From the NCBI RefSeq assembly GCF_009720745.1, contig NZ_WNKX01000004.1, positions 127,421 through 191,420 of the forward strand: a DNA stretch of 64,000 nucleotides, read 5' to 3'. This DNA comes from Massilia eburnea (GTDB lineage Bacteria; Pseudomonadota; Gammaproteobacteria; Burkholderiales; Burkholderiaceae_D). Below are positions 1 through 64,000 of this stretch, one piece after another (within the stretch, counting starts at the first letter, position 1; every line of letters begins with the position of its first letter). The translations under genes and the position numbers were made by a program. The notes beneath the pieces were generated by a model. That model searched no databases. It worked only from the letters and a program-made list of their open reading frames with translations, and was not told where the DNA came from.

Positions 1-1311
1 GGCAGCGTGATCCCGGTGGTGAACCTGGGCCGCCTGTTCGATCCGGCGGCGGAAGCGGCGAAGCCAAGCGACAAGATCGCCATCATCGATTACCAGGAAG
101 TGCAGGTCGGTTTGCTGGTGCATGCGACCGGCGAGATCCTGCGCGTGCGGCCCGAGCAACGCAGCCGGTTGCGTTATGCGGAGGGTTCGACACAAGGGGT
201 AGTAGCCGGCACCATCTTGTTGGAGGAGGGCAGGCGCCTGGTCCAGGTGCTCGACATCGAGCGCCTGGTGCGCATCGAGAACGTGCCGCAGGTGCAATCG
301 ATGCGGGCGACGGGGGCGGAAACGCGGCGCCAGCTGCGTGTGGTCGGCGAGCGCCGCCACGCGATCAGCTTCCGCGCCGCCGGCGCCCGCTTCGCGATCG
401 AAATGAAGGCGATCCAGGAAATCGTGCGTGTGCCTGACCTGGCCGAGTCGGTGCTGGCCAGTCCCCTGTGCCTGGGGCGCATGCACTTCCGCGGGCTGCA
501 GGTGCCGGTGGTGGACTTCGCCGCGCTGGCCGGCGGGCAGCGGGCGCCGGAAGATGCCGAGCAGCGCGTCCTGGTGGCCCATATCGGCGAGGCGACGGTC
601 GGCTTCCTGGTCGACGCGGTGGAAAGCATCCTGCATTTCACCAGCGATGAAGTACTGCCCATCCCTCTGCTGAGCAAGGAGCGCAGCGGCATGTTCGCCG
701 GCTGCGTGGCACGCGGCGGCGAGCAGGATGTGATCCTGCTGGACCACGCCGCCATTTTCTCGCGCAGCGAGATCGGCGAGATGGACCTGGGCCACCGCCA
801 GCTCTACCCGGCACAGGGCGCGCAGGGGGACGCCGCGGCGCGCCAGCGCGCCGGACGCAAGGTCTACCTGAGCTTCCGGGTCGGCGAGCTGTTCGCATTG
901 GAGCTGAAGCAGGTGCGCGAGATCATCGACCACGCCGGCGACATCAGCCATCCGCCCGGCATGCCGGACTACCTGTGCGGGGTGCTCAACCTGCGCCAAC
1001 AGCTCATCAGCCTGGTCGACCTGCGCCGCCTGTACGGGATGGCGGCAGCTGGCGAGGGCGCCGGCAAGGTGCTGGTGATCGAGCGTGACGAGGGACGCTA
1101 TGGCCTGGTGGTCGATGCTGTGGCCGACATCGTCACCATCGACGACGGCAAGCGCTTCGCTACTCCTTCGTTGATGAAGAAGGAAGAAGCACAGGGTCTG
1201 TCGGCCGAATCGAACGAGGTGCTGGAGATGCCGCAAAGCGATGGAAGCACGCACAGCACCTGCCTGCTCGATCTCGAACGTGTGATGAAGCGAATTTTGC
1301 ATGTCGCGTAA
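1..1311 (+). CDS. CheW-like domain protein with three tandem CheW domains; 5' end probably truncated by the window edge (frame open to position 1)
   Basis: Three repeats of a CheW-type segment (...ISFRAAGARFAIEMKAIQEIVRVPDLA..., ...YLSFRVGELFALELKQVREIIDHAG...LCGVLNLRQQLISLVDLRRL..., ...IAIIDYQEVQVGLLVHATGEILRVRPE...). No stop codon between position 1 and the track start at 7. Confidence 0.6.
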   Translation, partial: GSVIPVVNLGRLFDPAAEAAKPSDKIAIIDYQEVQVGLLVHATGEILRVRPEQRSRLRYAEGSTQGVVAGTILLEEGRRLVQVLDIERLVRIENVPQVQSMRATGAETRRQLRVVGERRHAISFRAAGARFAIEMKAIQEIVRVPDLAESVLASPLCLGRMHFRGLQVPVVDFAALAGGQRAPEDAEQRVLVAHIGEATVGFLVDAVESILHFTSDEVLPIPLLSKERSGMFAGCVARGGEQDVILLDHAAIFSRSEIGEMDLGHRQLYPAQGAQGDAAARQRAGRKVYLSFRVGELFALELKQVREIIDHAGDISHPPGMPDYLCGVLNLRQQLISLVDLRRLYGMAAAGEGAGKVLVIERDEGRYGLVVDAVADIVTIDDGKRFATPSLMKKEEAQGLSAESNEVLEMPQSDGSTHSTCLLDLERVMKRILHVA

Positions 1312-1346
1312 TCGCGACGAAAAAAAAATTTCAAACGCCGTCATCA

Positions 1347-1396
1347 AGCGCCCCGGTCTCGCGTTGAAACGCAGGCCGGGGCGCTTCGTTTTTTAT
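1347..1396 (+). terminator. Rho-independent terminator after the CheW-like gene
   Basis: GC-rich hairpin agcgccccggtctcgcg / cgcaggccggggcgct followed by tcgttttttat. Confidence 0.5.
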
Positions 1397-1694
1397 AAAG
1401 CCTTTACCTAAAGGCGTTATGCGAAGGTGTTCGATCAGGTGGCGAGCGCGCGAGGTCGGCGAAGGCGTCGCGCAGCGCGTCTCAATGTGCGCTAACGCGC
1501 TGATCGACACAAAAAAAGAAGAAGAAAATCATTCGTGCTAGTTGCGCATCAACAAGCTTTCGTGTACTTTGCGAACTTGAAATCGCGTGAATATGCAAGC
1601 ACTGTTTTTTCGAGTGTGTTGTTACCGCAAAAATCGAAAAATAATGGGAACCAAAAACGCATAAGTATGCTTAAAGACCACACGACGACAGCGA

Positions 1695-1739
1695 AGCCGC
1701 TCTCCTGATCTCTCGATCAGGCCGGGCGGTTTTTTATTT
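1695..1739 (+). terminator. Orphan intrinsic terminator-like hairpin with T-run in the AT-rich intergenic region; no upstream CDS
   Basis: cctgatc-tctc-gatcagg hairpin extended by GC pairs, followed by ggttttttattt. The only annotated ORF here (1622..1846, minus) is a weak shadow ORF. Confidence 0.35.
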
Positions 1740-2037
1740 GAACGCTGGTCGTTACACGTGGCCCGACGAGGGGTCGAGGAGCTGAATGCACGCCCCACCC
1801 GCGCAATCGTCGCGACAAAGAATTTGAGTCCTGCGCTGCCCAGCACCGGCGCAGGAATCGATGGCTGAAGCGCTGCACTTGTGAGGAGGTGCAGCAGTTC
1901 AGCTGGGTGCCGAATTCATTAGCGCAAACCGCAATCCTGTTTGTGCCGATGAATAATTCGCCTGGTCCAGCGCAGGGCCGGACGGGTTTAAATCTTGTGC
2001 GTGAATTTTTCCCATCCCAGATGAAGGAGAACTAAAA

Positions 2038-3024
2038 ATGGCAACCGCCGCTAAGAAGAAACCAGCAGCCGCTAAAGCAGCTGCCCCAGCAAAGAAAGCT
2101 GCCGCCAAGCCGGCCGCTAAAGCCGCAGCTAAGCCAGCTGCTAAACCAGCTGCCAAGAAAGCCGCTGCCAAGCCAGCCGCTAAACCAGCAGCCAAGAAAG
2201 CCGCCGCTAAGCCAGCTGCAAAACCAGCAGCTAAGAAAGCAGCAGCTAAGCCAGTAGCGAAGAAAGCCGCTGCTAAGCCAGCAGCAAAACCAGCAGCGAA
2301 GAAAGCAGCAGCCAAGCCAGCAGCGAAGAAGACCGTCGCCAAGGCAGCAGCCAAGCCAGCAGCTAAAAAAGCAGCCGCTAAACCAGCAGCTAAAAAAGCC
2401 GTCGCTAAAAAAGCAGCAGCTAAGCCAGTAGCCAAGAAAGCAGCAGCCAAGCCGGCAGCCAAGAAAGCTGCAGCTAAACCAGCAGCGAAAAAGACCGTAG
2501 CTAAAGCCGCTGCCAAGCCAGCCGCCAAGAAAGCTGCTGCCAAGAAGCCAGCCGCCAAGAAAGCCGCTGCCAAGCCAGCTGCCAAGAAAGCTGCTGCTAA
2601 ACCAGCTGCCAAGAAAGCTGCTCCTAAAGCTGCTGCCAAGCCAGCCGCAAAAAAGCCAGCCGCTAAGAAAGCCGCTGCCAAGCCAGCTGCTAAAAAAGCC
2701 GCTCCTAAAGCCGCCGCAAAACCAGCTGCCAAGCCTGCAGCTAAAAAGGCCGCCCCAAAAAAAGCCTCGGCTAAGCCAGCAGCCAAGCCAGCTGTTGCGC
2801 CAGTAGCCGTAGCACCGGCTGCAGCTCCGGCTGCTAAACCAGCTGCCCCTAAGAAGGCCGCTCCGAAGAAACCAGCTGCTCCTAAGAAGGAAGCTGTGAA
2901 GCCAGCCGCCGCACCAGCACCTGCTGCTGCAGCCGCTCCAGCTCCAGCCGCCGCTCCGGCAGCTAAAACCGTGATCGCCCCGGCAGCCGCCTGGCCGTTC
3001 CCGACCAGCACCCGTCCTTCCTAA
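2038..3024 (+). CDS. Histone H1-like / AlgP-like nucleoid-associated protein made of AAKKAAAKPAAKP-type repeats
   Basis: Strong SD (aaggag) 8 nt upstream of the ATG. 328 aa of almost pure Ala/Lys/Pro repeats, typical of betaproteobacterial H1-like (BpH1/AlgP-type) proteins. The opposite-strand ORF 1899..3011 is the mirror artefact. Confidence 0.75.
   Translation: MATAAKKKPAAAKAAAPAKKAAAKPAAKAAAKPAAKPAAKKAAAKPAAKPAAKKAAAKPAAKPAAKKAAAKPVAKKAAAKPAAKPAAKKAAAKPAAKKTVAKAAAKPAAKKAAAKPAAKKAVAKKAAAKPVAKKAAAKPAAKKAAAKPAAKKTVAKAAAKPAAKKAAAKKPAAKKAAAKPAAKKAAAKPAAKKAAPKAAAKPAAKKPAAKKAAAKPAAKKAAPKAAAKPAAKPAAKKAAPKKASAKPAAKPAVAPVAVAPAAAPAAKPAAPKKAAPKKPAAPKKEAVKPAAAPAPAAAAAPAPAAAPAAKTVIAPAAAWPFPTSTRPS
2044..2770. 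repeat. In-frame tandem DNA repeats (about 33-36 bp units) encoding KKAAAKPAAKP
   Basis: Repeated gccaagccagc(a/t)gc(t/c)aa(a/g)aaagc(a/c)gc units visible across the CDS. Confidence 0.7.
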
Positions 3025-3054
3025 GCCGTTAAACGCTTAGTGCCGGATGGCGAA

Positions 3055-3096
3055 AACACCGCTGTGTGAGACAATCGCACAGCGGTTTTTTTATTT
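3055..3096 (+). terminator. Rho-independent terminator after the histone-like gene
   Basis: caccgctgtgtgagacaatcgcacagcgg hairpin followed by ttttttttattt. Confidence 0.55.
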
Positions 3097-3107
3097 GGAG
3101 TGAACTC

Positions 3108-3635
3108 GTGTTTAGTATTCTTAAGCTGATCGTCGATGTGGTCGCCGGCCTGCTCGGTGGCGTGCTGTTGCTGCGATTCTGGATGCAGGCTATCCGCGTC
3201 CGACCGCCTTCGTCGGTGGCACAGTTTACTTTTCAATTATCGGACTGGCTGGTGCGGCCCTTGCGCCGCATCGTCCCCGGCATGGGGGGCTATGACTGGG
3301 CCAGCCTGATAGGCGCTTTCCTGATGGTGATCCTGGCGACTTCGGTGCTGTTCCTGATAGGGGCGACGCCGGAGCTGGTGCTGCTGGCGGCCTTGCACCG
3401 CTTCCTGGAGTGGATCCTGTTCGGCTTCATGGCGCTGTTGATCATCGAGGCGGTGTTCAGCTGGGTTAATCCGCATGCGCCGCTGGCGCCATTCGTGCGT
3501 GCGCTGAATGAGCCGCTGCTTAATCCGATCCGCAAGGTGGTGCCGCTGGTGGGCAACCTGGATTTGTCGCTGCTGGTGGCGCTGATCCTGCTGCAGATCT
3601 GCCAGATCCTGCTTGGCATGCTGTTCGGCGGATGA
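3108..3635 (+). CDS. yggT: YggT family inner-membrane protein
   Basis: Hydrophobic YGGT-type sequence (ILKLIVDVVAGLLGGVLLLRFWMQ...). GTG start at 3108 preceded by ggag; the track ORF start at 3066 lies inside the upstream terminator. Confidence 0.65.
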   Translation: MFSILKLIVDVVAGLLGGVLLLRFWMQAIRVRPPSSVAQFTFQLSDWLVRPLRRIVPGMGGYDWASLIGAFLMVILATSVLFLIGATPELVLLAALHRFLEWILFGFMALLIIEAVFSWVNPHAPLAPFVRALNEPLLNPIRKVVPLVGNLDLSLLVALILLQICQILLGMLFGG

Positions 3636-3928
3636 GCCGATCGTGGTGCTCCGCGCTGCCGGGCGGCGGCGTGCGGGTGGCGGTGCAGATTCAGCCTAAT
3701 GCGAAGAAGACCGAGGTGGTCGGGGTGCTGGATGATGCGCTGAAGATCAAGCTGGCGGCCCAGCCTATCGAGGGGAAGGCGAATGAGGCGCTGGTGAAAT
3801 GGCTGGCGTCTTCGCTTGGCGTTTCACGCAGTTCCGTGACGTTGACGCATGGGCAGACCAATAAGAAGAAGTTGCTGGAGGTGGCGGGGGTGACGCTGGA
3901 GGATGTTGTTCGGCTTTTAACCCGGTAA
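3632..3928 (+). CDS. yggU: DUF167 / YggU family protein
   Basis: ...VQIQPNAKKTEVVG...IKLAAQPIEGKANEALVKWLASSLGVSRSSVTLTHGQTNKKKLLEV resembles YggU. Start overlaps the yggT stop. Confidence 0.65.
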   Translation: MSRSWCSALPGGGVRVAVQIQPNAKKTEVVGVLDDALKIKLAAQPIEGKANEALVKWLASSLGVSRSSVTLTHGQTNKKKLLEVAGVTLEDVVRLLTR

Positions 3929-4087
3929 ACCTGGGTACGACCCAAGGGTCGGACCCTGTCTGTTCGCCGGCCGCGGGTTTCGGTTGTGCGATGTTGATCT
4001 TCGCAGAATGGCAAAGGCTTTCACCCCAATCCTCGGCCGCAATACCGTTGAGGGTCTGACCCTTGGGTCAGACCCTGGTTTACCGGG
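3919..4087. repeat. REPIN-like pair: two inverted copies of a roughly 37-bp REP (cccggtaaacctgggt(a/c)(c/t)gacccaagggtc(g/a)gaccc) flanking a roughly 90-bp spacer
   Basis: 3919-3957 cccggtaaacctgggtacgacccaagggtcggaccc. The reverse complement of 4050-4087 reads cccggtaaaccagggtctgacccaagggtcagaccc. Each copy is internally palindromic. Confidence 0.6.
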
Positions 4088-4088
4088 C

Positions 4089-5033
4089 TTAGAAGCGGTA
4101 GCCGAAAGCGGCTTCAAACTTGTCCGCGATTTCGGCCGGGGTGAACACGTGATTCTGTGCACCCTTGGTCACAATCTTGATCGCGCCCAGGAGGCTGGCC
4201 AGGCGCCCGGTCGATTCCCAACCCAGGTCGTTGACCAGGCCAAACAGCAGGCCAGCGCGGTAAGCATCGCCGCAGCCGGTCGGGTCCAGGTCCATCGACG
4301 CATCCACCACCACGGCTGGAATATCAATCCGCTTGCCGCCGGTATAAATCTCCGAACCCTTCTCGCCGCGCGTCACGATCAGCGCTTCCAGCTTCGAAGC
4401 GATATCGGGAATCGTCAGGCCGGTACGCGACATCAGCAATTCGATCTCATAGTCATTGCAGGTCACATAAGCCGCTTTTTCGATGAAGCCGATCAGTTGC
4501 TCAGGCGTGAACATCGGCATCTGCTGGCCCGGGTCGAAGATGAACGGAATGCCCAGGCGCGCCAGGTCTTCCGCGTGCTTCAACATGCCCAGGTGGCCGT
4601 CCGGCGAGATGATCGCGATGCGGGCGGCGCCGGCTTTTTCGATCGGGTTCTCATGCGCGAAGGACATGGCGCCAGGATGGAAGGCGTTGATCTGGTTGTG
4701 GTCCGCGTCGGCGGTGACGAAGCACTGCGCGTTGTAGGCATCCTTCTTGATCAGGATATTGTCGGTCGACAGGCCGAGTTTCTGGAAGCGCTCCAGGTAC
4801 GCTGCGCAGTCCTGGCCCAGCACGCCCACGATGCGCGGATCGCCGCCCAGCATCTTCAGCGAGTAGGCGATATTGCCGGAGCAGCCGCCAAACTCGGTGC
4901 GCATGGTCGGCACCAGGAAGGACACGTTGACCTTGTGCAGCTGGTCGGCCAGCAGCGTGTCGCCAAAGCGGCCTTCGTATTGCATGATGATGTCGATGGC
5001 CAGCGAGCCACAGACAAGCGCGGTTTTGTTCAT
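4089..5033 (-). CDS. PfkB-family carbohydrate/nucleoside kinase (adenosine kinase-like)
   Basis: Ribokinase/PfkB-like sequence with GG N-terminal motif (GSLAIDIIMQ...GGCSGNIAYSL) and C-terminal DPTGCGDAYRAG signature. Confidence 0.75.
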   Translation of the reverse strand: MNKTALVCGSLAIDIIMQYEGRFGDTLLADQLHKVNVSFLVPTMRTEFGGCSGNIAYSLKMLGGDPRIVGVLGQDCAAYLERFQKLGLSTDNILIKKDAYNAQCFVTADADHNQINAFHPGAMSFAHENPIEKAGAARIAIISPDGHLGMLKHAEDLARLGIPFIFDPGQQMPMFTPEQLIGFIEKAAYVTCNDYEIELLMSRTGLTIPDIASKLEALIVTRGEKGSEIYTGGKRIDIPAVVVDASMDLDPTGCGDAYRAGLLFGLVNDLGWESTGRLASLLGAIKIVTKGAQNHVFTPAEIADKFEAAFGYRF

Positions 5034-5040
5034 AGTATTT

Positions 5041-7908
5041 TTATGGGTAGAAAATGGCGATGTGATAGCCGGAGGCTTTGAGCTCTTTCAGCTCAAAGTA
5101 CAGTTTAATGCTTTGCTCGCTGCGCGGGCCGAAGCCTCTTTCGGCGTCCGCTGGCGACGGCAGGTATTCGCGCGGGGCGAACACGCGGCGCAGTACCGGC
5201 TTGTCGGCGTTGTCGTTCAGGGTCAGTTCGATGTGCGGCCAGGCCTGTGCGGTCTTGGACTGGTTGCGCAGCACGGTGCTGAAGCTGAAGGTGTTTTCGG
5301 CCATGGTGGCCAGCTCGCCTTGCTCGATACTGAGGGCGTCGAGCTGGGTGGGCAGGGCGATCTTGCAGCCGAGCGGCTGGCACATGGCGGCCAGCGTTGG
5401 CTTCAGCTGCGGGTAGTTGGCGGCCAGCGTGTCGCGGAAGGTGGTAGCAGCTTGCAGGGCCAGGCCGGCCAGCAGCACGGGGATGCCGATGGCCATGGTG
5501 ATGGCGGCGGCTTTGCCGTACTTCTGGCTGCGGTCGACGCGCTTCACGAAGCTCAGGTCGGAATGGTCGAGGTCATCGGCTTCGTCGACGCCAGCCAGGG
5601 CGCGCATGCGGGCTGCGGCAAGGGCGGCTTCGGCTTCGGCCTGTTCTTCGTCGATGGGCAGGGACTCGCCGTCATCGGGGACGTCGGTGTTGACGGCTGC
5701 CACGGCGTGCAGGGCGGTGGCGTCGCGTTCAGGCTCCGGCTCGGACAGGCTCCAAGGTTCGCCGGTTGGCGAGAGGTCGTGGATTTCGGCGGCGGCCGAC
5801 CATGGTTCCTCGGTTAGCGAAGGTTCGCTGCTTGCCGGTGCGGCGTCGGCATCGAGGTCGAGGGCGTCGTCTGCTTCGGGGGCGGCATTGGCGTCGGCGG
5901 CGAAGGAGGCCTCCTGCGGCTGGTCGGCTGGCGGGAGGTCTTCAAAATGGTGCGCGTCGTCGATTGCGGCTAGGACAATGTGCTCTTGCGGGATGTCGAA
6001 CGAAGGCTCGATGCGGCCGTCGGGGCGCGCGTTGTCGGCCGACCATTGGTCGATGGCTTCAATCAGGGCCGCGCCAGCGGGAGCATCCGGTTCTGCGCCG
6101 GCCTCGAAGACGGGAACTTCAACTTCGGGCGCGGGTTCTGCATGGTCGGGTTCCGACGGTGCGGCTGTTGCGGCTATGCCGGTTGCGGGCTGCTCGTCGG
6201 TGGCCGGCGCTTCGTCGGCGGGTGGGGGAAGCGCCTCGTCAGCGGCCGGCGCGTCGGCGGCACTCGGTTCATCGGCGGCAGTTAGCCCGCCGATGGCGGT
6301 GGGGCCGGCGGCACTTGGCAGTTCGTCGGCGGCTGGGGCCTCGCCAGCAGCTAGTGGCGCGTCGGCGGGGAGCGGTTGACCGGCGGCGGGTAGCTCGTCC
6401 ATGGCGCCCAGTCCGTCTGTAGCGGGCAGCTCGTCGGCAGCCGGCGCCTCGTCAGTCAATGCCGCGACGGCGGTTGGCTGCGTCGGGACGGCGGCTTCTG
6501 GCGCCGCGACATCGGCGGGTGATGACGAGCCGGTGGCTGGCGCTTGATCGGCAGCAGGTGGCTCGTTGGCTGCGACCGGTTCGTCTGCAAGCGGCAATTC
6601 GTCCGCAGCAGGCGGCACATCAGCAGCGTGCGGCGCATCGGCAGTAGCGGGCAAATCAGAAGCGAACGGCACGTCAGAAACGGACGGCACATTCACAGCA
6701 GGCGCTGCATCGACAGCAGGCGCTATATCGACAGCAGGCGCTATATCGACAGCAGGCTGCGCATCAGCAGAGCGCTGCTCGACGGCGGCTGGTGGCGTTT
6801 CGCCAGCGGGCGAAGGCGAGTTCACTGCATGCGCAGGCTCGGAAGTGTCGAACAAAAAATCGTCGACAAGCGGCGTGATCTCCTGGGCGGGCGCTTTCTT
6901 TTCGTCTGACGGGCTCTTGGCGTTGTTGAAGGCGCGGGCAACTGCGGCCATGGCGGCGGCGTCGGATGCTGCCGATGCGTTTGCCGGGATGTCTTCCCAT
7001 ACCAGCAGCTTTTCGTCGATCGCAGCCGACGGCGAGGCGGCAGGTGGGACTGCCGCGGTGGCGGGCGGAGGCGCCGAAGCTGTCCACGGCCCGGAAGCCG
7101 GCGGTTCACCGGCCGCTTCCGAGAATGCGTCATCGGGGGATACCAAAGCTGCCAGCGGGTGCGGCGCGGGTGGCGCTGCTGTCGGCGGCTCGGCTGGGCG
7201 CAGCGGCGCTTGCGGCGGCGCAGGCTGCGGAGCTGCCTGCTGCGCCGGCGAAGGTGTGGTCGCGGCGGCAAAGGCGCGCGCTACGGCGGCGCGGGCAGCG
7301 TCGTCGGGCGAAGGCTCGGCGGCTGGCGCCTGCGTGGCGGCAGTGCGCCAGACTGCAGGCGCTGGAGCTTCCGCCGGCGGAAGTGCGGAACCTGTCGGCT
7401 TGACCGCAGGCGGCAAAGTGGTGGTAGCGGCCCGCGCCGGTGCAGCATCAGCCGCCTTGAAGGCCGATTGTGGCTCGGCAGCACGGGAGGCCGGCGGCGA
7501 AGCTTCAACCGGCTTGGCTGCGGGCAGCCCGGTGCTTGCGGGGCGCGGCGGAGCGATGTCGGGCGCCTTCGGCGCAAATGGCGGCTGGGCAGGGCGAGGC
7601 GCGGGCGGCGCGGCATGCGGCGCTGGCGCGGCATGCGATGCCTCGTCGGCGAAATCGAGTTCGAAGTCGACGGGGGTGCCGTGGACGTAGTCGGAGATGG
7701 CTGGGGTGGTGTGCGCCGGTGCGGCGCGTTCCGCGACGACGTCGGGAATGACGGGCGTAGGCTTGGCCGCCGGTTCGACTAGCGCGGAGTTGCCATCGAA
7801 GACCTGGTGGCAGGAGCCACAACGGACAATGCCCCCGCGCAGTTTCAGCTGGTCAGCCGCGACCCTGAAGATCGTATTGCAATGGGGGCATTTAGTGGCG
7901 AGCGCCAT
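5041..7908 (-). CDS. Zinc-ribbon (MJ0042-type) N-terminal / DUF3426 C-terminal protein with a roughly 700-aa Pro/Ala-rich low-complexity core
   Basis: N-terminus MALATKCPHCNTIFRVAADQLKLRGGIVRCGSCHQVFDG (CxxC...CxxC). C-terminal TM plus DUF3426-like tail. Located after prmA as in other betaproteobacteria. Confidence 0.65.
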   Translation of the reverse strand: MALATKCPHCNTIFRVAADQLKLRGGIVRCGSCHQVFDGNSALVEPAAKPTPVIPDVVAERAAPAHTTPAISDYVHGTPVDFELDFADEASHAAPAPHAAPPAPRPAQPPFAPKAPDIAPPRPASTGLPAAKPVEASPPASRAAEPQSAFKAADAAPARAATTTLPPAVKPTGSALPPAEAPAPAVWRTAATQAPAAEPSPDDAARAAVARAFAAATTPSPAQQAAPQPAPPQAPLRPAEPPTAAPPAPHPLAALVSPDDAFSEAAGEPPASGPWTASAPPPATAAVPPAASPSAAIDEKLLVWEDIPANASAASDAAAMAAVARAFNNAKSPSDEKKAPAQEITPLVDDFLFDTSEPAHAVNSPSPAGETPPAAVEQRSADAQPAVDIAPAVDIAPAVDAAPAVNVPSVSDVPFASDLPATADAPHAADVPPAADELPLADEPVAANEPPAADQAPATGSSSPADVAAPEAAVPTQPTAVAALTDEAPAADELPATDGLGAMDELPAAGQPLPADAPLAAGEAPAADELPSAAGPTAIGGLTAADEPSAADAPAADEALPPPADEAPATDEQPATGIAATAAPSEPDHAEPAPEVEVPVFEAGAEPDAPAGAALIEAIDQWSADNARPDGRIEPSFDIPQEHIVLAAIDDAHHFEDLPPADQPQEASFAADANAAPEADDALDLDADAAPASSEPSLTEEPWSAAAEIHDLSPTGEPWSLSEPEPERDATALHAVAAVNTDVPDDGESLPIDEEQAEAEAALAAARMRALAGVDEADDLDHSDLSFVKRVDRSQKYGKAAAITMAIGIPVLLAGLALQAATTFRDTLAANYPQLKPTLAAMCQPLGCKIALPTQLDALSIEQGELATMAENTFSFSTVLRNQSKTAQAWPHIELTLNDNADKPVLRRVFAPREYLPSPADAERGFGPRSEQSIKLYFELKELKASGYHIAIFYP

Positions 7909-7925
7909 CAGTCGGGAAGATTACC

Positions 7926-8837
7926 TTATGCCAGCGTGCCGGACAGGCACACCCAGCCTTCGTGCTCAGCCCAGACGCTCAGCTTGATGAACGGCGCGTA
8001 GGCCGCAGCAACTTCTTCCGCCTGGCGCGCCAGCACGCCGGACAGCACCAGCGAACCGCCCGGCGCCACGCGGCCGGACAGCATCGGCGCCATCAGCTTG
8101 AGCGGCGAGGACAGGATGTTGGCGACAACGATGTCGAAACGCTGCGAGGCGAACGACGATTCCGCGAAATCATCCGGCACGAAATACTGGATGTCTTCCA
8201 CGCGGTTGCGCACCGCATTGTCGTTGGCCGACACGATAGCCTGTGGATCAATATCCACGCCTGCCACGATTGTGGCGCCCAGCTTGCGCGCCACCATGGC
8301 CAGGATGCCCGAACCGCAGCCGTAGTCCAGCACGGACTTGCCCGGAGCCGGATGGCTTTCGAGCCACTCCATGCACAGCTTGGTGGTCGGGTGGGAACCG
8401 GTACCGAAGGCCAGGCCAGGGTCCAGTTCCAGGATCAGCGCGGAAGGATCCGGCGCCTCGTGCCAGCTTGGCACGACCCAGATGTTCTTGCCGATGTGGA
8501 TCGGCTCAAATTGCGACTGGGTCAAACGCACCCAGTCGGCGTCCTCCACCTTGCGGGTGGTGAACTTGGGCAGGTGAGCCAGCCCGACCGCGCCAGCGGC
8601 AGCCGCCACGATCAGGGCCTGGTCTTCCTCGTCATCGGTCAGCGCGACCACGCGGCTATGATCCCATGCCGCTTCGGTCGGCTCCATGCCCGGCTCGCCG
8701 AACAGGGGTTTTTCGGCGTCGGTGCCTTCGTCGGCATCCTCCACCGACACCGACAGCGCGCCCGCATCCATCAGCGCTTCGGACAGGGCCTCAGCGTGTT
8801 CACGGGCTACTTCGATGACGATTTCAGTCCAGCTCAT
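7926..8837 (-). CDS. prmA: Ribosomal protein L11 methyltransferase
   Basis: [10 protein letters not shown]...[12 protein letters not shown]...DIDPQA motifs. Start moved to MSWTEI (ATG at 8835-8837) rather than the longer track ORF. Confidence 0.85.
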
Positions 8838-8841
8838 TTTA

Positions 8842-10200
8842 TTACTTACCTGCCTTCGGCATTTCTGCCAGACGTTGTTCCAAATAGTGAATGTTAGTGC
8901 CGCCTTCGATGAAGCGCGCATCAACCATCAGCTCGCGGTGCAGCGGGATGTTGGTCGAAATGCCTTCAACAACCATTTCCGACAGTGCAATCTGCATGCG
9001 GCGAATCGCCTGCTCGCGGGTTGCGCCGTAGGTAATGACCTTGCCGATCATCGAATCGTAGTTCGGTGGTACAAAGTAACCCGAGTAGGAGTGCGAGTCA
9101 ACGCGCACGCCTGGGCCGCCCGGTACATGCCATGCGGTGATGCGGCCTGGCGACGGGGTGAACTTGAACGGATCTTCGGCGTTGATACGGCATTCGATGG
9201 CGTGGCCGGACAGCATCACGTCGCGCTGGCGGAAGCGCAGCTTTTCGCCGGAGGCGATGCGGATCTGTTCCTGCACGATGTCGATACCGGTGATCATTTC
9301 GGTCACTGGGTGTTCAACCTGCACGCGGGTGTTCATTTCAATGAAATAGAACTCGCCGTTTTCGTACAGGAACTCGAAGGTGCCCGCGCCGCGGTAGCCG
9401 ATCTTGCGGCAAGCTTCGGCGCAGCGGTCGCCGATCTTTTCGATCAGCTTGCGCGGGATGCCGGGCGCCGGTGCTTCCTCGATCACCTTCTGGTGGCGGC
9501 GCTGCATGGAGCAGTCACGTTCGCCCAGCCAGACGGCGTTTTTGTGTTCGTCGGCGAGGATCTGGATTTCCACGTGGCGCGGGTTCTCCAGGTACTTCTC
9601 CATATAGACTTCCGGATTGCCGAAGGCGGCGCCGGCCTCCGACTTGGTCATGGTGACCGCGTTCAGCAGGGCAGCTTCGGTGTGCACCACGCGCATGCCG
9701 CGGCCACCGCCGCCGCCCGCCGCCTTGATGATCACCGGGTAGCCGACTTTGCGTGCGATCTGCACGATGGCTTTCGGGTCATCCGGCAGGGCGCCGTCGG
9801 AACCTGGCACGCAAGGCACGCCGGCCTTGATCATCGCCTGCTTGGCCGACACTTTGTCGCCCATCATGCGGATCGATTCGGCGCGCGGGCCGATGAAGAC
9901 GAAACCGGATTTCTCCACGCGCTCGGCGAAGTCCGCGTTCTCGGACAGGAAGCCGTAGCCTGGATGGATCGCTTCCGCGTCGGTCACTTCGGCCGCGGAA
10001 ATGATGGCCGGCATATTCAGGTAGGACTGGGCCGAAGGCGCAGGGCCGATGCAGACGGATTCGTCGGCCAGCTTCACGTACTTGGCGTCACGGTCGGCTT
10101 CGGAGTGCACGACCACAGTCTTGATGCCCAGTTCGCGGCACGCGCGCTGGATGCGCAGGGCGATTTCGCCGCGATTGGCAATAAGGATTTTTTCAAACAT
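8842..10200 (-). CDS. accC: Acetyl-CoA carboxylase biotin carboxylase subunit
   Basis: [17 protein letters not shown]...ATP-grasp motifs. Start at MFEKIL (ATG 10198-10200). Confidence 0.9.
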
Positions 10201-10266
10201 GGCAGATTCGGTGTGGGATGTGAGTGTGCTGGCCGCCTGGTTGTCCACAGCGGCCATGGCCCGGCT

Positions 10267-10737
10267 TTAGCCGATCACAAACAGTGGCTGGCCGAATTCG
10301 ACCGGTTGGCCGTTTTCGACCAGGATCTGGGTGATGGTGCCGGACTTGTCGGCATCGATCTCGTTCAGCAGCTTCATCGCTTCGATGATGCAGAGGGTGT
10401 CGCCTTCTTTCACGGTGGCGCCGACTTCAACGAAGGCTGGGTTGCCAGGTGCGGAAGCGCGGTAGAAAGTGCCGACCATTGGCGACTTCACAACGTGGCC
10501 GGTTGGTTCGGCGGCAGCTGGAGCGGCGGCGGCAGGCGCGGCGACCGGTGCGGCGACTGGAGCGCCGGCAGGTGCGTAATGGGTTGGCGCTTGCGGCGGC
10601 ATCATCATGACCTGGTTCGGCATGACGCCGCCGGACTTGACGATGCGAACCTTGCTTTCGCCTTCGGTCACTTCCAGTTCAGCGATGTCCGACTCTGCTA
10701 CCAGGTCGATCAGCGTCTTCAGCTTGCGTAGATCCAT
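10267..10737 (-). CDS. accB: Biotin carboxyl carrier protein
   Basis: C-terminal EAMKLLNEI biotinylation motif and the usual Ala/Pro-rich linker. Confidence 0.9.
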
Positions 10738-10832
10738 GTTGTTGGCTCCCTTGTTCTATCTATTATGTTGATGGTTTCTGCGAAGTCGCCTTATGGACGC
10801 CATCGCGTTAGATGCGCGCAGATCGCGGTAGA

Positions 10833-11270
10833 TTAACTGCTTTTTAAGGCAAAGTCGATGGCGAGACGATATCCCTCGATACCAAGCCCGCAAATCGTCC
10901 CCTGTGCGATAGCGCTGAGATAGGAATGGTGGCGGAATTCCTCCCGCCGATAAATATTCGAAATGTGTACTTCAATAAATGGGATCGCTACGCCGGCCAA
11001 GGCATCGCGCAAGGCGACGCTGGTGTGGGTGTAGCCTCCCGGGTTGATCACGATGAAATCCACGCCCTCGGTTCGGGCTGCGTGGATGCGGTCAATCAAC
11101 GCTCCTTCGTGGTTACTTTGGAAACAGGCGAGCTGTGCACCGGCTGCTTTGGCTTGTGCCTGCGCTGCCTGTTCCACGTCTGCCAGCGTGCTGGCGCCGT
11201 AGGTTTCAGGCTCGCGCGTCCCCAACAAATTCAGGTTGGGGCCATTAAGAAGCAGCAGGTGTCTTGCCAT
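10833..11270 (-). CDS. aroQ: Type II 3-dehydroquinate dehydratase
   Basis: [25 protein letters not shown]...[13 protein letters not shown]. Start at ATG 11268-11270. Confidence 0.9.
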
Positions 11271-11385
11271 GATTCCCTGACCATTTTCTGCGAAAGTTCC
11301 GCATTTTGCCGCCATCTACAAGCATTGGCAAGAGAAAATAGCTTGGCGGAAGTTAATAGAACGGTCGTTCGACGACGTTCTTCCG

Positions 11386-11931
11386 CTAGTTTAAGGCCGC
11401 CAGGTCGGCTTTCAGGTCGTCAAATTTCAGGCGTGCCAGGTAGGTCTTTTTCACTGTGCCGTCAGCGCCGATAAGGACGGTGAAGGGCAGGCCGCCCTGG
11501 GTGTTGCCGAAGTTGCGCGACAGTTCGGTGCCGCTCATTCCGGCCACATAGATCGGGTAGGCGACTTTCACCTTTTGTGTGAATTCTGCAATATTGGATG
11601 GCGAATCGATGCCGATTCCGATCACCTGGATCTTTTTGCCAAGCGCGGATTTTTGCAGTTCAGACAACTCCGGCATCTCTTCGACGCATGGCGCGCACCA
11701 TGGCGCCCAGAAATTCACCAGCAGGTTTTTGCCTTGGTATTTTGATAGCGCTTCCTTCACGCCTTTCTCATTTGGCAAGGACTCGGCCATCATGGCGGTG
11801 ACCGGGCTGGCCATGCCAGCCGGGGCGGTGGTGGTGATGGGGGCGTCAGCTTGCTTCTGGTGCGTGCCGTACCAGGCGCCGGCGCCCAGGAACAGGACGG
11901 CGACCACGGTGTATGTTGCGAATTTTTTCAT
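11386..11931 (-). CDS. TlpA/ResA-like periplasmic thiol:disulfide oxidoreductase
   Basis: N-terminal TM/signal region and the WCAPC thioredoxin motif (NFWAPWCAPCVEEMPEL). Confidence 0.75.
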   Translation of the reverse strand: MKKFATYTVVAVLFLGAGAWYGTHQKQADAPITTTAPAGMASPVTAMMAESLPNEKGVKEALSKYQGKNLLVNFWAPWCAPCVEEMPELSELQKSALGKKIQVIGIGIDSPSNIAEFTQKVKVAYPIYVAGMSGTELSRNFGNTQGGLPFTVLIGADGTVKKTYLARLKFDDLKADLAALN

Positions 11932-12539
11932 TGCTGGGCTGGATGGGGGCTGTTGATCAGTATCGTGCGCAATTCGGAGATGTCGGCGCGCAGCGGTTTA
12001 TCGCCGCTTTTCTTCCTGGCGCCGCGCAGGTCGTCCTGTTCATACAGTTCGACGTGCACGCCGGCGTTCTTCCACATGAAGCTGACCGTTTCCACATCCT
12101 CGAAACGGGGGCCGCGGAAATGGGGCGATTCGGAGATCTCGATTTGCAGGTTCTTGTTCAATAGATAAATTTCCACTTCCTTGGCGCTGTCCACGAATAC
12201 TTGCAGGTGGATGTCGTCTTGCATGCCGGCGGTTCCGTGCAGCACGGAGCCGGTCAGGAAGGGTTGGTATTGTTCCAGCATTTCCATCACTTGCAAAGCC
12301 AGGCCGCGCATCTTGAATATGTGCGCGGGGTGGGTGTCGGCGTTATATAAAGCGTGGTATAGGCGGACTTCTTCTTCGATCTGTTCGTTGTCGGGCAGGG
12401 CGTCGGTCAGGTCGCGCGCTTGCGACTCGCCTAATATCTGGCGGGCGGCTTTGCGTTTGGCGCTGCCGTAGTCGGCGCCGTCCTGCGCGATCATGCGGGC
12501 GGCGGCGGCGGCGATTTCGGTTTTGATCTGGGGGTTCAT
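11928..12539 (-). CDS. Conserved hypothetical protein (203 aa), first gene of the minus-strand operon
   Basis: ORF with the local codon bias. Overlaps the tlpA start by 4 nt (translational coupling). No recognisable family. Confidence 0.45.
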   Translation of the reverse strand: MNPQIKTEIAAAAARMIAQDGADYGSAKRKAARQILGESQARDLTDALPDNEQIEEEVRLYHALYNADTHPAHIFKMRGLALQVMEMLEQYQPFLTGSVLHGTAGMQDDIHLQVFVDSAKEVEIYLLNKNLQIEISESPHFRGPRFEDVETVSFMWKNAGVHVELYEQDDLRGARKKSGDKPLRADISELRTILINSPHPAQQ

Positions 12540-12547
12540 GATTGCAT

Positions 12548-12662
12548 CATACCTAAAACCCCGTAAACCTGGGTCTGACCCAAGGGTCAGACCCAGTACG
12601 GTCTCCGGGCCGCGAGCGAGCGGTAGTTGAGCAGACAGGGGCGGACCCTTGGGTCAGACCCC
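12548..12662. repeat. REPIN-like pair of the same REP family as 3919-4087, in the divergent promoter region
   Basis: 12551-12587 ccccgtaaacctgggtctgacccaagggtcagaccc, and 12630-12660 ggggcggacccttgggtcagacccc inverted partial copy. Confidence 0.55.
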
Positions 12663-12718
12663 GAATTTCCAGTTTTAATCAGGTAAAATCCGGCTCTTGA
12701 TTCTTTTCTATCACCACC

Positions 12719-14098
12719 ATGCACATCCACATCCTAGGCATTTGCGGCACTTTCATGGGCGGTCTTGCCGTCCTGGCAAAAGAAGCCGGCCACCGCGTAA
12801 CGGGATGCGACGCCAACGTCTATCCCCCGATGAGCACGCAGCTGGAAGCCCAGGGCATTGAACTGATCCAGGGTTTTGGCCCCGAGCAGGTGGAATTGAA
12901 CCCCGATCTTTACGTCATCGGCAACGTGGTCTCGCGCGGCAATCCGCTGATCGAAGAGATCATGAACCGCAACCTGCCGATGATCTCCGGTCCGCAATGG
13001 ATCGGCGACCATATCCTGCAAGACAAATGGGTGCTGTCCGTCGCCGGCACGCATGGCAAGACCACGACGTCGGCCATGGTGGCCTGGATCCTGGAGCACG
13101 CCGGCTACGCGCCCGGCTTCCTGATCGGCGGCATTCCGCAGAACTTTGGCATTTCGGCGCGCCTGAGCGGCCCCGGCGCCAACTCCGAATTCTTCGTGAT
13201 CGAAGCCGACGAATACGACACCGCCTTCTTCGACAAGCGCAGCAAGTTCGTGCACTACCACTCGAAGACGGCGATCATGAACAACCTGGAATACGACCAC
13301 GCCGACATCTTCCCGGACATCGGTGCCATCGAAACCCAGTTCCACCACCTGGTGCGCACCGTGCCCGGCATCGGCCGCGTGATCGCCAATGGTGACGAAG
13401 CGAGCCTGCAGCGCGTGCTGAAACGCGGCTGCTGGAGCGAGAAGGAATTGTTCGGCAGCGCCGCCGGCGCCGACTGGACCTTGCACGAACATGCCGACGG
13501 CAGCTTCGACGTCATCTTCAAGGGCGCCAAGGCCGCTACCGTGAAGTGGGAGCTGACCGGCAAACATAACCGCTACAACGCGCTGGCCGCGATTGCCGCC
13601 GCCCGCCATGTGGGCGTGCCGATTAAAGCCGCCGCCGAGGCGCTCGGTCAATTCCAGAGCGTCAAGCGGCGCATGGAAGTGCGCGGCACCGTCAACGGCG
13701 TCACCGTGTACGATGACTTCGCCCACCACCCGACCGCCATCGAAACCACTGTCGGCGGCCTGCGCCAGAAGCTGCGCGCAGCCGGCGGCGCGGCCCGCAT
13801 CCTGGCCGTGCTGGAGCCGCGCTCCAACACCATGAAGCTGGGCACCATGAAGGACGCGCTGCCCGGCAGCCTGAAAGAGGCCGACCTGGTATTCGGCTTC
13901 GGCAGCGAACAAGCCCTGGGCTGGAACCTGGGCGAAGCCCTGTCGCCGATGGGCGCAATCGCCTCGGCTTACGAAGACCTCGACCTGATGGTGGAAGCGA
14001 TCGTCGCGGCAGCCAAGCCGGGCGACCATATTATCGTGATGAGCAACGGCGGCTTCGGCGGCGTCCACCAGAAATTGCTGGAGGCGCTGAAGGCATGA
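12719..14098 (+). CDS. mpl: UDP-N-acetylmuramate:L-alanyl-gamma-D-glutamyl-meso-DAP ligase
   Basis: MHIHILGICGTFMGGLAVLAKEAGHRVTGCD... and GTHGKTTTS P-loop of the Mur ligase family. Confidence 0.85.
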   Translation: MHIHILGICGTFMGGLAVLAKEAGHRVTGCDANVYPPMSTQLEAQGIELIQGFGPEQVELNPDLYVIGNVVSRGNPLIEEIMNRNLPMISGPQWIGDHILQDKWVLSVAGTHGKTTTSAMVAWILEHAGYAPGFLIGGIPQNFGISARLSGPGANSEFFVIEADEYDTAFFDKRSKFVHYHSKTAIMNNLEYDHADIFPDIGAIETQFHHLVRTVPGIGRVIANGDEASLQRVLKRGCWSEKELFGSAAGADWTLHEHADGSFDVIFKGAKAATVKWELTGKHNRYNALAAIAAARHVGVPIKAAAEALGQFQSVKRRMEVRGTVNGVTVYDDFAHHPTAIETTVGGLRQKLRAAGGAARILAVLEPRSNTMKLGTMKDALPGSLKEADLVFGFGSEQALGWNLGEALSPMGAIASAYEDLDLMVEAIVAAAKPGDHIIVMSNGGFGGVHQKLLEALKA

Positions 14099-14676
14099 TT
14101 TTGTACCTGCATGGTTTCCGTTCCTCGCCGCTGTCGATGAAGGCGCGGCTGACCGGGGAGCGGATGGCGCAGCTTGGCCGCAGCGCGGAATTCATTTGTC
14201 CGCAGCTGCCGGCCAGCCCCAGGCTGGCGATGGAACTGGCTTGCGGCCTGGTGGCCGGCATTCCGGCGCATGAACTGACCATCGTCGGCTCTTCGCTGGG
14301 CGGCTACTACGCCACCTGGATGGCCGAGAAGCTGGGCTGCCGCGCGGTCCTGCTGAACCCCGCCGTGGTGCCGATGCTGGACCTGGACCAGCACATTGGC
14401 GTCACCACCGCCTACCACTCGGACGAGCCGTTCGAATTCAAGCGTGAATATATAGAGGAGCTGCGCGCGCTGGCCGTGCCGCAAGCCAGCCAGCCCGAAC
14501 GCTACTTCCTGATCGCCTGCACCGGCGACGAAGTGCTGGATTACCGCGACATGGTGGCCCACTATGCGGGCGCCAGGCAGAAAGTCGTGCAGGGCAGCGA
14601 CCATGCCATCAGCGAGTACGCCGATTACCTGGCTGAAGTCCTCGATTTTTGCGGCATCGCGGGCGAAACCCGATGA
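14095..14676 (+). CDS. yqiA: YqiA-type esterase (UPF0227 alpha/beta hydrolase)
   Basis: MILYLHGFRSSP... and GSSLGGYYA nucleophile elbow. ATGA overlap with mpl. Confidence 0.7.
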   Translation: MILYLHGFRSSPLSMKARLTGERMAQLGRSAEFICPQLPASPRLAMELACGLVAGIPAHELTIVGSSLGGYYATWMAEKLGCRAVLLNPAVVPMLDLDQHIGVTTAYHSDEPFEFKREYIEELRALAVPQASQPERYFLIACTGDEVLDYRDMVAHYAGARQKVVQGSDHAISEYADYLAEVLDFCGIAGETR

Positions 14677-15257
14677 AAGGCCAATCGCTGCGCCAGGCCA
14701 ACTGGCACGGTCACGTGCTCGCCACGAATCCGCCGCACCCTTACCGCCACTGGCTGACCGGCGGCGGTTCGCTGACCAATAAATTGAAAGCGCATAGCGG
14801 CGCGTTCCGCGTGCAGCTGCTGCACCAGGACACCGCGATCTGCCTGGCCGACGAAGCCAATATCATCGGCTACCACCGGCCCGGCCGCGTGTGGGAGAGG
14901 GAGGTCTTGCTGCGGTGTGATAATACGCCTGTGGTGTTCGCGCACACCGTGGTGCCGATGTCGGCCGATGCTTCGGACTGGCCGCTGTTCAGCGCCCTGG
15001 GCGAGCGTTCGCTCGGCAGTACCCTGTTCGGCGACCCGCAGGTGCGGCGCGGCGAACTGCAATTTGCGCGCCTGCGCGCGACCCATCCGCTGGCGCGGCG
15101 CGCCCGTGCCGCCTTGAGCGTCCACGGGGCGGAGGTGCCGGATGACGCTTTACTGTATGCACGGCGCTGCCTGTACCAGCGCCACGAAGGAACTTTGCTT
15201 GTGACCGAGGTCTTCCTGCCCCCGGTGCTCAAGCTGCAGAGGACGAATGATCGATGA
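14673..15257 (+). CDS. ubiC: Chorismate-pyruvate lyase (UbiC/DUF98 family)
   Basis: Roughly 195 aa with UbiC-like fold sequence (WLTGGGSLTNKL...REVLL...PVVFAHTV). Start at MKGQ (ATG 14673) coupled to the yqiA stop. Confidence 0.55.
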   Translation: MKGQSLRQANWHGHVLATNPPHPYRHWLTGGGSLTNKLKAHSGAFRVQLLHQDTAICLADEANIIGYHRPGRVWEREVLLRCDNTPVVFAHTVVPMSADASDWPLFSALGERSLGSTLFGDPQVRRGELQFARLRATHPLARRARAALSVHGAEVPDDALLYARRCLYQRHEGTLLVTEVFLPPVLKLQRTNDR

Positions 15258-17287
15258 ATGTATTTTTTGAAGAATCCGGCGATTTCAAAGTAGGCAGCGT
15301 GCTGTCGCAGGCAGGCGAGGCCTACCAGGTTGAAATGGCGAGCGGCAAGCGCAACAAGGTGAAAACCAAGGATGTGATGCTGCAGTTCGACAAGCCGTCG
15401 CCGGCTGAGCTGATGGAGCAGGCCAAGGCCATCGCGGCAGAGGTTGACCTGGACTTCCTGTGGGAAGTGGCGGGCGAAGAGGAATTCGGCTTTGCCGAGC
15501 TGGGCGCCGAATATTTCGGCCATGCCCCGCAGCCGGCGGAAGCTGCCGGCCTGATCCTGAGCCTGCACGCGGCGCCGATCTACTTCCATAAGAAGGGCCG
15601 TGGCCGCTACAAGAAAGCGCCGGAGCAGACATTGAAGGCGGCCCTGGCCGGCATCGAGAAGAAAAAGCAGCAAGCCATCATCCAGGGCCAGTATGCCGCG
15701 GAGCTGAAGGCGGGCACCCTGCCGGCTTCGATGCAGAACATCGTCAGCCAGCTGCTGTTCAAGCCGGACAAGAACACGATTGAATACAAGGCGCTGGAGC
15801 AGGCGGCGAACGAGGCGCACACCACGCCGGCGCGCCTGATGCTGTCGGCCGGCGGCATCAAGTCGCCGAAGGACCTGCATATGGCGAGATTCCTGTTCGA
15901 GAATTTCCCGAAGGGCCACGGCTTCCCGGAGCTGCCGGTGCCTGCAGCGCCGGCCGGCTTGCCGACTGCGGCGGTTGAAGCGTTCTCCATCGACGACGTG
16001 ACCACCACCGAAATCGACGATGCCTTCTCCGTGGTGCACCAGCCGGATGGCAAGGTGCGCGTGGGTATCCACATCGCCGCGCCCGGCCTGGGCATCAAGC
16101 CGGACGATGCGATCGACAAGATCGCGCGCAGCCGCATGTCCACCGTGTATATGCCCGGCGACAAGATCACCATGCTGCCGGACGCGATTGTCGACGCTTT
16201 CACCCTGGCCGAAGGCAAGACTTGCCCGGCACTGTCGCTGTACGCGGTGCTGGATCCGGCCGACTGGAAGGTGATTTCCACCGAAACCAAGGCCGAACTG
16301 GTGCCGATCGCGAACAACCTGCGCCACAACACGCTGGACGAGCTGGTGAACGAGCAGACCCTGGCCAGCGGCGAGGGCGATTATCCGCGCAAGGCCGAAC
16401 TGACCCTGCTGTGGGGCTGGGCCCAGCACCTGGAAGCGGGCCGCATGGTCAAGCGCGAGGCGTTTGGCCTGAAGCCGGAGCAGAACAACCGCGTCGACTT
16501 CAACTTCTATGTGGAAGACGACGTCGTCACCATTTCCCGCCGCAAGCGCGGTGCGCCGCTGGACAAGATCGTGGCCGAGCTGATGATCTTCGCCAATTCC
16601 ACCTGGGGCAAGCTGATGCACGACCATGGCGTGCCGGGGATCTACCGTACCCAAGGGCAGGGCGTGGGCGGCTGGGCGGCCAAGATGCAGGTGCGCATGA
16701 TGACCCAGGCGGCGCCGCACCAGGGTTTGGGCGTGGACCAGTATGCCTGGTCGACTTCGCCGCTGCGCCGCTATACCGACCTGGTCAACCAGTGGCAGAT
16801 CCTGGCTTGCGCTTCGCATGGCGTGACGGCGCCGATGGTGGCGCCGTTCAAGCACAAGGATGCGAACCTGTTTGCGATCGTGTCGGCGTTTGATGCGGCG
16901 TATGCGGCCTATGCGGACTTCCAGTCGAATATGGAGCGCTATTGGTGCCTGCGCTGGCTGGGGCAGGAAAATGCCAAGGAAGTCGAGGCAGTGGTGTTGA
17001 AGGATGAGGTGCTGCGTTTGTCCGAGATTCCGCTGATCGTGCGCATGCCGGGCATGCCTTCTGTTGCGCGCGGGTCACATGTGAAGCTCGATGTGCTGCG
17101 CTGGGATGAGGTGGACCTGGCAATCGAAACGCGCTTGCAGGAAGGGTCGATTACCTTGCCTTCGGAGCCTGAGCCGGAACTGGATGAGGAGGAGGCGCCG
17201 GCTGATCCGGCGCAGCCTACCGAGGTGGATGCGGAGGAGGCCTCGCTGGCCAGTGAGGCTGTTGTGACGGAGCCAGGGCCGCAGTAA
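15254..17287 (+). CDS. rnb: RNase II/RNB-family 3'-5' exoribonuclease
   Basis: RNB catalytic domain sequence (TIDDVTTTEIDDAFSVV...). ATGA overlap with ubiC. Confidence 0.75.
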   Translation: MNVFFEESGDFKVGSVLSQAGEAYQVEMASGKRNKVKTKDVMLQFDKPSPAELMEQAKAIAAEVDLDFLWEVAGEEEFGFAELGAEYFGHAPQPAEAAGLILSLHAAPIYFHKKGRGRYKKAPEQTLKAALAGIEKKKQQAIIQGQYAAELKAGTLPASMQNIVSQLLFKPDKNTIEYKALEQAANEAHTTPARLMLSAGGIKSPKDLHMARFLFENFPKGHGFPELPVPAAPAGLPTAAVEAFSIDDVTTTEIDDAFSVVHQPDGKVRVGIHIAAPGLGIKPDDAIDKIARSRMSTVYMPGDKITMLPDAIVDAFTLAEGKTCPALSLYAVLDPADWKVISTETKAELVPIANNLRHNTLDELVNEQTLASGEGDYPRKAELTLLWGWAQHLEAGRMVKREAFGLKPEQNNRVDFNFYVEDDVVTISRRKRGAPLDKIVAELMIFANSTWGKLMHDHGVPGIYRTQGQGVGGWAAKMQVRMMTQAAPHQGLGVDQYAWSTSPLRRYTDLVNQWQILACASHGVTAPMVAPFKHKDANLFAIVSAFDAAYAAYADFQSNMERYWCLRWLGQENAKEVEAVVLKDEVLRLSEIPLIVRMPGMPSVARGSHVKLDVLRWDEVDLAIETRLQEGSITLPSEPEPELDEEEAPADPAQPTEVDAEEASLASEAVVTEPGPQ

Positions 17288-17295
17288 ACCAGTAC

Positions 17296-17372
17296 GCCGG
17301 TGCCTGACCCGCAGGTCAGGCACCCGCCCTGCGGCCGCCGCGTAACGGGTGTCTGACCCCATGGCTCAGACA
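17296..17372. repeat. Pair of REP palindromes (gtgcctgacccgcaggtcaggcac and gtgtctgaccccatggctcagacac)
   Basis: Two perfect or near-perfect 24-25 bp palindromes in the rnb-tonB intergenic space. Confidence 0.5.
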
Positions 17373-17434
17373 CCGAATTGCCGGTTTGTCGTAGAATCCA
17401 AGATTCTCAAAAGCATCATTCTAGAATTCAGCGC

Positions 17435-18319
17435 GTGAAGTATTTCAAAGAAAACCAGTTCCTTGTCATCGCTTCCACTGTTTCGGTGGCGGTCCACGCC
17501 GTGGCGCTGATGGTGCATTTCGTCGCTCCCAAGGCCTTCAAGGTAGAACCAACCGACCCTGGCCTGGAAGTCATCCTGGTCAACGCCAAGCACTCATCCA
17601 AGCCGCTGAAGGCCGACGCCCTGGCGCAAGCGAACCTTGATGGCGGCGGCAACGCCGACGCCGGCCGCGCCAAATCGCCGCTGCCCGATATGCGCCGCAT
17701 GGAAACTGGCGAAAGCATCCAGGCCGCCCAGCGCTATATCAAGGAGCTGGAAGAGCGCCAGAAAAACCTGCTGACCCAGGCGAAAAAGAGCACGCTTTCC
17801 GCACCGCCGGTGACGGACAAGAACCAGGCCGACCCGACCCGTACCGGCGCGGACCTGATCGAAAGCAGCAAGGCGATGGCGCGCAGCATGGCTGAAATCA
17901 CCCAGACCATCGAAGACCAGAACAAGCGCCCGAAAAAGACCTTCCTGTCGCCAAGCACCAAGGAAGTGGGCTACGCCATGTACTACAAGACCTTCCAGCG
18001 CCGCGTGGAAGAAATCGGCACCCTGAATTTCCCGCAGATGAACGGCAAGAAGATGTACGGCCAATTGGTGCTGTATATCCCGATCTTCATGGACGGCACG
18101 ATTTACATGAAGGATGGCGGCATCCGCATCGAACGCAGTTCGGGCAACCCGGCGCTGGACGCGGCGGCCATCAATATCGTGCGGCGCGCCGCGCCGTTCG
18201 GCAAATTCCCGCCGAATATGCTGTCGCATGACCGCGACGACCTGTGGGTCATCATCACCACCTTCAAGTTCACCCGCGAGGAAAAGATGGAAGCCGACCT
18301 GACCGGCGGCGTGCAGTGA
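17435..18319 (+). CDS. TonB-family energy transducer (N-terminal TM anchor, Pro/Lys-rich spacer, TonB C-terminal domain)
   Basis: C-terminal YPxxAxxxGxxG-type TonB domain (...[22 protein letters not shown]). The track start 17378 is TTG inside the REP, so GTG 17435 is proposed (start uncertain). Confidence 0.55.
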
Positions 18320-19140
18320 TGGATAAGTACTGCGTCTTCGGCAACCCGATTGCCCACAGCAAGTCGCCGGAAATCCATGCTGCTTATGCGGCGCAAACTG
18401 GCCAGTCCTTGAGCTACGAGAAGTGGCTGGCGCCGCTCGATGGTTTCGGCGCTGCCGTGCAAGCGTTCATCGCCGCCGGCGGCAAAGGCGCCAACGTCAC
18501 GGTCCCGTTCAAGCTGGAGGCGCACAAGCTGGCCACCGCGCTGACCTTACGGGCGCAGGCTGCTGGTGCAGTCAACACCCTGGTGTTCGGCGCCGACGGC
18601 AGCATCACCGGCGACAACACCGATGGCGCCGGCCTGGTGACCGATATTGTGCAGAATGCAGGCGTGCCGCTGGCCGGCAAGCGCGTGCTGCTGCTGGGCG
18701 CCGGCGGCGCCGCGCGCGGCGTGGTGCTGCCTATCCTTGAACACCGTCCTGCAGCGCTGGTGATCGCCAACCGTACCGTCGCCACCGCGCAAGCGCTGGT
18801 CGAGCAGTTTGGCGCGCTGGCCGGACCGGGCGTACTGTCCGCTTGCGGCTTTACCGATATTGCCGGCGCCTTTGACGTGATCATCAACGCCACCTCGGCC
18901 AGCCTGAGCTCCGACCTGCCTCCGGTGCCGGCATCGGCCTTCGTACCGGGCGCGCTGGCGCTGGACATGATGTATGGCGCCAAGCCAACCGTCTTCATGG
19001 AGTTCGCCGCCAGCCACGGCGCCGCCGTTCGCGACGGCCTGGGCATGCTGGTTGAACAGGCTGCCGAGGCCTTCGAAGTCTGGCGCGGGGTGCGCCCGCA
19101 AACGGCCGAGGTGCTGGCGCAGCTGCGCGCCAAGCTATGA
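18319..19140 (+). CDS. aroE: Shikimate dehydrogenase
   Basis: [20 protein letters not shown]...NVTVPFK; Rossmann GAGGAARG. Confidence 0.85.
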
Positions 19141-19835
19141 ACAAATTGAAGAAGCTGAAATGGTTCGTGATCGTTCCAGTCGCGATCTTGCTCGCGGTGC
19201 AGCTGTATTTCTTCGTGCAGATCTGGTGGTGGGTCGACCATAACCCGAGCATGACGGCCTTCATGCGCGAACAGCAGGCGGCCATGCAGGAGACGGATCC
19301 GAAGGCACGGGTCAAGCAGATGTGGGTTCCGTATTCGGCGATCTCGGTCAACCTGAAACGTGCGGTGATTGCGTCTGAAGACGCCAACTTCGCCGAACAT
19401 GAAGGAGTGGACTGGGAGGCCATGCAAAAGGCCTACGAGCATAACCAGGAAAAGAAGAAGGGCACCAAGGTGCATGGCGGCTCGACCATCACCCAGCAAC
19501 TGGCCAAGAACCTGTTCCTGTCAGGTTCGCGCAGCTACCTGCGCAAGGGCCAGGAGCTGATCATCACTTATATGCTGGAGATGCTGATGGATAAACGGCG
19601 CATCTTCGAGATCTATCTGAATGTGGCGGAATTTGGCCGCGGCATTTACGGCGCCGAGGCGGCGGCACGCTACTATTACCGGATCCCGGCTTCCCGACTG
19701 GGGGCGGAGCAGGCGGCCCGCTTGGCGGTCATGCTGCCACGGCCTAAATATTTCGATGCCCATCGCGACTCGTCCTACCTGGCGCGGCGTGCCGGCGTCA
19801 TCATGCAACGTATGAATTCGGCGGAGCTTCCGTGA
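19137..19835 (+). CDS. mtgA: Monofunctional biosynthetic peptidoglycan transglycosylase
   Basis: GT51 motifs ([44 protein letters not shown]). Confidence 0.85.
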
Positions 19836-20206
19836 AAAAATATCAAAGTGGAATCAGCTTGATTGCTGTGGCTGTGGTGATGGGCGTGCTGGGCGCGGCG
19901 GCAGCGTTTGCGCTGATCTCGATGCGCCACGAGCGCAACCTGTTTGCCGAGGGGCTCGAAAAGGTGGGGGCGAAGGCGGCTGCAGTGGCAGCGCCGGTGG
20001 TGTCGCAGGTGGCGCCGCCTGCTCCCATGCGCAAATGCGTCATCCATGGCAAGACGGTGATCTCCAATGCCGAGTGCGGGGATCAGGGGAAGGTGATCGA
20101 GATCCACGATACCAAGGGCTTTGAGGCGCCCAAGGCTCCACCTAAGCCGGCGCCGGAGACGCAGCCGACGGCTTCGGAGCGGGCGATTCAGCAGGCGACC
20201 CGCTAA
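19832..20206 (+). CDS. Small membrane-anchored hypothetical protein (DUF4124-like)
   Basis: GTG start overlapping the mtgA stop. N-terminal TM, then a Cys-containing stretch ([17 protein letters not shown]). Confidence 0.45.
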
Positions 20207-20300
20207 ACCGGTAAACCTGTGTCAGACCCGCAGGGTCTGACACTAGCTGGCGGCGGCCGCGTATCAAGTGTCTGACCCGCCGGGTCTGGCACTGATCCAC
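20207..20300. repeat. REP palindrome pair (ccggtaaacctgtgtcagacccgcagggtctgacac ... gtgtctgacccgccgggtctggcac)
   Basis: Same ccggtaaacc leader and GTCTGACCC core as the other REP loci. Confidence 0.5.
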
Positions 20301-20406
20301 CGGTTTAAAAAAATGCATCACCAGGACTGGCCCCGCAAGCCCCTTTGCGGGTACACTTGCGAAGTTTTTTAGAACCCGCGCTCTACACCCCCCTGTCCGG
20401 CTGAGA

Positions 20407-21378
20407 TTGCCTATGATCAATGTTTTCGTTTTACAAAATGGCCGGCTCAACCAGGTGCCTATTGAGACGCGCGAAGACCTTGAGAAAGTGGCACCGGTCT
20501 GGGTCGACCTGACCGATCCGACAGAAGACGAACGCGCCTGGGTCAAATCCATTTACGGCGTGATCCTGCCCGGCGAAGACGAGGTCAAGGACATCGAAGC
20601 CTCCGCCCGTTACTACGAGGCGGAAAACGGCGACCTCCACCTGCGCACCGATTTCCTGCTGGAAGAAGACGAGGGCCCCTCGCGCGTGGTGACGGTGGCG
20701 TTCATCCTTGCCAAGAAAATGCTGTTCTCGGTCCACACCGACGACTTGCCCGTATTCCGTCTGGTGCGCATGCGCGCCCGCTCGCGTCCCGGTTCGATCG
20801 CCGACTACATGGACGTGCTGCTCGACCTGTACGCCACCGACGCCGAATATTCGGCGGACGCGCTGGAGGGCATCTACCAGAACCTGGAAGAAGTGTCGGG
20901 CCGCGTGCTGCAGGAAGAATTTACCGACAAGGATGCAGCCGACGCCCTGAGCGCCATCGCGCACGAGGAAGACTTGAACGGCCGCATCCGCCGCAACATG
21001 ATGGACACGCGCCGCGCAGTGTCCTTCCTGATGCGCGGCCGCCTGCTCAATTCCGACCAGTTCGAAGAAGCGCGCCAGATCCTGCGCGACATCGAATCGC
21101 TGGACGGCCACACCTCCTTCCTGTTCGACAAGATCAACTTCCTGATGGATGCCACCGTCGGCTTCATCAACATCAACCAGAACAAGATCATCAAGATCTT
21201 CTCGGTGGCCTCGGTCGCCTTCCTGCCGCCGACCCTGATCGCGTCGGTGTACGGCATGAACTTCGAAGTCTTCCCGGAACTGAAGTGGAGCCTGGGCTAT
21301 CCGTGGGCCGTTGGCCTGATGATGGTCAGCGCCTTGGCGCCGCTGCTCTACTTCCGCCGCCGCGGCTGGCTCAAATAA
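20407..21378 (+). CDS. corA: CorA-family Mg2+/Co2+ transporter
   Basis: C-terminal two TM helices with the YGMNF signature. Confidence 0.8.
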   Translation: MPMINVFVLQNGRLNQVPIETREDLEKVAPVWVDLTDPTEDERAWVKSIYGVILPGEDEVKDIEASARYYEAENGDLHLRTDFLLEEDEGPSRVVTVAFILAKKMLFSVHTDDLPVFRLVRMRARSRPGSIADYMDVLLDLYATDAEYSADALEGIYQNLEEVSGRVLQEEFTDKDAADALSAIAHEEDLNGRIRRNMMDTRRAVSFLMRGRLLNSDQFEEARQILRDIESLDGHTSFLFDKINFLMDATVGFININQNKIIKIFSVASVAFLPPTLIASVYGMNFEVFPELKWSLGYPWAVGLMMVSALAPLLYFRRRGWLK

Positions 21379-21557
21379 GCTGCAAGAACGCAACGCTTTG
21401 TAACTGAAGGTCACCTGGTCGCGGGCTCTCCGTCCGCGCCGACCCGTCTGTGCGGCGCTTTTGTACTTGTCAATCAAAGAGGGCATCTGCGCCACAGTTG
21501 ACACGAAAGTATCGATGTCACATTCTTTCGAATGGCAATTCACATTCGGGAGAACTC

Positions 21558-22676
21558 ATGGCAGAGGTCAGTTTATCTTCGGCATCGCAGTCGATGCTGG
21601 CCCTGCGCGAACAGGTGATCGATGCGTGGAGCCGCTCCGTTCGGGAGAAGCTATGCAAGGCTGGCGATCTCCCGGATCCCATCTTGCTGAACACGCTGCC
21701 AGCGTTCTACGAGAACCTGGCGCGCTTGTTGACGCACGAGTATTACCAGGCCAGCGGGGTCGATGTGGCGATCATCGCGCAAGAGCACGGCGGCGAGCGC
21801 GCGCGCCTGACCGGCTACGACACCACCACCCTGATTCGCGAGTACCAGCTGTTCCGCCAGGTGCTGTTCCGCATGCTGCGCGAGGGCGGCATCCAGCTCT
21901 CGCACGACCAGCGCGAAGCGATCGACACCTCAATCGACAGCGCCATTCGCGAAAGCGTGACGGCCTTTGCCCTGATCCAGTCGGCCTTGCGTGAACAGTT
22001 CATCGCCGCGCTGACGCACGATTTACGTACGCCGCTGTCCAACGTCAGCGTGGCGGCGCAGGTGATCGAGACGCGCGCGCCGAGCGAAGATATCCGCCGC
22101 CTTGCCGAACGCATCGTGGCCAACGCGCAGCGCATCGAAACCATGACGCGCGACCTGCTGGACTGCATGGTGTTCGAAGGCGGCGAACGGCTGCCCTTGC
22201 ATATCGAGGAATTCGATCTCGCCCTGCTGGCCTACGAAGTGGCGCAGCAGGAAATCGAGCGCAGCGGCGTTGAAGTACTGGTCGAATTTGAATCGGCGGT
22301 GGGCCACTGGTGCCGCGCCTCGCTGCAGCGTGCGCTGGAAAACCTGCTGGGCAATGCCATCAAATACAAGGCGCCGGGCACGCCCATCGTGGTGCGGGTG
22401 ACGTGCGACGAATTGCGCGTGCAGCTGTCGGTGCACAACGAAGGCGAACCGATTCCGGCCGAAGACCTGGAATCGATCTTCCAGGTCTATCGCCGCGCAC
22501 GCGGCGGCAAGTGCACCAAGGACGGCTGGGGCGTCGGGCTGCCATACGCACGCCGGGTGGCGGAAAGCCATGGCGGCAGCATTATCGTCACCAGTACGGC
22601 GACGCTGGGCACGACCTTCCTGATCGATATTCCGATGGATGCGCGGCCTTTTGGCAAGGCCCCGGTCGCGGGTTAA
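21558..22676 (+). CDS. Soluble (no TM) sensor histidine kinase with an unassigned roughly 160-aa N-terminal domain; no adjacent response regulator
   Basis: H-box ALTHDLRTPLSN, N-box LENLLGNAIKY, G-boxes (GWGVGL, GTTF). No hydrophobic segments. Start at MAEVSL (ATG 21558). Confidence 0.7.
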   Translation: MAEVSLSSASQSMLALREQVIDAWSRSVREKLCKAGDLPDPILLNTLPAFYENLARLLTHEYYQASGVDVAIIAQEHGGERARLTGYDTTTLIREYQLFRQVLFRMLREGGIQLSHDQREAIDTSIDSAIRESVTAFALIQSALREQFIAALTHDLRTPLSNVSVAAQVIETRAPSEDIRRLAERIVANAQRIETMTRDLLDCMVFEGGERLPLHIEEFDLALLAYEVAQQEIERSGVEVLVEFESAVGHWCRASLQRALENLLGNAIKYKAPGTPIVVRVTCDELRVQLSVHNEGEPIPAEDLESIFQVYRRARGGKCTKDGWGVGLPYARRVAESHGGSIIVTSTATLGTTFLIDIPMDARPFGKAPVAG

Positions 22677-22747
22677 TTTACTGGAAGAAATGACAAGCTG
22701 AGTATAGAATCCCCGACAATCTTATCAAATTGTCTAAGGGGAGCCGG

Positions 22748-25700
22748 ATGAAGCGCATCTGGAATCTGCTCGTACGCCTTATCGCCACCATTTTCGGCAG
22801 TGTGTCCTGGTCTCCTCCCGCTTGGCTGCGCAACATCGGGCTGCGCTTGCAGCCGCTGCGCGCCTGGGCCGGACGCCACCTGCGCGTGATGGCGGCGCTG
22901 GCCGTCGTGGTCGTGGCAGGCCTGGCTGCCTACCCGGTCATCAAGAGCCGCATGCCATACATCAAGCCGGACAAGATCGCGTCCAGCGAGGCCGGCGTGC
23001 GCATCATTGCACCGGGCCGCACGGAGCTGGAAAACGACGGCCAGCCGCAAGCCCTTCGCATTGAATTCACCGCATCCGCCGCGCCGCTATCGAAGGTGGG
23101 GCGCGAGGCGACCGACGTGACGCTGTCGCCCGCCATCGCCGGCAAATGGACCTGGAATACCGACCATGAGCTGACTTTCCAGCCGGCCCAGGACTGGCCG
23201 GTCGGACAGAAGTACACGATCAAGTTCGGTCCCAAGGCCTTGTCTGCGCATGTGAAGGCGGAGAAGGAATATGAGTTTCAGACAGCACGCTTTGAAGTCA
23301 CGCTTGCCAATGGCGAGTTTTACCAGGACCCGACGCAATTCAACCTGCGTAAGGGCGTGTTCGATGTGAAGTTCACGCACCCGGTGGCGCCGGCCGAATT
23401 CGAAAAGCGCCTGCACATGGACCTGGAAGGCAAGCCGACCAGGTTCACCCTCACTTACGACAAGTGGAAAGTCAGCGCCACCGTCCAGTCAGAGCCGCTT
23501 GCCATCCCGCAGGAAACGGCGACGCTCACGCTGCACATCGATTCGGGCGTCAAGGCCCAGCGCGGCGGCGACGGCACCCCGGAAGAAGTGACCAAGGCCG
23601 TCGCCGTGCCCGGCTTGTTCGGGCTGGAGGTGCAGTCGATCGAAACCCATATCCTCACCGGCCAGACCGGCGATATGGAAAATGTCTTGCAGTTCACCAC
23701 CGGCATGGCCGTCAACGACAAGGAAGCGGCGCGCGTCATCAGCGCCTGGTCGCTGCCTGCCGCCACCAATGACAGCAAGAGCTGGGACGATCCGGCTGAT
23801 GTCACGGAAGCCGTGCTGAAAAAGGCCAAGCGCCTGGCGCTGACGGCGCTGCCGCAGGAGCGCGACAACACCGAGGCCCATGCTTTCAAATTCGAGGCGG
23901 ATCCGGGCAGCTTCATGTTCGTGCGCATCGCGCAGGGCATGAAATCGGTGGGCGGCTACCAACTGGGCCAGAAACGCGAGGCGATCCTGCAGGTGAAAGC
24001 CTCAGCGCCCGAGTTGTCCATCATGGGCACGGGGGCGCTGCTGGCGTTGAACGGCGAGCGCAAACTGCCGATCATGGTGCGCGACGTGCCGGGGGTGAAG
24101 ATCGAGATCGGCCGCGTGCTGCCGCACCAGTTGCACTTCCTGGCCACGCATGCCGATGGCAACTTCGCCAAGCCCCAGTTCTACCAAGGCCTGACGCCGG
24201 ACAGCCTGACCGAACGCTTCGAGAAGAAACTGCCGCTGAAACTCGCCCCGGGCAAAACACATTTCGAGACCATCGATTTTTCGGAATACCTGAAAACCGA
24301 CGGCGCCGAGCGGCGCGGTATTTTCCTGGTCAAGATCAATGGCTACGACCCCTCCAAGGCCGACGATGGGCAGCAGCAGGACGCTCAGCAATCCGAACAA
24401 TATGAGGGCGAAGGCGAGGGCGATGGCGAGCAGTACAACGGCGACGCTGGCGCCATGTCGGACAGCCGCCTGATCATGCTGACCGACCTTGGCCTGGTCA
24501 GCAAGCGTGCGCTGGATGGCTCGCAGCAGGTCTACGTCCAGTCCATCAGCAGCGGAACGCCGGTGGCCGGCGCCACGGTGGAAGTATGGGGCCGCAACGG
24601 CCTGGTGCTGCACACTCAGGCGACCGACGCAGGCGGCATGGTGCGCCTGCCGGACTTGCGCGGCTACACGCGTGAAAAACAGGCGGTGCTGCTGGTGGTG
24701 AAGAAGGCTGGCGATACCGCTTTCATGGCGCTGAACCGCAGCGACCGCGCGCTGGACATGTCGCGCTTCGACGTCGGCGGCACCCATAGCGGCGGCCTGC
24801 CGAACCAGATGCGCGCCTATTTGTTCTCGGACCGCGGCATCTACCGCCCCGGCGACACCATCCAGGCCGGCATCATCGTCAAAAGCGGCGACTGGAGCCA
24901 GAACCTGAAGGACTTGCCGGTGGAGGCTGAAGTGGTCGATGCGCGCGGCCAGACCGTGCGGCGCGAAAAGCTCAAGCTTGGCGCGGCCGGCATGGCGGAA
25001 ATCTCGCATCCGACGCTGGATAGCGCGCCGACCGGCACCTACACCATCTACCTGAACCTGCCGCGCGACGGCGCGCAGGGCGAGCCGGTGCGCCTTGGCT
25101 CGACCACGGTCAAGGTGCAGGAATTCCTGCCGGACCGCACCAAGGTTGCGCTCAAGCTGTCGGCCGACGCGGGCGATGGCTGGGTCAGCCCGCAGTCGCT
25201 GACGGCGCAGATGAATGTGCAGAACCTGTTCGGCACCCCGGCGCCGAACCGCAAGGTGGAAGCGGTGGTGACGCTGACACCTGCCTATCCGGCCTTCGCC
25301 TCCTGGCCGGGCTACAGCTTCTATGACCCGCAGCGCGCCAAGGACCGTTTCACCGACACCATTGCGGACCAGAAGACGGACGACAAGGGGGATCTGAGCT
25401 TCGACCTGGGCCTGCACCGCTACCAGTCGGCTACCTACCAGCTGCACGTGCTGGCCAAAGCCTTCGAACCGGAGGGCGGCCGCAGCGTGAGCGCCGAGGT
25501 GCAGGCGCTGGTGTCCGATGCGCCTTACCTGGTGGGTTACAAGGCCGACGGCGATCTGTATTACATCAACCGCGGCGCAGTGCGCAATGTGCACCTGATC
25601 GCGATTGACCCGAAAGCGAAGAAGACCGCCGTTGCCGGCCTGACGCTGGAGCGTTACGAAAATCGCGTGCTGTCGGTGCTGGTGAAACAGGCCAACGGCT

Positions 25701-28621
25701 TGTTCAAGTACGAATCGCGCAGCAAGGACGTGCTGCTGAAGACCGAACCGTTCGCCATCGCGGCGGGCGGTACGCAGCTGGCGCCGGCGACCGACACGCC
25801 GGGCAACTTCACCTATGTGGTCAAGAATGCCCAGGGCGCGCAGTTGGCGGAGTTCCGCTACAGCGTGGCTGGCACGGGCAATGTCACGCGCAGCCTGGAT
25901 CGCAACGCCGAACTGCAGCTTACCCTGAACAAGAAGGATTACCAGCCCGGCGAGGAAATCGAGATCAGCGTGCGCGCGCCGTACACCGGGGCCGGCCTGA
26001 TCACGATCGAGCGCGACAAGGTCTATGCCTACAAGTGGTTCAAGGCCGATAAGAATGCCTCGGTGCAGAAGATCACGCTGCCGAAGGACTATGACGGCAA
26101 CGGCTATGTGATGGTGCAGTACACGCGCGATCCGTCCTCCGACGAGATTTACATGAGCCCCTTGAGCTACGGCGCGGCGCCGTTCGCGACGAGCCTGGAT
26201 CGCCGTACCACCAAGTTCTCGCTGAAGGCGCCGGAGCTGGTCAAGCCGGGGCAGACGGTGCAATTCCACCTGGATTCGCCCAAGCCGGTGCGCGCCGTGG
26301 TGTTCGCGGTGGATGAGGGCATCCTGCAGGTGGCGCGCTACAAGAATCCTGATCCGCTGCAGTACTTCTTCCAGAAACGCGCGCTGGAAGTGACGACAGC
26401 GCAGACGCTGGACCAGATCCTGCCGGAATTCCGCAAACTGATGCAGGGCGCGGCGCCGGGCGGCGACGGCGACAGCGAAGCGGGCAAGCACCTCAACCCG
26501 TTCAAGCGCAAGCGCGACAAGCCGGTGGCTTACTGGTCGGGCATAGTGGATGTGCAGGGCGGCCGCGATTTCAGCTACACGGTGCCGGAATACTTCAACG
26601 GCAGCCTGCGTGTGATGGCGGTGGTGGTGGACGACACCTCGGCTGCCGCAGCCAGCACCAAGACCACGGTGCGCGGCGATATCGTGCTGCTGCCGAACGT
26701 GCCGGTGGCCTTGACGCCGGGCGATGAGGCCGAAGTGGGCGTCGGCGTGGCGAACAATATCAAGGGCTCGGGCAAGGGCACGCCTGTGGCGCTCACGCTG
26801 CAGGTGGCGCCGGCGCTGGAAGTGGTCGGCAAGGCACAGGTCACGCTCGCCATCAACGAAGGTGGCGAAGCTACCGCGCGCTTCCGCGTGCGCGCCCGCA
26901 GCGGCGCGCAGGCGCAACTGGGTTCGGCCAGCGTGGTGTTCAATGCGCAGTACCAGGAGCGCAAGGCCAGGCTGTCGACCGATTTGTCGGTGCGCCCGGC
27001 TTCGGCGCTGGTGACGCTGGTGCAGAGCGGCCGCTTCAAAGGCGGCGGCGAAATCGCGACCCAAGGCCAGTTCTATCCGCAGATGCAGCGCAGCGAGCTG
27101 TCGGTCTCCGCGACACCATGGTCGCTGGCCTCGGGCATGGTGCGCTACCTGCAGGAATACCCGTATGGCTGCACCGAGCAGATTGTCAGCCAGATGATGC
27201 CGACGGTGCTGCTGGCCAACCGTCCCGACGTCGCCAAGGAGATGCAGGCTGCCGGCAAGGCCGGCGGCGCCGCGCTCGATCCGAAGAAGGGCTTCGAGCG
27301 TACGCTCACCGTCCTGCGTTCGCGCCAGACGGGCGACGGCGGGTTTGGCCTGTATTCGCCGGGCGAGACGGCGCATCCATTTGCCACCGTGTATGCGGTG
27401 CAGATGCTGCTGGAGGCGCGCGAGCACAAGATGCAGGTGCCGGAAGACGTGCTGGCGCGTTCGCTGGCCTGGATGCAGAACTACGTTGCGCGCGGCGGCG
27501 ACGAGCGCTACGACTGGCGCACCCGCGCCCAGGCGGCCTATCTCCTGACCCGCAGCGGCGCCGTGACGACGGCGGCGCTGGTGAACCTGCGCGGCAACAT
27601 GCCCAGGGAAATGCGCAATTCCCCGGGCGGCGATACTGACCTCGGCAACGCCTACCTGGCGGCTAGCTACCAGATCCTGAAGCAGGACCAGGTGGCGCGC
27701 CAGCTGCTCGATCCGTTATGGACGGACATGCTGGACCGGCTGGCGAAAAAGGACCAGTTCAAGAGCTATGGCTGGTATTACGATTCGCTGGTGCATGACG
27801 CCACGCTGGTGACCCTGGTGGCACGCCACTTCCCGCAGCGCCTGAAGGACCTGCCACCCGAAGTGTTCGACCGCATGGCCGCCTGGATGAGCGACGGCTG
27901 GTATAGCAGCCTGTCGTCGGCTTCCGTTGTCACTGCGGTTGATGCCTACAGCAACGCCGCTGCAAATGGCGCCGCCGGCGCCATCACGGCCAAGGCCATC
28001 GACCGCCAGGGCAAGGAAAAAGCGCTGGAACTGAGCGCGCTGAAATTGATTGCCAGGACGGCGGTACCGGCGGATGCAGCGAAGCTGAAGCTTGGCAGCA
28101 GCGGCGGCCTGCCCCTCTACTACGCGCTGGCGGAAACCGGCTTCGAGCGCAATATCCCGAGCACTGCGGCGTCCAACGGCATCGAAATCATCCGCGAATT
28201 CGTCGATGCCGCCGGCAAGCCTCTGTCTGAAGTCACGCTGGGCGACGAGGTGACGGTGCGCGTGCGGGTGCGCGCCGTCGGCCGCCGGGAAGTGCAGCAG
28301 GTCGCGCTGGTGGATGTGCTGCCGGGCGGCCTGGAGCCGGTGCTCAGCAGCCCTTCGGATGAGGACTCCGATGCGCCGTTGTGGCAGCGCCGTGTCGGCA
28401 CCAAGGGCTGGAGCTGGAACGTCGATTACGTCGACATGCGTGAAGACCGCGTCATCATCTTCGGCAACGTGGGCAGCAGCCAGACCGAGATCACCTACAA
28501 GGTACGGGCCACCAACGTCGGTGAGTTCGTGGTGCCGGGCGCATTCGGCGAGGCGATGTACGAGCGCAAGGTGTTTGGCCGCTCGGCCGGTTCGAAACTC
28601 GTGATCAAGGACCGCAAGTAA
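22748..28621 (+). CDS. Bacterial alpha-2-macroglobulin (YfhM-like), 1957 aa, with intact CTEQ thioester motif
   Basis: GGGAG SD then ATG 22748. N-terminal TM anchor. YPYGCTEQIVSQMMP thioester site (about nt 27160-27190). Size and domain order as in a2M. Confidence 0.85.
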   Translation: MKRIWNLLVRLIATIFGSVSWSPPAWLRNIGLRLQPLRAWAGRHLRVMAALAVVVVAGLAAYPVIKSRMPYIKPDKIASSEAGVRIIAPGRTELENDGQPQALRIEFTASAAPLSKVGREATDVTLSPAIAGKWTWNTDHELTFQPAQDWPVGQKYTIKFGPKALSAHVKAEKEYEFQTARFEVTLANGEFYQDPTQFNLRKGVFDVKFTHPVAPAEFEKRLHMDLEGKPTRFTLTYDKWKVSATVQSEPLAIPQETATLTLHIDSGVKAQRGGDGTPEEVTKAVAVPGLFGLEVQSIETHILTGQTGDMENVLQFTTGMAVNDKEAARVISAWSLPAATNDSKSWDDPADVTEAVLKKAKRLALTALPQERDNTEAHAFKFEADPGSFMFVRIAQGMKSVGGYQLGQKREAILQVKASAPELSIMGTGALLALNGERKLPIMVRDVPGVKIEIGRVLPHQLHFLATHADGNFAKPQFYQGLTPDSLTERFEKKLPLKLAPGKTHFETIDFSEYLKTDGAERRGIFLVKINGYDPSKADDGQQQDAQQSEQYEGEGEGDGEQYNGDAGAMSDSRLIMLTDLGLVSKRALDGSQQVYVQSISSGTPVAGATVEVWGRNGLVLHTQATDAGGMVRLPDLRGYTREKQAVLLVVKKAGDTAFMALNRSDRALDMSRFDVGGTHSGGLPNQMRAYLFSDRGIYRPGDTIQAGIIVKSGDWSQNLKDLPVEAEVVDARGQTVRREKLKLGAAGMAEISHPTLDSAPTGTYTIYLNLPRDGAQGEPVRLGSTTVKVQEFLPDRTKVALKLSADAGDGWVSPQSLTAQMNVQNLFGTPAPNRKVEAVVTLTPAYPAFASWPGYSFYDPQRAKDRFTDTIADQKTDDKGDLSFDLGLHRYQSATYQLHVLAKAFEPEGGRSVSAEVQALVSDAPYLVGYKADGDLYYINRGAVRNVHLIAIDPKAKKTAVAGLTLERYENRVLSVLVKQANGLFKYESRSKDVLLKTEPFAIAAGGTQLAPATDTPGNFTYVVKNAQGAQLAEFRYSVAGTGNVTRSLDRNAELQLTLNKKDYQPGEEIEISVRAPYTGAGLITIERDKVYAYKWFKADKNASVQKITLPKDYDGNGYVMVQYTRDPSSDEIYMSPLSYGAAPFATSLDRRTTKFSLKAPELVKPGQTVQFHLDSPKPVRAVVFAVDEGILQVARYKNPDPLQYFFQKRALEVTTAQTLDQILPEFRKLMQGAAPGGDGDSEAGKHLNPFKRKRDKPVAYWSGIVDVQGGRDFSYTVPEYFNGSLRVMAVVVDDTSAAAASTKTTVRGDIVLLPNVPVALTPGDEAEVGVGVANNIKGSGKGTPVALTLQVAPALEVVGKAQVTLAINEGGEATARFRVRARSGAQAQLGSASVVFNAQYQERKARLSTDLSVRPASALVTLVQSGRFKGGGEIATQGQFYPQMQRSELSVSATPWSLASGMVRYLQEYPYGCTEQIVSQMMPTVLLANRPDVAKEMQAAGKAGGAALDPKKGFERTLTVLRSRQTGDGGFGLYSPGETAHPFATVYAVQMLLEAREHKMQVPEDVLARSLAWMQNYVARGGDERYDWRTRAQAAYLLTRSGAVTTAALVNLRGNMPREMRNSPGGDTDLGNAYLAASYQILKQDQVARQLLDPLWTDMLDRLAKKDQFKSYGWYYDSLVHDATLVTLVARHFPQRLKDLPPEVFDRMAAWMSDGWYSSLSSASVVTAVDAYSNAAANGAAGAITAKAIDRQGKEKALELSALKLIARTAVPADAAKLKLGSSGGLPLYYALAETGFERNIPSTAASNGIEIIREFVDAAGKPLSEVTLGDEVTVRVRVRAVGRREVQQVALVDVLPGGLEPVLSSPSDEDSDAPLWQRRVGTKGWSWNVDYVDMREDRVIIFGNVGSSQTEITYKVRATNVGEFVVPGAFGEAMYERKVFGRSAGSKLVIKDRK

Positions 28622-30940
28622 GTGCTGCAAGGCCTGCGCAACCTGGCTGCCCGCTGGCGGCGCACCGCCCGCTTCGCCGGCGCCTGTGCGCTGGCCGCAC
28701 TGGCGCTGGTGTTGCTGCGCGTATGGCCGCATCAGGCCTTGCTGGCCGGCCAGCCCTGGTCGCATGCCGTCCATGCCAGCGGCGGCGAGCTGTTGCGCTT
28801 GACGCTGGCCGCGGACGACCAGTTCCGCCAGCCCTTGCGGCTGGGGGACATGCCGGCGGCCCTGCCGGAATCTGTGCTGCTGTACGAGGACCGCTGGTAC
28901 TACTGGCACCCCGGCGTCAATCCGCTTGCGCTGGTGCGCAGCGCCTGGTCCAGCGCCACCGGCACGCGCCGCCAGGGCGGCTCCACCATTACCATGCAGC
29001 TGGCGCGCCGCCTGTACCGCATCGACAGCCGCAGCGTCGGCGGGAAGCTGAAGCAGGCCGCCGCCGCGCTGTGGATCGAAGCGCGCTACGGCAAACGGGA
29101 AATCCTGGAGGCATACCTCAATCTCGCACCTTACGGCGGCAACGTGGAGGGCGTGGGCGCGGCCAGCCTGGTCTACTTCCGCAAAAGCGCGGCCTCGCTG
29201 GTACTGCCGGAGATGCTGGCGCTGGCCGTCATCCCGCAGAACCCGCGCCAGCGGCTGGTGGGAGCGGGAGCGCCCGGCGCCCTGCGCGCCGCGCGTGCAC
29301 GCCTGTGGCAGCGCTGGCAGGAACGGCATCCGGATGACCGCCGCTGGCAGGCCGACATGCAGCTGGCCCTGCATACCGAAGGCAAGGCCAATATGCCTTT
29401 CCTCGCGCCGCATCTGGTCGATTTGCTGTTGCACGAACAGCAGCAGGGGCAAGAGACGCAGGGCGAAATCGACTCGAGCCTCGACCTGCGAGCGCAGCGC
29501 GTGCTGGAACGCGTGATCGGCGACTACCTGCGCTCGCGGGCCGAGACGGGGGTGGTCAATGCCAGCGCCATGCTGGTCGATACCTCGACCATGCAGGTGC
29601 GCGCCCTGGTGGGATCGGCGGACTACGGCAACTCCGCGATTGCGGGCCAGGTCAATGGCACGCTGGGCCGCCGCTCGCCCGGCTCCACGCTCAAGCCCTT
29701 CATCTATGGCCTGGCGCTGGACCAGGGCTTGCTGCATCCGAAAACCGTGCTGCGCGATACTCCCTCCGCATTCGGCGCCTTCACGCCGGAGAATTTCGAT
29801 GGCCGTTTCGTCGGCCCGCTGGCGGCGGAAGACGCCTTGATCCGCAGCCGCAACGTGCCCGCCGTCGCGGTCGCGGCGAAGCTGTCACGCCCCGACCTGT
29901 ACGATTTCCTCAAGCAGGCCGGCGTAGCGCACATGGAGTCGCGCGAACACTACGGACTGGCGCTGGTGCTGGGCGGCGGTGAAGTATCGATGGAGGAACT
30001 GGTGCAGATGTACGCCATGCTCGCCAACGGCGGCGAGTGGCGGCCGGTCACCTATCGCGGCGTTGCAGCGCCGGGGCAGCAGCGCCGCCTGCTCAGCGAA
30101 GAAGCCTCATACATCACGCTCGACATGCTGCGCCGTAATCCGCGCCCGGATACCTCCGCCCCCGGCCAGCCGGCAATCGCCTGGAAGACCGGCACCTCCT
30201 GGGGTTTCCGCGATGCGTGGACGGCAGGCGTGTTCGGCCGCTACGCGCTGGCCGTCTGGCTGGGCAATTTCGACGGCGCCGGCAACCCGGCGCTGGTGGG
30301 CGTCGACATGGCCGCGCCGCTGTTCATGCGCATCGTCGACGCCTTGCGCGCCGAACGGCTCGACCCAGGCCCCGTGCCGCGCGCACTGCCGCAGGACCTG
30401 CGGCTGGTGGAGGTATGCGCTGCCAGCGGCGACCTGCCCGACGAGACTTGCCCGCGCGTGGTGCAGTCCTGGTTCATCGCCGGCAAATCGCCGATCAAGC
30501 GCAACACGCTGCATCGCCAGGTATGGATCGACAAGGACAAGGGCACGCTGGCTTGCAAGCAGGGCCCTAACACCGTGGCCAAGACGGTCGAGGCCTGGAC
30601 TTCCGACGTACAGCAGCTGATGCGCCAGGCCGGCCTGCCTTTGCGCGACACCAGCGCCTGCGGCGGCGATGGCGACAGCGCGCCGCGCATTCTCCAGCCC
30701 CTGCGCGGTGTGCGCCACATCGTGCGCGCCGCACATCCCGAACCGATCCTGCTGGTGGCGCAGGCCGCGGGCGACGTGCGCGAATTGTTCTGGTTCGTCG
30801 ATGGTGCGCTGGTTGGCCGCGCCGCGCCCGGCGAGACCGTGGCCTGGAAACCGGCCGGCCCTGGCCACCACACCGTGCGCGTGGCCGACAGCAACGGCCA
30901 TGCCGACACGCGCGATATTGATATCGACCTGGTGCCCTGA
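28622..30940 (+). CDS. pbpC: Penicillin-binding protein 1C (GT51 transglycosylase plus transpeptidase-like domain)
   Basis: GT51 motifs (EDRWYYWHPGVNP, GGSTITMQLAR, REILEAYLNLAPYGG). Begins at GTG immediately after the a2M stop, the classic a2M-pbpC pair. Confidence 0.85.
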   Translation: MLQGLRNLAARWRRTARFAGACALAALALVLLRVWPHQALLAGQPWSHAVHASGGELLRLTLAADDQFRQPLRLGDMPAALPESVLLYEDRWYYWHPGVNPLALVRSAWSSATGTRRQGGSTITMQLARRLYRIDSRSVGGKLKQAAAALWIEARYGKREILEAYLNLAPYGGNVEGVGAASLVYFRKSAASLVLPEMLALAVIPQNPRQRLVGAGAPGALRAARARLWQRWQERHPDDRRWQADMQLALHTEGKANMPFLAPHLVDLLLHEQQQGQETQGEIDSSLDLRAQRVLERVIGDYLRSRAETGVVNASAMLVDTSTMQVRALVGSADYGNSAIAGQVNGTLGRRSPGSTLKPFIYGLALDQGLLHPKTVLRDTPSAFGAFTPENFDGRFVGPLAAEDALIRSRNVPAVAVAAKLSRPDLYDFLKQAGVAHMESREHYGLALVLGGGEVSMEELVQMYAMLANGGEWRPVTYRGVAAPGQQRRLLSEEASYITLDMLRRNPRPDTSAPGQPAIAWKTGTSWGFRDAWTAGVFGRYALAVWLGNFDGAGNPALVGVDMAAPLFMRIVDALRAERLDPGPVPRALPQDLRLVEVCAASGDLPDETCPRVVQSWFIAGKSPIKRNTLHRQVWIDKDKGTLACKQGPNTVAKTVEAWTSDVQQLMRQAGLPLRDTSACGGDGDSAPRILQPLRGVRHIVRAAHPEPILLVAQAAGDVRELFWFVDGALVGRAAPGETVAWKPAGPGHHTVRVADSNGHADTRDIDIDLVP

Positions 30941-31039
30941 CGTTTACACCGCGTTTACGCCGGTGTAATGGAGATTTACACCATCTTTATGCGTCCCTCG
31001 ATAAGCTGATCCTGTCGCTTATCTATGAAAGGACGACGT
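30941..31039. promoter_or_regulatory. Candidate operator/promoter region upstream of the flotillin-like gene (two inverted repeats plus TTTACACC direct repeats)
   Basis: ttacaccg-cgtttacgc-cggtgtaa (8-bp IR) and gataagc-tgatcctgtc-gcttatc (7-bp IR). TTTACACC occurs three times. Confidence 0.3.
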
Positions 31040-32962
31040 ATGTTGCAGTACTATTTGATTGCTGGCCTGGTGGTGTTGATCATCCTGGTCATTGCCAGCA
31101 ACTGCATTGTTTACATCCCCAACGAAAAGCTTGGCATCGTTGAGAAAAAATGGTCCGGGCGCGGTTCGGTGCAGGGCGGCTTTATCGCACTGAATGGCGA
31201 AGCCGGCTTCCAGCCTGCCGTCCTGCGCGGCGGTTTCCACCTGTTCTTCCCCTTCCAGTACCGTGTGCATCGCCACGACCTGGTGACCATCCAGCAAGGG
31301 ACGCTGGCCTATGTGTTCGCGCGTGACGGCTTGCCGATGGCGCCAAGCCAGAACCTGGCCTGCAACAAGGCCGCCAATGATTTCACCGACGTGCGCGCCT
31401 TCCTCGACAACGGCGGCCAGAAAGGCTTGCAACGCAAGATCATGCGCGAAGGTACCTATGCCATCAACCTGGCGCAATTCGTCGTGCTGACCGAAGACCG
31501 CGTGTATGCCTTGCGCCTGCCCGGCGACGGCAACATCAACAGCAAGGGTGAAGTCGTGGGCTCGCTGGCGGCGGTGCTGGAAGACCTGTCCTCGCGCGGC
31601 GGCTTCCGCCCGCTGGTGATCCGCGAAGACAAGCTGGCCGTGGTCACCACGCATGAAGGCCGCTCGCTGCCGGAAGGTACCATTGTCGCCCCTGTGGTTG
31701 CAGGCGATCACCGCGATTACCAGGAGCCTGAGGCCTTCATCGACCATGGCGGCTTCAAAGGACGCCAACTGCAGGTTCTGGTGGAAGGTACCTACTACCT
31801 GAACGCCCGCTTCGCGACGCACGAGATCGTGGCCAAGACCATCGTGCCAGTCGGCTTCGTCGGCGTCGTGGTGTCTTATACCGGCAAGGAAGGCAACGAC
31901 ATCACCGGCGAGAGCTATCGCCACGGTGAACTGGTCGGCGACGACGAGAAGGGCGTGCAGGCGACGCCGCTGCTGCCTGGCAAATACGCGCTGAACCCGT
32001 ACGCCAAGAAAGTGATCGAAGTGCCGACCACGAACTTCATCCTGAAATGGCAGGCAGGCCAGGTCGGATCGCATGAACTGGACCGCAGCCTGTCGGAGAT
32101 TTCGCTGATCACGAAGGATGCTTTCGAGCCCGACCTGCCTTTGTCGGTAGTGGTCAATATCGACTACAAGATGGCGCCGCTGGTCATCCAGCGCTTTGGC
32201 GATATCCGCCGCCTGGTGGAGCAGACGCTGGACCCGATGGTCGCCGCCTACTTCAAGAATATCGGCCAGGGCAAAACGCTGATCGAGCTGCTGCAGGAAC
32301 GTTCCGACATCCAGGAGCGCGCCAAGGAGGAAATGCGCCGTAATTTCGCAGGCTACAACCTGACGCTGAACGAAGTGCTGATTGGTACGCCGCGCGCCAA
32401 ACAAGGCGACACGCAGATCGAGACGATCTTGCGCCAGCTGCGTGAACGCCAGGTGTCGCGTGAACAGCTCGAGACGTACAAGACCAAGGAAGCAGCGGCG
32501 GTGCAGGAACGCATCCTGCGCGAAGCGGAAGCGCGCGCCAGCCAGCAGACCTCGATCACGCAGTCCGAGCTGGCGGTGAAGATTGCCGAGAACAACGGTT
32601 CCGCCGCCGTGCAGAAGGCCATCAAGTCAGCTGAGGAAGCGCGCCAGATGGCAGCCGGTTCCGCCGACGCCAAGCGCAAGCTGGCCGAAGCCGAGGCGTA
32701 CCAAGTAGCAGCGATTGGCCAGGCGCAAGCCAAGGCAACCGAGATGAACGTCGCCGCCTATGGCGGCCCTGAGCTGCAGTTCCAGCAGACGGTGCTGATG
32801 CGATTTGCGGAAGCGATCGAGCGCGGCCAGGTGCAACTGGTGCCCTCGATCCAGGTCGGCGGCAGCGGCCAGGGCAGCGGCAGCGCCATCGACGCCTTCA
32901 TGGCGATGGCAGTGAAGGAAATGGCAGCGCGCCAGCTCAAGCAAGAGCAGCCCGCCGCCTAA
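31040..32962 (+). CDS. Flotillin-like SPFH/band-7 membrane protein (YqiK family) with long C-terminal coiled coil
   Basis: N-terminal TM (YYLIAGLVVLIILVIASNCIV), SPFH domain, EA-rich flotillin-type repeats (EAEARASQQ..., KLAEAEAYQVAAIGQAQAKATE). Confidence 0.75.
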   Translation: MLQYYLIAGLVVLIILVIASNCIVYIPNEKLGIVEKKWSGRGSVQGGFIALNGEAGFQPAVLRGGFHLFFPFQYRVHRHDLVTIQQGTLAYVFARDGLPMAPSQNLACNKAANDFTDVRAFLDNGGQKGLQRKIMREGTYAINLAQFVVLTEDRVYALRLPGDGNINSKGEVVGSLAAVLEDLSSRGGFRPLVIREDKLAVVTTHEGRSLPEGTIVAPVVAGDHRDYQEPEAFIDHGGFKGRQLQVLVEGTYYLNARFATHEIVAKTIVPVGFVGVVVSYTGKEGNDITGESYRHGELVGDDEKGVQATPLLPGKYALNPYAKKVIEVPTTNFILKWQAGQVGSHELDRSLSEISLITKDAFEPDLPLSVVVNIDYKMAPLVIQRFGDIRRLVEQTLDPMVAAYFKNIGQGKTLIELLQERSDIQERAKEEMRRNFAGYNLTLNEVLIGTPRAKQGDTQIETILRQLRERQVSREQLETYKTKEAAAVQERILREAEARASQQTSITQSELAVKIAENNGSAAVQKAIKSAEEARQMAAGSADAKRKLAEAEAYQVAAIGQAQAKATEMNVAAYGGPELQFQQTVLMRFAEAIERGQVQLVPSIQVGGSGQGSGSAIDAFMAMAVKEMAARQLKQEQPAA

Positions 32963-33078
32963 GCCGAGCCCGTGTCCCACCATGGGGTCACACCCGAAAT
33001 GGGACACGGGCTCTAGTGTTATGCACTTGAGTTCGTGTCCCGAAACGGGTGTGACCCCAGGGTGGGACACGAGCTCGG
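32963..33078. repeat. REPIN-like pair of a second REP family (gtgtcccac...ggtcacac / gtgtgacc...gtgggacac), two inverted approximately 48-bp palindromic units
   Basis: gagcccgtgtcccaccatggggtcacacccgaaatgggacacgggctc and gagttcgtgtcccgaaacgggtgtgaccccagggtgggacacgagctc. Confidence 0.55.
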
Positions 33079-33083
33079 CTGTA

Positions 33084-34367
33084 TTACAGGGCGGCGAAGA
33101 CTTTCTTGGCGGCGGCGATGGTGGCGTCGATCACGGCGTCGTCGTGCTGGGCGCTGACGAAGCCGGCTTCGAAGGCGGCCGGGGCGAAGTAGACGCCTTC
33201 GTCCAGCATCTTGTGGAAGAAGACGTTGAACTTCTCGCGGTCGCCGGCCATCATTTCTGCGTAGTTGTTCGGTGGGGTGGCGCTGAAGTACAGGCCGAAC
33301 ATGCCGCCTTCGGCGTCGGCGCAGAAGGTGACGCCGGCTTCTTTGGCGGCGGCGGTCAGGCCGTCGGCCAGGCGGCGCGCGCTGCGGGCCAGGCCTTCGT
33401 AGAAGCCGGGTTGCTGGATCAGCTTCAGGGTGGTCATGCCGGCCGCCACGGCAACCGGGTTGCCGGACAGGGTGCCGGCCTGGTACACGGCGCCGACCGG
33501 CGACATTTTCGACATCAGTTCTTTGGAACCGCCAAAAGCCGCCACCGGCAGGCCGCCGCCAATCACCTTGCCCAGGGCAGTCAGGTCGGGCTTGATGCCG
33601 TACAGCGCCTGCGCGCCACCCAGGCCGACGCGGAAGCCGCACATCACTTCGTCGAAGATCAGGATGGCGCCGTGCCTGGTGCACAGCTCGCGCAGCGCGC
33701 CCAGGAATTCCGGCGTGCCTTTGATCAGGTTCATATTGCCGGCCACCGGTTCCACGATCACGCAGGCGATTTCGTCGCCGTATTCTTCAAACGCGGCGCG
33801 GATGGCGTCCACGTTGTTGTAGTCCAGCACCAGGGTGTGCTTCACGAAGTCTTCCGGTACGCCGGCCGAAGTCGGGTTGCCGAAGGTGAGCAGGCCGCTG
33901 CCGGCTTTCACCAGCAGGGAGTCGGCGTGGCCGTGGTAGCAGCCTTCGAACTTGATGATCTTGTCGCGGCCGGTGGCGCCGCGCGCCAGGCGCAGGGCGC
34001 TCATGGTCGCTTCCGTGCCGGAGGAGACCAGGCGCACCTGTTCGATCGACGGCACCAGGCGGCAGATTTCTTCCGCCATCTCGATTTCAGCTTCGGTCGG
34101 GGCGCCGAAGGACAGGCCGCGGGTGGCCGCTTCCTGCACCGCCTTCACCACCTCGGGATGGGCGTGGCCGACAATCGCCGGGCCCCAGGAGCCGATGTAG
34201 TCGATATAGCGCTTGCCGTCCGCATCCCAGAAGTAGGGGCCTTCGGCGCGGGTGATGAAGCGCGGCGTGCCGCCCACGGAACGGAAGGCGCGCACCGGCG
34301 AGTTGACGCCGCCTGGGGTGGATTTCTGGGCGCGTTCGAACAGGATGTCGTTTTTCGAAGTAGTCAT
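33084..34367 (-). CDS. hemL: Glutamate-1-semialdehyde 2,1-aminomutase
   Basis: [28 protein letters not shown]... PLP aminotransferase class III. Start ATG 34365-34367. Confidence 0.9.
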
Positions 34368-35173
34368 GGCTTGAAGAATCGATTGGGGACAAAGCGCCCC
34401 ATGCCATAGCGTTGGGCATGGAGCAGGGTCTGGTAGGTGTATTGCTCGGCGCGTTCCACCGCTTCCGGCACGGCCAGGCCGTGCGCCAGATAGGCGGCAA
34501 TCGCGGCCGACAAGGTGCCGCCGGCGCCGACGAAGGGGCCCGGCAGGTGCTGCCATTTGTCGTGGCGCAGCACGCCTTCGCTGCTGTACAGGGTGTTGGC
34601 GCGCTGGCCGCTGCCGGCATTGGTGCCGGTCACCAGCACGTATTCGCAGCCGAGGTCGATCAGGTGTTCGGCGTCGTCGGCCATGGTTTCGCCGTTGCCC
34701 AGGTCGCGCCAGGTTTCGGCCATGCGCGCCAGTTCCACTTCGGACAGCATCAGCAGCGTGGCCTGCGGCACCAGCAGCTGGCGCAGTACGGTCAGGAATT
34801 CTTCGGGATCGTCTTCGTCGCTTGGCTGCGGCAGCTGGCTGCCGAAGGGATCGAGCACCAGGGGCGCGTCAGGATAGTCGGAGACGATTTCAGCCAGGGT
34901 GGAGACGTGTTCCAGGTGGTCCAGGGCGCCAATCTTGAACGCTTGCACCGGCACGTCTTCCAGCACCATGCGGGCCTGGTCGGCCACCCAGTCGGGGTCG
35001 ACGTGCTGCTGTTCTTCGACGCGGGCGCTGTCACCGACCAGCAGGGCGGTGGTGGCGGACAGGCCGCGGCAGCCCAGGGCATTGAACACGGCCAGGTCGG
35101 CATGTACGCCGACCGCACCGACCGGATCGGCCACGCCAAAAGTCAGGATCAGGGGAGATGTTTGGTTTTGCAC
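34364..35173 (-). CDS. thiD: Hydroxymethylpyrimidine/phosphomethylpyrimidine kinase
   Basis: ...[26 protein letters not shown]...KIGAL... ThiD/PfkB-like. Stop overlaps the hemL start. Confidence 0.8.
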
Positions 35174-35230
35174 GGCGGGTAGATTAAGATACCTAATTCA
35201 GCATTTTACTTTATTAGAAGGTGACTCAAC

Positions 35231-35422
35231 GTGAGCAGCAATGAACCAAGCCAGGAATTCCAAAGCTGGATGTGCCTGATCTGTGGCTGGATTTATGACG
35301 AAGCCGCCGGCTTGCCGGAAGAGGGCATCGCGCCCGGCACCCGCTGGGCCGACGTGCCGATGAACTGGACTTGCCCCGAATGCGGCGCGCGCAAGGATGA
35401 TTTCGAGATGGTGGCCATCTAA
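35231..35422 (+). CDS. Rubredoxin
   Basis: Two Cys pairs: CLICGWIYDE ... CPECGARKDDFEMV; 63 aa. Confidence 0.85.
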   Translation: MSSNEPSQEFQSWMCLICGWIYDEAAGLPEEGIAPGTRWADVPMNWTCPECGARKDDFEMVAI

Positions 35423-35572
35423 AAAGTTAATCCGGCGTCAATTGAGTTTCAATTTACTCAAATAGTGTTTCAAAGCTATCAAATAAATAAGTGTTTCTTT
35501 TAAGCAGCAGACGCTCCTAAGCGACTGTCCCCTGTGCTATCGTAGCGAGAATATAGGGTAACTGACTCACAA
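35423..35572 (+). promoter_or_regulatory. AT-rich leader/promoter region of the pilG operon with a ttgagt-N8-actcaa palindrome
   Basis: 150-bp AT-rich gap. Palindrome caattgagtttcaatttactcaaatag. SD-like aggg before the pilG ATG. Confidence 0.3.
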
Positions 35573-35974
35573 ATGACGACTACACCGCAAGGAAATGGCT
35601 TGAAAATCATGGTTATCGACGATAGCAGCACCATTCGTCGATCCGCGGAAATTTTCCTGACCCAGGCGGGTTACCAGGTGGTATTGGCCGAGGACGGTTT
35701 CGATGCGCTGGCCAAGATCAACGACCATCAACCGTCGTTGATCTTCTGCGACATCCTGATGCCGCGCCTGGATGGTTACCAGACCTGCGCCCTGATCAAA
35801 AAGAGTGCGAAGTTCCATTCCACCCCAGTGCTGATGCTCTCCTCCAAGGATGGCCTGTTCGACCGCGCGCGCGGCGCCATGGTCGGTTCGGCTGCCTACC
35901 TGACCAAACCCTTCACAAAAGATAGCCTGTTGACTGCAGTGCGAGAGCACACTGCGGCCGCCAGTGCGCAATAA
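35573..35974 (+). CDS. pilG: Twitching-motility response regulator PilG (CheY-like)
   Basis: KIMVIDDSSTIRRSAEIFLTQAGYQV...DGFDALAKI...DILMPRLDGYQTCALIK...LSSKDGLFD...YLTKPF, close match to PilG. Confidence 0.85.
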   Translation: MTTTPQGNGLKIMVIDDSSTIRRSAEIFLTQAGYQVVLAEDGFDALAKINDHQPSLIFCDILMPRLDGYQTCALIKKSAKFHSTPVLMLSSKDGLFDRARGAMVGSAAYLTKPFTKDSLLTAVREHTAAASAQ

Positions 35975-35995
35975 ACGTATTACAGAGAGTAAAGC

Positions 35996-36361
35996 ATGGC
36001 AATTCAACGAATCCTGATCGTCGACGACTCCCCAACCGAGCGTTATTACCTGACCGATATCCTGGTGCGTAGCGGTTTCACCGTTTCCACCGCTGAAAAT
36101 GGCGAAGAAGCCATGGCCAAGATCAAGGCCGACAAGCCGCAACTGATCCTGATGGACGTGGTGATGCCTGGCCAGAACGGCTTCCAGGTCACGCGCGCCA
36201 TCGCCAAGGACCCGGAACTGCAGGATGTGCCGATCATCATCTGCTCGTCCAAGAACCAGGAAACCGACCGCATCTGGGGCATCCGCCAGGGCGCCAAGGA
36301 CTACCTGGTCAAGCCGGTCGACGCAGCCGAGCTGCTGGCCAAGATCGCCGCACTCGGTTAA
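35996..36361 (+). CDS. pilH: Response regulator PilH (CheY-like)
   Basis: RILIVDDSPTE...DVVMPGQNGFQ...KDQETD..WG.RQGA.DYL.KP. Confidence 0.85.
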   Translation: MAIQRILIVDDSPTERYYLTDILVRSGFTVSTAENGEEAMAKIKADKPQLILMDVVMPGQNGFQVTRAIAKDPELQDVPIIICSSKNQETDRIWGIRQGAKDYLVKPVDAAELLAKIAALG

Positions 36362-36364
36362 GCG

Positions 36365-36910
36365 ATGACGACCGAACAGCAGGCGCCGACGGGCGCAGAA
36401 CGCCGCAGCCGCCTGCGGCAATACCAGGTTACGCTGCTGGAGCGCATGCAGGCCGCCAAGGCCGGCACCGGCAATGCCGGGCGCGAACTGGGCGTGCTGC
36501 TGGGCGGCCGGCGCTGCCTGCTGGACCTGACGCAGGTCGGTGAAATCGTTCCTTTCCAGGCCGTGACGGCGGTTCCGCTGTCGCAGGACTGGTACCGCGG
36601 CCTGGCAAATATCCGCGGCAACCTGGTCGGCGTGGTCGACCTGGCGCGCTACATGGGCGAGGCTGGCACCCAGCCCGGTCCGGACAGCCGCCTGGTGACG
36701 TTCGCCACCCACCTTGGCTTCAATTGCGCCATCCTGGCCGGCCGCGTGCTTGGCTTGCGCAACCTGGATGAAATGGTGGAACAAGCACCGGACAGCGGGC
36801 AACCTGCCTGGGGTAGCCAGCAATTCAACGACCGTGAAGCGCAGCAGTGGACCAGGCTGGACCTGGCCGAACTGGTGCGTGAAGCGCGGTTCCTGCAAGT
36901 CGGCCTGTAA
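36365..36910 (+). CDS. pilI: CheW-like coupling protein PilI
   Basis: Single CheW domain, in position between pilH and pilJ. Confidence 0.75.
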   Translation: MTTEQQAPTGAERRSRLRQYQVTLLERMQAAKAGTGNAGRELGVLLGGRRCLLDLTQVGEIVPFQAVTAVPLSQDWYRGLANIRGNLVGVVDLARYMGEAGTQPGPDSRLVTFATHLGFNCAILAGRVLGLRNLDEMVEQAPDSGQPAWGSQQFNDREAQQWTRLDLAELVREARFLQVGL

Positions 36911-36967
36911 TTGCGACCCGCCAGGGGGCGGGCGCCACAATATCGTAAGCGATCGGGGGATGTAGTA

Positions 36968-39298
36968 ATGGCATTTAAATTGTTCTCGCGCTCCGCACCG
37001 GAGACCAGCCCTGAGCTTGGCTCCAATTCGGAGTTTTCCAGTTTCAATAATTCGGCCTACGAGCAGCCCGGAGCGGCCGTTGCCGAAGCGGTTGCCGCAC
37101 CTGAAGTGGCGGACAACGCCGCTGCCACGGCCGAAGCTGCCGAAGGGGCGCGCGGCCTGCTGGACCGCCTGCGTTCGAGCGCGATGGGCGAGGCCGCAGC
37201 CAACGTCAAGCTGCCCCTGATCGGCCACCTGCCCAGCGCACGCCAACTGAGCCTGCTGTCCACCACGCTGGGTGTGTCGATCCTGCTGTCGGTGGTGTTC
37301 GTGGCATGGAACGCCTACAACAGCGGCGTGGCGTCGACCCGTACCCAGATCGCTTCCGACGTGCTGATGCACTCGCAGCGTATCGGCAAGGCGGCGCCGA
37401 ACGCGATTAAAGGCAACAAGGATGCGACCAAGCAGCTGGAAGAGAGCCGCAGCGAACTGAATCGCGCCTTGCTGACGCTGGCCGACGGCGGCCGCTACGC
37501 AGGCCACTCGGTGCTGTCGGCGCCGGGCGCGGTGCTGCCGGCGCTGAACGATGCCCGCAAGAAGTGGACCGCTTCCGACAAGGCCGCATCCACCATCGCC
37601 AAATACAAATGGGACCTGGCCGGCCTGGACGAGACCCTGCAAAAGCTGAACGCCATGTCGCCTGACCTGCTGTCGCTGACCGAGGAAGTGTCGTCGGCGC
37701 GCCTGAAGCAGGGCGGCAGCGCGAAGGAACTGGCGGCGCTGGGCAAGCTGGGCATGCTGACCCAGCGCATGAGCCGCAGCGCCTCGACCTTCCTGACCGA
37801 GGGCGGCATTTCCTCCTCCGAGACCGCATTCCAGCTGGGCCGCGACGCTACCGTGTTCCGCCAGACCGTGGACGGCTTCCTGGGCGGCAGCGATAGCCTC
37901 GGCCTGCCTTCCGTGAAGGACGCCGAGACCCGCGAAAACCTGCAAGCCCTGAAGAAGGGCTTCGAGGACTACGACAAGCTGGTCAAGTTCATTCTGGACC
38001 GTCTGGAAAAATTCTCCGCTGCGAAGAGCGCGGAACGACTGCTGTTCACCGAGAACGAAGACGTACGTGCCAGCTTTGCGACCCTGCAGGGCAAGCTGCG
38101 TGAGCAGCAGGACTCGCTGGGCCTGTCCTTCTGGCTGATGGTGGCCGGCCTGGTGGTGACCCTGATCTCCGCTGCGGCGATCGGCCGCGTGCTGCTGCTC
38201 GATTCGCAGAATCGTGGCCGCGCTTCCGAGCGCCGCCGCCAGGAAGCGGAAGCAATGCGCTTGAAAGCGCAGCAGCAGGAAGAAGAAACCAAGGCCATTA
38301 ACGAGCAGAACCAGGCCGCAATTTTGCGCCTGATGAACGAACTGCAGGAAGTGGCGGACGGTGACTTGACTGTGCAGGCAACCGTGTCCGAAGACATTAC
38401 CGGCGCGATCGCCGACTCGGTTAACTACACCGTGGAAGAGCTGCGCGGGCTGGTGGGCCGCGTGACCATCACCGCCGAGCAGGTGACGTCCGCATCGACC
38501 CACGCCCAGGGCATTTCCAACGACCTGCTGACCGCATCGGCGGCGCAGTCGAAAGAGATTCAGGACGCGTCCAACACCGTCGTGAAGATGGCCAACGAGA
38601 TTACCGACGTGTCGCGCAGCGCGGCAGAATCGGCGGACGTTGCCCGCCAGTCGGTTGATGCGGCGCGCCAGGGTGCGGAAGCGGTGCAGAACGCGATCAA
38701 GGGTATGGACGAGATCCGCGAGCAGATCCAGGAAACCTCGAAGCGCATCAAGCGACTGGGTGAATCGTCGCAGGAGATTGGCGAAATTACCGAGCTGATT
38801 TCCGACATTACCGAACAGACCAACGTGCTGGCGCTGAACGCGGCGATCCAGGCGGCGTCGGCAGGCGAAGCAGGCCGAGGCTTCTCGGTGGTTGCGGAAG
38901 AGGTTCAGCGACTGGCGGAACGTTCCGCCGAAGCGGCCAAGCAGATCGGTGCGCTGGTGAAGACCATTCAGACCGACACCCACGACGCGGTGGCCGCTAT
39001 GGAAAAATCCACGCAGGGTGTGGTTGAAGGTGCAAAACTGTCCGACGCGGCAGGTACCGCACTGCAGGACATCTCGCAGGTGTCGAACCGCCTGGCGGAG
39101 CTGATTCAGGGCATTTCCTATGCAACCGGCCAGCAGGCGACATCGGCAAACGGCGTTGCGCACAATATGCAGCACATCCTGCAGGTGACGCAGCAAACCC
39201 AGGACGGTACCCAGCAGACCGCAACGTCGGTTCGCAAACTGACCTCCCTGGCGCAGGAGCTGAAGAACTCCGTGTCGCGATTCCGAGTAAGTGCTTAA
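36968..39298 (+). CDS. pilJ: Methyl-accepting chemotaxis protein PilJ
   Basis: Two TM segments flanking a periplasmic domain, HAMP region, and the highly conserved MCP signalling domain (...[40 protein letters not shown]...). Confidence 0.8.
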
Positions 39299-39310
39299 TT
39301 AATAGATTCC

Positions 39311-42300
39311 ATGAGCAAACCTGATCTTTCGTTCACCGCTTTGCCGCAATACGACACCGGACCGCTGTCCTGGGTCATGGGGGAGATCCGCGAAGCGCTA
39401 GCCCGTTCCCGCACCGCGCTGTTTGAGGCCGGCGGGCGTGATCCGGAAGATCAGACCACGGCGCTGATGCACGCCAAGTCCCACCTGCACCAGGCGCACG
39501 GCGCCCTGCAGATGGTGGACGTGGACGGCGTCGCGCTGCTGACCCAGCTGGCGGAAGTGGTGCTGGACCGCATGCGCGACGGCACGCTCAAATGCACGCC
39601 GGACCACGTGCAGCTGCTGGCCAATATGTACCAGGCGCTGACCGAATTCCTGGAGGAGCTGCTGGCCGGTGCGCCATTCCAGCCGGTGCGCCTGTTCCCC
39701 TTCTTCCGCGATATCCAGGATTTGCTGGGCATCGACCGGGTGCACCCGGCCGACCTGTTCTTCCCGGACGTGTCGCACGTGCCGGAGCTGCCGGCGGCGT
39801 TGCCGGCGGCAGGCATGCCGGCTGGCGAACCCGATTACAAGGCTTTGCGCCAGCGCTTCGAACGCGCTTTGCTGCCGTACCTGAAGGCTGCCGATGCGGG
39901 CAGCCAGGCTATCCACGCCGCTGCATTGCAAGCGGCCATTACCGATGTGGCCGACCAGCAGCGCGAGTACAAGCCGCGCGTGTTCTGGCGCGCCATGCAG
40001 GCCTTCGCCGAACTGGTGGTGGGCGGCCAGCAGGAGAGCAACCGTTACGTCAAGCAGCTGTTCGGCCTGATCAACCTGCAGCTGCGCCGCCTGTCGGCCG
40101 GTTCGCCGGAACTGCCGGACAATGTGCTGCGCGAGGCGCTGTTCTTCGTCGCTTCGGCCGACCCGGAGACCTTGCCGCCGCTGGCACGCCAGCTGCGCGC
40201 CGGCTATGCGCTGGATGGCATGGTGCCGCATGATTTCGAATCCCGCCGCTACGGCAACATCGACGACGCTTCGCTGGCCGCTGCCAAGGACGGCATCGCC
40301 CACGCGCGTTCGGTGTGGCAGCGCCTGGAGCAGAACGAGAACACAGCGGAACTGAATAACGATTTCGAGCAGTCCCTGGCCAAGGTGGCCGAGTCCAGCG
40401 ACAAGCTGGGACTGGGCGCGCTGGCTGCGCTGCTGCGCCAGCTGGCCGATTCGGCGCGCGCCACCGCCGGCTCCCGCCGCAGCGAGGCGCTGGGCCTGGA
40501 AATGGCGACCGCGCTGCTGTTCGCGGAGCACGGCATTGCCCAGATCCGCCACCTGCCTGACGATTTCAACGCCCACGCCGACACCATCGCGGCGCGCCTG
40601 AAGGCCCTGCAGGGCGGCGGCGCGGCGCCGGAACCGGCGCAATGGCAAGGCGGCCTGGCCCGCCAGCTGCACGAAGACGACACCGTGGTGGCGCTGGCGC
40701 AAGAGATGAAGAGCGGCCTGCGCCAGGTGGAGAAGGTGCTGGACGAGTACTACACCGATCCGGCCCAGCGCACCTCCCTGGGTGAGCTGGACAAGGTGCT
40801 GCACCAGCTGCACGGCGCCTGCGCCATCCTGGACCAGGACGACGCGATGAACGCCGCCGCCCACGTGCGCATTGAAATCGGCCGCCTGGCCACCGGCCAG
40901 TTCGACGAGGCGCACGAATCCAAAGCGCTGAGCGACATCGCACAGAACGTCGGCGCGCTGGGCTTCTTCGTCGACATGCTGGCCCAGAATCCGTCCGGCG
41001 CGCGCGAACGCTTTGCCTTCGATCCGGAGCAGGGCACCTTCCGCGCCGTGCCGTTCAAGAAGATTTCGGGTCCTGAATCGATCCCGGTGCTGGAGGAAGC
41101 GCTGCCGGAGCCGGAAGCGGCGCCGGAGCCGGTGCTGACCGCGCCCGTGCCTGAAGCCAGCGCCGCCGGCGACGAGCAGGTGGAAGCGGAACTGCTGGAG
41201 ATCTTCATCGGCGAGGCGCAGGAAGTGCTGGCCTTCGTGCGTGAAACGCTGGCGCGTCCGCATGCCGAAATCTCGAACCTCGATACGCAGACCATGCTGC
41301 GCCGCTCCTTCCACACGCTGAAGGGCAGCAGCCGCATGGTGGGCCTGAACCGCTTCGGCGATGGCGCGCACGCGATCGAAAAGGTCATGAACCTGTTCCT
41401 GGCCGAGGAGCGCAAGCCGACGGAAGCCCTGTTCGGCCTGCTCAATTACGCGGCCGAGGAAATGTCGGCATGGGTCGACGAACTGGCCACTACCGGCAAC
41501 TCGGCACGCCAGGAACAGCCTATCGTCGATGCCGCCACGTGCGTGCAAGAGGGCGGTCCCTTCGAACGCCCGGCAGCGGGTACGCAAGCAGCTGCACCAG
41601 TTGCCGCTGCCCCGGCAGCCGAAGCAGCTGCCGCACCAGTTGCCGAGCCGGAAGCCGAAACTGCCGCCGCCGATGCCGCCGAAGAAATCATCGCTGCCCC
41701 GCTGCCGCATGACGGCGAGCTCGTCCTCGAGGAGCTGAGCTTCGAGGAGCCGCCTGCCGAGCCGGCAATCGAGCCAACGCCCGTCGCTGACAGCCAGGCG
41801 CCTGCCGCCGACGCGCCATTCGACTTCGCCGCGCTCGATAGCGAACTGTCCCTGGCGCTGCCGGAAGCGGAAGCGCCGGCTGCGCTGGAACCCGCCCACA
41901 GCGAACTTGGCGCCGACCTGCCGGTTGCCGAATACGTGGAAGGCGAGCCCGCCGCCGACTTGCAACTGGAGGCTGCGGAAGACGCGGCGCCAGCGCGTCC
42001 GACCAATGTGATCGACTTCCCGACTGCCACCGCGCCAACACCGCCGGCGCCGCCAGCGGAAGACAATATGAAATTCGTGGGACGCCTGGCGATCCCGCTC
42101 CCGCTGTACAACATTTACATGGCGGAGACCGACGAACTGGTACGCCACATTTCGCGCGATTTCGGCGAATGGCGACATGAACAGCGTGCGGTCAATCCGG
42201 AAGCGCTGCAAGCCGTCCACACCCTGACCGGCACCTCCGGCACGGTAGGCTTCAAGCCGCTGCGCGAGCTGTCCTACGCACTGGAAACGACGCTGCAGCA

Positions 42301-45300
42301 GCTGCAGCCGCCGGCGCCGCACCTGGACGCCGCGCAGCACGACCTGTTCGACTTCTGCATCGAGCGCATCCGCCAGATGCTGCAAAGCTTCGCCACCGGT
42401 GACCTGCCGCCGGAGCAGCCGGAACTGATCGAAGCGCTGCACAAGCTGCGCGACAACCTGGCGCACCCGCCGGAAGTTGGCCAGGCGCTGGACGAGCGCC
42501 TGGACAGCATCGTCGGCGCACCCTCCAGCGGCCAGCTGGAAGAGCGCCTCGACCACCTGTTCACCGACACCTATCACAGCCTGGTAGCCGAACCGCCGCC
42601 GGAGCCAGAGCGCGCAGCCAAGCCTGAGAAGCCGCTCGTCACGCAAGACGAAAACATCGACAACCTGTTCGATTCCGCTTTCGACGATGCGTTCGACGCG
42701 CCAGAGCTGACGCAGGCCGCACCGGCCGCCGAGCCGTTGCACCTGGTTTCGTCCGCCGAAGCTGCCGCGCCAGCCGTGGAAGAACCCGCAGCGCAGGCAG
42801 CGGAAACGCCTGCGCCCGCCGCCGCTGCAGAAGCGGCGGTTCAAGCTGCAGCGGTCGCCGCAGAATCCGAAGCAGAAGTCGCAGCACTGCTGGCAGAAGC
42901 CGACGCCGCGACCGCCGAAGCAGCCATCGAAGTGGACGCCATCGACGCCACCGCCCTGTCGGCCGGCGAGGCGGTCGAAGAAGACGCGGTCGACCTGGAC
43001 CACGCCAAGCCGGGCGAAGTGCAGGTAGTGGAACTGGAAGAAGGCCAGCACCTGCTGGGCGCCAGCGCCACCGACATCCACGACGAGCTTGACCCGGACC
43101 TGCTGCCGGTATTCCTGGAAGAGGGCACCGACCTGCTGCCGCAGATCGGCGAATCGCTGCGCGCCTGGCACGCCAATCCAGCCGATTTCAGCCACGCCCA
43201 CAGCCTGCAGCGCGTGCTGCACACCGTGAAGGGCAGCGCACGCATGGCCGGCGCGATGCGCCTGGGCCAGCACGCGCACGAAATCGAGACGCACATTGAA
43301 AACATGGTGCACGCAGGCAGTGCCTCCCAGCACTCGTTCGACGAGCTGATGGCGCACTATGACCACGCGCTGCTGCTGTTCGAGCAGCTGCAGAATCCGG
43401 AAGCCTATGCCGCCGCGATGGCCGCCGCGCAAGCTGCCGCCGCCGCTGCCGCCTCCCCGGCTGGCGAATCTGCCGCTGCAGCGCCTGCCGCCGATGGCGC
43501 CGCGCCTTCGCTCAGCACCCTGGCTGCGCGCCTGGCCTCGGTGCACGCGCCAATGGCCCGTGCCGAGGAACCCGACGCCGCCGCCAAGGCCTCGCCGCTG
43601 GTGCGTGTGCGCGCCGACATCTTGGACCGCCTGGTGAACCAGGCCGGTGAAGTGTCGATCACCCGTTCGCGCCTGGAAAACGAAGTTGGATCGCTGCGTA
43701 CCTCGCTGTCCGACTTCCAGGAAAACTTGAACCGCCTGCGGCGCCAGCTGCGCGAAGTCGAAATGCAGGCGGAATCGCAGATCGCCTCGCGTATGTCGAT
43801 TGCCGGCGAACGCGAATTCGACCCGCTGGAGTTCGACCGCTTTACGCGCCTGCAGGAACTGACCCGCATGATGGCCGAGTCGGTGAACGACGTGGCCTCC
43901 TTCCACGAAGGCTTGTTCCGTTCCATCGACAGCGCCTCCGGCGACTTGAACCAGCAAGCGCGTATGACGCGCGACCTGCAGCGCGACCTGATGCGCGTGC
44001 GCATGGTGCCGTTCAACAGCGTCTCCGAGCGTCTGTTCCGCGTGGCGCGCCAGGGCGCGAAAGAAACCGACAAGCGCGTCAACCTCGACATCCGCGGCGG
44101 CGGCGTTGAAATGGACCGTAGCGTTCTGGAACGCATGGCCGCGCCGTTCGAGCACCTGCTGCGTAACTCCATCGTGCACGGCATCGAGTCGCGCGAGCGC
44201 CGCGTTGAGCACGGCAAGGGCGAGACCGGCGAACTGCTGGTGCAGGTCAGCCAGCAGGGTAACGAAGTGGTGCTGGAGTTCAGCGACGACGGCGCCGGCC
44301 TGGACCTGCAACGCATCCGCGCCAAGGCGCGCAGCGTCGGCTTGCTGGCGGAAGACCAGGAAGTCAGCGATGCCGAGGCATCCAACCTGATCTTCCAGCC
44401 GGGCTTCTCCACCGCTGATGCGCTGACCGAACTGGCCGGCCGCGGCGTGGGCATGGACATTGTGCTGTCCGAGGCGCAAGCCCTGGGCGGCCGCGTGGAA
44501 ACCTTCACCGAAGCCGGCAAGGGCACCCGCTTTACCATCCGCCTGCCGCTGACGCTGGCTGTGACCCAGGTGGTGCTGATCTCCGCCGGTGGCCGCACCT
44601 ATGCCGTGCCGGCGCTGATGGTGGAACAGGTCCTGCAGATGAAAGAAGGTGCGCTGGCCGATGCCACCGCCAAGGGCGCCGTGGTGCACCATGGCCAGCA
44701 CGTCCCGCTGCGCTACCTGGCGACCCTGCTGGGCGACAGCGAAGCGCGCCCGCTGCTGCAGCGTTCCTCGCCCGTGATGATGCTGCGTAACGGCGCTGAC
44801 CGCGTGGCGCTGCACGTCGACGAGATCCTCGGCAACCGCGAGGTGGTTATCAAGAACATTGGCCCGCAGCTGTCGCGCATGGCCGGCATTGCCGGCGCAA
44901 CCGTGCTGGGTTCGGGCGAGATCGTCCTGATCCTCAATCCGGTGGCGCTGCAGCTGCATGTGGCGCAGCATCCGGAACTGGCGCCGCGCACGGCGGCCAC
45001 TCCGGCGCCGGCGCCGGCTGGCGGCGTGGTCGAACCGATCGCACCGACGCGCGCCCATGGCGTGGTCATGGTGGTGGACGATTCGCTCACCGTGCGCAAG
45101 GTGACCCAGCGCCTGCTGGAGCGCGAAGGCTACACCGTCATGCTGGCCAAGGACGGCGTGGATGCGCTGGAGCAGATGCAGGACCGCCTGCCGGAACTGA
45201 TGCTGGTCGACATCGAGATGCCGCGCATGGACGGCTTCGACTTGACCCGCAACGTACGCGGCGACGAACGCACCAAAGAGATCCCGATCATCATGATCAC

Positions 45301-45427
45301 CTCGCGTTCGGCGGACAAGCACCGCAACTACGCGCTGCAGCTGGGCGTGAACGCCTACTTCGGTAAGCCGTTCCAGGAAGACATCCTCTTGGGCGCTATC
45401 GCAGGGCTGCTGCCGCAAAGCCGCTGA
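39311..45427 (+). CDS. chpA: ChpA multi-Hpt CheA-like hybrid histidine kinase with C-terminal receiver
   Basis: Several Hpt motifs (SFHTLKGSSRMVG, VHTLTGTSGTVG, VLHTVKGSARMAG), CheA dimerisation/ATPase (GRGVGMDIV), CheW-like domain, and receiver (MVVDDSLTVRK...DIEMPRMDGFDL...GKPF). Confidence 0.85.
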   Translation: MSKPDLSFTALPQYDTGPLSWVMGEIREALARSRTALFEAGGRDPEDQTTALMHAKSHLHQAHGALQMVDVDGVALLTQLAEVVLDRMRDGTLKCTPDHVQLLANMYQALTEFLEELLAGAPFQPVRLFPFFRDIQDLLGIDRVHPADLFFPDVSHVPELPAALPAAGMPAGEPDYKALRQRFERALLPYLKAADAGSQAIHAAALQAAITDVADQQREYKPRVFWRAMQAFAELVVGGQQESNRYVKQLFGLINLQLRRLSAGSPELPDNVLREALFFVASADPETLPPLARQLRAGYALDGMVPHDFESRRYGNIDDASLAAAKDGIAHARSVWQRLEQNENTAELNNDFEQSLAKVAESSDKLGLGALAALLRQLADSARATAGSRRSEALGLEMATALLFAEHGIAQIRHLPDDFNAHADTIAARLKALQGGGAAPEPAQWQGGLARQLHEDDTVVALAQEMKSGLRQVEKVLDEYYTDPAQRTSLGELDKVLHQLHGACAILDQDDAMNAAAHVRIEIGRLATGQFDEAHESKALSDIAQNVGALGFFVDMLAQNPSGARERFAFDPEQGTFRAVPFKKISGPESIPVLEEALPEPEAAPEPVLTAPVPEASAAGDEQVEAELLEIFIGEAQEVLAFVRETLARPHAEISNLDTQTMLRRSFHTLKGSSRMVGLNRFGDGAHAIEKVMNLFLAEERKPTEALFGLLNYAAEEMSAWVDELATTGNSARQEQPIVDAATCVQEGGPFERPAAGTQAAAPVAAAPAAEAAAAPVAEPEAETAAADAAEEIIAAPLPHDGELVLEELSFEEPPAEPAIEPTPVADSQAPAADAPFDFAALDSELSLALPEAEAPAALEPAHSELGADLPVAEYVEGEPAADLQLEAAEDAAPARPTNVIDFPTATAPTPPAPPAEDNMKFVGRLAIPLPLYNIYMAETDELVRHISRDFGEWRHEQRAVNPEALQAVHTLTGTSGTVGFKPLRELSYALETTLQQLQPPAPHLDAAQHDLFDFCIERIRQMLQSFATGDLPPEQPELIEALHKLRDNLAHPPEVGQALDERLDSIVGAPSSGQLEERLDHLFTDTYHSLVAEPPPEPERAAKPEKPLVTQDENIDNLFDSAFDDAFDAPELTQAAPAAEPLHLVSSAEAAAPAVEEPAAQAAETPAPAAAAEAAVQAAAVAAESEAEVAALLAEADAATAEAAIEVDAIDATALSAGEAVEEDAVDLDHAKPGEVQVVELEEGQHLLGASATDIHDELDPDLLPVFLEEGTDLLPQIGESLRAWHANPADFSHAHSLQRVLHTVKGSARMAGAMRLGQHAHEIETHIENMVHAGSASQHSFDELMAHYDHALLLFEQLQNPEAYAAAMAAAQAAAAAAASPAGESAAAAPAADGAAPSLSTLAARLASVHAPMARAEEPDAAAKASPLVRVRADILDRLVNQAGEVSITRSRLENEVGSLRTSLSDFQENLNRLRRQLREVEMQAESQIASRMSIAGEREFDPLEFDRFTRLQELTRMMAESVNDVASFHEGLFRSIDSASGDLNQQARMTRDLQRDLMRVRMVPFNSVSERLFRVARQGAKETDKRVNLDIRGGGVEMDRSVLERMAAPFEHLLRNSIVHGIESRERRVEHGKGETGELLVQVSQQGNEVVLEFSDDGAGLDLQRIRAKARSVGLLAEDQEVSDAEASNLIFQPGFSTADALTELAGRGVGMDIVLSEAQALGGRVETFTEAGKGTRFTIRLPLTLAVTQVVLISAGGRTYAVPALMVEQVLQMKEGALADATAKGAVVHHGQHVPLRYLATLLGDSEARPLLQRSSPVMMLRNGADRVALHVDEILGNREVVIKNIGPQLSRMAGIAGATVLGSGEIVLILNPVALQLHVAQHPELAPRTAATPAPAPAGGVVEPIAPTRAHGVVMVVDDSLTVRKVTQRLLEREGYTVMLAKDGVDALEQMQDRLPELMLVDIEMPRMDGFDLTRNVRGDERTKEIPIIMITSRSADKHRNYALQLGVNAYFGKPFQEDILLGAIAGLLPQSR

Positions 45428-45446
45428 GGTTTGCGATGCCAGACAC

Positions 45447-45477
45447 AAAGGCAGGCGTTCGCGCCTGCCTTTTTTAT
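45447..45477 (+). terminator. Rho-independent terminator closing the pilG-chpA operon
   Basis: aaaggcaggcg-ttc-gcgcctgcc hairpin followed by ttttttat. Confidence 0.55.
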
Positions 45478-45486
45478 GTTCTCCCT

Positions 45487-46050
45487 ATGCGCGCGTTCAA
45501 ATTCCTTGCATTGATTGTTGCCGGCTTGTTCCTGGCTTGCGCGGGCCTGCTCGCTGCCGCCGGATGCGCCGACAAACTGGTGCCGGCGGATCTGATCGTT
45601 GTGCCGGGAAACACCGTGGCGCCGGACGGTACGCCCAGCCCAAGGCTGCGGGCGCGGCTCGACGTCGCGCTGAAGGTCTATCGCGACTTTGGCGCCCGAC
45701 GCATTTTTGTCAGCGGCGGCATCGGCAAGGAGGGCTTTGACGAAGCGGTGGTCATGGCCGACTACCTGAAGGCGAACGGCGTTCCCGCGGCAGTCATCGT
45801 CGTTGACAGCCGGGGCCTCGATACGCAGGCCACGGCCCGCAACGCGGCAGCCTATATGCGCGCGAATGGGCTGCGTTCCGCCCTGGTGGCGACACAATAC
45901 TTCCACGTGCCGCGCACCCGGTTCGCGCTCGAGCGCGCAGGCGTGCATGTGGCGGGCCATGCCCACGCACGATTTGTGGAGATGCGCGACCTGTACTCGA
46001 TTGCGAGGGAAGTCGTCGGTTTGATTTCCTACTTCTTCACGACTTCGTAG
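45487..46050 (+). CDS. DUF218 (YdcF/ElyC/SanA-like) exported protein
   Basis: N-terminal hydrophobic anchor, then ...DLIVVPGNTV...PSPRLRARLDVALKVYRDFGARRIFVSGG... Start at MRAFKF, downstream of the terminator. Confidence 0.6.
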   Translation: MRAFKFLALIVAGLFLACAGLLAAAGCADKLVPADLIVVPGNTVAPDGTPSPRLRARLDVALKVYRDFGARRIFVSGGIGKEGFDEAVVMADYLKANGVPAAVIVVDSRGLDTQATARNAAAYMRANGLRSALVATQYFHVPRTRFALERAGVHVAGHAHARFVEMRDLYSIAREVVGLISYFFTTS

Positions 46051-47411
46051 CGCTCGAGCGTGCGCTTGCGCGCTTGATCGTGATCGACGATTGGATCGCG
46101 CGGTAGGTGTATTTCCTTCGGCGACAGGCCCGCCAACTGCGGCAGGTAGCGCTTGATGAACTTCCCCTCCGGGTCGAACTTCTGTGACTGCGTCACCGGA
46201 TTGAAGATCCGGAAGTAAGGCTGTGCGTCGCAGCCTGAAGACGATGCCCACTGCCAGCCGCCATTGTTGGACGACAGCTCGAAATCATTGAGGTGCAGCG
46301 CGAAATAAGCTTCGCCGCGGCGCCAGTCGATGCCGAGGTCCTTGCACAGGAAGGAGGCCACGACCATGCGCAGGCGGTTGTGCATATATCCGGTGCGGTT
46401 CAGCTGCAGCATGGCCGCATCCACCAGCGGATAACCGGTACGGCCTTCGCACCAGGCGGCAAACAGCTCATCGGCCTCCGCACCGGATTCCCATTCGATC
46501 CGGTCGTAAGCGGGCTTGAAGGCGCTGTCCACCACATGCGGATGGTGGTACAGGATCTGCATGTAGAACTCGCGCCAGATCAGCTCCGACAGCCAAACCG
46601 CGCCGCCTTCGCCGGCCGCGCCGCGCGCCGACATGGTCATCACGGTGCGCACCAGGTGGCGGATCGACACCGTGCCGAAGCGCAAGTGCATCGACAGGTA
46701 GGACGGCCCTTTCAGCGCAGGGTAGTCGCGCGCCACGCCATAGTCGGCGATGCGGCCCAGGAAGTCCTCGAATAGCGCCGGGCCATTGCCGATGCCGAGT
46801 TCGCGCAGCCTGGTGCGTTCAAAGCCCAGCGCCTCGAGCGCGGGCAGCGTGCTGCGCCCTGGCGCGAAGCGGCCGCGCTGGTGCGCGCTTCCTGGCTCCA
46901 CCGTCCACGGCGACAGCACCGAAGGTTCTGCCTCCAGCTTGCGCAGCCAGGCGTTCTTGTACGGCGTGAAGACCGAGAACGGCTGGCCGCCCTGCGTCAG
47001 GACTTGGTCGCGCTCGAATATGACCTGGTCCTTGAAGGTGTGCAGCTGCCGGCCTGCCGCACGCAAGGCCGCGCCGACCGCCGCGTCGCGGGCGATGGCC
47101 GCGGGCTCGTAGTCATGGTTGGCGAACACCGCTTCAACGCCGAGTTCAGCGGCGAGCTCGGGAATTGCCTTCTCGGCAATGTTATGCAGAACGATCAAGT
47201 GCCCGCCGGCTGCCTCGAGCTCAGCCGCAAGACTTGTCAGGCTGTCATGAATGAACTCGACGCGCCGGTCCGCGCTGGGCAGGGCATCCAGGATGGCGCG
47301 GTCGAAAATAAAGGCACAGTACACTGTCTCGGCAGAGGCAAGGGCGTGGTGCAAGGCGGCGTGGTCGAAGAGCCTTAGGTCACGGCGCAACCAGACGAGG
47401 GCGTTTTTCAT
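46029..47411 (-). CDS. phrB: Deoxyribodipyrimidine photolyase (cryptochrome/photolyase family)
   Basis: MKNALVWLRRDLRLFDHAALHHA... and C-terminal FAD-binding motifs (...GWMHNRLRMVVASFL...). Confidence 0.8.
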   Translation of the reverse strand: MKNALVWLRRDLRLFDHAALHHALASAETVYCAFIFDRAILDALPSADRRVEFIHDSLTSLAAELEAAGGHLIVLHNIAEKAIPELAAELGVEAVFANHDYEPAAIARDAAVGAALRAAGRQLHTFKDQVIFERDQVLTQGGQPFSVFTPYKNAWLRKLEAEPSVLSPWTVEPGSAHQRGRFAPGRSTLPALEALGFERTRLRELGIGNGPALFEDFLGRIADYGVARDYPALKGPSYLSMHLRFGTVSIRHLVRTVMTMSARGAAGEGGAVWLSELIWREFYMQILYHHPHVVDSAFKPAYDRIEWESGAEADELFAAWCEGRTGYPLVDAAMLQLNRTGYMHNRLRMVVASFLCKDLGIDWRRGEAYFALHLNDFELSSNNGGWQWASSSGCDAQPYFRIFNPVTQSQKFDPEGKFIKRYLPQLAGLSPKEIHLPRDPIVDHDQARKRTLERYEVVKK

Positions 47412-47595
47412 GGCTGGATCAGCAATTCATAGTAAACTGTGGGTATATCCGACAGTTGCAGCGCGGATATTACAGTAAAGAACTCTTAACATCCCTGCAT
47501 TGAGGGCAATCATGAAAAAAGTCAAATTGACCAGAAGCATGCCTGTGCCGGGATTGTTACCGGAAACTAGTGAACTGAAGGAGCTAAAGGCGCCT

Positions 47596-48171
47596 ATGAC
47601 TGCCCCTGCGCTCAACCTGGCAAATCATTTTCTGATTGCCATGCCATCCATGCAAGACCCGATTTTCGGCGGTACGGTCGTGTATGTATGCGAACACAAC
47701 GAGAACGGCGTGCTGGGCGTCGTGATCAACAAACCGACCGACATGACCATGGAAGTGCTGTTCGACCGGATCGATATCGAAGTATCGTCCGCCGCCGACC
47801 GCCACATGGAGTCGGAACCGATCATGTTCGGCGGCCCGGTGCAGGATGACCGCGGCTTCGTGCTGCACACGCCGGGCGCGCACTATTCGTCTTCGCTGAC
47901 GGTGACCAACGACGTGGCCTTCACCACCTCGATCGACGTGCTGGAAGCGGTGGCCCGCGGCCAGGGGCCGGAACGCATGATGGTGTCGATCGGCTACGCG
48001 GGCTGGAGTCCCGGCCAGCTGGAAGACGAACTGGCACGCAATGGCTGGCTGACCGTGGCCGCCGATCCGCGCATCGTGTTCGATGTGCCGATCGAAGACC
48101 GCTACCAGGCCGCCATCAAGCTGCTGGGCTTCGACCCCCTGATGCTTAACTCTGAAGCGGGTCATGCATAG
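47596..48171 (+). CDS. yqgE: YqgE/AlgH family protein (UPF0301)
   Basis: ...NHFLIAMPSMQDPIFGGTVVYVCEHNENGVLGVVINKP... Start placed at MTAP by alignment logic with E. coli YqgE; an earlier in-frame ATG at 47512 is possible. Confidence 0.7.
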   Translation: MTAPALNLANHFLIAMPSMQDPIFGGTVVYVCEHNENGVLGVVINKPTDMTMEVLFDRIDIEVSSAADRHMESEPIMFGGPVQDDRGFVLHTPGAHYSSSLTVTNDVAFTTSIDVLEAVARGQGPERMMVSIGYAGWSPGQLEDELARNGWLTVAADPRIVFDVPIEDRYQAAIKLLGFDPLMLNSEAGHA

Positions 48172-48562
48172 TCCGGAAACTGTTTTAGGCTTCGACTTCG
48201 GCATCAAACGCGTTGGTGTCGCAATGGGAAACACGATGATCGGCCAGGCCACCCCCCTGGCCGTCATTCAATCCACAGTCAACGATGCACGCTTCGCCGA
48301 GATCAAGGCCCTGATCGACAAATGGGGGCCGACGAAACTGGTGGTGGGCCTGCCTTTCCATCCGGACGGGGCAGAGCACGACATGACGGCGCGCTGCCGC
48401 AAGTTCGCCAACCAGTTGAACGGCCGATTCAATCTTCCCGTGGTGATGGTCGACGAGCGCTACTCGTCGGCGATGATTCCCGCCAAACGCGGCGAACTCA
48501 TTGACGACCGCGCCGCCGCCATCATCCTCCAACAATACTTTGACGAATATGTCCCACATTGA
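48164..48562 (+). CDS. ruvX: Holliday-junction resolvase-like pre-16S rRNA nuclease YqgF/RuvX
   Basis: VLGFDFGIKRVGVAMGN... RNase H-like. Confidence 0.85.
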   Translation: MHSPETVLGFDFGIKRVGVAMGNTMIGQATPLAVIQSTVNDARFAEIKALIDKWGPTKLVVGLPFHPDGAEHDMTARCRKFANQLNGRFNLPVVMVDERYSSAMIPAKRGELIDDRAAAIILQQYFDEYVPH

Positions 48563-49070
48563 TCCCCAACAGCTGGATGCCGAAGCGCTGTATGCCAGCC
48601 TGCTCGAGCAGGTCAAGGCCGGCATCGCCGGCGCCAACGACCCCGCCATCGTCGGCATTCACTCCGGCGGCGCCTGGATCGCCGAGCGCCTGGCCAAGGA
48701 CCTGAACCTCAGCGCGCGCCTGGGCGTACTGGACGTGTCTTTCTACCGCGACGATTACGCGAAGAAAGGCCTGCCGCACGAAGTGAAGCCGACCCATATC
48801 GGCTTCGACGTGAACGGCGCCACCATCGTGCTGGTGGACGACGTGCTCTATACCGGCCGCACAACGCGCGCCGCCATCAACGAACTGTTCGACTACGGCC
48901 GCCCGGCGCGCATCATGCTCGCCTCGCTGGTGGACCGCGGCGAACGCCAATTGCCGGTAGCTGCCGATTTCGTGGCGGCCCACACCCGCTGCGCGCAAGG
49001 CCAGGCCCTGCGCCTGCAGCAGGCCGGCGACGGAAAGTTTTCCCTGACTATTGAACAGAACCATGCTTAA
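48549..49070 (+). CDS. pyrR: Bifunctional pyrimidine regulatory protein / uracil phosphoribosyltransferase PyrR
   Basis: PRTase motif [17 protein letters not shown]. Start at MSHIDP. Confidence 0.85.
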
Positions 49071-50028
49071 TCCGCAACTCAACAAACACGGCGAGCTTCA
49101 GCACCTGCTGACGACCGAGGGCCTGCCCAAGGCCATCATCAACCAGATCCTCGATACCGCCTCCTCGTTCGTGTCCGTGTCGGACCGCGAAGTGAAGAAG
49201 GTCCCGCTGATGCGCGGCAAGAGCGTGTTCAACCTGTTCTTCGAGAATTCCACCCGTACCCGCACCACCTTCGAGATCGCGGCCAAGCGCCTGTCGGCCG
49301 ACGTGATCAACCTGAATATCGCGGCGTCTTCCGCCAGCAAGGGCGAATCACTGCTCGACACCATCGACAACCTGTCGGCCATGCACGCCGATATGTTCGT
49401 AGTGCGCCACTCGCAATCGGGCGCGCCCTACCTGATCGCCAAGCACCTGCACGACACGAAGCAGAACCACGTGCACGTGGTGAATGCGGGCGACGGCCGC
49501 CATGCGCACCCGACGCAGGGCCTGCTGGACATGTACACCATCCGCCACTACAAGAAGGATTTCACCAACCTGCGCGTGGCAATCGTGGGCGACATCCTGC
49601 ACAGCCGCGTGGCCCGTTCCGACATCCACGCCCTGACTACGCTGGGCGTGCCGGAAATCCGCGCCATCGGCCCGCACACCCTGCTGCCGGGCGGCCTGGA
49701 GCAGCTGGGCGTGCGCACCTTCACCAATATGGATGAAGGCCTGAAGGACGTCGACGTGATCATCATGCTGCGCCTGCAGAACGAGCGCATGAGCGGCGCG
49801 CTGCTGCCGTCCGCCGGCGAGTACTTCCGCGCCTACGGCCTGACACCGGAGCGCCTGGCGCTGGCCAAGCCGGACGCCATCGTGATGCACCCGGGCCCGA
49901 TGAACCGCGGCGTGGAGATCGATTCCGCCGTGGCCGACGGCCCGCAGGCGGTGATCCTGTCGCAGGTCACCTTCGGTATCGCAGTCCGCATGGCGGTGAT
50001 GAGCATCCTGGCAGGCACGCAAGCATAA
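49051..50028 (+). CDS. pyrB: Aspartate carbamoyltransferase catalytic subunit
   Basis: [21 protein letters not shown] and HPGP motifs. Confidence 0.9.
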
Positions 50029-50030
50029 AC

Positions 50031-51335
50031 ATGAACGTACTTATCCAAAACGGCCGACTGATCGATCCGGCCAACAAGATCGATTCCAAACAAGACCTGT
50101 ACATCGTGGACGGCAAGGTTGCCGCCATCGGCAGCGCACCGGCCGGCTTCAAGGCCGAGCGCACCATCGACGCCGCCGGCAAGGTGGTGGCGCCGGGCCT
50201 GGTGGACCTGTCGGCGCGCCTGCGCGAGCCGGGCTTTGAATACAAGGCCACGCTGAAATCGGAAATGCAGGCGGCAGTGCAGGGCGGCGTGACCTCCCTG
50301 GTCTGTCCGCCCGACACCGACCCCGTACTCGACGAGCCGGGCCTGGTCGAAATGCTGAAGCACCGCGCCAATGCGCTGAACCAGGCCCACGTGCATCCGC
50401 TGGGCGCACTGACCCACGGCCTGAAAGGCGAAGCGCTGACCGAACTGGTGGAACTGACCGGCGCCGGCTGCATCGGCTTCTCGCAAGCCGAAACGCCGAT
50501 CAAGGACACCACCGTACTGCAGCGCTGCATGCAGTATGCCGCCACCTTCGGCTTCACCATCTGGCTGCGTCCGCAGGATGCCTGGATCGGCCGCGGCGGC
50601 GTGGCCAATAGCGGCCCCCTGGCGTCGCGCCTGGGCCTGTCGGGCGTGCCGGTGATGGCCGAGACCATTGCCCTGCACACCATCTTCGAGCTGATGCGCT
50701 CGACCGGCGCCAAGGTCCACCTGTGCCGCATGTCGTCCGCCGCCGGCCTGGAACTGGTGCGCGCCGCCAAGGCCGAAGGCCTGCCGATCACTTGCGACGT
50801 GGGCGCGCACCACGTGCACCTGACCGATACCGACATCAATTTCTTCGATTCCAACGCGCGCATCGACCCGCCGTTGCGCACCCAGCGCGACCGCGAAGCG
50901 ATCCGCGCGGGCCTGCTGGACGGCACCATCGACGCCATGTGCTCCGACCACACGCCGTGCGACGACGATGAAAAGCTGCTGCCGTTCGGCGAAGCCTCGC
51001 CTGGCGCCACCGGCCTGGAATTGCTGCTGTCGCTGGCCGTCAAATGGGCCGACGACTATGCCGGCGCGCATGGCCAGGATGACGCACTGTCCCGTGCACT
51101 GGCACGCGTCACCAGCGAAGCCGCGCGCGTGGCCGGCCTGGCGCAAGCCGGCCAGCTGGGCGTGGGCAGCGTGGCCGACGTAGTGGTGTTCGATCCGGCG
51201 GCGCGCTGGACCGTCACCGGCAGCGCGCTCGCGAGCCAGGGCAAGCACACGCCATTCCTCGGCTATGAGCTGGCAGGCCAGGTGCAGGCGACCATCGTCG
51301 CCGGCAAAGTGGCCTACGAACGCAATGGACGCTAA
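50031..51335 (+). CDS. Dihydroorotase-like protein (PyrC', non-catalytic ATCase partner type)
   Basis: Amidohydrolase fold, but the N-terminal metal-binding HxH is replaced: PGLVDLSARLREPG (near nt 50200-50245) where catalytic DHOases have DxHxH. Confidence 0.75.
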   Translation: MNVLIQNGRLIDPANKIDSKQDLYIVDGKVAAIGSAPAGFKAERTIDAAGKVVAPGLVDLSARLREPGFEYKATLKSEMQAAVQGGVTSLVCPPDTDPVLDEPGLVEMLKHRANALNQAHVHPLGALTHGLKGEALTELVELTGAGCIGFSQAETPIKDTTVLQRCMQYAATFGFTIWLRPQDAWIGRGGVANSGPLASRLGLSGVPVMAETIALHTIFELMRSTGAKVHLCRMSSAAGLELVRAAKAEGLPITCDVGAHHVHLTDTDINFFDSNARIDPPLRTQRDREAIRAGLLDGTIDAMCSDHTPCDDDEKLLPFGEASPGATGLELLLSLAVKWADDYAGAHGQDDALSRALARVTSEAARVAGLAQAGQLGVGSVADVVVFDPAARWTVTGSALASQGKHTPFLGYELAGQVQATIVAGKVAYERNGR

Positions 51336-52137
51336 GCAGCCGGCCGAACAGCCCGCCAAGCGCAACCTGGACTGGCGCCTGATGCTGCGCATCGGGCGCA
51401 TGGTGCTTCACTTGCTGGCCGGGATGGCCACCTGCGCCATTGTGTTCCCCTTTATCGGGACGGAAAGGCGCAACGGCCATATCCGCCGCTGGTCGCGCCA
51501 GCTGCTGGCGATCTGCAATGTCGCCGTGCAGGTGGCGCCGGGCAGTGCTGCGGCGCTCGAGCATGGCATGGTGGTCTGCAACCACATTTCGTGGCTGGAC
51601 ATCTTCGTCATCAATGCGCTGTACCCGTGCCGCTTCGTGGCCAAGGCGGAAATCCGCGCCTGGCCGCTGGCAGGCTGGCTGGTGGCGCAGGCGGGCACCG
51701 TGTTCATCGCGCGCGGCAACAAGCGCGAATTGCGCAACATCTTCAAGGGCCTGGTGCAGGTGCTGCAGGAGGGCCAGCGCGTGGCCTTCTTCCCGGAAGG
51801 AACCACCGCCGCGCAGGGCACGCTGCTGCCTTTCCACGCCAACCTGTTCGAGGCGGCGGTCGACGGCAAGGTCATGGTGCAGCCGTTCGCGCTGTCCTAT
51901 GTCGACGCGGCGGGCCAGCCGCATCCATCGGTGGACTTCATCGGCGACATGACTTTCGCGCAAAGCGTGGTTAATATCCTCGATGGCAAGCCGGTACGCG
52001 CGCACCTGGCCTTGCTGGAGGCGATACCGGGCGAGGGCGCCCATCGCCGCGACTTGGCCGAAGCCGCCCACCGGGCGATCGGCAAGGCACTGGACATTGT
52101 GCCGGAGGCGGAAACTTTACAGGAGCAATCAGCATGA
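51325..52137 (+). CDS. 1-acyl-sn-glycerol-3-phosphate acyltransferase family protein
   Basis: HxxxxD motif (CNHISWLD) and FPEGT motif. Start ATG 51325 overlapping the pyrC' stop. Confidence 0.7.
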   Translation: MDAKQPAEQPAKRNLDWRLMLRIGRMVLHLLAGMATCAIVFPFIGTERRNGHIRRWSRQLLAICNVAVQVAPGSAAALEHGMVVCNHISWLDIFVINALYPCRFVAKAEIRAWPLAGWLVAQAGTVFIARGNKRELRNIFKGLVQVLQEGQRVAFFPEGTTAAQGTLLPFHANLFEAAVDGKVMVQPFALSYVDAAGQPHPSVDFIGDMTFAQSVVNILDGKPVRAHLALLEAIPGEGAHRRDLAEAAHRAIGKALDIVPEAETLQEQSA

Positions 52138-52646
52138 GCAGGATCAGTGTGCTGGCAGCCTGCCTGCTGTTGGCAGCCTGCGGCGGCGATACCTTTGCCA
52201 ATTCCAAAACCCTGCGCACGCAGGCCACGGAAAGCCTGGCGCAGAAAAACTTCGGCATCGCAGCGGACAAGGCGTATGCGGCGACGCTGAAGGCGCCGAA
52301 GGAAGCGGAGTCTTATTTCCTGCTGGCGCAGGCGCAGGCGCAATTGGGCCGCAAGAACGCCGCCATGGCTTCGCTGGAAAACGCCATCGTGAACGGTTTC
52401 ACCGACGAAGAGGCGATCAAGGGCAGCCCCAACCTGGAGCCGCTGCGCAAGTCGGAGGCTTACAAGGAATTGATGGCGGCAACCTTCGCGCCGGCTGCGG
52501 CTGCGCCGGCTGCGGCTGCGCCGGCTGAAGGGGGCGCGCCCGCTGCGGCGGAAGGCGCCGGCGACGCGGCCAAGGCCGAGGGCCAGGCCGCCAACCCGGC
52601 ACAGGCGCAGGCCGCGGCGCCGGCCGAGGCTCCACAGAAGCATTAA
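52134..52646 (+). CDS. Lipoprotein with TPR-like helical region and Ala/Pro-rich C-terminal tail
   Basis: Lipobox LLAAC-G. A 15-bp tandem repeat gcggctgcgccggct occurs twice (about 52487-52527). Confidence 0.5.
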   Translation: MSRISVLAACLLLAACGGDTFANSKTLRTQATESLAQKNFGIAADKAYAATLKAPKEAESYFLLAQAQAQLGRKNAAMASLENAIVNGFTDEEAIKGSPNLEPLRKSEAYKELMAATFAPAAAAPAAAAPAEGGAPAAAEGAGDAAKAEGQAANPAQAQAAAPAEAPQKH

Positions 52647-53488
52647 ACGCTCCGGTACTCCGGGCAATCCACCTGCAGCAGGCTGCGGTCGTCAAGGCAG
52701 ACGGCCGACAGCTTGCCGCCCCAGACGCAGCCGCTATCGAGCGCAATCAGGCGCGGCATGATGCGCAGTCCCAGGGCCGACCAGTGGCCGAAGACTACGG
52801 TGATGTCGCTGGTGCGGCGCCCCGGCACGTCGAACCAGGGCATCAGGCCGGTCGACGGATCGGCGTGCGCCGATTCCTTCATCTTGAAATCCATGACTCC
52901 TTCGGCGCTGCAGAAGCGCATGCGCGTCAGCGCGTTGACGATGCAGCGCAGGCGGGCGGCGCCGGTCAGGGCGTCGTCCCAGCGGTCCGGCTGGTTGCCG
53001 TACATCTCGCGCAGGAAGCCAACCCAGTCATCGCCGCGCAGCGCATGCTCCACTTCAGCAGCGAGCGCCAGCGCTTGCTGCGCGGTCCATTGCGGCAGCA
53101 CGCCGCCATGCACCAGCAGGTGCTCGCCGCGCATGATGGCCATGGGGCGCAGCCGCAGCCAATGCAGCAGGGCGTCGCGGTCGGCCGCCGCCAGGATATG
53201 TTCGATGGTGTCGGAACTTGATTCGGGACGGATGCCGTTGGCCACCGCCAGCAGGTGTAGGTCGTGGTTGCCCAGCACAGCGTCGATCCGGCCGTCGCTG
53301 CCCTGGCTCAAGGCCTGCACATAGCGCAGCGTGGACAGGGAATCGGGGCCGCGATTGATCAGGTCGCCGCAAAACAGGATGGCCGGCGGCTCACGGCCGG
53401 CCGCATGCTCGGTTTCCAGGATGTTTTCGACCAGGGTGACAGTTTCGCCATGGCAACCCTGCAGGTCGCCCACTACATAAGTTTTCAT
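52643..53488 (-). CDS. apaH: Bis(5'-nucleosyl)-tetraphosphatase, symmetrical
   Basis: MKTYVVGDLQGCHGE...GDLINRGPDS...GNHD calcineurin-like phosphoesterase motifs. Start at MKTYV using track coordinates. Confidence 0.85.
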   Translation of the reverse strand: MKTYVVGDLQGCHGETVTLVENILETEHAAGREPPAILFCGDLINRGPDSLSTLRYVQALSQGSDGRIDAVLGNHDLHLLAVANGIRPESSSDTIEHILAAADRDALLHWLRLRPMAIMRGEHLLVHGGVLPQWTAQQALALAAEVEHALRGDDWVGFLREMYGNQPDRWDDALTGAARLRCIVNALTRMRFCSAEGVMDFKMKESAHADPSTGLMPWFDVPGRRTSDITVVFGHWSALGLRIMPRLIALDSGCVWGGKLSAVCLDDRSLLQVDCPEYRSV

Positions 53489-53675
53489 AGCGAACAGGAT
53501 AACCCATGCCACTGGGGCGTGGCATCCGCCAGCGAAGTATCAATTGGTAAGTAAACGCGCCGCGGGCAGCGCCCTCGGCTAAAATTCGCGTCTGCCGGGG
53601 TGAATCCGGTACAATCGCCGCTTAGCGCGTTGGCAAGCTTTCTTCCGCGCAGCGATACTATACTGATAAGAACGA

Positions 53676-54773
53676 ATGTTTTCATTCCTCGTGAGCTTTT
53701 TTGCTTCCGCACTGCTGACCCTGTGGGTCATCAAGGAAGTGCGGCTGCATGGCCCCGCGCTGGACACCGATTTCGATGGCGTGCAAAAAGTGCACTCCCA
53801 TCACGTCGCCCGTATCGGCGGCTTGTCGATTTTCCTGGCTGTCGCGCTGAGCGCCTGTATTTCCGTCTGGCGCGTGCCGGTGATGACCAGCTGGATGCTG
53901 TCGCTGATGATGTGCGCGTTTTTCGCCTTTGCCGGCGGCATCGTGGAAGACTATACCGGCAAGGTCAGCGCGCGGCGGCGGCTGCTGCTGACCATGTTTG
54001 CCGCCTTGCTTGGCTATTTCCTGCTGGACGCCCGCATCGATCGCATTGACTGGGGCGTTTCAGCCTTGCCCCTGCCTTATTTGTGGCTGACCTTGCCGCT
54101 CACCGTACTGGCCGTGGCCGGCATCGCCAACGCCATTAATATCATCGACGGCTTTAATGGCCTGGCCAGCGTGGTGACTATTTGCATGTTGCTGTCGCTG
54201 GGTTATGTCGCTTTGCAGGTCAACGATACTTTCGTCCTGGTGACGGCATTGATTGTGGCGGGGGCCACGGCCGGTTTCCTGATCTGGAATTATCCGGTCG
54301 GACTGATATTCCTGGGCGATGGCGGCGCCTATTTTATTGGCTTTATGCTGGGGGAATTGGCCCTGCTGCTGGTAATGCGCAATCCTCAGGTTTCTACCTG
54401 GTACGCAGTATTGCTATTGATTTATCCCGCATTTGAAACCCTGTTCAGCGCTTATCGGCGCCTGTTCATCCGCGGCACTTCGCCTGCGATGCCGGACGGC
54501 ATTCATTTGCACAGCCTGATTTTCCGCCGCGTGGTGCAATGGGCCGTCGGGGCCAGGGATGCGCGGGCTCTGGTGCGCCGCAATTCACTGACTTCGCCTT
54601 ACCTGTGGATGTTTTCGCTGATGGCCGTGATTCCCGCCACGGTATTCTGGCGCTATTCATGGGTGCTGATGCTGTTTTGCCTCTTATTTATTGCTAGTTA
54701 TGTCTGGCTTTATGTGCGCATTGTGCGATTTAAAGCACCACGCTGGATGATTCGCCATAAGAAAATCCGATAA
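53676..54773 (+). CDS. Glycosyltransferase family 4 (MraY/WecA-like polyprenyl-phosphate sugar-1-phosphate transferase)
   Basis: Multi-TM protein with the IANAINIIDGFNGLA motif. Confidence 0.75.
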   Translation: MFSFLVSFFASALLTLWVIKEVRLHGPALDTDFDGVQKVHSHHVARIGGLSIFLAVALSACISVWRVPVMTSWMLSLMMCAFFAFAGGIVEDYTGKVSARRRLLLTMFAALLGYFLLDARIDRIDWGVSALPLPYLWLTLPLTVLAVAGIANAINIIDGFNGLASVVTICMLLSLGYVALQVNDTFVLVTALIVAGATAGFLIWNYPVGLIFLGDGGAYFIGFMLGELALLLVMRNPQVSTWYAVLLLIYPAFETLFSAYRRLFIRGTSPAMPDGIHLHSLIFRRVVQWAVGARDARALVRRNSLTSPYLWMFSLMAVIPATVFWRYSWVLMLFCLLFIASYVWLYVRIVRFKAPRWMIRHKKIR

Positions 54774-54821
54774 GGTACTCGTGTATACTTCAGTGACCGA
54801 AATTCAATAGAGGATAGGAAG

Positions 54822-55136
54822 ATGGACCTGTCGAAATTGTCGTCCCCTGAATTACGCAACCTGCAAGAGCAGATTAAGCGTGAGTTAAAACAGCGCGAAG
54901 GCATGGATAAGCAAAAGGCGCGCGAACAGATTTTCGCCATCGCCCAGCAATCCGGCGTGCCGCTGAAAGAATTGCTGGCCGGCTTCCCGGGCAGCCGCAA
55001 CAAGGGCGGGAAGGTCGAGGCGCGCTATCGCAATCCGGGCAATGCCAACGAACAGTGGACTGGCCGCGGCCGCCAGCCGAAGTGGGTGCGCGACTGGGTC
55101 GACAGCGGAAAGTCGATCGACGGACTGCGCATCTGA
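54822..55136 (+). CDS. H-NS-like nucleoid-associated DNA-binding protein
   Basis: N-terminal coiled coil, and C-terminal H-NS DNA-binding motif ...RYRNPGNANEQWTGRGRQPKWV... AT-rich upstream region. Confidence 0.75.
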   Translation: MDLSKLSSPELRNLQEQIKRELKQREGMDKQKAREQIFAIAQQSGVPLKELLAGFPGSRNKGGKVEARYRNPGNANEQWTGRGRQPKWVRDWVDSGKSIDGLRI

Positions 55137-55164
55137 ACTCATTTTTTCAAACTTCAAGTTTTCT

Positions 55165-56544
55165 ATGGTTGCTCTCTCCAAATCCATCTTCAAGGCCTAC
55201 GATATCCGTGGAATTATCGGTAAAACACTGGACGAAGGCGTGGCCCGGTCCATCGGCCATGCGTTCGGCCTGGCCGCTGCCGCCAAGGGAGAGCGCAGCG
55301 TGGTCATTGGCCGCGACGGCCGCTTGTCCGGCCCGGGCCTGATCGCCGCCCTGGCGCAAGGGCTGCAGGCTGCCGGCGTTGACGTGATCGACCTGGGCGT
55401 TGTGGCCACCCCGATGGTGTACTACGGCACCCAGGTGCTCGATACGCGTTCCGGCATGATGGTCACCGGAAGCCATAATCCGCCCGACTACAACGGCTTC
55501 AAGATGGTGCTGAAGGGCGAGGCGATCCACGGCGAAGCCATCAGCGGCCTGTACGACGCCATTGCCGCCGGCCTGCAGCCGGCAGCTGCCGCCGGCAAGT
55601 ACGGCACTTACGATATCCGCGAGCAGTACCTGCAGCGCATCATCGGCGACGTCAAGATTGCGCGCCCGATCAAGATCGCGGTCGATTGCGGCAACGGCGT
55701 GGCCGGCGCTTTCGCGGGCGACCTGTATCGCGGCATGGGCTGCGAAGTGATCGAGCTGTTCTGCGAAGTGGACGGCACCTTCCCCAACCACCACCCGGAT
55801 CCGGCGCACCCGGAAAACCTGCAGGACCTGATCAAGGCGCTGCAGGAGACCGATGCCGAGATCGGCCTGGCTTTTGACGGCGACGGCGACCGCCTGGGCA
55901 TCGTTACCAAGGACGGCCAGATCATCTTCCCGGACCGCCAGATGATGCTGTTCGCCGAGGACGTGCTGACCCGCCATCCGGGCGAGCAGATCCTGTATGA
56001 CGTGAAATGCACGCGCCACCTGGCGCCCTACATCGAGAAGGCAGGCGGCAAGCCGCTGATGTACAAGACCGGCCACTCCCTGGTGAAGGCCAAGCTGAAG
56101 GAAACCGGCGCCCCGCTGGGCGGCGAAATGAGCGGCCATATCTTCTTCAAGGACCGCTGGTACGGCTTTGACGACGGCTTGTACGCCGGCGCGCGCATGC
56201 TGGAAATCCTGACCCGCCACGCCGATCCGTCGGCCCTGCTGAACGCGCTGCCCAAATCGGACAGCACGCCGGAACTGCACCTGCACCTGAACGAAGGCGA
56301 GAATTACTCGCTGATGGCCAAGCTCGTGGCCGAGGCGAAATTCCCGGGAAATGAGCGCGTGATCGACATCGACGGCCTGCGCGTGGAATACGCCGACGGC
56401 TTTGGCCTGGCGCGTTCCTCCAACACCACGCCGGTGATCGTGATGCGTTTCGAGGCGGAGAGCCCGGCGGCGCTGGCGCGCATCCAGGGCCAGTTCCGCG
56501 AAGTGATCCTGGCTGCCAAGCCTGACGCACAGTTGCCGTTCTAA
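55165..56544 (+). CDS. Phosphomannomutase/phosphoglucomutase (AlgC/ManB type)
   Basis: Active-site TGSHNPPDYNGFK, and GDGDRLG. Start at MVALSK (ATG 55165). Confidence 0.85.
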   Translation: MVALSKSIFKAYDIRGIIGKTLDEGVARSIGHAFGLAAAAKGERSVVIGRDGRLSGPGLIAALAQGLQAAGVDVIDLGVVATPMVYYGTQVLDTRSGMMVTGSHNPPDYNGFKMVLKGEAIHGEAISGLYDAIAAGLQPAAAAGKYGTYDIREQYLQRIIGDVKIARPIKIAVDCGNGVAGAFAGDLYRGMGCEVIELFCEVDGTFPNHHPDPAHPENLQDLIKALQETDAEIGLAFDGDGDRLGIVTKDGQIIFPDRQMMLFAEDVLTRHPGEQILYDVKCTRHLAPYIEKAGGKPLMYKTGHSLVKAKLKETGAPLGGEMSGHIFFKDRWYGFDDGLYAGARMLEILTRHADPSALLNALPKSDSTPELHLHLNEGENYSLMAKLVAEAKFPGNERVIDIDGLRVEYADGFGLARSSNTTPVIVMRFEAESPAALARIQGQFREVILAAKPDAQLPF

Positions 56545-57510
56545 ATGAATATCCTCCTGGTGCGCGTTTCCTCGATGGGCGACGTGCTGCACAATATGCC
56601 CATCGTGGCCGACATCAAGCGCCATTTTCCCGATGCGAACGTCGACTGGGTGGTGGAGGAGGGGTATGTCAGCCTGGTGCGCCTGAACCCCATGGTGCGC
56701 AAGATCCTGCCGTGGGGCCTGCGCCGCTGGCGCAAGAGCCTGGGCAAGAAGGAAACGCGCGCCGAGATCAGCGCCTTTTTCCGCGACCTGCGCGCAGTAG
56801 AGTACGACTATGTCTTCGACACCCAGGGCTTGCTGAAGACCGGCATCCTGATGGGCGCCGCGCGCGGCAAGCACAAGATCGGCATGGCCAACGGCACCGA
56901 AGGTTCGGGCTACGAGGGTTTATCGCGCATTTTCCACAGCAGGAGCATACCGATCGAGCGCCGTACGCACGCAGTGGCGCGCGGCCGCGTGATCGTGGCC
57001 GAGGCGCTGGGCTTCAGGGCGGACACCCCGGCCGACTTCGGCCTGCCGGAAATACCGGCCAGCGAGCCGCGCCCGGAGTGGATGGGCGAAGCGCCGTACG
57101 CAGTGTTCTTCCACGGCACGGCGCGCGACGCCAAGAAGTGGGCTGCGGCCAGCTGGATCGAACTGGGCAGGGCACTGGCGCCAATGCCGGTGCTGCTGCC
57201 ATGGGGCTCGCTCAAGGAAAAAGCGGAAGCCGAAGCGCTGGCCGCCGCCATTCCGAACGCGCGCGTACTGCCGAAACTGCCGATGGCCGATGCCGTCATG
57301 CTGGCGCGCCGCGCCGCCCTGGCGGTGGGCGTGGACACCGGCCTGACCCATATCGCGGCTGCCTTCTCGCGTCCCGTTGTGGAAATCTATACCGATTCGC
57401 CGCGCTGGAAGACGGAAGGCAACTGGTCGCCGCGCATCGTCAACCTGGGCGACGCGGGTTCGCCGCCCGGCGTGGCCGAAGTGCTGGCCGCCGCCAAGAG
57501 CCTGCTCTGA
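56545..57510 (+). CDS. waaC: ADP-heptose:LPS heptosyltransferase I
   Basis: MNILLVRVSSMGDVLHNMPIVADIKRHFPDANVDWVVEE... GT9 family. Immediately follows the mutase gene. Confidence 0.8.
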   Translation: MNILLVRVSSMGDVLHNMPIVADIKRHFPDANVDWVVEEGYVSLVRLNPMVRKILPWGLRRWRKSLGKKETRAEISAFFRDLRAVEYDYVFDTQGLLKTGILMGAARGKHKIGMANGTEGSGYEGLSRIFHSRSIPIERRTHAVARGRVIVAEALGFRADTPADFGLPEIPASEPRPEWMGEAPYAVFFHGTARDAKKWAAASWIELGRALAPMPVLLPWGSLKEKAEAEALAAAIPNARVLPKLPMADAVMLARRAALAVGVDTGLTHIAAAFSRPVVEIYTDSPRWKTEGNWSPRIVNLGDAGSPPGVAEVLAAAKSLL

Positions 57511-57512
57511 GC

Positions 57513-58796
57513 ATGCGCATCTTTTACACCTTGATGTGGTGGCTGGCCTTGCCCCTGGTGCTGGGCCGCCTGTGGTGGCGCGGCCGCAAGGAACCGGGCT
57601 ACCGCCAGTATTGGGGCGAGCGCCTGGGCTTTTATGGCGCCCGCGCCGCCAACGATGAACCGGCTACCATCTGGGTGCATGCGGTGTCGGTGGGCGAAAC
57701 GCGCGCCGCCGAACCGCTGGTCGACGCTCTGCTGGCGAAATACCCGCAGGCGCGCATCGTACTGACCTGCATGACGCCGACCGGCCGGGCCACCGGCAAA
57801 AGCCTGTTCGCCAAGCACGGTGCGCGTCTGGTGCAGTCTTACCTGCCTTACGACATGCCGCTGCTGGTGGCGCGCTTCATCCGCCATTTCGAACCGCGCA
57901 TCTGCATCCTGATGGAGACCGAGGTGTGGCCGAACCTGATCCTGCAATGCGGCCGCGACCAAGTACCGGTAGTGCTGGCCAACGCCCGCCTGAGCGAACG
58001 TTCGCTGGGCAAGGCGCTGCGCTTCGGCAAGGCGATTCGCGATGCGGCGCAGGGCATCTCGCTGGTGGCTGCGCAGACCGAAGCCGATGCGCAGCGCATC
58101 CGCACGCTGGGCGCTTCGCATGTGAGCGTCACCGGCAGCATCAAGTTCGACGTGGCGATTCCGCCGGCTGCCCTGGCGGCCGGCGCGCAATTGCGCCGGC
58201 AGTTCGGCCAGCGCCCGGTGTTCCTGTGCGCCAGTACGCGCGAAGGCGAGGAGGGCATGATCCTGGACGCTTTCCGGTCTGCTCGCGCCTCGCTGCCGGC
58301 CAATGTGCTGCTGCTGATCGTGCCGCGCCATCCGCAACGCTTCAGCGAGGTGGCCGCCATGGTGGAGGAGCGCGGACTGTCGGTGCAGCTGCGTTCCGCC
58401 TTGAAGGAGGCCGGCGCCAGCGTCGCGCCAGGGACCGAAGTGGTGCTGGGCGACTCGATGGGCGAAATGTTCGCCTACTATTCCGCTTGCGACCTGGCCT
58501 TCATCGGCGGCAGCCTGCAGCCGCTGGGCGGGCAGAACCTGATCGAGCCGGCCGCGCTGGGCAAGCCGGTGATTGTCGGAGAGCACACCTTCAATTTTGC
58601 GCAAGCGACGGAAGACTGCATACAGCAGGGCGGCGCGGTGCGCGTGGCAAACAGCGACGCCCTGATGCAGCAAGTGGCGCGCCTGCTGGCTGACAGCGAG
58701 GCGCGCGACGCCATGGGCGCCCATGCCCTCACCTTTGCCAATAGCCACCGCGGCGCCACGGCCCGCACCATCGCATTGCTTCCAGACTTGAAGTGA
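57513..58796 (+). CDS. waaA: 3-deoxy-D-manno-octulosonic acid (Kdo) transferase
   Basis: ...IWVHAVSVGETRAAEPLV... KdtA family. Start at MRIFYT (ATG 57513), in frame inside the longer track ORF that begins at 56712. Confidence 0.85.
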   Translation: MRIFYTLMWWLALPLVLGRLWWRGRKEPGYRQYWGERLGFYGARAANDEPATIWVHAVSVGETRAAEPLVDALLAKYPQARIVLTCMTPTGRATGKSLFAKHGARLVQSYLPYDMPLLVARFIRHFEPRICILMETEVWPNLILQCGRDQVPVVLANARLSERSLGKALRFGKAIRDAAQGISLVAAQTEADAQRIRTLGASHVSVTGSIKFDVAIPPAALAAGAQLRRQFGQRPVFLCASTREGEEGMILDAFRSARASLPANVLLLIVPRHPQRFSEVAAMVEERGLSVQLRSALKEAGASVAPGTEVVLGDSMGEMFAYYSACDLAFIGGSLQPLGGQNLIEPAALGKPVIVGEHTFNFAQATEDCIQQGGAVRVANSDALMQQVARLLADSEARDAMGAHALTFANSHRGATARTIALLPDLK

Positions 58797-58887
58797 CAAA
58801 TGTCATGACGAAGTCGTGGCATTTCAATCTGGTGCCCTTGGGCGGCAATCCGGATACTGCGTTCACCTGACCACAAGGAGAACCGCA

Positions 58888-60675
58888 ATGCTGAAACTGT
58901 TAGTCGCCGCCAGCCTGGCCTGCGCCCTGCCTGCCATGGCTGTTGAAGCCACCCTGATCAAGGATGTCCGCGTCTTCGACGGGCAGCAGGTGTACGCCAA
59001 GCGCAGCGTGCTGCTGGAAGGCGGCAAGATCGCCAGCGCCGACTTCAAAGGCAAGGCGCCCGACGGCGCGCAAGTGGTCGACGGCGCCGGCCGCACCCTG
59101 ATGCCGGGCCTGATCGACTCCCATACCCACAGCTTCCAGCATTTCGAGCTGCCCCTGGTGTTTGGCGTGACCAGCGAACTGGATATGTTTACCGCCGTGC
59201 CGCTTCTGCAGGAAATGAACGGCCGCATGCAGCGCGGCGAAAACCGGGACCGGCCTGACATCATTTCGGCCGGCATCCTCGCCACGGTGCCAGGCGGACA
59301 TGGCACCGAATACGGCATGGCCATCCCGACCCTGACCAAGCCGGAAGAGGCGCAGCCCTGGGTCGACGCCCGCATTGCAGAAGGCTCGCACTTCATCAAG
59401 ATCGTGATGGAACCCGGCTGGCCGGGCCACCCGATGCCCTCGCTGGACCGCGCTACGGTGAAAGCGCTGGTTGCGGCCGCCCACAAGCGCGGCAAGATGG
59501 CGGTGGTGCACATCTCCAATCCAGCGGATGCCCGCGCCGCACTGGAAGAAGGCGCAGATGGCCTGGTGCACCTGTTCAGCGGCGAGTCGATTTCGGGGAC
59601 GGACCTCAAGTCCTTCGTCAAGCTGGCGCATGATCGCAAAGCCTTCATCATTCCGACCTTCAGCGTGCTGGAAAGCGTGGCCGGCCTGAAGGAAAAGGAC
59701 GTGCTGGAAGATAAGAAGATGATGGCACTGCTGACGAGCGACCAGATCGTACCGCTCAATTCACCCTACGGAAAAACGGAAATGGCGCAGCGCATGAACG
59801 CCACCAGGGAAGTGGTGGCAGCGCTGCGCAATGCCGGCGTGCCGCTGCTGGCGGGCACCGATGCCGGCAATGGCGGCACCCAGGCCGGCGCCAGCCTGCA
59901 CCACGAGTTGCTGTCCCTGACCCAGGCCGGCCTGACGCCGCTGGAAGCGCTGCGTTCCGCCACGTCGGTGCCAGCCAAAGCGTTCCACCTGGCCGAGCGC
60001 GGCGTGATCGCCAAAGGCGCCAAGGCCGACCTGGTGCTGGTCGATGGCGACCCAAGCCAGGACATCAAGGCCAGCCGCAATATCGTCGAAGTCTGGAAGG
60101 ATGGAGCGACCGTGTCGGAGCGCCGCAAGGCACAGCAGGAGCTGGTGGCGAAGGAACTGAGCGCGCCCAAAGCCGCGCCACTGGTGCTGCCAGCCGACGG
60201 CATGATCAGCCTGTTCAGCAAAGAAAAACTGGCCAGCCCTTTCGGTACCGGCTGGGTGCCTTCGAACGACGCTTTCCTGGGTGGTAAATCCACCGTGAAC
60301 CTGGAATACGCAGGCGAGAATTCGGTCAACGTGAAGGCCAGCGTGCAGCCGGGCTTTGCCTTCCCCTGGGCCGGCATCGCGTTCGTGCCTGGCAGCCAGG
60401 CGTTCCAGCCGGCCAACCTGAGCGCCGCCAAAACCTTGCGCTTCCGCGTCAAGGGCGACGGCCAGGGCTACCAGGTCGGGATCATGCATGGCAGCGCACG
60501 CATTCCGGTCTACCAGCCGTTTGCAGCGGGTGCGGAATGGCAGGAAGTGGCGCTGCCGATGGCCAGCTTCGCCGGGGTTGATACCAGCGCGATTACGCTG
60601 ATCATGTTCAACGCCGGCCCCAAGACTGGCGATTACCAGTTCCAGATCGCCGACGTGCGCCTGACTAACCAGTAA
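58888..60675 (+). CDS. Secreted amidohydrolase-family metallohydrolase with extra roughly 190-aa C-terminal beta-rich (carbohydrate-binding-like) domain
   Basis: Signal peptide MLKLLVAASLACALPAMA. PGLIDSHTHSF metal-binding motif. C-terminal domain rich in G/S/aromatic residues. Confidence 0.7.
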   Translation: MLKLLVAASLACALPAMAVEATLIKDVRVFDGQQVYAKRSVLLEGGKIASADFKGKAPDGAQVVDGAGRTLMPGLIDSHTHSFQHFELPLVFGVTSELDMFTAVPLLQEMNGRMQRGENRDRPDIISAGILATVPGGHGTEYGMAIPTLTKPEEAQPWVDARIAEGSHFIKIVMEPGWPGHPMPSLDRATVKALVAAAHKRGKMAVVHISNPADARAALEEGADGLVHLFSGESISGTDLKSFVKLAHDRKAFIIPTFSVLESVAGLKEKDVLEDKKMMALLTSDQIVPLNSPYGKTEMAQRMNATREVVAALRNAGVPLLAGTDAGNGGTQAGASLHHELLSLTQAGLTPLEALRSATSVPAKAFHLAERGVIAKGAKADLVLVDGDPSQDIKASRNIVEVWKDGATVSERRKAQQELVAKELSAPKAAPLVLPADGMISLFSKEKLASPFGTGWVPSNDAFLGGKSTVNLEYAGENSVNVKASVQPGFAFPWAGIAFVPGSQAFQPANLSAAKTLRFRVKGDGQGYQVGIMHGSARIPVYQPFAAGAEWQEVALPMASFAGVDTSAITLIMFNAGPKTGDYQFQIADVRLTNQ

Positions 60676-60680
60676 GGAAA

Positions 60681-61808
60681 ATGAGCATGATGCAGGTCAG
60701 GCGCTGGCTGGAAGGTCCCTGGGTGCCGCGGCACCTCGGCAAGGCGCCGTACCTGTGGCTGTTGTCGCTGAACTTCTTCTTCTGGAAGTACTTCTACATC
60801 AGTCCAACGCCGCTGGAGCTGGGCATGCTGGCGCTGTCGATTGCGGTATTCGTGCCGATCTATTTCGCCAGCTACTGGCTGCGCAACCGGCGCGCGGTGC
60901 CGCTGCTGCTGGCGACAGTGGCTTTGGGGATGGCCTGGGCGCCCTTCAATTTCGGCGCCTGCACCTTCTTCATCTTTGCCTGCTCGATGTGCGCGGCGCT
61001 GGAGCAGCCGCGCCAGGCCTACCTCGGGATCTGCCTGATCCTCGGCTCCGCCGCGCTGGTGGGGATGACGGTTGAACTGCCGCTGAGTTTCCTGCTGCCG
61101 ACGCTGGCAGTCGGTGCGCCGGTCGGTGTCGCCAGCGTGATGGACGCCCGCGTGCGCCGCTCCGGGCAGCAATTGCTGCGCAAGCAGGAAGAAGTCGAAC
61201 ACATCGCCCGCATCGCCGAGCGCGAACGCATCTCGCGCGACCTGCACGATTTGCTGGGCCACACCTTGTCGCTGATTGCCATCAAGGCCGAATTGGCGGG
61301 ACGCCTGCTGGAACGCGACAGCGCTGCCACAGCGAAGGAAATCAAGGATATCGAAACCACGGCGCGCCACGCCCTGGCCGAAGTGCGCAGCGCCGTCAGC
61401 GGCTACCGCCAGAGCGGCTTTGCGCAGGAGCTGGCGCAAGCGCGCGCCGCGCTGGCCGCAGCCGATGTGGAGCTGCAGGCGGAGGTGCAGCCGTTCGCCA
61501 TGACCGCCACGGCGGAGAACGTGCTGGCGTTGTCGTTGCGCGAAGCGGTGACCAATATCCTGCGTCACGCCAAGGCTACGCGCTGCCTGGTCAGCGTGCG
61601 GCAGGAATGCGGGCAAATTGTCTGCCATATCAGCGACGATGGCGCTGCGCCGGTCGACCGCGAAGCGCTGGCACGCGGCAATGGGCTGCGCGGCATGCGC
61701 GAGCGGGTTGCCGCCGCCGGCGGCCGCCTGGTCTTGCAGGCGGGCCAGGGCGCGCCGGGCAGCGGCCTGGCGCTGGAACTACATTTACCGCTGGGAGCTG
61801 TCGCATGA
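60681..61808 (+). CDS. Membrane-embedded sensor histidine kinase, HisKA_3 (DesK/LiaS/NarX-like) type
   Basis: At least four TM helices with almost no periplasmic loop. H-box RDLHDLLGHTLS. HATPase_c G-boxes. SD aaggaaa before the ATG. Confidence 0.75.
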   Translation: MSMMQVRRWLEGPWVPRHLGKAPYLWLLSLNFFFWKYFYISPTPLELGMLALSIAVFVPIYFASYWLRNRRAVPLLLATVALGMAWAPFNFGACTFFIFACSMCAALEQPRQAYLGICLILGSAALVGMTVELPLSFLLPTLAVGAPVGVASVMDARVRRSGQQLLRKQEEVEHIARIAERERISRDLHDLLGHTLSLIAIKAELAGRLLERDSAATAKEIKDIETTARHALAEVRSAVSGYRQSGFAQELAQARAALAAADVELQAEVQPFAMTATAENVLALSLREAVTNILRHAKATRCLVSVRQECGQIVCHISDDGAAPVDREALARGNGLRGMRERVAAAGGRLVLQAGQGAPGSGLALELHLPLGAVA

Positions 61809-62410
61809 TCCGCGTATTGATTGCCGAGGACCAGTCGCTGGTGCTGGGCGCCCTTGCCGCGCTGCTGAAACTGGAGCACGACCTGGACGTGGTCGGCCAG
61901 GCACGCAATGGGCAGGAAGCGCTGGCCCTGTGCGAGCAGCTGCAGCCCGACATCGTGCTGACCGATATCGAAATGCCCTTGATGACGGGCCTCGAGCTGG
62001 CCGCCGTGCTGGCCGAACGCGGCGCCGCGGCGCGCGTCATCATCGTCACCACCTTCGCCCGTTCCGGCTACCTGCGCCGCGCCATGGCGGCCGGTGTGCG
62101 CGGCTACCTGCTGAAGGACGCACCTTCCGAATCGCTGGCCGCCGCCATCCGCAGCGTGCATGCCGGCGGCCGCGCCATCGCTCCCGAGCTTGCGCTGGAG
62201 AGCTGGAGCGGCGGCGAAGATCCATTAAGCGAACGCGAACGCCAGGTGCTGCGCCTGGCGGGCGAAGGCCGCACTGGCGCCGACATCGCCAAACAATTGA
62301 GCCTCTCTGAAGGCACGGTGCGCAACTACCTGTCGGAAGCAATCAGCAAACTCAATGCCGGCAACCGCGTCGAAGCCTTCCGCCTGGCCCGCGAGGCCGG
62401 CTGGCTTTAG
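61805..62410 (+). CDS. NarL/FixJ (LuxR-type HTH) response regulator
   Basis: Receiver (IAEDQSLV...DIEMPLMTGLE) plus LuxR HTH (LSERERQVLRLAGEGRTGADIAKQLSLSEGTVRNY). Start overlaps the HK stop. Confidence 0.85.
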   Translation: MIRVLIAEDQSLVLGALAALLKLEHDLDVVGQARNGQEALALCEQLQPDIVLTDIEMPLMTGLELAAVLAERGAAARVIIVTTFARSGYLRRAMAAGVRGYLLKDAPSESLAAAIRSVHAGGRAIAPELALESWSGGEDPLSERERQVLRLAGEGRTGADIAKQLSLSEGTVRNYLSEAISKLNAGNRVEAFRLAREAGWL

Positions 62411-63207
62411 GTGAACAGGGGCGGCAGCTCGGCGGCGCGTTTGCGCAGCAGCTGCTTGGCTTCCTCGTATTGCGGGTAGATGCGGCCGACATTGGCCCAG
62501 AAGCGGGCGCTGTGGTTCATTTCCAGGATGTGGGCCAGTTCGTGCGCCACCACGTAATCCACCAATGGCAGCGAGAAATGCATCAGCTTCCAGTTCAGGC
62601 GGATGGTGCGCTGCGCGGTGCAGGAGCCCCAGCGGGTGTCGGCCGACGATAGCGAAAAGCCGGCGTATTGCACGCCCAGGCGCGCCGCGTACAGGTCCAG
62701 GCGCTGCTGGAACAGGCCTTCCGCCTGCGCCTTGTACCAGTTCTTGACGCGCTCCTTGAGCAGCTGCTCGGTCGCGCCCTGCACCAGGCCCATCGAGAGC
62801 TCCATCGCCACCGGATCGAACTCGGTACGGTTGCGTGGCGCCTGGTACAAGCGCAGCGTGATTTCCTCGCCGAGGTAGGGCAGGCGGGCGCCATCGTCCC
62901 ACACGATGGGCGGCTTTTCCAGCCGTGCGGCGCGGCGCTGGCGGCGTTCATCAAGCTTGGACAGGATCCAGTGCTGTTTGGCGCGGATGGCGTTATCGAT
63001 GTCGGCCAGCGAGCAGCGCTTGGGCGCTGTCACATACAGGCCGGTGTCGTCGACCGTGAAGCCGATCGAGCGGCGCGTCGAGCGCTTCAAGACATATTCG
63101 AGGATGTATTCGCCGACAAGAAGCTGGCGCTTGTCCTGGTCCCCGGTGAGTTGCGGGGCGGTAGGTTCGGGACGGCGCAGTTGCACCGGAGGGCGCAGCA
63201 GGTTCAC
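62407..63207 (-). CDS. YgjP-like (DUF45, WLM/SprT-like) zinc metallohydrolase
   Basis: HELAHI zinc motif near the C-terminus. The longest ORF reaches 63459 but overlaps the upstream acyltransferase by 168 nt with no internal ATG, so the GTG at 63205-63207 is proposed as start (uncertain). Confidence 0.55.
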   Translation of the reverse strand: MNLLRPPVQLRRPEPTAPQLTGDQDKRQLLVGEYILEYVLKRSTRRSIGFTVDDTGLYVTAPKRCSLADIDNAIRAKQHWILSKLDERRQRRAARLEKPPIVWDDGARLPYLGEEITLRLYQAPRNRTEFDPVAMELSMGLVQGATEQLLKERVKNWYKAQAEGLFQQRLDLYAARLGVQYAGFSLSSADTRWGSCTAQRTIRLNWKLMHFSLPLVDYVVAHELAHILEMNHSARFWANVGRIYPQYEEAKQLLRKRAAELPPLFT

Positions 63208-63290
63208 TGCCGCGGGAGCGGGGACGGGAAACGGGGAAGAAGACGCGGCCGCTGCCGGCGGCGCCTCCTGTTGCGCTTCAGCCTTTTCGG

Positions 63291-63992
63291 CTAGCCAGCG
63301 CTGTAGGCGTGGGGCGAAATGACGCGCATTTCTGATTCGATCCACTGTTCCACCTGCTCCATCAATTCGTCGGGAGTCTTGCCTTCCGACGAAATCGGTT
63401 TGCCTACCGACACCGTGACGGTGCCCGGTTTCTTGATAAAGGAATTCTTTGGCCAGCATTCGCCCGAGTTCAGCGCGATCGGCACCACCACGGCGCCGGT
63501 CTCGATCGCCAGGCGGGTACCACCGCTCTTATATTTGCCAGCCTGGCCGACCGGAATCCGGGTCCCTTCCGGGAACATGATAATCCATTGTCCGTCTTTG
63601 AGTCGACGCTTGCCATGCGCGACAACGGATTTGAACGCATTCTTGCCTTGCTTGCGGTCGATCGGGATCATGCGCAGCAGCGCGATGCCCCAGCCGAAGA
63701 ACGGAATGTACAGGATTTCTTTCTTGAATACGAACACCAGCGGGCGTGGCAGGTTCGCCAGCAGGAAGATGGTCTCCCACGCCGACTGGTGCTTGGACAG
63801 GATGATGGCCGGGCTGTCCGGGAAGTTTTCATAGCCCTTGAACTGGTAGTTAATGCCGCAGATCCATTTGGCGCACCAGACGATGAAGACGTTCCAGCGA
63901 GAAGTGACGAAATAGCGTTTGTTGTAAGGCAGCGGCGCTGCCAGCATGCAGACTCCGGACCAGATGACGGTGGCAACCACCATCAGGATCAT
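63291..63992 (-). CDS. PlsC-family lysophospholipid acyltransferase; N-terminus at or beyond the window edge
   Basis: HxxxxE/D motif (SKHQSAWET) and FPEGTR motif. Confidence 0.65.
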   Translation of the reverse strand: MILMVVATVIWSGVCMLAAPLPYNKRYFVTSRWNVFIVWCAKWICGINYQFKGYENFPDSPAIILSKHQSAWETIFLLANLPRPLVFVFKKEILYIPFFGWGIALLRMIPIDRKQGKNAFKSVVAHGKRRLKDGQWIIMFPEGTRIPVGQAGKYKSGGTRLAIETGAVVVPIALNSGECWPKNSFIKKPGTVTVSVGKPISSEGKTPDELMEQVEQWIESEMRVISPHAYSAG

Positions 63993-64000
63993 GAACAGGG

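Follow-up and report, generated by a model that had tools for sequence, protein, structure and literature searches.

The stretch of DNA analysed here, referred to as the window, consists of 64,000 nucleotides of a Massilia eburnea contig (NZ_WNKX01000004.1), and begins within a cheW-like gene whose product carries three CheW domains (Pfam CheW, E 7.5e-64). This gene stops at 1311; with an Ala/Lys/Pro-rich (AKP-rich) ORF beginning at 2038, the intergenic region, read directly, measures 726 bp. A preliminary description of the locus had given an AT-rich region of 725 bp; indeed, the GC content is 0.38–0.42 at 1501–1700 as against 0.65–0.75 in coding DNA. The cheW-like gene is followed by its own terminator at 1346–1392 (−34.9 kcal/mol, z −7.9), whose hairpin changes freely in sequence among congeners, with compensatory substitutions. 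Downstream of it lie a promoter-like element, a second intrinsic terminator and a series of hairpins, all on the plus strand, like every feature below unless otherwise mentioned.

The AKP-rich gene (2038–3024), which is always preceded by this module, has a Shine-Dalgarno (SD) sequence, AAGGAG, at 2024–2029, and Ala, Lys and Pro make up 95% of the first 150 residues of its product. Histone H1-like proteins with Ala/Lys/Pro repeats are abundant nucleoid proteins in beta- and gammaproteobacteria. The product resembles these families in composition, although it stays below the curated cut-offs for formal membership: 38.8 bits against 80 for NCBIfam hist_H1_lk_Burk (NF038053), and 27 bits against 40 for Pfam HC2 (PF07382). 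Among proteins of the H1-like kind, AlgP, for instance, connects polyphosphate granules with the nucleoid (PMC11894788). The GC content of the H1-like gene is below that of its surroundings, and its AT skew is extreme (0.6–0.8). Its repeats throw up a long spurious antisense ORF (1899–3011, minus strand), and ORFs of this antisense kind have been annotated by gene callers in public genomes, in place of the real gene or alongside it (loci L018, L114, and L115). The terminator of the H1-like gene (3058–3086 plus a T-run) overlaps the longest ORF of the next gene, yggT, which has a GTG start at 3066; because yggT homologues are 170–177 aa long, the true start probably lies near 3100–3111.

Conservation of the intergenic region and its linkage to the H1-like gene

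Homologous loci were collected with two protein anchors. A scan with the CheW-like protein, taking one genome per species, yielded 16 loci from Pseudoduganella, Duganella, Massilia, and Rugamonas, of which the 14 with the whole intergenic region were used for identities and alignment. For other genera yggT served as the second anchor, which added contigs of Janthinobacterium, Massilia violacea, M. endophytica, Rugamonas apoptosis, Duganella guangzhouensis, Pseudoduganella danionis, and an Oxalobacteraceae genome. By nhmmer, the block upstream of the H1-like gene was recovered in 8 further genomes despite a differing upstream neighbour, with E-values in other genera of 1e-19 to 1e-50 for the candidate block and 1e-36 to 1e-55 for the leader block. 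The module is thus present in 22/22 protein-anchored genomes (Pseudoduganella, Duganella, Massilia, Janthinobacterium, and Rugamonas). Furthermore, 90 metagenome contigs carry an exact match to the promoter motif described below, one match per contig; these loci were picked by that motif, and their promoter identity is by construction.

Conservation of 1540–1740 in relatives, put forward as a check in the preliminary description, is pronounced: identity to the window is 94–99.5% in the 14 congeners, in comparison with 82–89% for cheW DNA, 74–85% for 1400–1540, and 84–92% for yggT. In the 14-genome alignment a near-invariant block runs from an A-tract at 1511 to ~1745, followed by a variable stretch with indels of 12–13 nt and, from ~1800 to the start codon, a second invariant block. 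Two ORFs, 1535–1708 (57 aa) and 1587–1664 (25 aa), exist between promoter and terminator, and both are broken by a 1-nt indel at 1611 in 5/14 close relatives; the earlier statement that no protein-coding ORF lies there is essentially right. Because the block is near-invariant while the indel breaks the ORFs that span it, 1511–~1745 can be regarded as being under strong selection that is not for protein coding.

The partner of this block is the gene downstream. An AKP-rich, H1-like ORF follows the promoter motif at a near-constant distance of 410–498 nt, and the H1-like gene is found downstream in 22/22 protein-anchored genomes. Among the metagenome contigs, ~78/90 have an AKP-rich ORF 410–498 nt past the motif, and in the same ~78 the terminator ends 124–176 nt past it. 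The 12 contigs not counted for linkage comprise 9 that are too short downstream, one that ends before the gene (L042), one without a match to the strict gene-start pattern (L086), and one missing from the table (L022). The upstream neighbour, on the other hand, varies: it is cheW, nrdB, a diacylglycerol (DAG) kinase gene, or a MarR gene, with the element unchanged. Since the upstream gene changes while the module and the H1-like gene stay, sequence comparison points to the H1-like gene as the constant partner and to cheW as an incidental neighbour. Both neighbours had been considered suggestive at the outset; the nucleoid-protein gene proved to be so, and the chemosensory gene did not. An RNA profile search found one copy of the module per locus and one in the 64-kb window, and no second or displaced copy was seen in any locus examined, so that a free-standing position, as is usual for a trans-acting Hfq-type sRNA, was not found. 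A break of synteny was observed in Rugamonas fusca (L013, 5431–6100), where the cheW-like gene is followed by unannotated ORFs of 126, 103, and 87 aa and then by a large GGDEF-like protein, not by the H1-like locus.

No match at gathering level was obtained with Rfam 15 for the whole window, nothing meaningful for 1200–2200 at E ≤ 10, and nothing for the Janthinobacterium homologue at E ≤ 1. With the H1-like protein as query, the matches were low-complexity tails of unrelated proteins, apart from one usable match, in Propionivibrio. Because that H1-like gene has no such leader, its 295-nt upstream region being unrelated, the range of the RNA family, sampled in five genera plus Propionivibrio, may be limited to the Massilia/Telluria group of Oxalobacteraceae.

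The promoter-like element, the terminator and the predicted short RNA between them

The sigma-70-like promoter reported previously, TTGCGC-17-TACTTT at 1542–1570, is at its place. In this promoter (P1, 1542–1575), the −35 element TTGCGC (1542–1547) and the −10 element TACTTT (1565–1570; alternatively TGTACT at 1563–1568) are separated by a 17-nt spacer and match the sigma-70 consensus at 3/6 positions each, a weak 6/12; a sigma-70 scan does not list P1 and lists a non-conserved TCGACA-17-AATCAT at 1504–1532 instead. P1 sits within an invariant motif, GTTGCG-N10-13-TTTCGTGTACTTTRYGA, that is present exactly in 22/22 protein-anchored genomes. It is conservation, not consensus matches, that lifts the unit above chance. 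Conservation of the unit begins at the A-tract AAAAAAAGAAGAAGAAAATCATT (1511–1540), which is invariant in 14 congeners, has its A-run kept in other genera, and may act like an UP element. Further upstream, a perfect palindrome, GCCTTTA-CC-TAAAGGC (1400–1415, no strand assigned), is unique in the 64-kb window and invariant in 14 congeners. It occurs 140–152 nt upstream of the −35 in 32/100 loci, the arms being constant and the central dinucleotide variable, and is possibly a clade-specific operator, looking like a dimeric-regulator site upstream of P1.

The orphan terminator, a hairpin plus T-run placed at 1695–1739 in the preliminary description, was located at 1693–1739. The hairpin (1693–1733) consists of an inner stem, cctgatc (1704–1710)/gatcagg (1715–1721), and an outer stem, ccgctc (1696–1701)/gggcgg (1724–1729), and the U6-A-U3 tract corresponds to T6 at 1730–1735 and ATTT up to 1739. 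It folds with −25.1 kcal/mol (z −3.9), and 0/200 shuffles fold equally well. As expected for an intrinsic terminator, the GC-rich hairpin runs straight into a U-tract on the transcribed strand, and no T-run follows it on the minus strand. A simple terminator scan misses it because of an internal mismatch. All of the 73 distinct homologues have a hairpin of 11–17 bp with −16 to −25 kcal/mol, followed by U5–7. In a dedicated alignment, 91.8% of cells pair in register as against 23–52% when the arms are slid, and covariation is not above shuffles, the stem varying too little; support for the structure comes from its energy and its conservation and not from compensatory substitutions. Among the 14 close relatives, the loop varies and the stems do not. 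The sequence is more conserved than a plain terminator requires, which is unexplained, and is nearly frozen, unlike the hairpin of the cheW terminator. The possibility that the hairpin terminates the upstream gene, raised at the outset, can be set aside since cheW has its own terminator at 1346–1392.

Between these two signals a short RNA of ~160 nt is predicted (1577–1737), 94–99.5% identical in 14 congeners and belonging to no Rfam family. Its 5′ end would be set by the −10 element and its 3′ end would lie in the U-tract; homologues in the 73 distinct sequences span 131–184 nt. The whole 176-nt stretch folds no better than shuffles (z −1.3), and RNAalifold on a MAFFT alignment (A1) recovered the terminator and nothing else. 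The conserved 5′ end leads into SL1 (1595–1622), a stem-loop whose loop is U-rich and which is variable in sequence and dispensable: its stems differ per lineage, the hairpin is always at the same place, cognate arms pair better than non-cognate ones (−9.0 vs −7.5 kcal/mol), and five versions of 131–140 nt lack it altogether. It is followed by a conserved core (1646–1690), unpaired in per-sequence folds, with the parts GGGAA (1646–1650), ACGCAUAAG (1657–1665), AUGC (1667–1670), and AAGACCACAC (1674–1683) in alignment A1. In the 73 sequences the GG of GGGA and AUGC are invariant, and AAGACCACAC is near-invariant. Most lineages have a U-rich CCGUUUUUG, a possible Hfq site, before the terminator, in place of which the clade of the window has CGACGACAGCGAA. 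The 5′ end of the short RNA (1576–1594, CUUGAAAUCGCGUGAAUAU) resembles the leader segment to which the core is complementary (1994–2008, CUUGUGCGUGAAUUU; see below); this likeness, possibly mimicry or duplication, is unexplained.

The invariant AUGC at 1667 opens a tiny ORF of 13 codons, MLKDHTTTAKPLS (1667–1708), whose UGA (1706–1708) falls in the 5′ arm of the terminator and which is weakly supported. In 55/73 distinct sequences it has 13–14 codons and the same UGA, among them cases with a +3 in-frame insertion and, in the clade of the window, a compensated +1/−1 shift; in 72/73 (99%) the stop either precedes the 5′ arm by at most 6 nt or falls inside the hairpin or past it. In attenuation of the pyrBI type, a short ORF preceded by a U-rich tract runs into an intrinsic terminator. 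Both features recur here, with the U-run present in most lineages, and a ribosome on the tiny ORF close behind the polymerase would block the hairpin and cause read-through. Such a mechanism is nevertheless improbable here. Unlike the pyrBI type, no ribosome-binding site is present: the upstream 12-mers contain no SD before the AUG, in contrast to the perfect SD of the H1-like gene. The frame is open in 99% of homologues and the other two in 88 and 68%, so the ORF signal is barely above that of other frames, and no Lys/Ala/Pro bias links the peptide to the H1-like gene. Furthermore, AAGACCACAC is read in different frames in different clades, and is therefore conserved as RNA, not as codons. 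What is expected of a small-protein gene is thus not seen, the longer ORFs being indel-broken and the tiny one lacking an SD.

It may also be asked whether any stable RNA is made, or whether the block is upstream regulatory DNA, curved, AT-rich and bearing operators, with the hairpin and T-run insulating it from upstream transcription. The weak promoter, the A-tracts and palindrome that look protein-binding, and the terminator stem without covariation above shuffles would be in line with this reading. It is hardly credible, however, given that SL1 changes sequence and keeps its pairing, that the upstream genes have their own terminator, and that 120 conserved nucleotides from promoter to terminator together with a U-tract in one orientation in ~100 loci are hard to explain by protein-binding DNA sites alone. 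From the sequence comparisons, the short RNA is very probably made.

The proposed leader beyond the terminator and its complementarity to the core

Structured RNA also occupies the 300 nt past the terminator. A spacer hairpin (1764–1812) with a conserved apical loop, GGAGCUGA..ACGCCC (1778–1796), shows compensatory changes in its arms, which pair as GCGACG/CGUCGC, GCGAUG/CAUCGC, GUGAAAU/AUUUCAC, or CGGCGCG/CGUGCCG depending on the lineage (cognate −15.9 vs non-cognate −13.8); the version in the window shows no unusual stability (z +0.9). Next comes a hairpin of freely varying sequence in which the two arms still match each other, UCCUGCGC...GCGCAGGA (1829–1856), for which the test of cognate against non-cognate arms gave −19.9 vs −14.8 kcal/mol, the cognate arm ranking 4 of 50. 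Consensus folding and nhmmer then delineated three conserved leader hairpins at 1863–1904 (loop GUGAGGAG), 1914–1954, and 1955–1988, with −26.8 (z −4.1) and −32.5 kcal/mol (z −3.3) for 1863–1988. As a whole, cognate arms pair better than non-cognate ones in SL1 and in the spacer, variable, and 3′ leader hairpins. The chain at 1863–1988 is conserved across genera without an Rfam match, and GUGAGGAG is an invariant, SD-like apical loop. Four exposed GGA/GGAG motifs were observed along the transcript, at 1646–1650, 1778–1785, 1881–1888, and 2024–2029, the last being the real SD; by analogy, their arrangement is reminiscent of CsrA/RsmA-type binding sites.

The last part of the leader before the SD, UCUUGUGCGUGAAUUUUUCCCAU (1993–2015), is complementary to the core of the short RNA. 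In the window the duplex amounts to −21.1 kcal/mol (z −4.9), UGGGAA pairing with UUCCCA and ACGCAUAAG with CUUGUGCGU. Across 82 sequences the median z is −3.3 against shuffles, and 79% are below −1.64; complementarity is weak in Janthinobacterium, the L021 group, L029, L065, and L102. Co-evolution of the two sides is small, cognate duplexes reaching −16.5 and non-cognate ones −15.6 kcal/mol, i.e., ~0.9 better. RNAduplex in long windows, run on the short RNA and the complete leader, yielded duplexes that were inconsistent and full of loops. The pairing is hence to be taken as a lead, not as a proven interaction.

Five bases before the hairpin at 1829–1856, an AT-rich box, AAGAAT (1818–1823), holds a fixed place in the spacer and reads AAGATT, TATATT, or AATATT elsewhere. 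It could serve a second promoter as a weak −10, or else pair with 1990–1998; its complementarity to AAAUCUUGU in the UTR is confined to the majority clade. If it were a promoter, the H1-like mRNA could start at ~1829 with a stabilising hairpin, and P1 with its terminator would form a self-contained gene for an independent, trans-acting and probably Hfq-dependent sRNA, regulating several mRNAs through the seed AAGACCACAC, with the H1-like mRNA perhaps among them. This is a possible, though tentative, reading. The anatomy is classic: a stem-loop at the 5′ end, a conserved core left unpaired, and a strong U6–7 terminator, before which most lineages have a U-rich stretch. An antiterminator was not found for this strong terminator, the −10-like box is fixed just before the free-sequence hairpin with its complementary arms, and pairing with the leader does not require the most conserved bases, AAGACCACAC. 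Against this reading, no −35 matches the box, the promoter scan lists nothing there, and the spacer upstream of the box has the compensatory changes typical of transcribed RNA. The linkage and spacing to the H1-like gene are fixed everywhere examined, with no copy elsewhere, and the U-rich stretch is absent from the window's own clade. Of the trans-acting sRNA in the preliminary description, a conserved, non-coding, plus-strand RNA of ~160 nt thus stands as a prediction, which may or may not act in trans. The fixed linkage and the structured RNA downstream point to a leader or attenuator module, or to a regulator dedicated to the H1-like gene, more than to a generic orphan sRNA.

Several other signals between the terminator and the gene were considered. 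No sigma-70 promoter was found in this interval by scan or by eye. A sigma-54 promoter at 1862–1877 (TGGCTG-N5-CTGCA) was rejected because these bases make up the 5′ arm of a hairpin, GGCUGAAGCGCUGCA...UGCAGCAGUUCAGCU, and a FliA-like GCCGATGA (1946–1953) as it lies in a hairpin arm at a distance from the presumed −35 that varies with loop length; RpoH-, RpoE-, and ECF-like readings of the spacer motifs gave no match by eye. No conserved antiterminator was found in the alignment and folds of 73 sequences, and no riboswitch by Rfam. CAAGAC/GUCUUG, the only antiterminator candidate, fails outside one clade. A pairing of the spacer loop ACGCCC with the 3′ arm of the terminator was also discarded, both partners being invariant, the loop lying downstream of the terminator, and the pairing failing in Janthinobacterium.

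A proposed attenuator-type leader and its relation to known systems

Taken together, the unit may best be described as a terminator-bounded RNA of ~160 nt that forms the first module of an attenuator-type leader of ~460 nt regulating the H1-like gene, to which we assign a probability of roughly one half. The leader is favoured because the linkage and spacing are absolute, selection at the RNA level extends past the U-tract, and no promoter is visible downstream. The geometry agrees, the terminator lying between promoter and gene on the same strand. Transcription would start near 1577 from the A-tract promoter (1511–1570), and most polymerases would stop at the terminator, releasing the short RNA, in which a dispensable stem-loop at the 5′ end precedes the unpaired core and the terminator hairpin. 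Those reading through would go on into the conserved hairpin chain and the H1-like gene. The core (GGGAA...ACGCAUAAG / AUGCACAAGA) may then pair with 1993–2015, either in cis, inside a read-through transcript, or in trans, once the short RNA has been released, and the pairing would set translation or stability of the H1-like mRNA, in one direction or the other. A strong terminator without a conserved antiterminator is unexpected in front of the gene for an abundant nucleoid protein, and together with the possible second promoter at 1818–1823 it weighs against the leader. The small co-evolution of core and leader, their weak complementarity in the lineages named above, and the ordinary stability of the spacer hairpin in the window count against it as well.

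A more speculative form of the attenuator-type leader would be self-targeting: the terminated 160-nt product would pair in trans with the SD-proximal segment of full-length transcripts, and an RNA-binding protein, or the basic H1-like protein itself, may recognise the exposed GGA/GGAG loops. Short and long transcripts from one promoter would then form a feedback that sets the dose of the nucleoid protein. We consider this doubtful.

In either form, the locus is a candidate for a new RNA family, absent from Rfam: a conserved RNA leader of ~0.5 kb in at least five genera of Oxalobacteraceae that would combine a promoter, a terminated RNA, a hairpin chain, and complementarity adjacent to the ribosome-binding site. 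In the literature searched, no description of this RNA was found, and nothing on the control of H1-like protein levels. The locus may therefore offer an entry point to post-transcriptional control of a nucleoid protein.

Known systems share parts of this organization. Like Hfq-dependent proteobacterial sRNAs, the unit has a promoter-like element, a length of 130–180 nt, a conserved core free of pairing, and a terminator that ends in a long U tail; unlike them, it is obligately linked at fixed spacing to one downstream gene and is followed by structured RNA past the terminator. It shares with the Burkholderia sRNAs of Rfam, such as ncS54 (RF02871), a betaproteobacterial intergenic position and a terminator end, whereas the sole weak match to that family (18.3 bits against a gathering score of 43, E 0.26) lies on the cheW terminator at 1326–1392. 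In Sinorhizobium rnTrpL and Listeria SreA/SreB, small RNAs derived from attenuators or riboswitches also act in trans. As in these cases, a short RNA would be produced by an intrinsic terminator inside the 5′ leader of a downstream gene in the same orientation, with a possible tiny ORF and the potential to base-pair with another RNA. They differ in that the present unit has no sequence or Rfam relation to them and no recognised ligand aptamer or antiterminator, that it precedes a nucleoid protein gene, not a biosynthetic operon, and that it finds its best complementarity in its own leader.

Conceptually, the closest published counterpart is h2cR, a Burkholderia cenocepacia small RNA that is encoded at the hfq2 5′ UTR and represses this gene, with binding and mRNA decay shown experimentally (PMC3474761). 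Organism family, gene and sequence are different, homology was compared via Rfam only, and the present RNA is predicted from sequence. In both cases a betaproteobacterial small RNA, here a predicted one, is linked to the 5′ UTR of an adjacent gene for a nucleic-acid-binding protein and pairs with it or, here, would do so.

Follow-up and report, generated by a model that had tools for sequence, protein, structure and literature searches.

Five intergenic sites in the 64-kb stretch of DNA analysed here (the window, meaning the whole stretch) carry short palindromes in inverted pairs, which raises the question of whether they are sequences that the host conserves in place or members of a mobile population. 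The window has a G+C content of 63.8% and is ~94-96% identical to Pseudoduganella MAGs. We conclude that the five sites are very probably REPINs, that is, inverted pairs of REP hairpins acting as one non-autonomous mobile unit, and that two families of them coexist in a chromosome of the Pseudoduganella/Duganella/Massilia type (Oxalobacteraceae).

Two REP families form five inverted doublets

A preliminary description of the window had recognised two sequence families of palindromes at intergenic places. A profile scan bore this out, with four family-1 doublets (3918-4090, 12556-12677, 17285-17387 and 20204-20307) and one family-2 doublet (32962-33083), all five of them intergenic; palindromes were present at every place listed earlier, although the coordinates given were a few bases off. 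The family-1 unit consists of a head, AAA(A/C)CCGGTAAACC, followed by the palindrome GGGTCTGACCC-AA-GGGTCAGACCC, and the family-2 doublet is made of 48-nt hairpins, GAGCCCGTGTCCCA...TGGGACACGGGCTC. Copies in the window were scored by an nhmmer profile scan, which found zero additional family-1 copies in the whole 64 kb (z, folding relative to shuffles):

3918..3957, plus strand: site A left REP, family 1; head AACCCGGTAAACC and palindrome variant GGGTACGACCC-AA-GGGTCGGACCC; nhmmer E = 7e-13
3958..4050, no strand: site A spacer of a long-form REPIN, itself an imperfect palindrome
4051..4090, minus strand: site A right REP, family 1; perfect core; fold z = -4.5; nhmmer E = 6e-15
12556..12594, plus strand: site B left REP, family 1; perfect core; z = -5.9; nhmmer E = 3.5e-14
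12595..12643, no strand: site B spacer, a long-form spacer with an internal deletion, ~51 nt shorter
12644..12677, minus strand: site B right REP, family 1; z = -0.45; nhmmer E = 1e-8
17285..17327, plus strand: site D left REP, family-1 variant; head TAAACCAGTACGCC and palindrome GGTGCCTGACC...GGTCAGGCACC; z = -5.2
17348..17387, minus strand: site D right REP; GGTGTCTGAGCC...GGGTCAGACACC and head AAACCGGCAATTC; z = -3.7; nhmmer 17366-17387, E = 0.026
20204..20243, plus strand: site C left REP, family-1 variant; head TAAACCGGTAAACC and palindrome GTGTCAGACCC-GCA-GGGTCTGACAC; z = -5.7; nhmmer E = 1e-7
20267..20307, minus strand: site C right REP, degraded; GTGCCAGACCCGGCGGGTCAGACAC and head AAACCGGTGGATC; z = -1.2; nhmmer 20282-20307, E = 0.97
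32962..33020, plus strand: site E left REP, family 2; 48-nt hairpin; z = -5.9; nhmmer E = 5e-20
33023..33083, minus strand: site E right REP, family 2; z = -2.5; nhmmer E = 8e-18

Sites C and D are stem variants (GTGTC...GACAC; GGTGCC...GGCACC) that retain family-1 heads. The stretch at 17296-17372, where related variants had been noted, and that at 20207-20300, which had been taken for a single element, are each an inverted doublet with 48-49 bp between the palindromes. The family-2 doublet had been described as perfect; its arms are 84% complementary over 57 nt, and its left hairpin has a 14-bp stem (GAGCCCGTGTCCCA / TGGGACACGGGCTC) and a 20-nt loop. Long-form copies at other, unrelated loci share part of the site A spacer sequence, and the whole site A element matches locus L010 at 78%. 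Of the ten REP arms in the window, three show degradation, namely 12644-12677, with two core mismatches, a mutated head and a hairpin at shuffle level, 20267-20307 and, less so, 3918-3957. Some of the window copies are therefore probably immobile relics.

Copy number, spacing and folding exceed chance

The k-mer count that the preliminary description had proposed, made on public genomes and metagenomes, supported a REPIN reading for both families. At least 108 8-kb blocks of public genomes contain the family-1 20-mer GTCTGACCCAAGGGTCAGAC, against ~1 expected by chance, and 106 of the blocks listed are Pseudoduganella, Duganella, Massilia or other Oxalobacteraceae-type records; the closest named relative, MAG SMAGNO151 (93.7% identity), has at least 20 of them. 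The family-2 core 25-mer was found in 92 metagenome stretches, with 177 copies. A fuzzy count of family 1 gave 201 copies in 837 kb, arranged as 72 doublets, 57 singlets and one cluster of four. These doublets almost always point heads-outward ('+-'), and their spacing is quantised at 45-47, 55-59 or ~118 bp, while in family 2 the '+-' doublets spaced at 73-77 bp (n = 78) take up 156 of the 177 copies, the window doublet being spaced at 74 bp. Hundreds of copies follow the REPIN architecture read earlier from the window: both families are high-copy repeats, dispersed over intergenic places, in which the doublet dominates, nearly always in one polarity and at a few fixed spacings, and forms a long single-stranded DNA hairpin.

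The conserved family-1 unit spans positions -15 to +23 around the palindrome, with conservation falling sharply outside, and its stem pair 5-18 covaries (T-A 130, A-T 38, C-G 16). Most single hairpins and the whole site A doublet fold far below shuffles (z -3.7 to -8.8), the latter, with its flanks (3912-4096), at -58.1 kcal/mol versus -28.7 for shuffles (z = -8.8); four degraded arms fold at shuffle level (z -0.45 to -1.4). Chance palindromes were ruled out by this folding and by the count of a degenerate palindrome pattern in the window (three matches versus 0.04 expected). The 10-mer GTGTCCCACC by itself does not exceed the chance level, whereas the 48-nt family-2 arm does. CRISPR-like or tandem arrays were also ruled out, as the copies are dispersed inverted pairs. 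Neither family has the unpaired GTAG at the foot of the stem that typifies classical REPs: the family-1 logo has GGTAAACC at -8..-1 and one variable base before the stem, and the family-2 stem begins GAGCCCGTG. A REPIN search of PLSDB plasmids returned no match, and an Rfam search of the window returned no family.

Each family has its own RAYT gene in close relatives

The window had been said to hold no RAYT, and this was confirmed, as tblastn with both RAYTs matched a REP-encoded tail only and a motif scan was empty. In close relatives, each family has its own Y1/HUH RAYT (IS200-like), flanked by REPs of that family, which is the arrangement that the preliminary description had proposed to look for. 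The family-1 RAYT, first located via REP pairs ~669 bp apart, was found in four related genomes (L108:1481-2128, L103:3686-4327, L100:5249-5890 and L211:3001-3639) with family-1 REPs on both sides of each gene, pointing heads-inward, a polarity opposite to that of the REPIN. The family-2 RAYT lies on metagenome contig L185 (1230-2003, minus strand) between family-2 REPs 885 bp apart, and is also present on metagenome contig L208. The named RAYT clusters are mostly on one contig.

The RAYT proteins are 212-257 aa long, that of family 2 with a weak C-terminal HTH. In the RAYT located via REP pairs, the H-x-H motif reads N-H-V-H; the histidines H60 and H62 and the tyrosine Y120 are invariant in 24 homologues. 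The family-1 protein matches Pfam Y1_Tnp (E = 5e-17) and scores 76.8 bits against NCBIfam REP_Tyr_transpos, 3 bits short of the cutoff of 80, which the family-2 protein exceeds at 87.5 bits. A single-sequence phmmer search against solved structures gave no match, while the profile of the 24 homologues matched ISDra2 TnpA best (2XM3, E = 2.6e-5), and also E. coli TnpA-REP (4ER8, E = 1.7e-4).

Among five relatives examined, the family-1 RAYT adjoins spoT in four (L108, L103, L100 and L211); it adjoins greB in L211 and in the fifth, L222, where the spoT side holds an IS256-type transposase. The conserved spoT/greB position would fit a gene inherited vertically.

For the source genome, we infer the RAYT and the REPIN copy number from relatives that are 88-96% identical. 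One alternative is a REPIN population that is dead there, its cognate RAYT or RAYTs lost or inactivated and its copies decaying. Such decay would agree with the degraded window arms, with the distance of the stem variants at sites C and D from the master sequence, with the collapse of orthologous copies to singlets in relatives (see below) and with the disrupted RAYT neighbourhood of L222. We nevertheless consider it improbable, given that two window arms (4052-4075 and 12571-12594) keep the exact 24-nt master palindrome, that the family-2 window arms score near the top of all copies in the profile scan, and that the closest named relative retains, adjacent to spoT, an intact family-1 RAYT of 212 aa with perfect flanking REPs.

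Filled, empty and collapsed sites in relatives

Comparing insertion sites across relatives, another check proposed at the outset, revealed empty counterparts of 17285-17387 and 20204-20307 in more distant relatives. Site C is absent in L111, L112, L113, L114, L117 and L118, and site D in L118; a family-2 hairpin occurs in L113 but not at the corresponding place in L118. In intermediate relatives, sites C and D are each represented by a collapsed singlet, one hairpin with both heads. Site B is filled in every relative examined, with a long-form spacer in L215, L216, L074 and L054. Because sites C and D are empty in relatives, they appear to have been gained after the lineage splits and later collapsed to singlets, precise loss being formally possible. 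These filled/empty contrasts are between lineages 8-18% diverged and show gain or loss and not ongoing activity; no transposition intermediate or near-identical-strain insertion was seen. Loci selected for REPs had an element at most of their orthologous sites, and in the single empty case (L043 versus L011) the divergence was too great for boundaries to be drawn.

The boundaries of the inserts bear on whether the doublets are conventional MITEs, i.e. deletion derivatives of a DDE-transposase IS with 40-nt terminal inverted repeats and a target-site duplication, like the Correia elements of Neisseria. Long terminal inverted repeats are indeed a feature of the doublet, and the 4-nt direct repeat TAAA on both sides of the site C insert and the CCGT bounding the family-2 insert in L113 can each be read as a target-site duplication. 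At site D, however, only 1 nt (T) is repeated; no constant duplication emerges across these few and diverged filled/empty pairs, and the outer flanks of ~200 copies are inverted, not direct, repeats. Moreover, the sole transposase genes found between these sequences are the Y1/HUH RAYTs, one per family, and a survey of REP pairs 250-4000 bp apart in the 837 kb yielded no larger element with the same ends besides the RAYT loci. Correia elements themselves are similar in being intergenic inverted repeats of ~100-170 bp near gene ends in a betaproteobacterium, with long and internally deleted short forms. They have a TA target duplication and are not known to be associated with a Y1 transposase, whereas the present doublets lack a consistent duplication and both families come with a RAYT. 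We give very little credence to a MITE origin and continue to regard the doublets as REPINs.

REPINs at gene 3' ends and stop codons

Four of the five window sites abut gene 3' ends, often overlapping the stop codon itself. At site A, the stop TAA (3926-3928) of yggU (3632-3928; DUF167, E = 2e-23) lies inside the left head, and the outer end of the right REP overlaps the stop (4089-4091) of a convergent pfkB-family kinase gene (4089-5033, minus strand). The terminal TAA of site D (17285-17287) is the stop of an RNase II-family gene (15254-17287), which has TGA at the empty site versus the TAA of the REP at the filled site, and the terminal TAA of site C (20204-20206) is the stop of the ORF at 19832-20206. 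The left REP of site E begins immediately after the stop (32960-32962) of a Band_7 gene, and its right REP lies 0 nt from the stop (33084-33086) of a convergent class-III aminotransferase gene (33084-34556, minus strand). Site B occupies a divergent intergenic region, its left REP ~16 bp upstream of the start codon of the ORF at 11928-12539 (minus strand). More generally, 44% of family-1 heads overlap a stop codon, and the inverted outer flanks of family 1 are T-R-A rich (T-R-A-A-A... / ...T-T-T-Y-A) across the ~200 copies.

This placement, together with the occupation of site B in every relative, is what one would expect of structural or regulatory palindromes selected by the host (terminators, mRNA 3'-end stabilisers or protein-binding sites) and conserved in place without being mobile. 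In E. coli, REPs stabilise upstream mRNA and affect translation termination. Against such a reading, no T-run accompanies the REP hairpins, the terminator scan called none of them, and site C is followed, at 20343-20364, by a canonical terminator distinct from it. The recurrence of the same 40 nt, including non-pairing head bases, at >100 unrelated loci needs copying rather than convergence; presence or absence at sites C, D and E differs between lineages, and the same sequence is found on either side of a transposase gene dedicated to it. The probability that these are immobile host palindromes is accordingly very small, and a secondary host function would be compatible with the REPIN explanation. 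Intrinsic terminators were likewise rejected from the terminator calls, 19 in all versus a shuffle expectation of 17.2, which included no REP hairpin at 3000-21000.

By analogy with IS200/IS605 and E. coli TnpA-REP, a RAYT supplied in trans would recognise single-stranded DNA, such as that exposed at the replication fork, by binding the REP hairpin together with its 5' head, cut and rejoin it via a 5'-phosphotyrosine intermediate, and move or copy the whole doublet to a new extragenic place. Point mutation and internal deletion would later turn doublets into short forms and singlets. The elements either insert at gene 3' ends or are retained there, and the stop codon of the host gene is often provided or overlapped by the A-rich outer end (TAAA...). 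More speculatively, family-1 REPINs may have the T-R-A(A) of stop codons, scarce A/T islands where the genome is 64% G+C, as their target instead of landing in extragenic DNA at random, and may routinely replace or supply the host stop and the last few codons. We hold this idea to be doubtful; if true, the RAYT/REPIN pair would act on gene 3' ends as a sequence-specific editor, turning the guide-and-target logic of IS200/IS605 on stop codons.

Comparison with known REPIN-RAYT systems

A close parallel is the REPIN-RAYT system of Pseudomonas fluorescens SBW25 (Bertels & Rainey 2011, PMC3116915; RAYT groups, Bertels et al. 2017, PMC5581495), in which inverted REPs with a spacer of fixed length likewise form a single long hairpin. 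As in SBW25, doublets outnumber singlets, several families share a genome, every one of them has a RAYT of its own between its REPs, the RAYT is apparently kept at a conserved chromosomal position, and singlets and short forms arise by decay. Unlike in SBW25, the host is a betaproteobacterium of the Oxalobacteraceae and the REP sequences are unrelated; the family-1 unit has a 15-nt unpaired head (AAAMCCGGTAAACC) instead of a GTAG tag, the spacers fall into three discrete classes, including a 170-nt long form, and the 48-nt hairpin of the family-2 REP carries a 20-nt loop.

The REP/BIME elements of E. coli, served by the Y1/HUH relative TnpA-REP (RayT/YafM; 4ER8, Messing et al. 2012, PMC3479197), are also extragenic, often a few bases from stop codons, and the transposase gene is flanked by its REPs. 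The similarity to TnpA-REP is, however, remote, the proteins found here are longer, and E. coli REPs differ in their GTAG tag and in BIMEs with protein-binding spacers. IS200/IS605 elements (IS608 and ISDra2 TnpA) belong to the same transposase fold family, use subterminal hairpins as recognition elements and leave no clear target-site duplication; the family-2 RAYT, lying between a '+' and a '-' REP, recalls their ends. In contrast to these elements, the RAYT genes appear to occupy a conserved chromosomal position rather than occurring as many identical copies, and the part that has multiplied is a gene-free hairpin doublet.

Short palindromes, mostly head-to-head dimers as here, are known from the GTAG-tagged REPs and RAYT-flanking TIRs of Stenotrophomonas and other Proteobacteria (Di Nocera et al. 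2013, PMC3733652; Nunvar et al. 2013, PMC3686654). Related strains likewise differ strongly in the abundance of these palindromes, gene ends are overlapped by some of the units and RAYT genes are flanked by them, but neither family described here has an unpaired GTAG or CGTC directly at the stem foot. Inverted repeats that flank RAYTs may equally be untagged, according to Di Nocera et al. (2013), a paper from which Oxalobacteraceae names are absent, and our literature search found no description of REPINs in Oxalobacteraceae (Pseudoduganella, Duganella, Massilia).

The window elements are an ordinary, previously undescribed example of a well-known REPIN system, and they leave the understanding of how REPIN-RAYT systems work unchanged. 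They add two well-defined REPIN families and their RAYT genes in Oxalobacteraceae, and with them a further independent lineage for long-term REPIN-RAYT co-evolution, in which a genome has several RAYT paralogues and the REP palindromes change along with the RAYT. The REPINs may be of use as strain-typing markers, and annotation stands to benefit: the RAYTs are mostly annotated just as 'transposase', the REPINs have no annotation at all, and the ends of several host genes lie inside REPINs.

Inverted REP doublets in the window

All of the palindromes listed in the preliminary description were present in the window, and its reading of them as REPINs, that is, inverted doublets of palindromic hairpin units (REPs), was sound as an observation and correct as an interpretation. 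A search of the 64-kb window with a family-1 profile built on ~200 copies from related genomes placed family-1 REPs at four sites (A–D) and found none beyond them, while the only family-2 profile matches were the two arms of site E.

REP elements in the window
3918-3957 (+), site A, family-1 REP (profile search)
4051-4090 (-), site A, family-1 REP (profile search)
12556-12594 (+), site B, family-1 REP (profile search)
12644-12677 (-), site B, family-1 REP (profile search)
17285-17327 (+), site D, more diverged family-1 partner
17366-17387 (-), site D, family-1 REP (profile search)
20204-20243 (+), site C, family-1 REP (profile search)
20282-20307 (-), site C, family-1 REP (profile search)
32962-33020 (+), site E, family-2 REP
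33023-33083 (-), site E, family-2 REP

All five inverted doublets are intergenic. Sites C and D retain the family-1 head (the 5' unpaired stretch) at both outer ends; each is a doublet of a stem variant, GTGTC...GACAC (20207-20300) and GGTGCC...GGCACC (17296-17372), respectively. The family-2 pair, described as a perfect doublet at 32963-33078, is indeed inverted but not perfect, with 84% complementarity across 57 nt of its arms. Chance palindromes were ruled out by pattern excess and folding: in this window of 63.8% G+C, a degenerate palindrome pattern gave 3 matches against 0.04 expected by chance, and intact REP arms had folding z scores of -3.7 to -5.9. The whole doublet at 3912-4096 folded into a single hairpin (-58 kcal/mol, z = -8.8).

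Family 1 is a dispersed repeat copied as a doublet

A scan of one genome per species (596 Gb) for GTCTGACCCAAGGGTCAGAC, the 20-mer put forward for counting in the preliminary description, matched at least 108 8-kb blocks, of which 106 were of Pseudoduganella, Duganella, Massilia or other Oxalobacteraceae type; the two outliers are close to the chance expectation for a 20-mer in 596 Gb (~1 match). Counted by contig prefix, one MAG contributed at least 26 blocks and the MAG Pseudoduganella sp. SMAGNO151 at least 20.

We found 201 copies at ≤4 mismatches in 837 kb of matched blocks, neighbouring copies being nearly always in '+-' order with heads outward, and start-to-start spacings peaking at 45-47, 55-59 and 115-120 bp. 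Grouping yielded 72 doublets, 57 singlets and one four-copy cluster; site A is of the long form (119 bp) and sites C and D of the short form (48-49 bp). The logo defines a conserved unit of ~40 nt, (T)AAA[A/C]CCGGTAAACC[W]GGGTC[T/A]GACCC-AA-GGGTC[A/T]GACCC, with a sharp loss of conservation beyond position -15. Substitutions at stem pair 5-18 are compensatory (T-A 130, A-T 38, C-G 16), and at pair 1-22 the GTGTC...GACAC variant has T-A in place of G-C. The long-form spacer is itself palindromic and is partly conserved between copies at unrelated loci; the unit that has been copied is therefore the entire doublet rather than a lone REP.

Cognate RAYTs in related genomes

As the preliminary description stated, the window has no gene for a RAYT (the associated Y1/HUH transposase), a REP-encoded protein tail being the only match. 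It had proposed looking for a RAYT flanked by matching REPs, and listing REP pairs 250-4000 bp apart in the family-1 loci revealed one in related genomes: at three loci a '-' REP and, 668-670 bp away, a '+' REP enclose a 212-215-aa ORF matching Pfam Y1_Tnp (E = 5e-17 to 7e-18) and, at 76.8 bits, falling slightly below the curated 80-bit cutoff of NCBIfam 'REP-associated tyrosine transposase'. Its H-V-H and Y-I-E-L-N-P-V-R-A motifs have histidines and tyrosine invariant in 24 homologues, and a profile of these matches ISDra2 TnpA (2XM3, E = 2.6e-5) and E. coli TnpA-REP (4ER8, E = 1.7e-4). The head of the upstream REP adjoins the ribosome-binding site, and the downstream REP encodes the last 12-14 codons (tail GKPGSDPRVRP), as listed here with each locus's own coordinates.

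REP-encoded RAYT tails in loci of relatives
L108:2080-2128
L103:4285-4330
L100:5845-5890
L211:3600-3640

REPs around this RAYT point heads-inward, the reverse of REPIN polarity. SMAGNO151, the named relative nearest to the window, has the same gene with family-1 REPs on both sides. The RAYT adjoins spoT in four genomes and greB in two; these shared neighbours are consistent with vertical inheritance of the gene at a fixed position. In Pseudoduganella sp. UC29_106 (locus L222), a 55%-identical homologue is preceded by a REP (L222:1170-1215) with a similar head and a different palindrome, GGTGTCTGCCAC...GTGGCAGACACC; a changed palindrome beside a diverged RAYT is what REP-RAYT co-divergence would predict. 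An IS256-type (Transposase_mut) gene at L222:1857-3033 occupies the position of spoT in other genomes. Family-1 RAYT proteins are mostly annotated as plain 'transposase'.

For family 2, the bare 10-mer GTGTCCCACC is no more frequent than chance, but the 25-mer core occurs in 92 metagenome stretches, and the 48-nt arm recurs at a non-orthologous SMAGNO151 locus (L016). Among 177 copies there are 78 '+-' pairs at 73-77 bp, the window pair lying at 74 bp. Here too a RAYT flanked by matching REPs was found, on metagenome loci L185 and L208, where a 257-aa ORF (L185:1230-2003) lies between the REPs of two pairs spaced at 884-885 bp. It exceeds the NCBIfam REP_Tyr_transpos cutoff (87.5 bits), matches Pfam Y1_Tnp (E = 1e-11), has a weak C-terminal helix-turn-helix and is 34% identical to the family-1 RAYT. 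Family 2 is a second REPIN-RAYT system. Homologues are labelled 'REP-associated tyrosine transposase' or 'RayT' across many Pseudoduganella, Duganella, Massilia and Janthinobacterium genomes. The complete genome of Pseudoduganella sp. HUAS MS19 has at least three RAYT paralogues (P0017, P0132 and P0146; one type 1, two type 2), which suggests more REP families in the genus.

The 837 kb picked for family 1 (L001-L108) held ~1 family-2 copy, and the 734 kb picked for family 2 (L119-L210) four family-1 copies; the two populations seem to prevail in different lineages. The window has both families together.

The window doublets match the definition of REPINs, their cognate RAYTs being known here from relatives. 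They resemble described REPINs and RAYTs (Bertels & Rainey 2011, PMC3116915; Bertels et al. 2017, PMC5581495) in the predominance of doublets, fixed polarity and spacing, long hairpin, apparently conserved RAYT position, decay to singlets and, as seen in the relatives, family-specific RAYTs flanked by their own REPs. Typical REPs, however, carry a GTAG tag (Di Nocera et al. 2013, PMC3733652), which both families lack, and differ from family 1 by its long unpaired head and from family 2 by its large-loop hairpin. In the literature searched, no paper connected REPINs or RAYTs with Pseudoduganella, Duganella or Massilia or gave these sequences, and PLSDB plasmids lack this REPIN.

History of the individual sites

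Partial matches to the window were a JGI metagenome contig (L116/L215) at 95.7% identity, SMAGNO151 (L074) at 93.7%, an uncultured Duganella MAG (L054) at 92.5%, and Pseudoduganella sp. R-43 and Duganella sp. CF458 at ~88-90%. We retrieved orthologous regions from ~8 lineages via exact PilH and AccB matches, and the comparison of insertion sites proposed earlier showed C and D empty in some of them. At site C, alignment is interrupted exactly at 20207/20306; L111, L112, L113, L114, L117 and L118 have an uninterrupted GCTAAA-AATATGC, and L215 (95.6%) and L212 (91%) one hairpin with both heads. At site D, L118 reads CAG-TGA-AGTAGAAT and the window CAG-[TAAACC...CCGGTT]-TGTCGTAGAAT, the element's TAA standing in place of the host TGA stop; L212 has a collapsed singlet.

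Site B is occupied in all relatives compared, with a long form in L215, L216, L074 and L054, a window form ~51 nt shorter and a diverged short form in L212; in the 95-96% relatives (L215:8004-8044, L216:3905-3941) the REP head is duplicated (CCAGGTTTACCGGTTTTAATTTACCGGTTTTAATC). At site A, the L212/L214/L217 lineage (~91% identical; also L213) keeps the right REP alone beside pfkB, and is missing the left REP, the spacer and yggU (DUF167); the interval is 414 bp in the window (3638-4051) versus 21 bp in L212 (16263-16283), and a deletion that ended on one side within the REPIN may account for the loss. The family-2 doublet of site E is common to L116, L109 and L115; L113 has a single related hairpin and L118 none. 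At this spot, upstream of the aminotransferase stop, L111 (6990-7090) and L110 (7003-7100) carry a long palindromic element (AAAGTCGGGGTCAGGTCTGGCAATCCGCCACATTTTTCGC...) of a third type, unrelated to the others. These filled, empty, singlet and shortened states point to insertion of the window copies after lineage splits and to their later decay via internal deletion, a route of decay known for REPINs (PMC3116915, PMC5581495).

The 3' end of the aminotransferase gene is an intergenic spot collecting different hairpin elements. The family-2 doublet also lies at the right-hand junction of a variable alpha-2-macroglobulin/PbpC/Band_7 block (21450-32962) between corA and the aminotransferase gene. 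The window shares this block with L109, L115 and L116; in L110 it lacks Band_7, and L111-L114, L117 and L118 have other genes in its place.

Element boundaries are ambiguous: TAAA stands at both flanks of site C, CCGT at both flanks of the L113 family-2 insert, and the flanks of site D have T alone in common. Over the set of copies the outer flanks are inverted relative to each other (T-R-A-A-A... / ...T-T-T-Y-A) and are no direct repeat, a pattern that an IS200/IS605-like mechanism without duplication would, tentatively, fit better than a DDE MITE origin of the doublets.

Host genes and transcript ends

In the relatives (loci L001-L108), the stop of a long upstream ORF overlaps the outer end or the internal GGTAAACC of 81/185 family-1 REPs, a figure (~44%) that is approximate because spurious long ORFs can arise at high G+C. 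Overlapping stops begin at -17..-15 or at -7 (TAA 67, TGA 11, TAG 3). Four window genes have their stop codons on or within a REP head (3926-3928, 4089-4091, 17285-17287 and 20204-20206), including yggU (DUF167, E = 2e-23), whose TAA lies within the site A head at 3926-3928; the terminal T-A-A of REPs ends pfkB, RNase II and ORF 19832-20206. The overlap could come from a T-R-A(A) target preference or from selection. A terminator scan detected no intrinsic-terminator-like hairpins among the REPs between 3000 and 21000, a separate canonical terminator lying 3' of site C, and the window contains no Rfam families.

Other repeats in the window

Three diverged ~100-nt direct repeats (6248-6623 and 6065-7597) lie within ORF 5041-7908(-), a zinc-ribbon/DUF3426 protein in relatives, to which the repeat-bearing part aligns poorly or not at all. 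The direct-repeat output of the window is dominated by ORF 2038-3024, an Ala/Lys/Pro-rich protein of AAKKPA-type units whose DNA repeats have periods of 12, 15 and 27.

Follow-up and report, generated by a model that had tools for sequence, protein, structure and literature searches.

In the window (the whole 64-kb stretch of DNA that was analyzed), three tightly packed genes on the + strand encode an exported amidohydrolase, a histidine kinase and a NarL-type regulator (58888-62410). Our preferred reading, to which we assign a probability of about 0.65, is that of a self-regulated, membrane-state-sensing operon with a periplasmic carboxypeptidase-like amidohydrolase as its output. By this reading, the operon would belong to the DesK/DesR (YvfT/YvfU) family, would have lost the usual ABC-2 exporter, and would have the amidohydrolase as its sole structural output gene.

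The exported amidohydrolase and its C-terminal domain

The enzyme gene (58888..60675, +; ATG 58888, stop TAA 60673-60675) is preceded by a Shine-Dalgarno sequence, AAGGAG, at 58875-58880 and encodes a predicted metallo-amidohydrolase of 595 residues that is matched by Pfam Amidohydro_1 (78 bits) and Amidohydro_3. Its N-terminus, MLKLLVAASLACALPAMA followed by VE, has the features of a Sec-type signal peptide (residues 1-18), with an AxA site, a hydrophobic core at residues 4-17 by hydropathy, and no structure in the AlphaFold model; the enzyme is thus predicted to be exported, as the first-pass annotation had claimed. A lipoprotein reading was rejected, as S-L-A-C forms no lipobox and homologues do not conserve the Cys.

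The catalytic domain (residues about 21-409) fits the amidohydrolase pattern of HxH, carboxylated Lys, His, His and Asp ligands, with H79, H81, K171, H208, H228 and D325 at the metal site; all six are kept in 78 of 80 enzyme homologues. When the AlphaFold model (pLDDT 92.3) was compared to solved structures by Foldseek, the nearest folds were 2qs8, 3mtw, 3feq, 3be7 and ADH3, at 21-24% identity, E about 1e-24 and target-normalised TM-scores of 0.72-0.78; PDB sequence matches reached E 3e-15 at best. Fold and metal-site residues are common to the window enzyme and COG1228-type amidohydrolases, represented by the Cc2672 Lys/Arg carboxypeptidase (3mtw), the Sgx9260b prolidase (3feq/3n2c) and the Xaa-Pro dipeptidase 2qs8 and, on the ochratoxin side, by the ADH3 amidohydrolase (8ihq) and Aspergillus niger ochratoxinase (4c5y). 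This agreement supports a structural placement of the modeled enzyme with the prolidase/carboxypeptidase/ochratoxinase group, a placement that had been suggested for checking. By contrast to these solved enzymes, the window enzyme adds a signal peptide and a CIA30/CBM11-like domain and falls under every NCBIfam cut-off; no NCBIfam equivalog was reached, the best being the Caulobacter Xaa-Pro dipeptidase (90 bits versus a cut-off of 500). As far as is known, each of the COG1228-type enzymes listed here acts on a peptide or an N-acyl amino acid and frees its C-terminal residue. A substrate class drawn by analogy from relatives of such low identity would be tentative.

Behind the catalytic domain, an extra domain of roughly 190 aa and of unknown function had been noted. 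The extra part is indeed present and in the model starts with a helix (410-425) that leads through a linker into a beta-sandwich (about 450-593); the sandwich itself spans only about 145-165 aa. The description as a domain of unknown function gave way to a recognizable fold: residues about 435-595 (60190..60672, +) match Pfam CIA30 (PF08547) at 34.5 bits versus a cut-off of 24, and the fold comparison that had been advised yielded a CBM11/CIA30-like sandwich, with 16-21% identity to the CBM11 module 1v0a and the CIA30 complex I assembly-factor domain 7zkq. Unlike CBM11, the window domain is fused to an amidohydrolase and not to a glycoside hydrolase. By analogy, we consider it sugar-binding-like. 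A protein search with the profile of this domain returned only 10 proteins, mainly fragments.

A DesK-like kinase and DesR-like regulator

The enzyme and kinase genes are tightly coupled whichever kinase start holds. With ATG 60681, which is directly abutted by the Shine-Dalgarno sequence AAGGAAA (60674-60680), the distance from the enzyme stop is the 5 nt reported in the first-pass annotation and the kinase has 375 aa; alignment with the Pseudoduganella homologue favors ATG 60687, which leaves 11 nt and is the more likely start by sequence comparison. No terminator was found in this 5-11 nt gap, and the kinase stop and regulator start share ATGA (61805-61808), in accord with the compact three-gene unit described earlier. 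A sigma-70-like match at 60578-60605, within the enzyme gene at its 3' end, was rejected as an internal kinase promoter, as it is within chance expectation and is not conserved in the closest relative. Downstream of the module lies an acyltransferase gene (63291-63992). An ornithine-lipid link through this gene, as OlsA, was rejected, since its counterpart in the syntenic Pseudoduganella locus adjoins gmhB and glyS, which points to a housekeeping plsC.

The kinase (60681..61808, +; Pfam HisKA_3, 67.9 bits, and HATPase_c) carries its phospho-accepting His189 in the motif AERERISRDLHD. It matched the cytoplasmic part of DesK (7ssj/3gig) at E about 3e-38, compared to 1e-7 for the next family, DevS. 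Profile alignment by hhalign extended this match through the membrane region (kinase residues 21-368 to DesK 10-369, E 6.7e-49). The DesK sequence used for that alignment was checked at residues 154-370 against the PDB, and at the regions of P16, P26, P103, P135 and P148 by comparison with the mutagenic oligonucleotides listed in PMC6879721. By hydropathy, the membrane domain (residues 22-154) has five strong hydrophobic segments and a weaker first one, joined by loops of 3-7 residues, which leaves no periplasmic domain. These results bear out the earlier description of an intramembrane-sensing kinase of the DesK type, with at least four transmembrane helices and essentially no periplasmic part, and DesK is by far its closest solved relative. 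The likeness to LiaS that had also been drawn did not hold, and a LiaS-type class was rejected, as the kinase scored 41.7 bits versus a NCBIfam cut-off of 450.

The match to DesK does not extend to every proline of its membrane sensor. The first helix retains the GxxP hinge (kinase G20-P23, DesK G13-P16) and kinase P140 lies in the column of DesK P135, so that two of the four essential DesK membrane prolines (P16 and P135) have same-column counterparts. DesK P26 is aligned to kinase W35, and kinase P147 is two columns off P148. With P26 and P148 thus unmatched, the sensing mechanism of the kinase may differ from that of DesK.

The regulator (61805..62410, +) is of the NarL type, as first annotated, with Pfam Response_reg and GerE domains. 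It aligned to DesR (4ldz) over residues 1-200 at E 2.8e-58, compared to 1.5e-29 for VraR, and thus has DesR as its closest solved relative by far. The recognition-helix motif GTVRNY is identical in the two proteins, and identity among the regulators of different phyla is 59-71%.

A conserved operator and a variable cargo

A perfect palindrome, TGACAAATGTCA, is the predicted operator of this regulator (58794..58805, +). It shares bases with the stop codon of waaA (TGA, 58794-58796). No other match exists in the 64 kb, for which the chance expectation is 0.03, and allowing one mismatch revealed no second operator in the window. A third half-site, TGGCA (58817..58821, +), lies 23 bp downstream of the first, which it repeats in direct orientation, and TGACAnnTGTCA with the third half-site at this distance is conserved in 64 loci. 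In the logo of the extended operator, built from these 64 sites, positions 24-28 are conserved with the family consensus TGA[C/T][G/A]. A promoter is predicted at 58829..58858 (+), with a weak -35 element (CTGGTG, 58829-58834), an 18-bp spacer and a -10 element (GATACT, 58853-58858); transcription would start near A 58865, about 65 bp downstream of the palindrome center. The two elements and the start-site CA are conserved in the 64 loci (logo positions 36-41, 60-65 and 71-72), and the promoter region is 90% identical to that of the Pseudoduganella locus (L001), compared to only 70-77% for the enzyme gene. A generic sigma-70 scan did not flag 58829-58858, which fits an activator-dependent promoter. 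DesR-type promoters combine an inverted repeat with a direct repeat (PMC7726353); our likening of the operator to this type is by the architecture described there, as distinct from a comparison with the Pdes sequence.

Of 166 related loci, 64 contain the same palindrome, each a single time. Among the 65 exact matches in 1.8 Mb of these loci, 64 are upstream of a module gene, mostly 70-250 nt from the first one. The operator fronts the ABC ATPase gene or, where the ABC genes are absent or come later, the enzyme gene, and it is kept by enzyme genes that have no adjacent kinase (L003 and L030). The conservation of this DesR-type operator before the enzyme gene marks the enzyme as a predicted regulated output of the kinase-regulator pair.

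These data also bear on whether the pair is a true DesK/DesR orthologue that exerts homeoviscous control over desaturase or lipid genes elsewhere, with the amidohydrolase as a minor or recent passenger. In Pyxidicoccus, a fatty-acid desaturase gene is located directly upstream of the module; this gene and its FeeM neighbor were rejected as module parts, since they were found in no other locus. In favor of orthology are the rank of DesK and DesR as closest among solved relatives and the Pyxidicoccus arrangement, but that desaturase gene precedes the operator instead of following it, the operator in 64 loci fronts ABC-2 or amidohydrolase genes and not desaturases, and the window has neither a desaturase gene nor a second operator. 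We therefore regard this explanation as very unlikely.

The kinase-regulator pair was found in the locus of 18 of the 29 CIA30-bearing enzyme homologues, from Acidobacteriota, Gemmatimonadota, Gamma- and Alphaproteobacteria, and was directly beside the enzyme gene or its ABC genes in 17 of these. The same arrangement occurs in one Myxococcota genome, and the ends of module genes often overlap. According to the first-pass annotation, the coupling would be refuted if the enzyme never accompanied the two-component system elsewhere; co-occurrence in 18 of 29 sampled genomes is the opposite outcome. About a third of the enzyme homologues have neither pair nor operator nearby, suggesting that the enzyme works outside this regulon too. 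It is on this third, and on the promoter-like match in the 3' end of the enzyme gene, that a case for incidental adjacency would rest, with the amidohydrolase expressed independently of an unrelated two-component system. That case is hardly credible: the 60578-60605 site is at chance level and not conserved in the closest relative, the intergenic gap is short and free of a terminator, and both the linkage and the placement of the operator persist across phyla. Conserved in this way and marked by a conserved operator, the linkage is more than chance.

Viewed from the kinase, the arrangement is different. An ABC ATPase gene and an ABC-2 permease gene lie directly upstream of kinase and regulator in 44 of 53 relatives, the usual order being ABC ATPase, ABC-2 permease, kinase, regulator, whereas the enzyme gene is present in 11 of the 53 operons (about a fifth) and absent from 38. 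The exporter proteins match Pfam ABC_tran and ABC2_membrane and fall below the cut-off of the NCBIfam drrA/drrB subfamily. No ABC genes were detected in the 64 kb by tblastn with 12 ABC proteins of related loci. By gene content, the window and its closest relatives are forms that have lost the exporter, and in about one operon in five the enzyme gene has been added as cargo. Its position is variable, as expected of cargo: it may be first, between permease and kinase, or last, preceding the ABC genes in L010, L142 and L162 and following the regulator in L004 and L012.

An alternative is that the amidohydrolase is an accessory sensor in a three-component system, modeled on BceAB reporting to BceS and LiaF to LiaS, such that the exported enzyme, on binding or converting a ligand, reports to the loop-less kinase. 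The lack of a periplasmic domain in the kinase, the conservation of the pairing across phyla, and the location of the enzyme gene directly upstream of the kinase gene, overlapping it in L020, L024, L025 and L031, are all in keeping with such a role. By contrast, the majority of operons without the enzyme indicate that the kinase family signals without it, the enzyme gene moves within the operon and retains the operator where no kinase is nearby, its fully conserved catalytic residues are those of a working enzyme, and it diverges much faster than the regulator, the partner of the kinase. An accessory sensor is thus considered quite unlikely.

Proposed role and comparison with known systems

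The operator and the operon structure are established by sequence comparison; the steps that we propose to connect them are as follows. The membrane helices of the kinase would most likely monitor the lipid bilayer for its thickness, packing or perturbation, as suggested by the behavior of DesK, YvfT, SA1313 and BA5598. The kinase would phosphorylate the regulator on Asp54, and the regulator would in turn bind the palindrome and the TGGCA half-site, near -65 and -46 of the weak-(-35) promoter, and activate transcription of enzyme, kinase and regulator genes together. The enzyme would be exported by Sec, and its two-metal center, for which the catalytic residues are in place, is predicted to cleave an amide bond; from analogy to the closest structural relatives, the reaction would most likely free the C-terminal amino acid of a peptide or of an N-acylated amino acid. 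The CBM11/CIA30-like domain would probably hold the enzyme on a glycan or envelope surface. The enzyme might destroy a membrane-active amide compound, alongside export where the ABC-2 pump is kept, or it might trim an envelope component; detoxification or envelope remodeling, the roles first suggested, are by analogy a reasonable hypothesis. Other members of the regulon may be located elsewhere in the genome.

A broader proposal, which we consider speculative and on balance unlikely, is that DesK-type bilayer sensors in diderms of several phyla would not adjust lipid desaturation but would steer a periplasmic amidohydrolase that is tethered to glycan, whether or not an ABC-2 pump is present, and that remodels an amide-linked envelope component; its target might be an amino-acid lipid, a lipopeptide or the stem peptide of peptidoglycan. 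If true, this would be a previously unrecognized envelope-homeostasis response, and the enzyme would be the first biochemical handle on what the widespread YvfTU-type DesK paralogues do. A soluble, assayable periplasmic enzyme appears to have been recruited in about a fifth of the operons, and the window has the minimal form (operator, enzyme, kinase and regulator), which is convenient for finding the signal of the kinase and the amide compound that is targeted. The operator consensus also allows the regulon to be predicted in any genome with the pair. The literature searched (CIA30 with amidohydrolase and two-component system; HisKA_3/ABC-2 in Gram-negatives) did not describe this module.

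Among known systems, LnrJK-LnrLMN of B. subtilis has a HisKA_3 kinase that senses linearmycin and induces an ABC-2 exporter. By description it is similar in that a loop-less HisKA_3 kinase and NarL-type regulator induce a neighboring resistance determinant when a membrane-active compound is present, but unlike the window it has no hydrolase. Membership in the LiaFSR/BceRS-AB systems was not found, with the LiaS score as given above and the partners of the relatives being DrrAB-like ABC-2 and not FtsX-type transporters.

The B. subtilis DesK-DesR pair senses membrane thickness and cold and controls the lipid desaturase gene des. [quoted passage not shown] By contrast, the predicted output in the window is an exported amidohydrolase, encoded in one operon with the pair and in a diderm betaproteobacterium; no desaturase gene controlled by the pair was found in the operon, nor a further operator in the window. 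ABC-linked DesK paralogues are much more common than DesK, with exporter substrates unnamed, and form four-gene clusters in YvfRS-YvfTU (B. subtilis), SA1313/1314 (S. aureus) and BA5598/5597 (B. anthracis) (PMC7726353). The gene order of this YvfRS-YvfTU type is that of most module relatives, in which the operator lies in front of the ATPase gene; the window differs in having the amidohydrolase gene first and no ABC genes in its 64 kb. While the published clusters of this type are all from Firmicutes, those found here are from Acidobacteriota, Gemmatimonadota, Proteobacteria and Myxococcota, and the family, together with its operator, extends far into Gram-negative phyla. Kinase domains, membrane sensor, regulator and operator architecture agree in placing the window pair, as predicted from its sequence, in the DesK/DesR (YvfT/YvfU) family.

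Gene layout and operator of the three-gene unit

The amidohydrolase, kinase and regulator genes were found head to tail on the + strand, in the compact unit proposed by the first-pass annotation. The amidohydrolase ORF extends from ATG 58888, with AAGGAG ahead of it at 58875-58880, to TAA 60673-60675, and the regulator ORF starts at ATG 61805, where it shares ATGA with the kinase stop, in agreement with the overlap described earlier for these two genes. The 5-nt gap with a Shine-Dalgarno sequence that had been reported between enzyme and kinase holds if the kinase starts at its earliest ATG (60681), five bases past the enzyme stop, in which case a Shine-Dalgarno-like AAGGAAA touches the start codon. 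It does not hold for the alternative ATG 60687, and since the Pseudoduganella kinase homologue aligns with this second position, the gap is probably 11 nt. No terminator-like sites were found between the three genes, and the single promoter-like match within the enzyme gene was at chance level and not conserved. The layout shows the three genes arranged as one predicted operon.

Alignment of the upstream regions of close relatives revealed a perfect palindrome, TGACAnnTGTCA, at 58794-58805, which is the sole copy in 64 kb (0.03 expected by chance); no second copy was found in the 64-kb window with one mismatch permitted. Across 166 related loci from other genomes and metagenomes (1.8 Mb), 65 copies were detected in 64 loci. 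All except one, at the 3' end of the enzyme gene in locus L028, were upstream of a module gene (64 of 65), where the module comprises the enzyme and/or ABC ATPase and ABC-2 permease genes with the kinase-regulator pair, and most were 70-250 nt ahead of the first such gene. The gene behind the palindrome encodes the ABC ATPase, or the enzyme where the ABC genes are absent or come after it; at a few loci a stretch without a recognised module gene separates the operator from the next module gene, and five further loci have a one-mismatch palindrome at the same place. A logo of 64 sites displayed a third half-site, TGA[C/T][G/A], 23 bp past the first, followed by a weak -35, a -10 of the form nATnnT and CA at the expected start site. 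The logo was matched in the window by a third half-site TGGCA (58817-58821), a predicted -35 CTGGTG (58829-58834), a predicted -10 GATACT (58853-58858) and a predicted start site A (58865); the palindrome centre would therefore be near -65 and the third site near -46. In its layout this promoter is similar to the architecture described for Pdes and Firmicute ABC promoters (PMC7726353). The comparison shows a predicted DesR-type operator in front of the operon, and its conservation is the putative link between enzyme and regulator.

The palindrome contains the stop codon of waaA, which belongs to a putative cell-envelope and LPS-core block upstream (53676-58796; WecA-like transferase, H-NS-like protein, phosphomannomutase, heptosyltransferase and waaA, named from their translations); no linkage of this block to the module was found in other genera. 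When the window was compared to locus L001 of a closely related Pseudoduganella genome, the promoter region was 90% identical and flanking-gene DNA 85-94% identical, whereas the amidohydrolase gene (58888-60675 versus L001:4084-5868) was only 70-77% identical as DNA and 69% as protein. This gene has either evolved much faster than its neighbours or been exchanged by recombination. Downstream, the stop codons of the regulator and of a convergent, opposite-strand ygjP-like gene overlap tail to tail (62407-62410), and L001 carries a 715-nt insertion at this junction (L001:7586-8301) with a gene for a NAGPA (phosphodiester glycosidase) domain.

Kinase, regulator and exported amidohydrolase

The regulator (61805-62410) matched B. 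subtilis DesR along its entire length (E 2.8e-58), with VraR as the next different family (1.5e-29), and the recognition-helix GTVRNY was the same in both proteins. The cytoplasmic part of the kinase, whose gene ends at 61808, matched DesK with an E of about 3e-38 (next family, 1e-7), and a 20-member profile of the kinase family aligned to full-length DesK from residue 10 through to its C-terminus (E 6.7e-49), with both the membrane region and the first-helix GxxP hinge inside the aligned part. The DesK sequence used here was verified over residues 154-370, which are identical to PDB chains, and around P16, P26, P103, P135 and P148, where it agreed with the mutagenic oligonucleotides in PMC6879721. 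Four prolines are essential in DesK (PMC6879721); P16 and P135 are matched by P23 and P140 of the window kinase, whereas the other two have no counterpart. Hydropathy analysis of the window kinase gave five strong segments and one weaker between residues 22 and 154, with loops of 3-7 residues, and therefore no periplasmic domain is predicted. Together with the full-length alignment, this shows a putative loop-less kinase of DesK type with at least four TM helices, as had been noted at first reading.

Pfam assigned Amidohydro_1/3 to residues 20-409 of the enzyme and CIA30 to residues 455-562 (34.5 bits versus a cut-off of 24). The enzyme begins with a Sec-type signal peptide, which has an AxA site and in which no lipobox was found, consistent with the export that had been claimed. 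The two-metal centre (H79, H81, K171, H208, H228 and D325) was invariant in close homologues, and the complete six-residue set was present in 78 of 80 homologues from many phyla, the remaining two being a truncated contig and a frameshifted gene. These features show that the first gene of the operon encodes an amidohydrolase predicted to be exported and catalytically intact. In the acidobacterial locus L066 (7001-8699), the amidohydrolase gene is broken by a frameshift near 7867 and is a pseudogene or an assembly error. No NCBIfam equivalog was reached by the window enzyme (top, Caulobacter Xaa-Pro dipeptidase, 90 bits versus a cut-off of 500), and its matches to PDB by sequence were weak (E 3e-15 or worse). 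A structure search with an AlphaFold model built from 51 sequences (pLDDT 92.3, pTM 0.90) placed the catalytic part nearest to the carboxypeptidase/prolidase/ochratoxinase group (2qs8, Cc2672 3mtw, 3feq/3n2c, 3be7, ADH3 and A. niger ochratoxinase), at 21-24% identity and TM-scores, normalised to the target, of 0.72-0.78.

The C-terminal domain reached a pLDDT of 87.4 when modelled in isolation. When 1.84 billion representatives were searched exhaustively, only 683 clusters carried its subtype, almost always as the C-terminal part of proteins about 590-625 residues long. From this model and search the domain, which also scored as CIA30 and had been described as of unknown function, is therefore, as modelled, a recognisable binding-module fold; its subtype is essentially specific to this enzyme family. 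A metagenome locus (L090:2359-5936) has a tandem pair of amidohydrolase-CIA30 genes ahead of the kinase, and L013:7001-7498 encodes a stand-alone CIA30-like domain immediately upstream of the amidohydrolase of that locus.

Conservation and composition of the module

The first-pass annotation had left room for enzyme homologues that never co-occur with the two-component system. An enzyme-side scan (one genome per species, enzyme alignment as query) yielded 80 loci, and the pair was present in 18 of the 29 with a CIA30-like domain on the enzyme, from Oxalobacteraceae, Acidobacteriota, Gemmatimonadota, Xanthomonadales, other Gammaproteobacteria and Hyphomonadaceae. The pair directly adjoins the enzyme or its ABC genes in 17 of these 18 loci, the exception being L026, where it is divergent and 3.5 kb off; a Pyxidicoccus genome (Myxococcota) has a like arrangement. 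Overlapping gene ends are frequent in these loci, and identity across phyla was 59-71% for the regulator, 33-46% for the enzyme and 31-42% for the kinase. Incidental adjacency of enzyme and pair is effectively excluded.

Clustering of all locus ORFs identified two more conserved genes, for a DrrA-like ABC ATPase and an ABC-2 permease, and the wider module is, on gene content, one of five genes, most frequently in the order ATPase, permease, enzyme, kinase, regulator. On the kinase side, loci were gathered by protein search, from four look-ups of gene context and from a metagenome scan covering 80 loci. Arrangements were counted in the 53 loci that show 1.9 kb or more of sequence ahead of the kinase gene: 38 had ABC genes with the pair, 6 had enzyme, ABC genes and pair, 5 had enzyme and pair without ABC genes, and 4 had the pair alone. 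All of the closest relatives of the window fall in the class with enzyme and without ABC genes, and no ABC-gene homologues were found in the 64-kb window.

That the enzyme serves as a co-sensor for the kinase is a weakened explanation, since most kinases of the family have no enzyme, the place of the enzyme within the operon varies, and two enzyme genes (L003 and L030) have the operator and no nearby kinase. We prefer a regulatory architecture with the enzyme as its output, to which we assign a probability of about two in three.

Other genes were also found beside the module. In acidobacterial-type loci (L113:5725-5886, L109:2557-2718, L151:5718-5882, L105:2258-2431 and others), the ABC-2 permease gene (or the operator) is separated from the DesK-like kinase gene by one for a conserved protein of ~53-57 aa with two membrane helices; this protein had no Pfam match, is not in the window and might be a small kinase partner. 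In L083:5393-5968 and L092:231-755, genes for a secreted DUF1579-like protein and a DUF6622 membrane protein stand ahead of the kinase and behind the operator or ABC genes, a slot that seems to take varied cargo. In L082:8985-13128, lanthipeptide biosynthesis genes (LanC-like, lantibiotic dehydratase) adjoin an ABC-kinase-regulator module without the amidohydrolase.

Proposed function and relation to known systems

By analogy to DesK, YvfT, SA1313 and BA5598 (PMC7726353, PMC6879721), the kinase would read a bilayer property and the phosphorylated regulator would switch on the promoter; as this promoter is that of its own operon, the operon would amplify its own expression. A strict DesKR role, in which the pair controls a desaturase, finds nothing in its support within the 64-kb window. 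Judged by its nearest folds, the enzyme may act on an N-acyl amino acid or peptide and free its C-terminal amino acid, and any particular substrate is proposed with much lower confidence than the regulatory architecture. That a DrrAB-like exporter often accompanies the module speaks for a 'pump and hydrolyse' defence directed at a membrane-active amide compound; with its binding-module-like domain and periplasmic location, the enzyme could equally trim an envelope component. In Pyxidicoccus xibeiensis (L081:1-6908), genes for a FeeM-like N-acyl amino acid synthase, DUF1329, an MMPL transporter and a fatty-acid desaturase lie directly upstream of operator and enzyme, a set found in no other locus and suggestive of a lipid-linked role.

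In the searched literature, the recruitment of a CIA30/CBM11-tagged periplasmic amidohydrolase to this regulon, the spread of the enzyme-bearing form over Gram-negative phyla, the ABC-less minimal form of the window and the operator consensus common across phyla all appear to be undescribed. Already known are the kinase-regulator family, the amidohydrolase superfamily and the four-gene form of ABC genes with the pair, which is the cluster of B. subtilis YvfRS-YvfTU and its S. aureus and B. anthracis homologues (PMC7726353).
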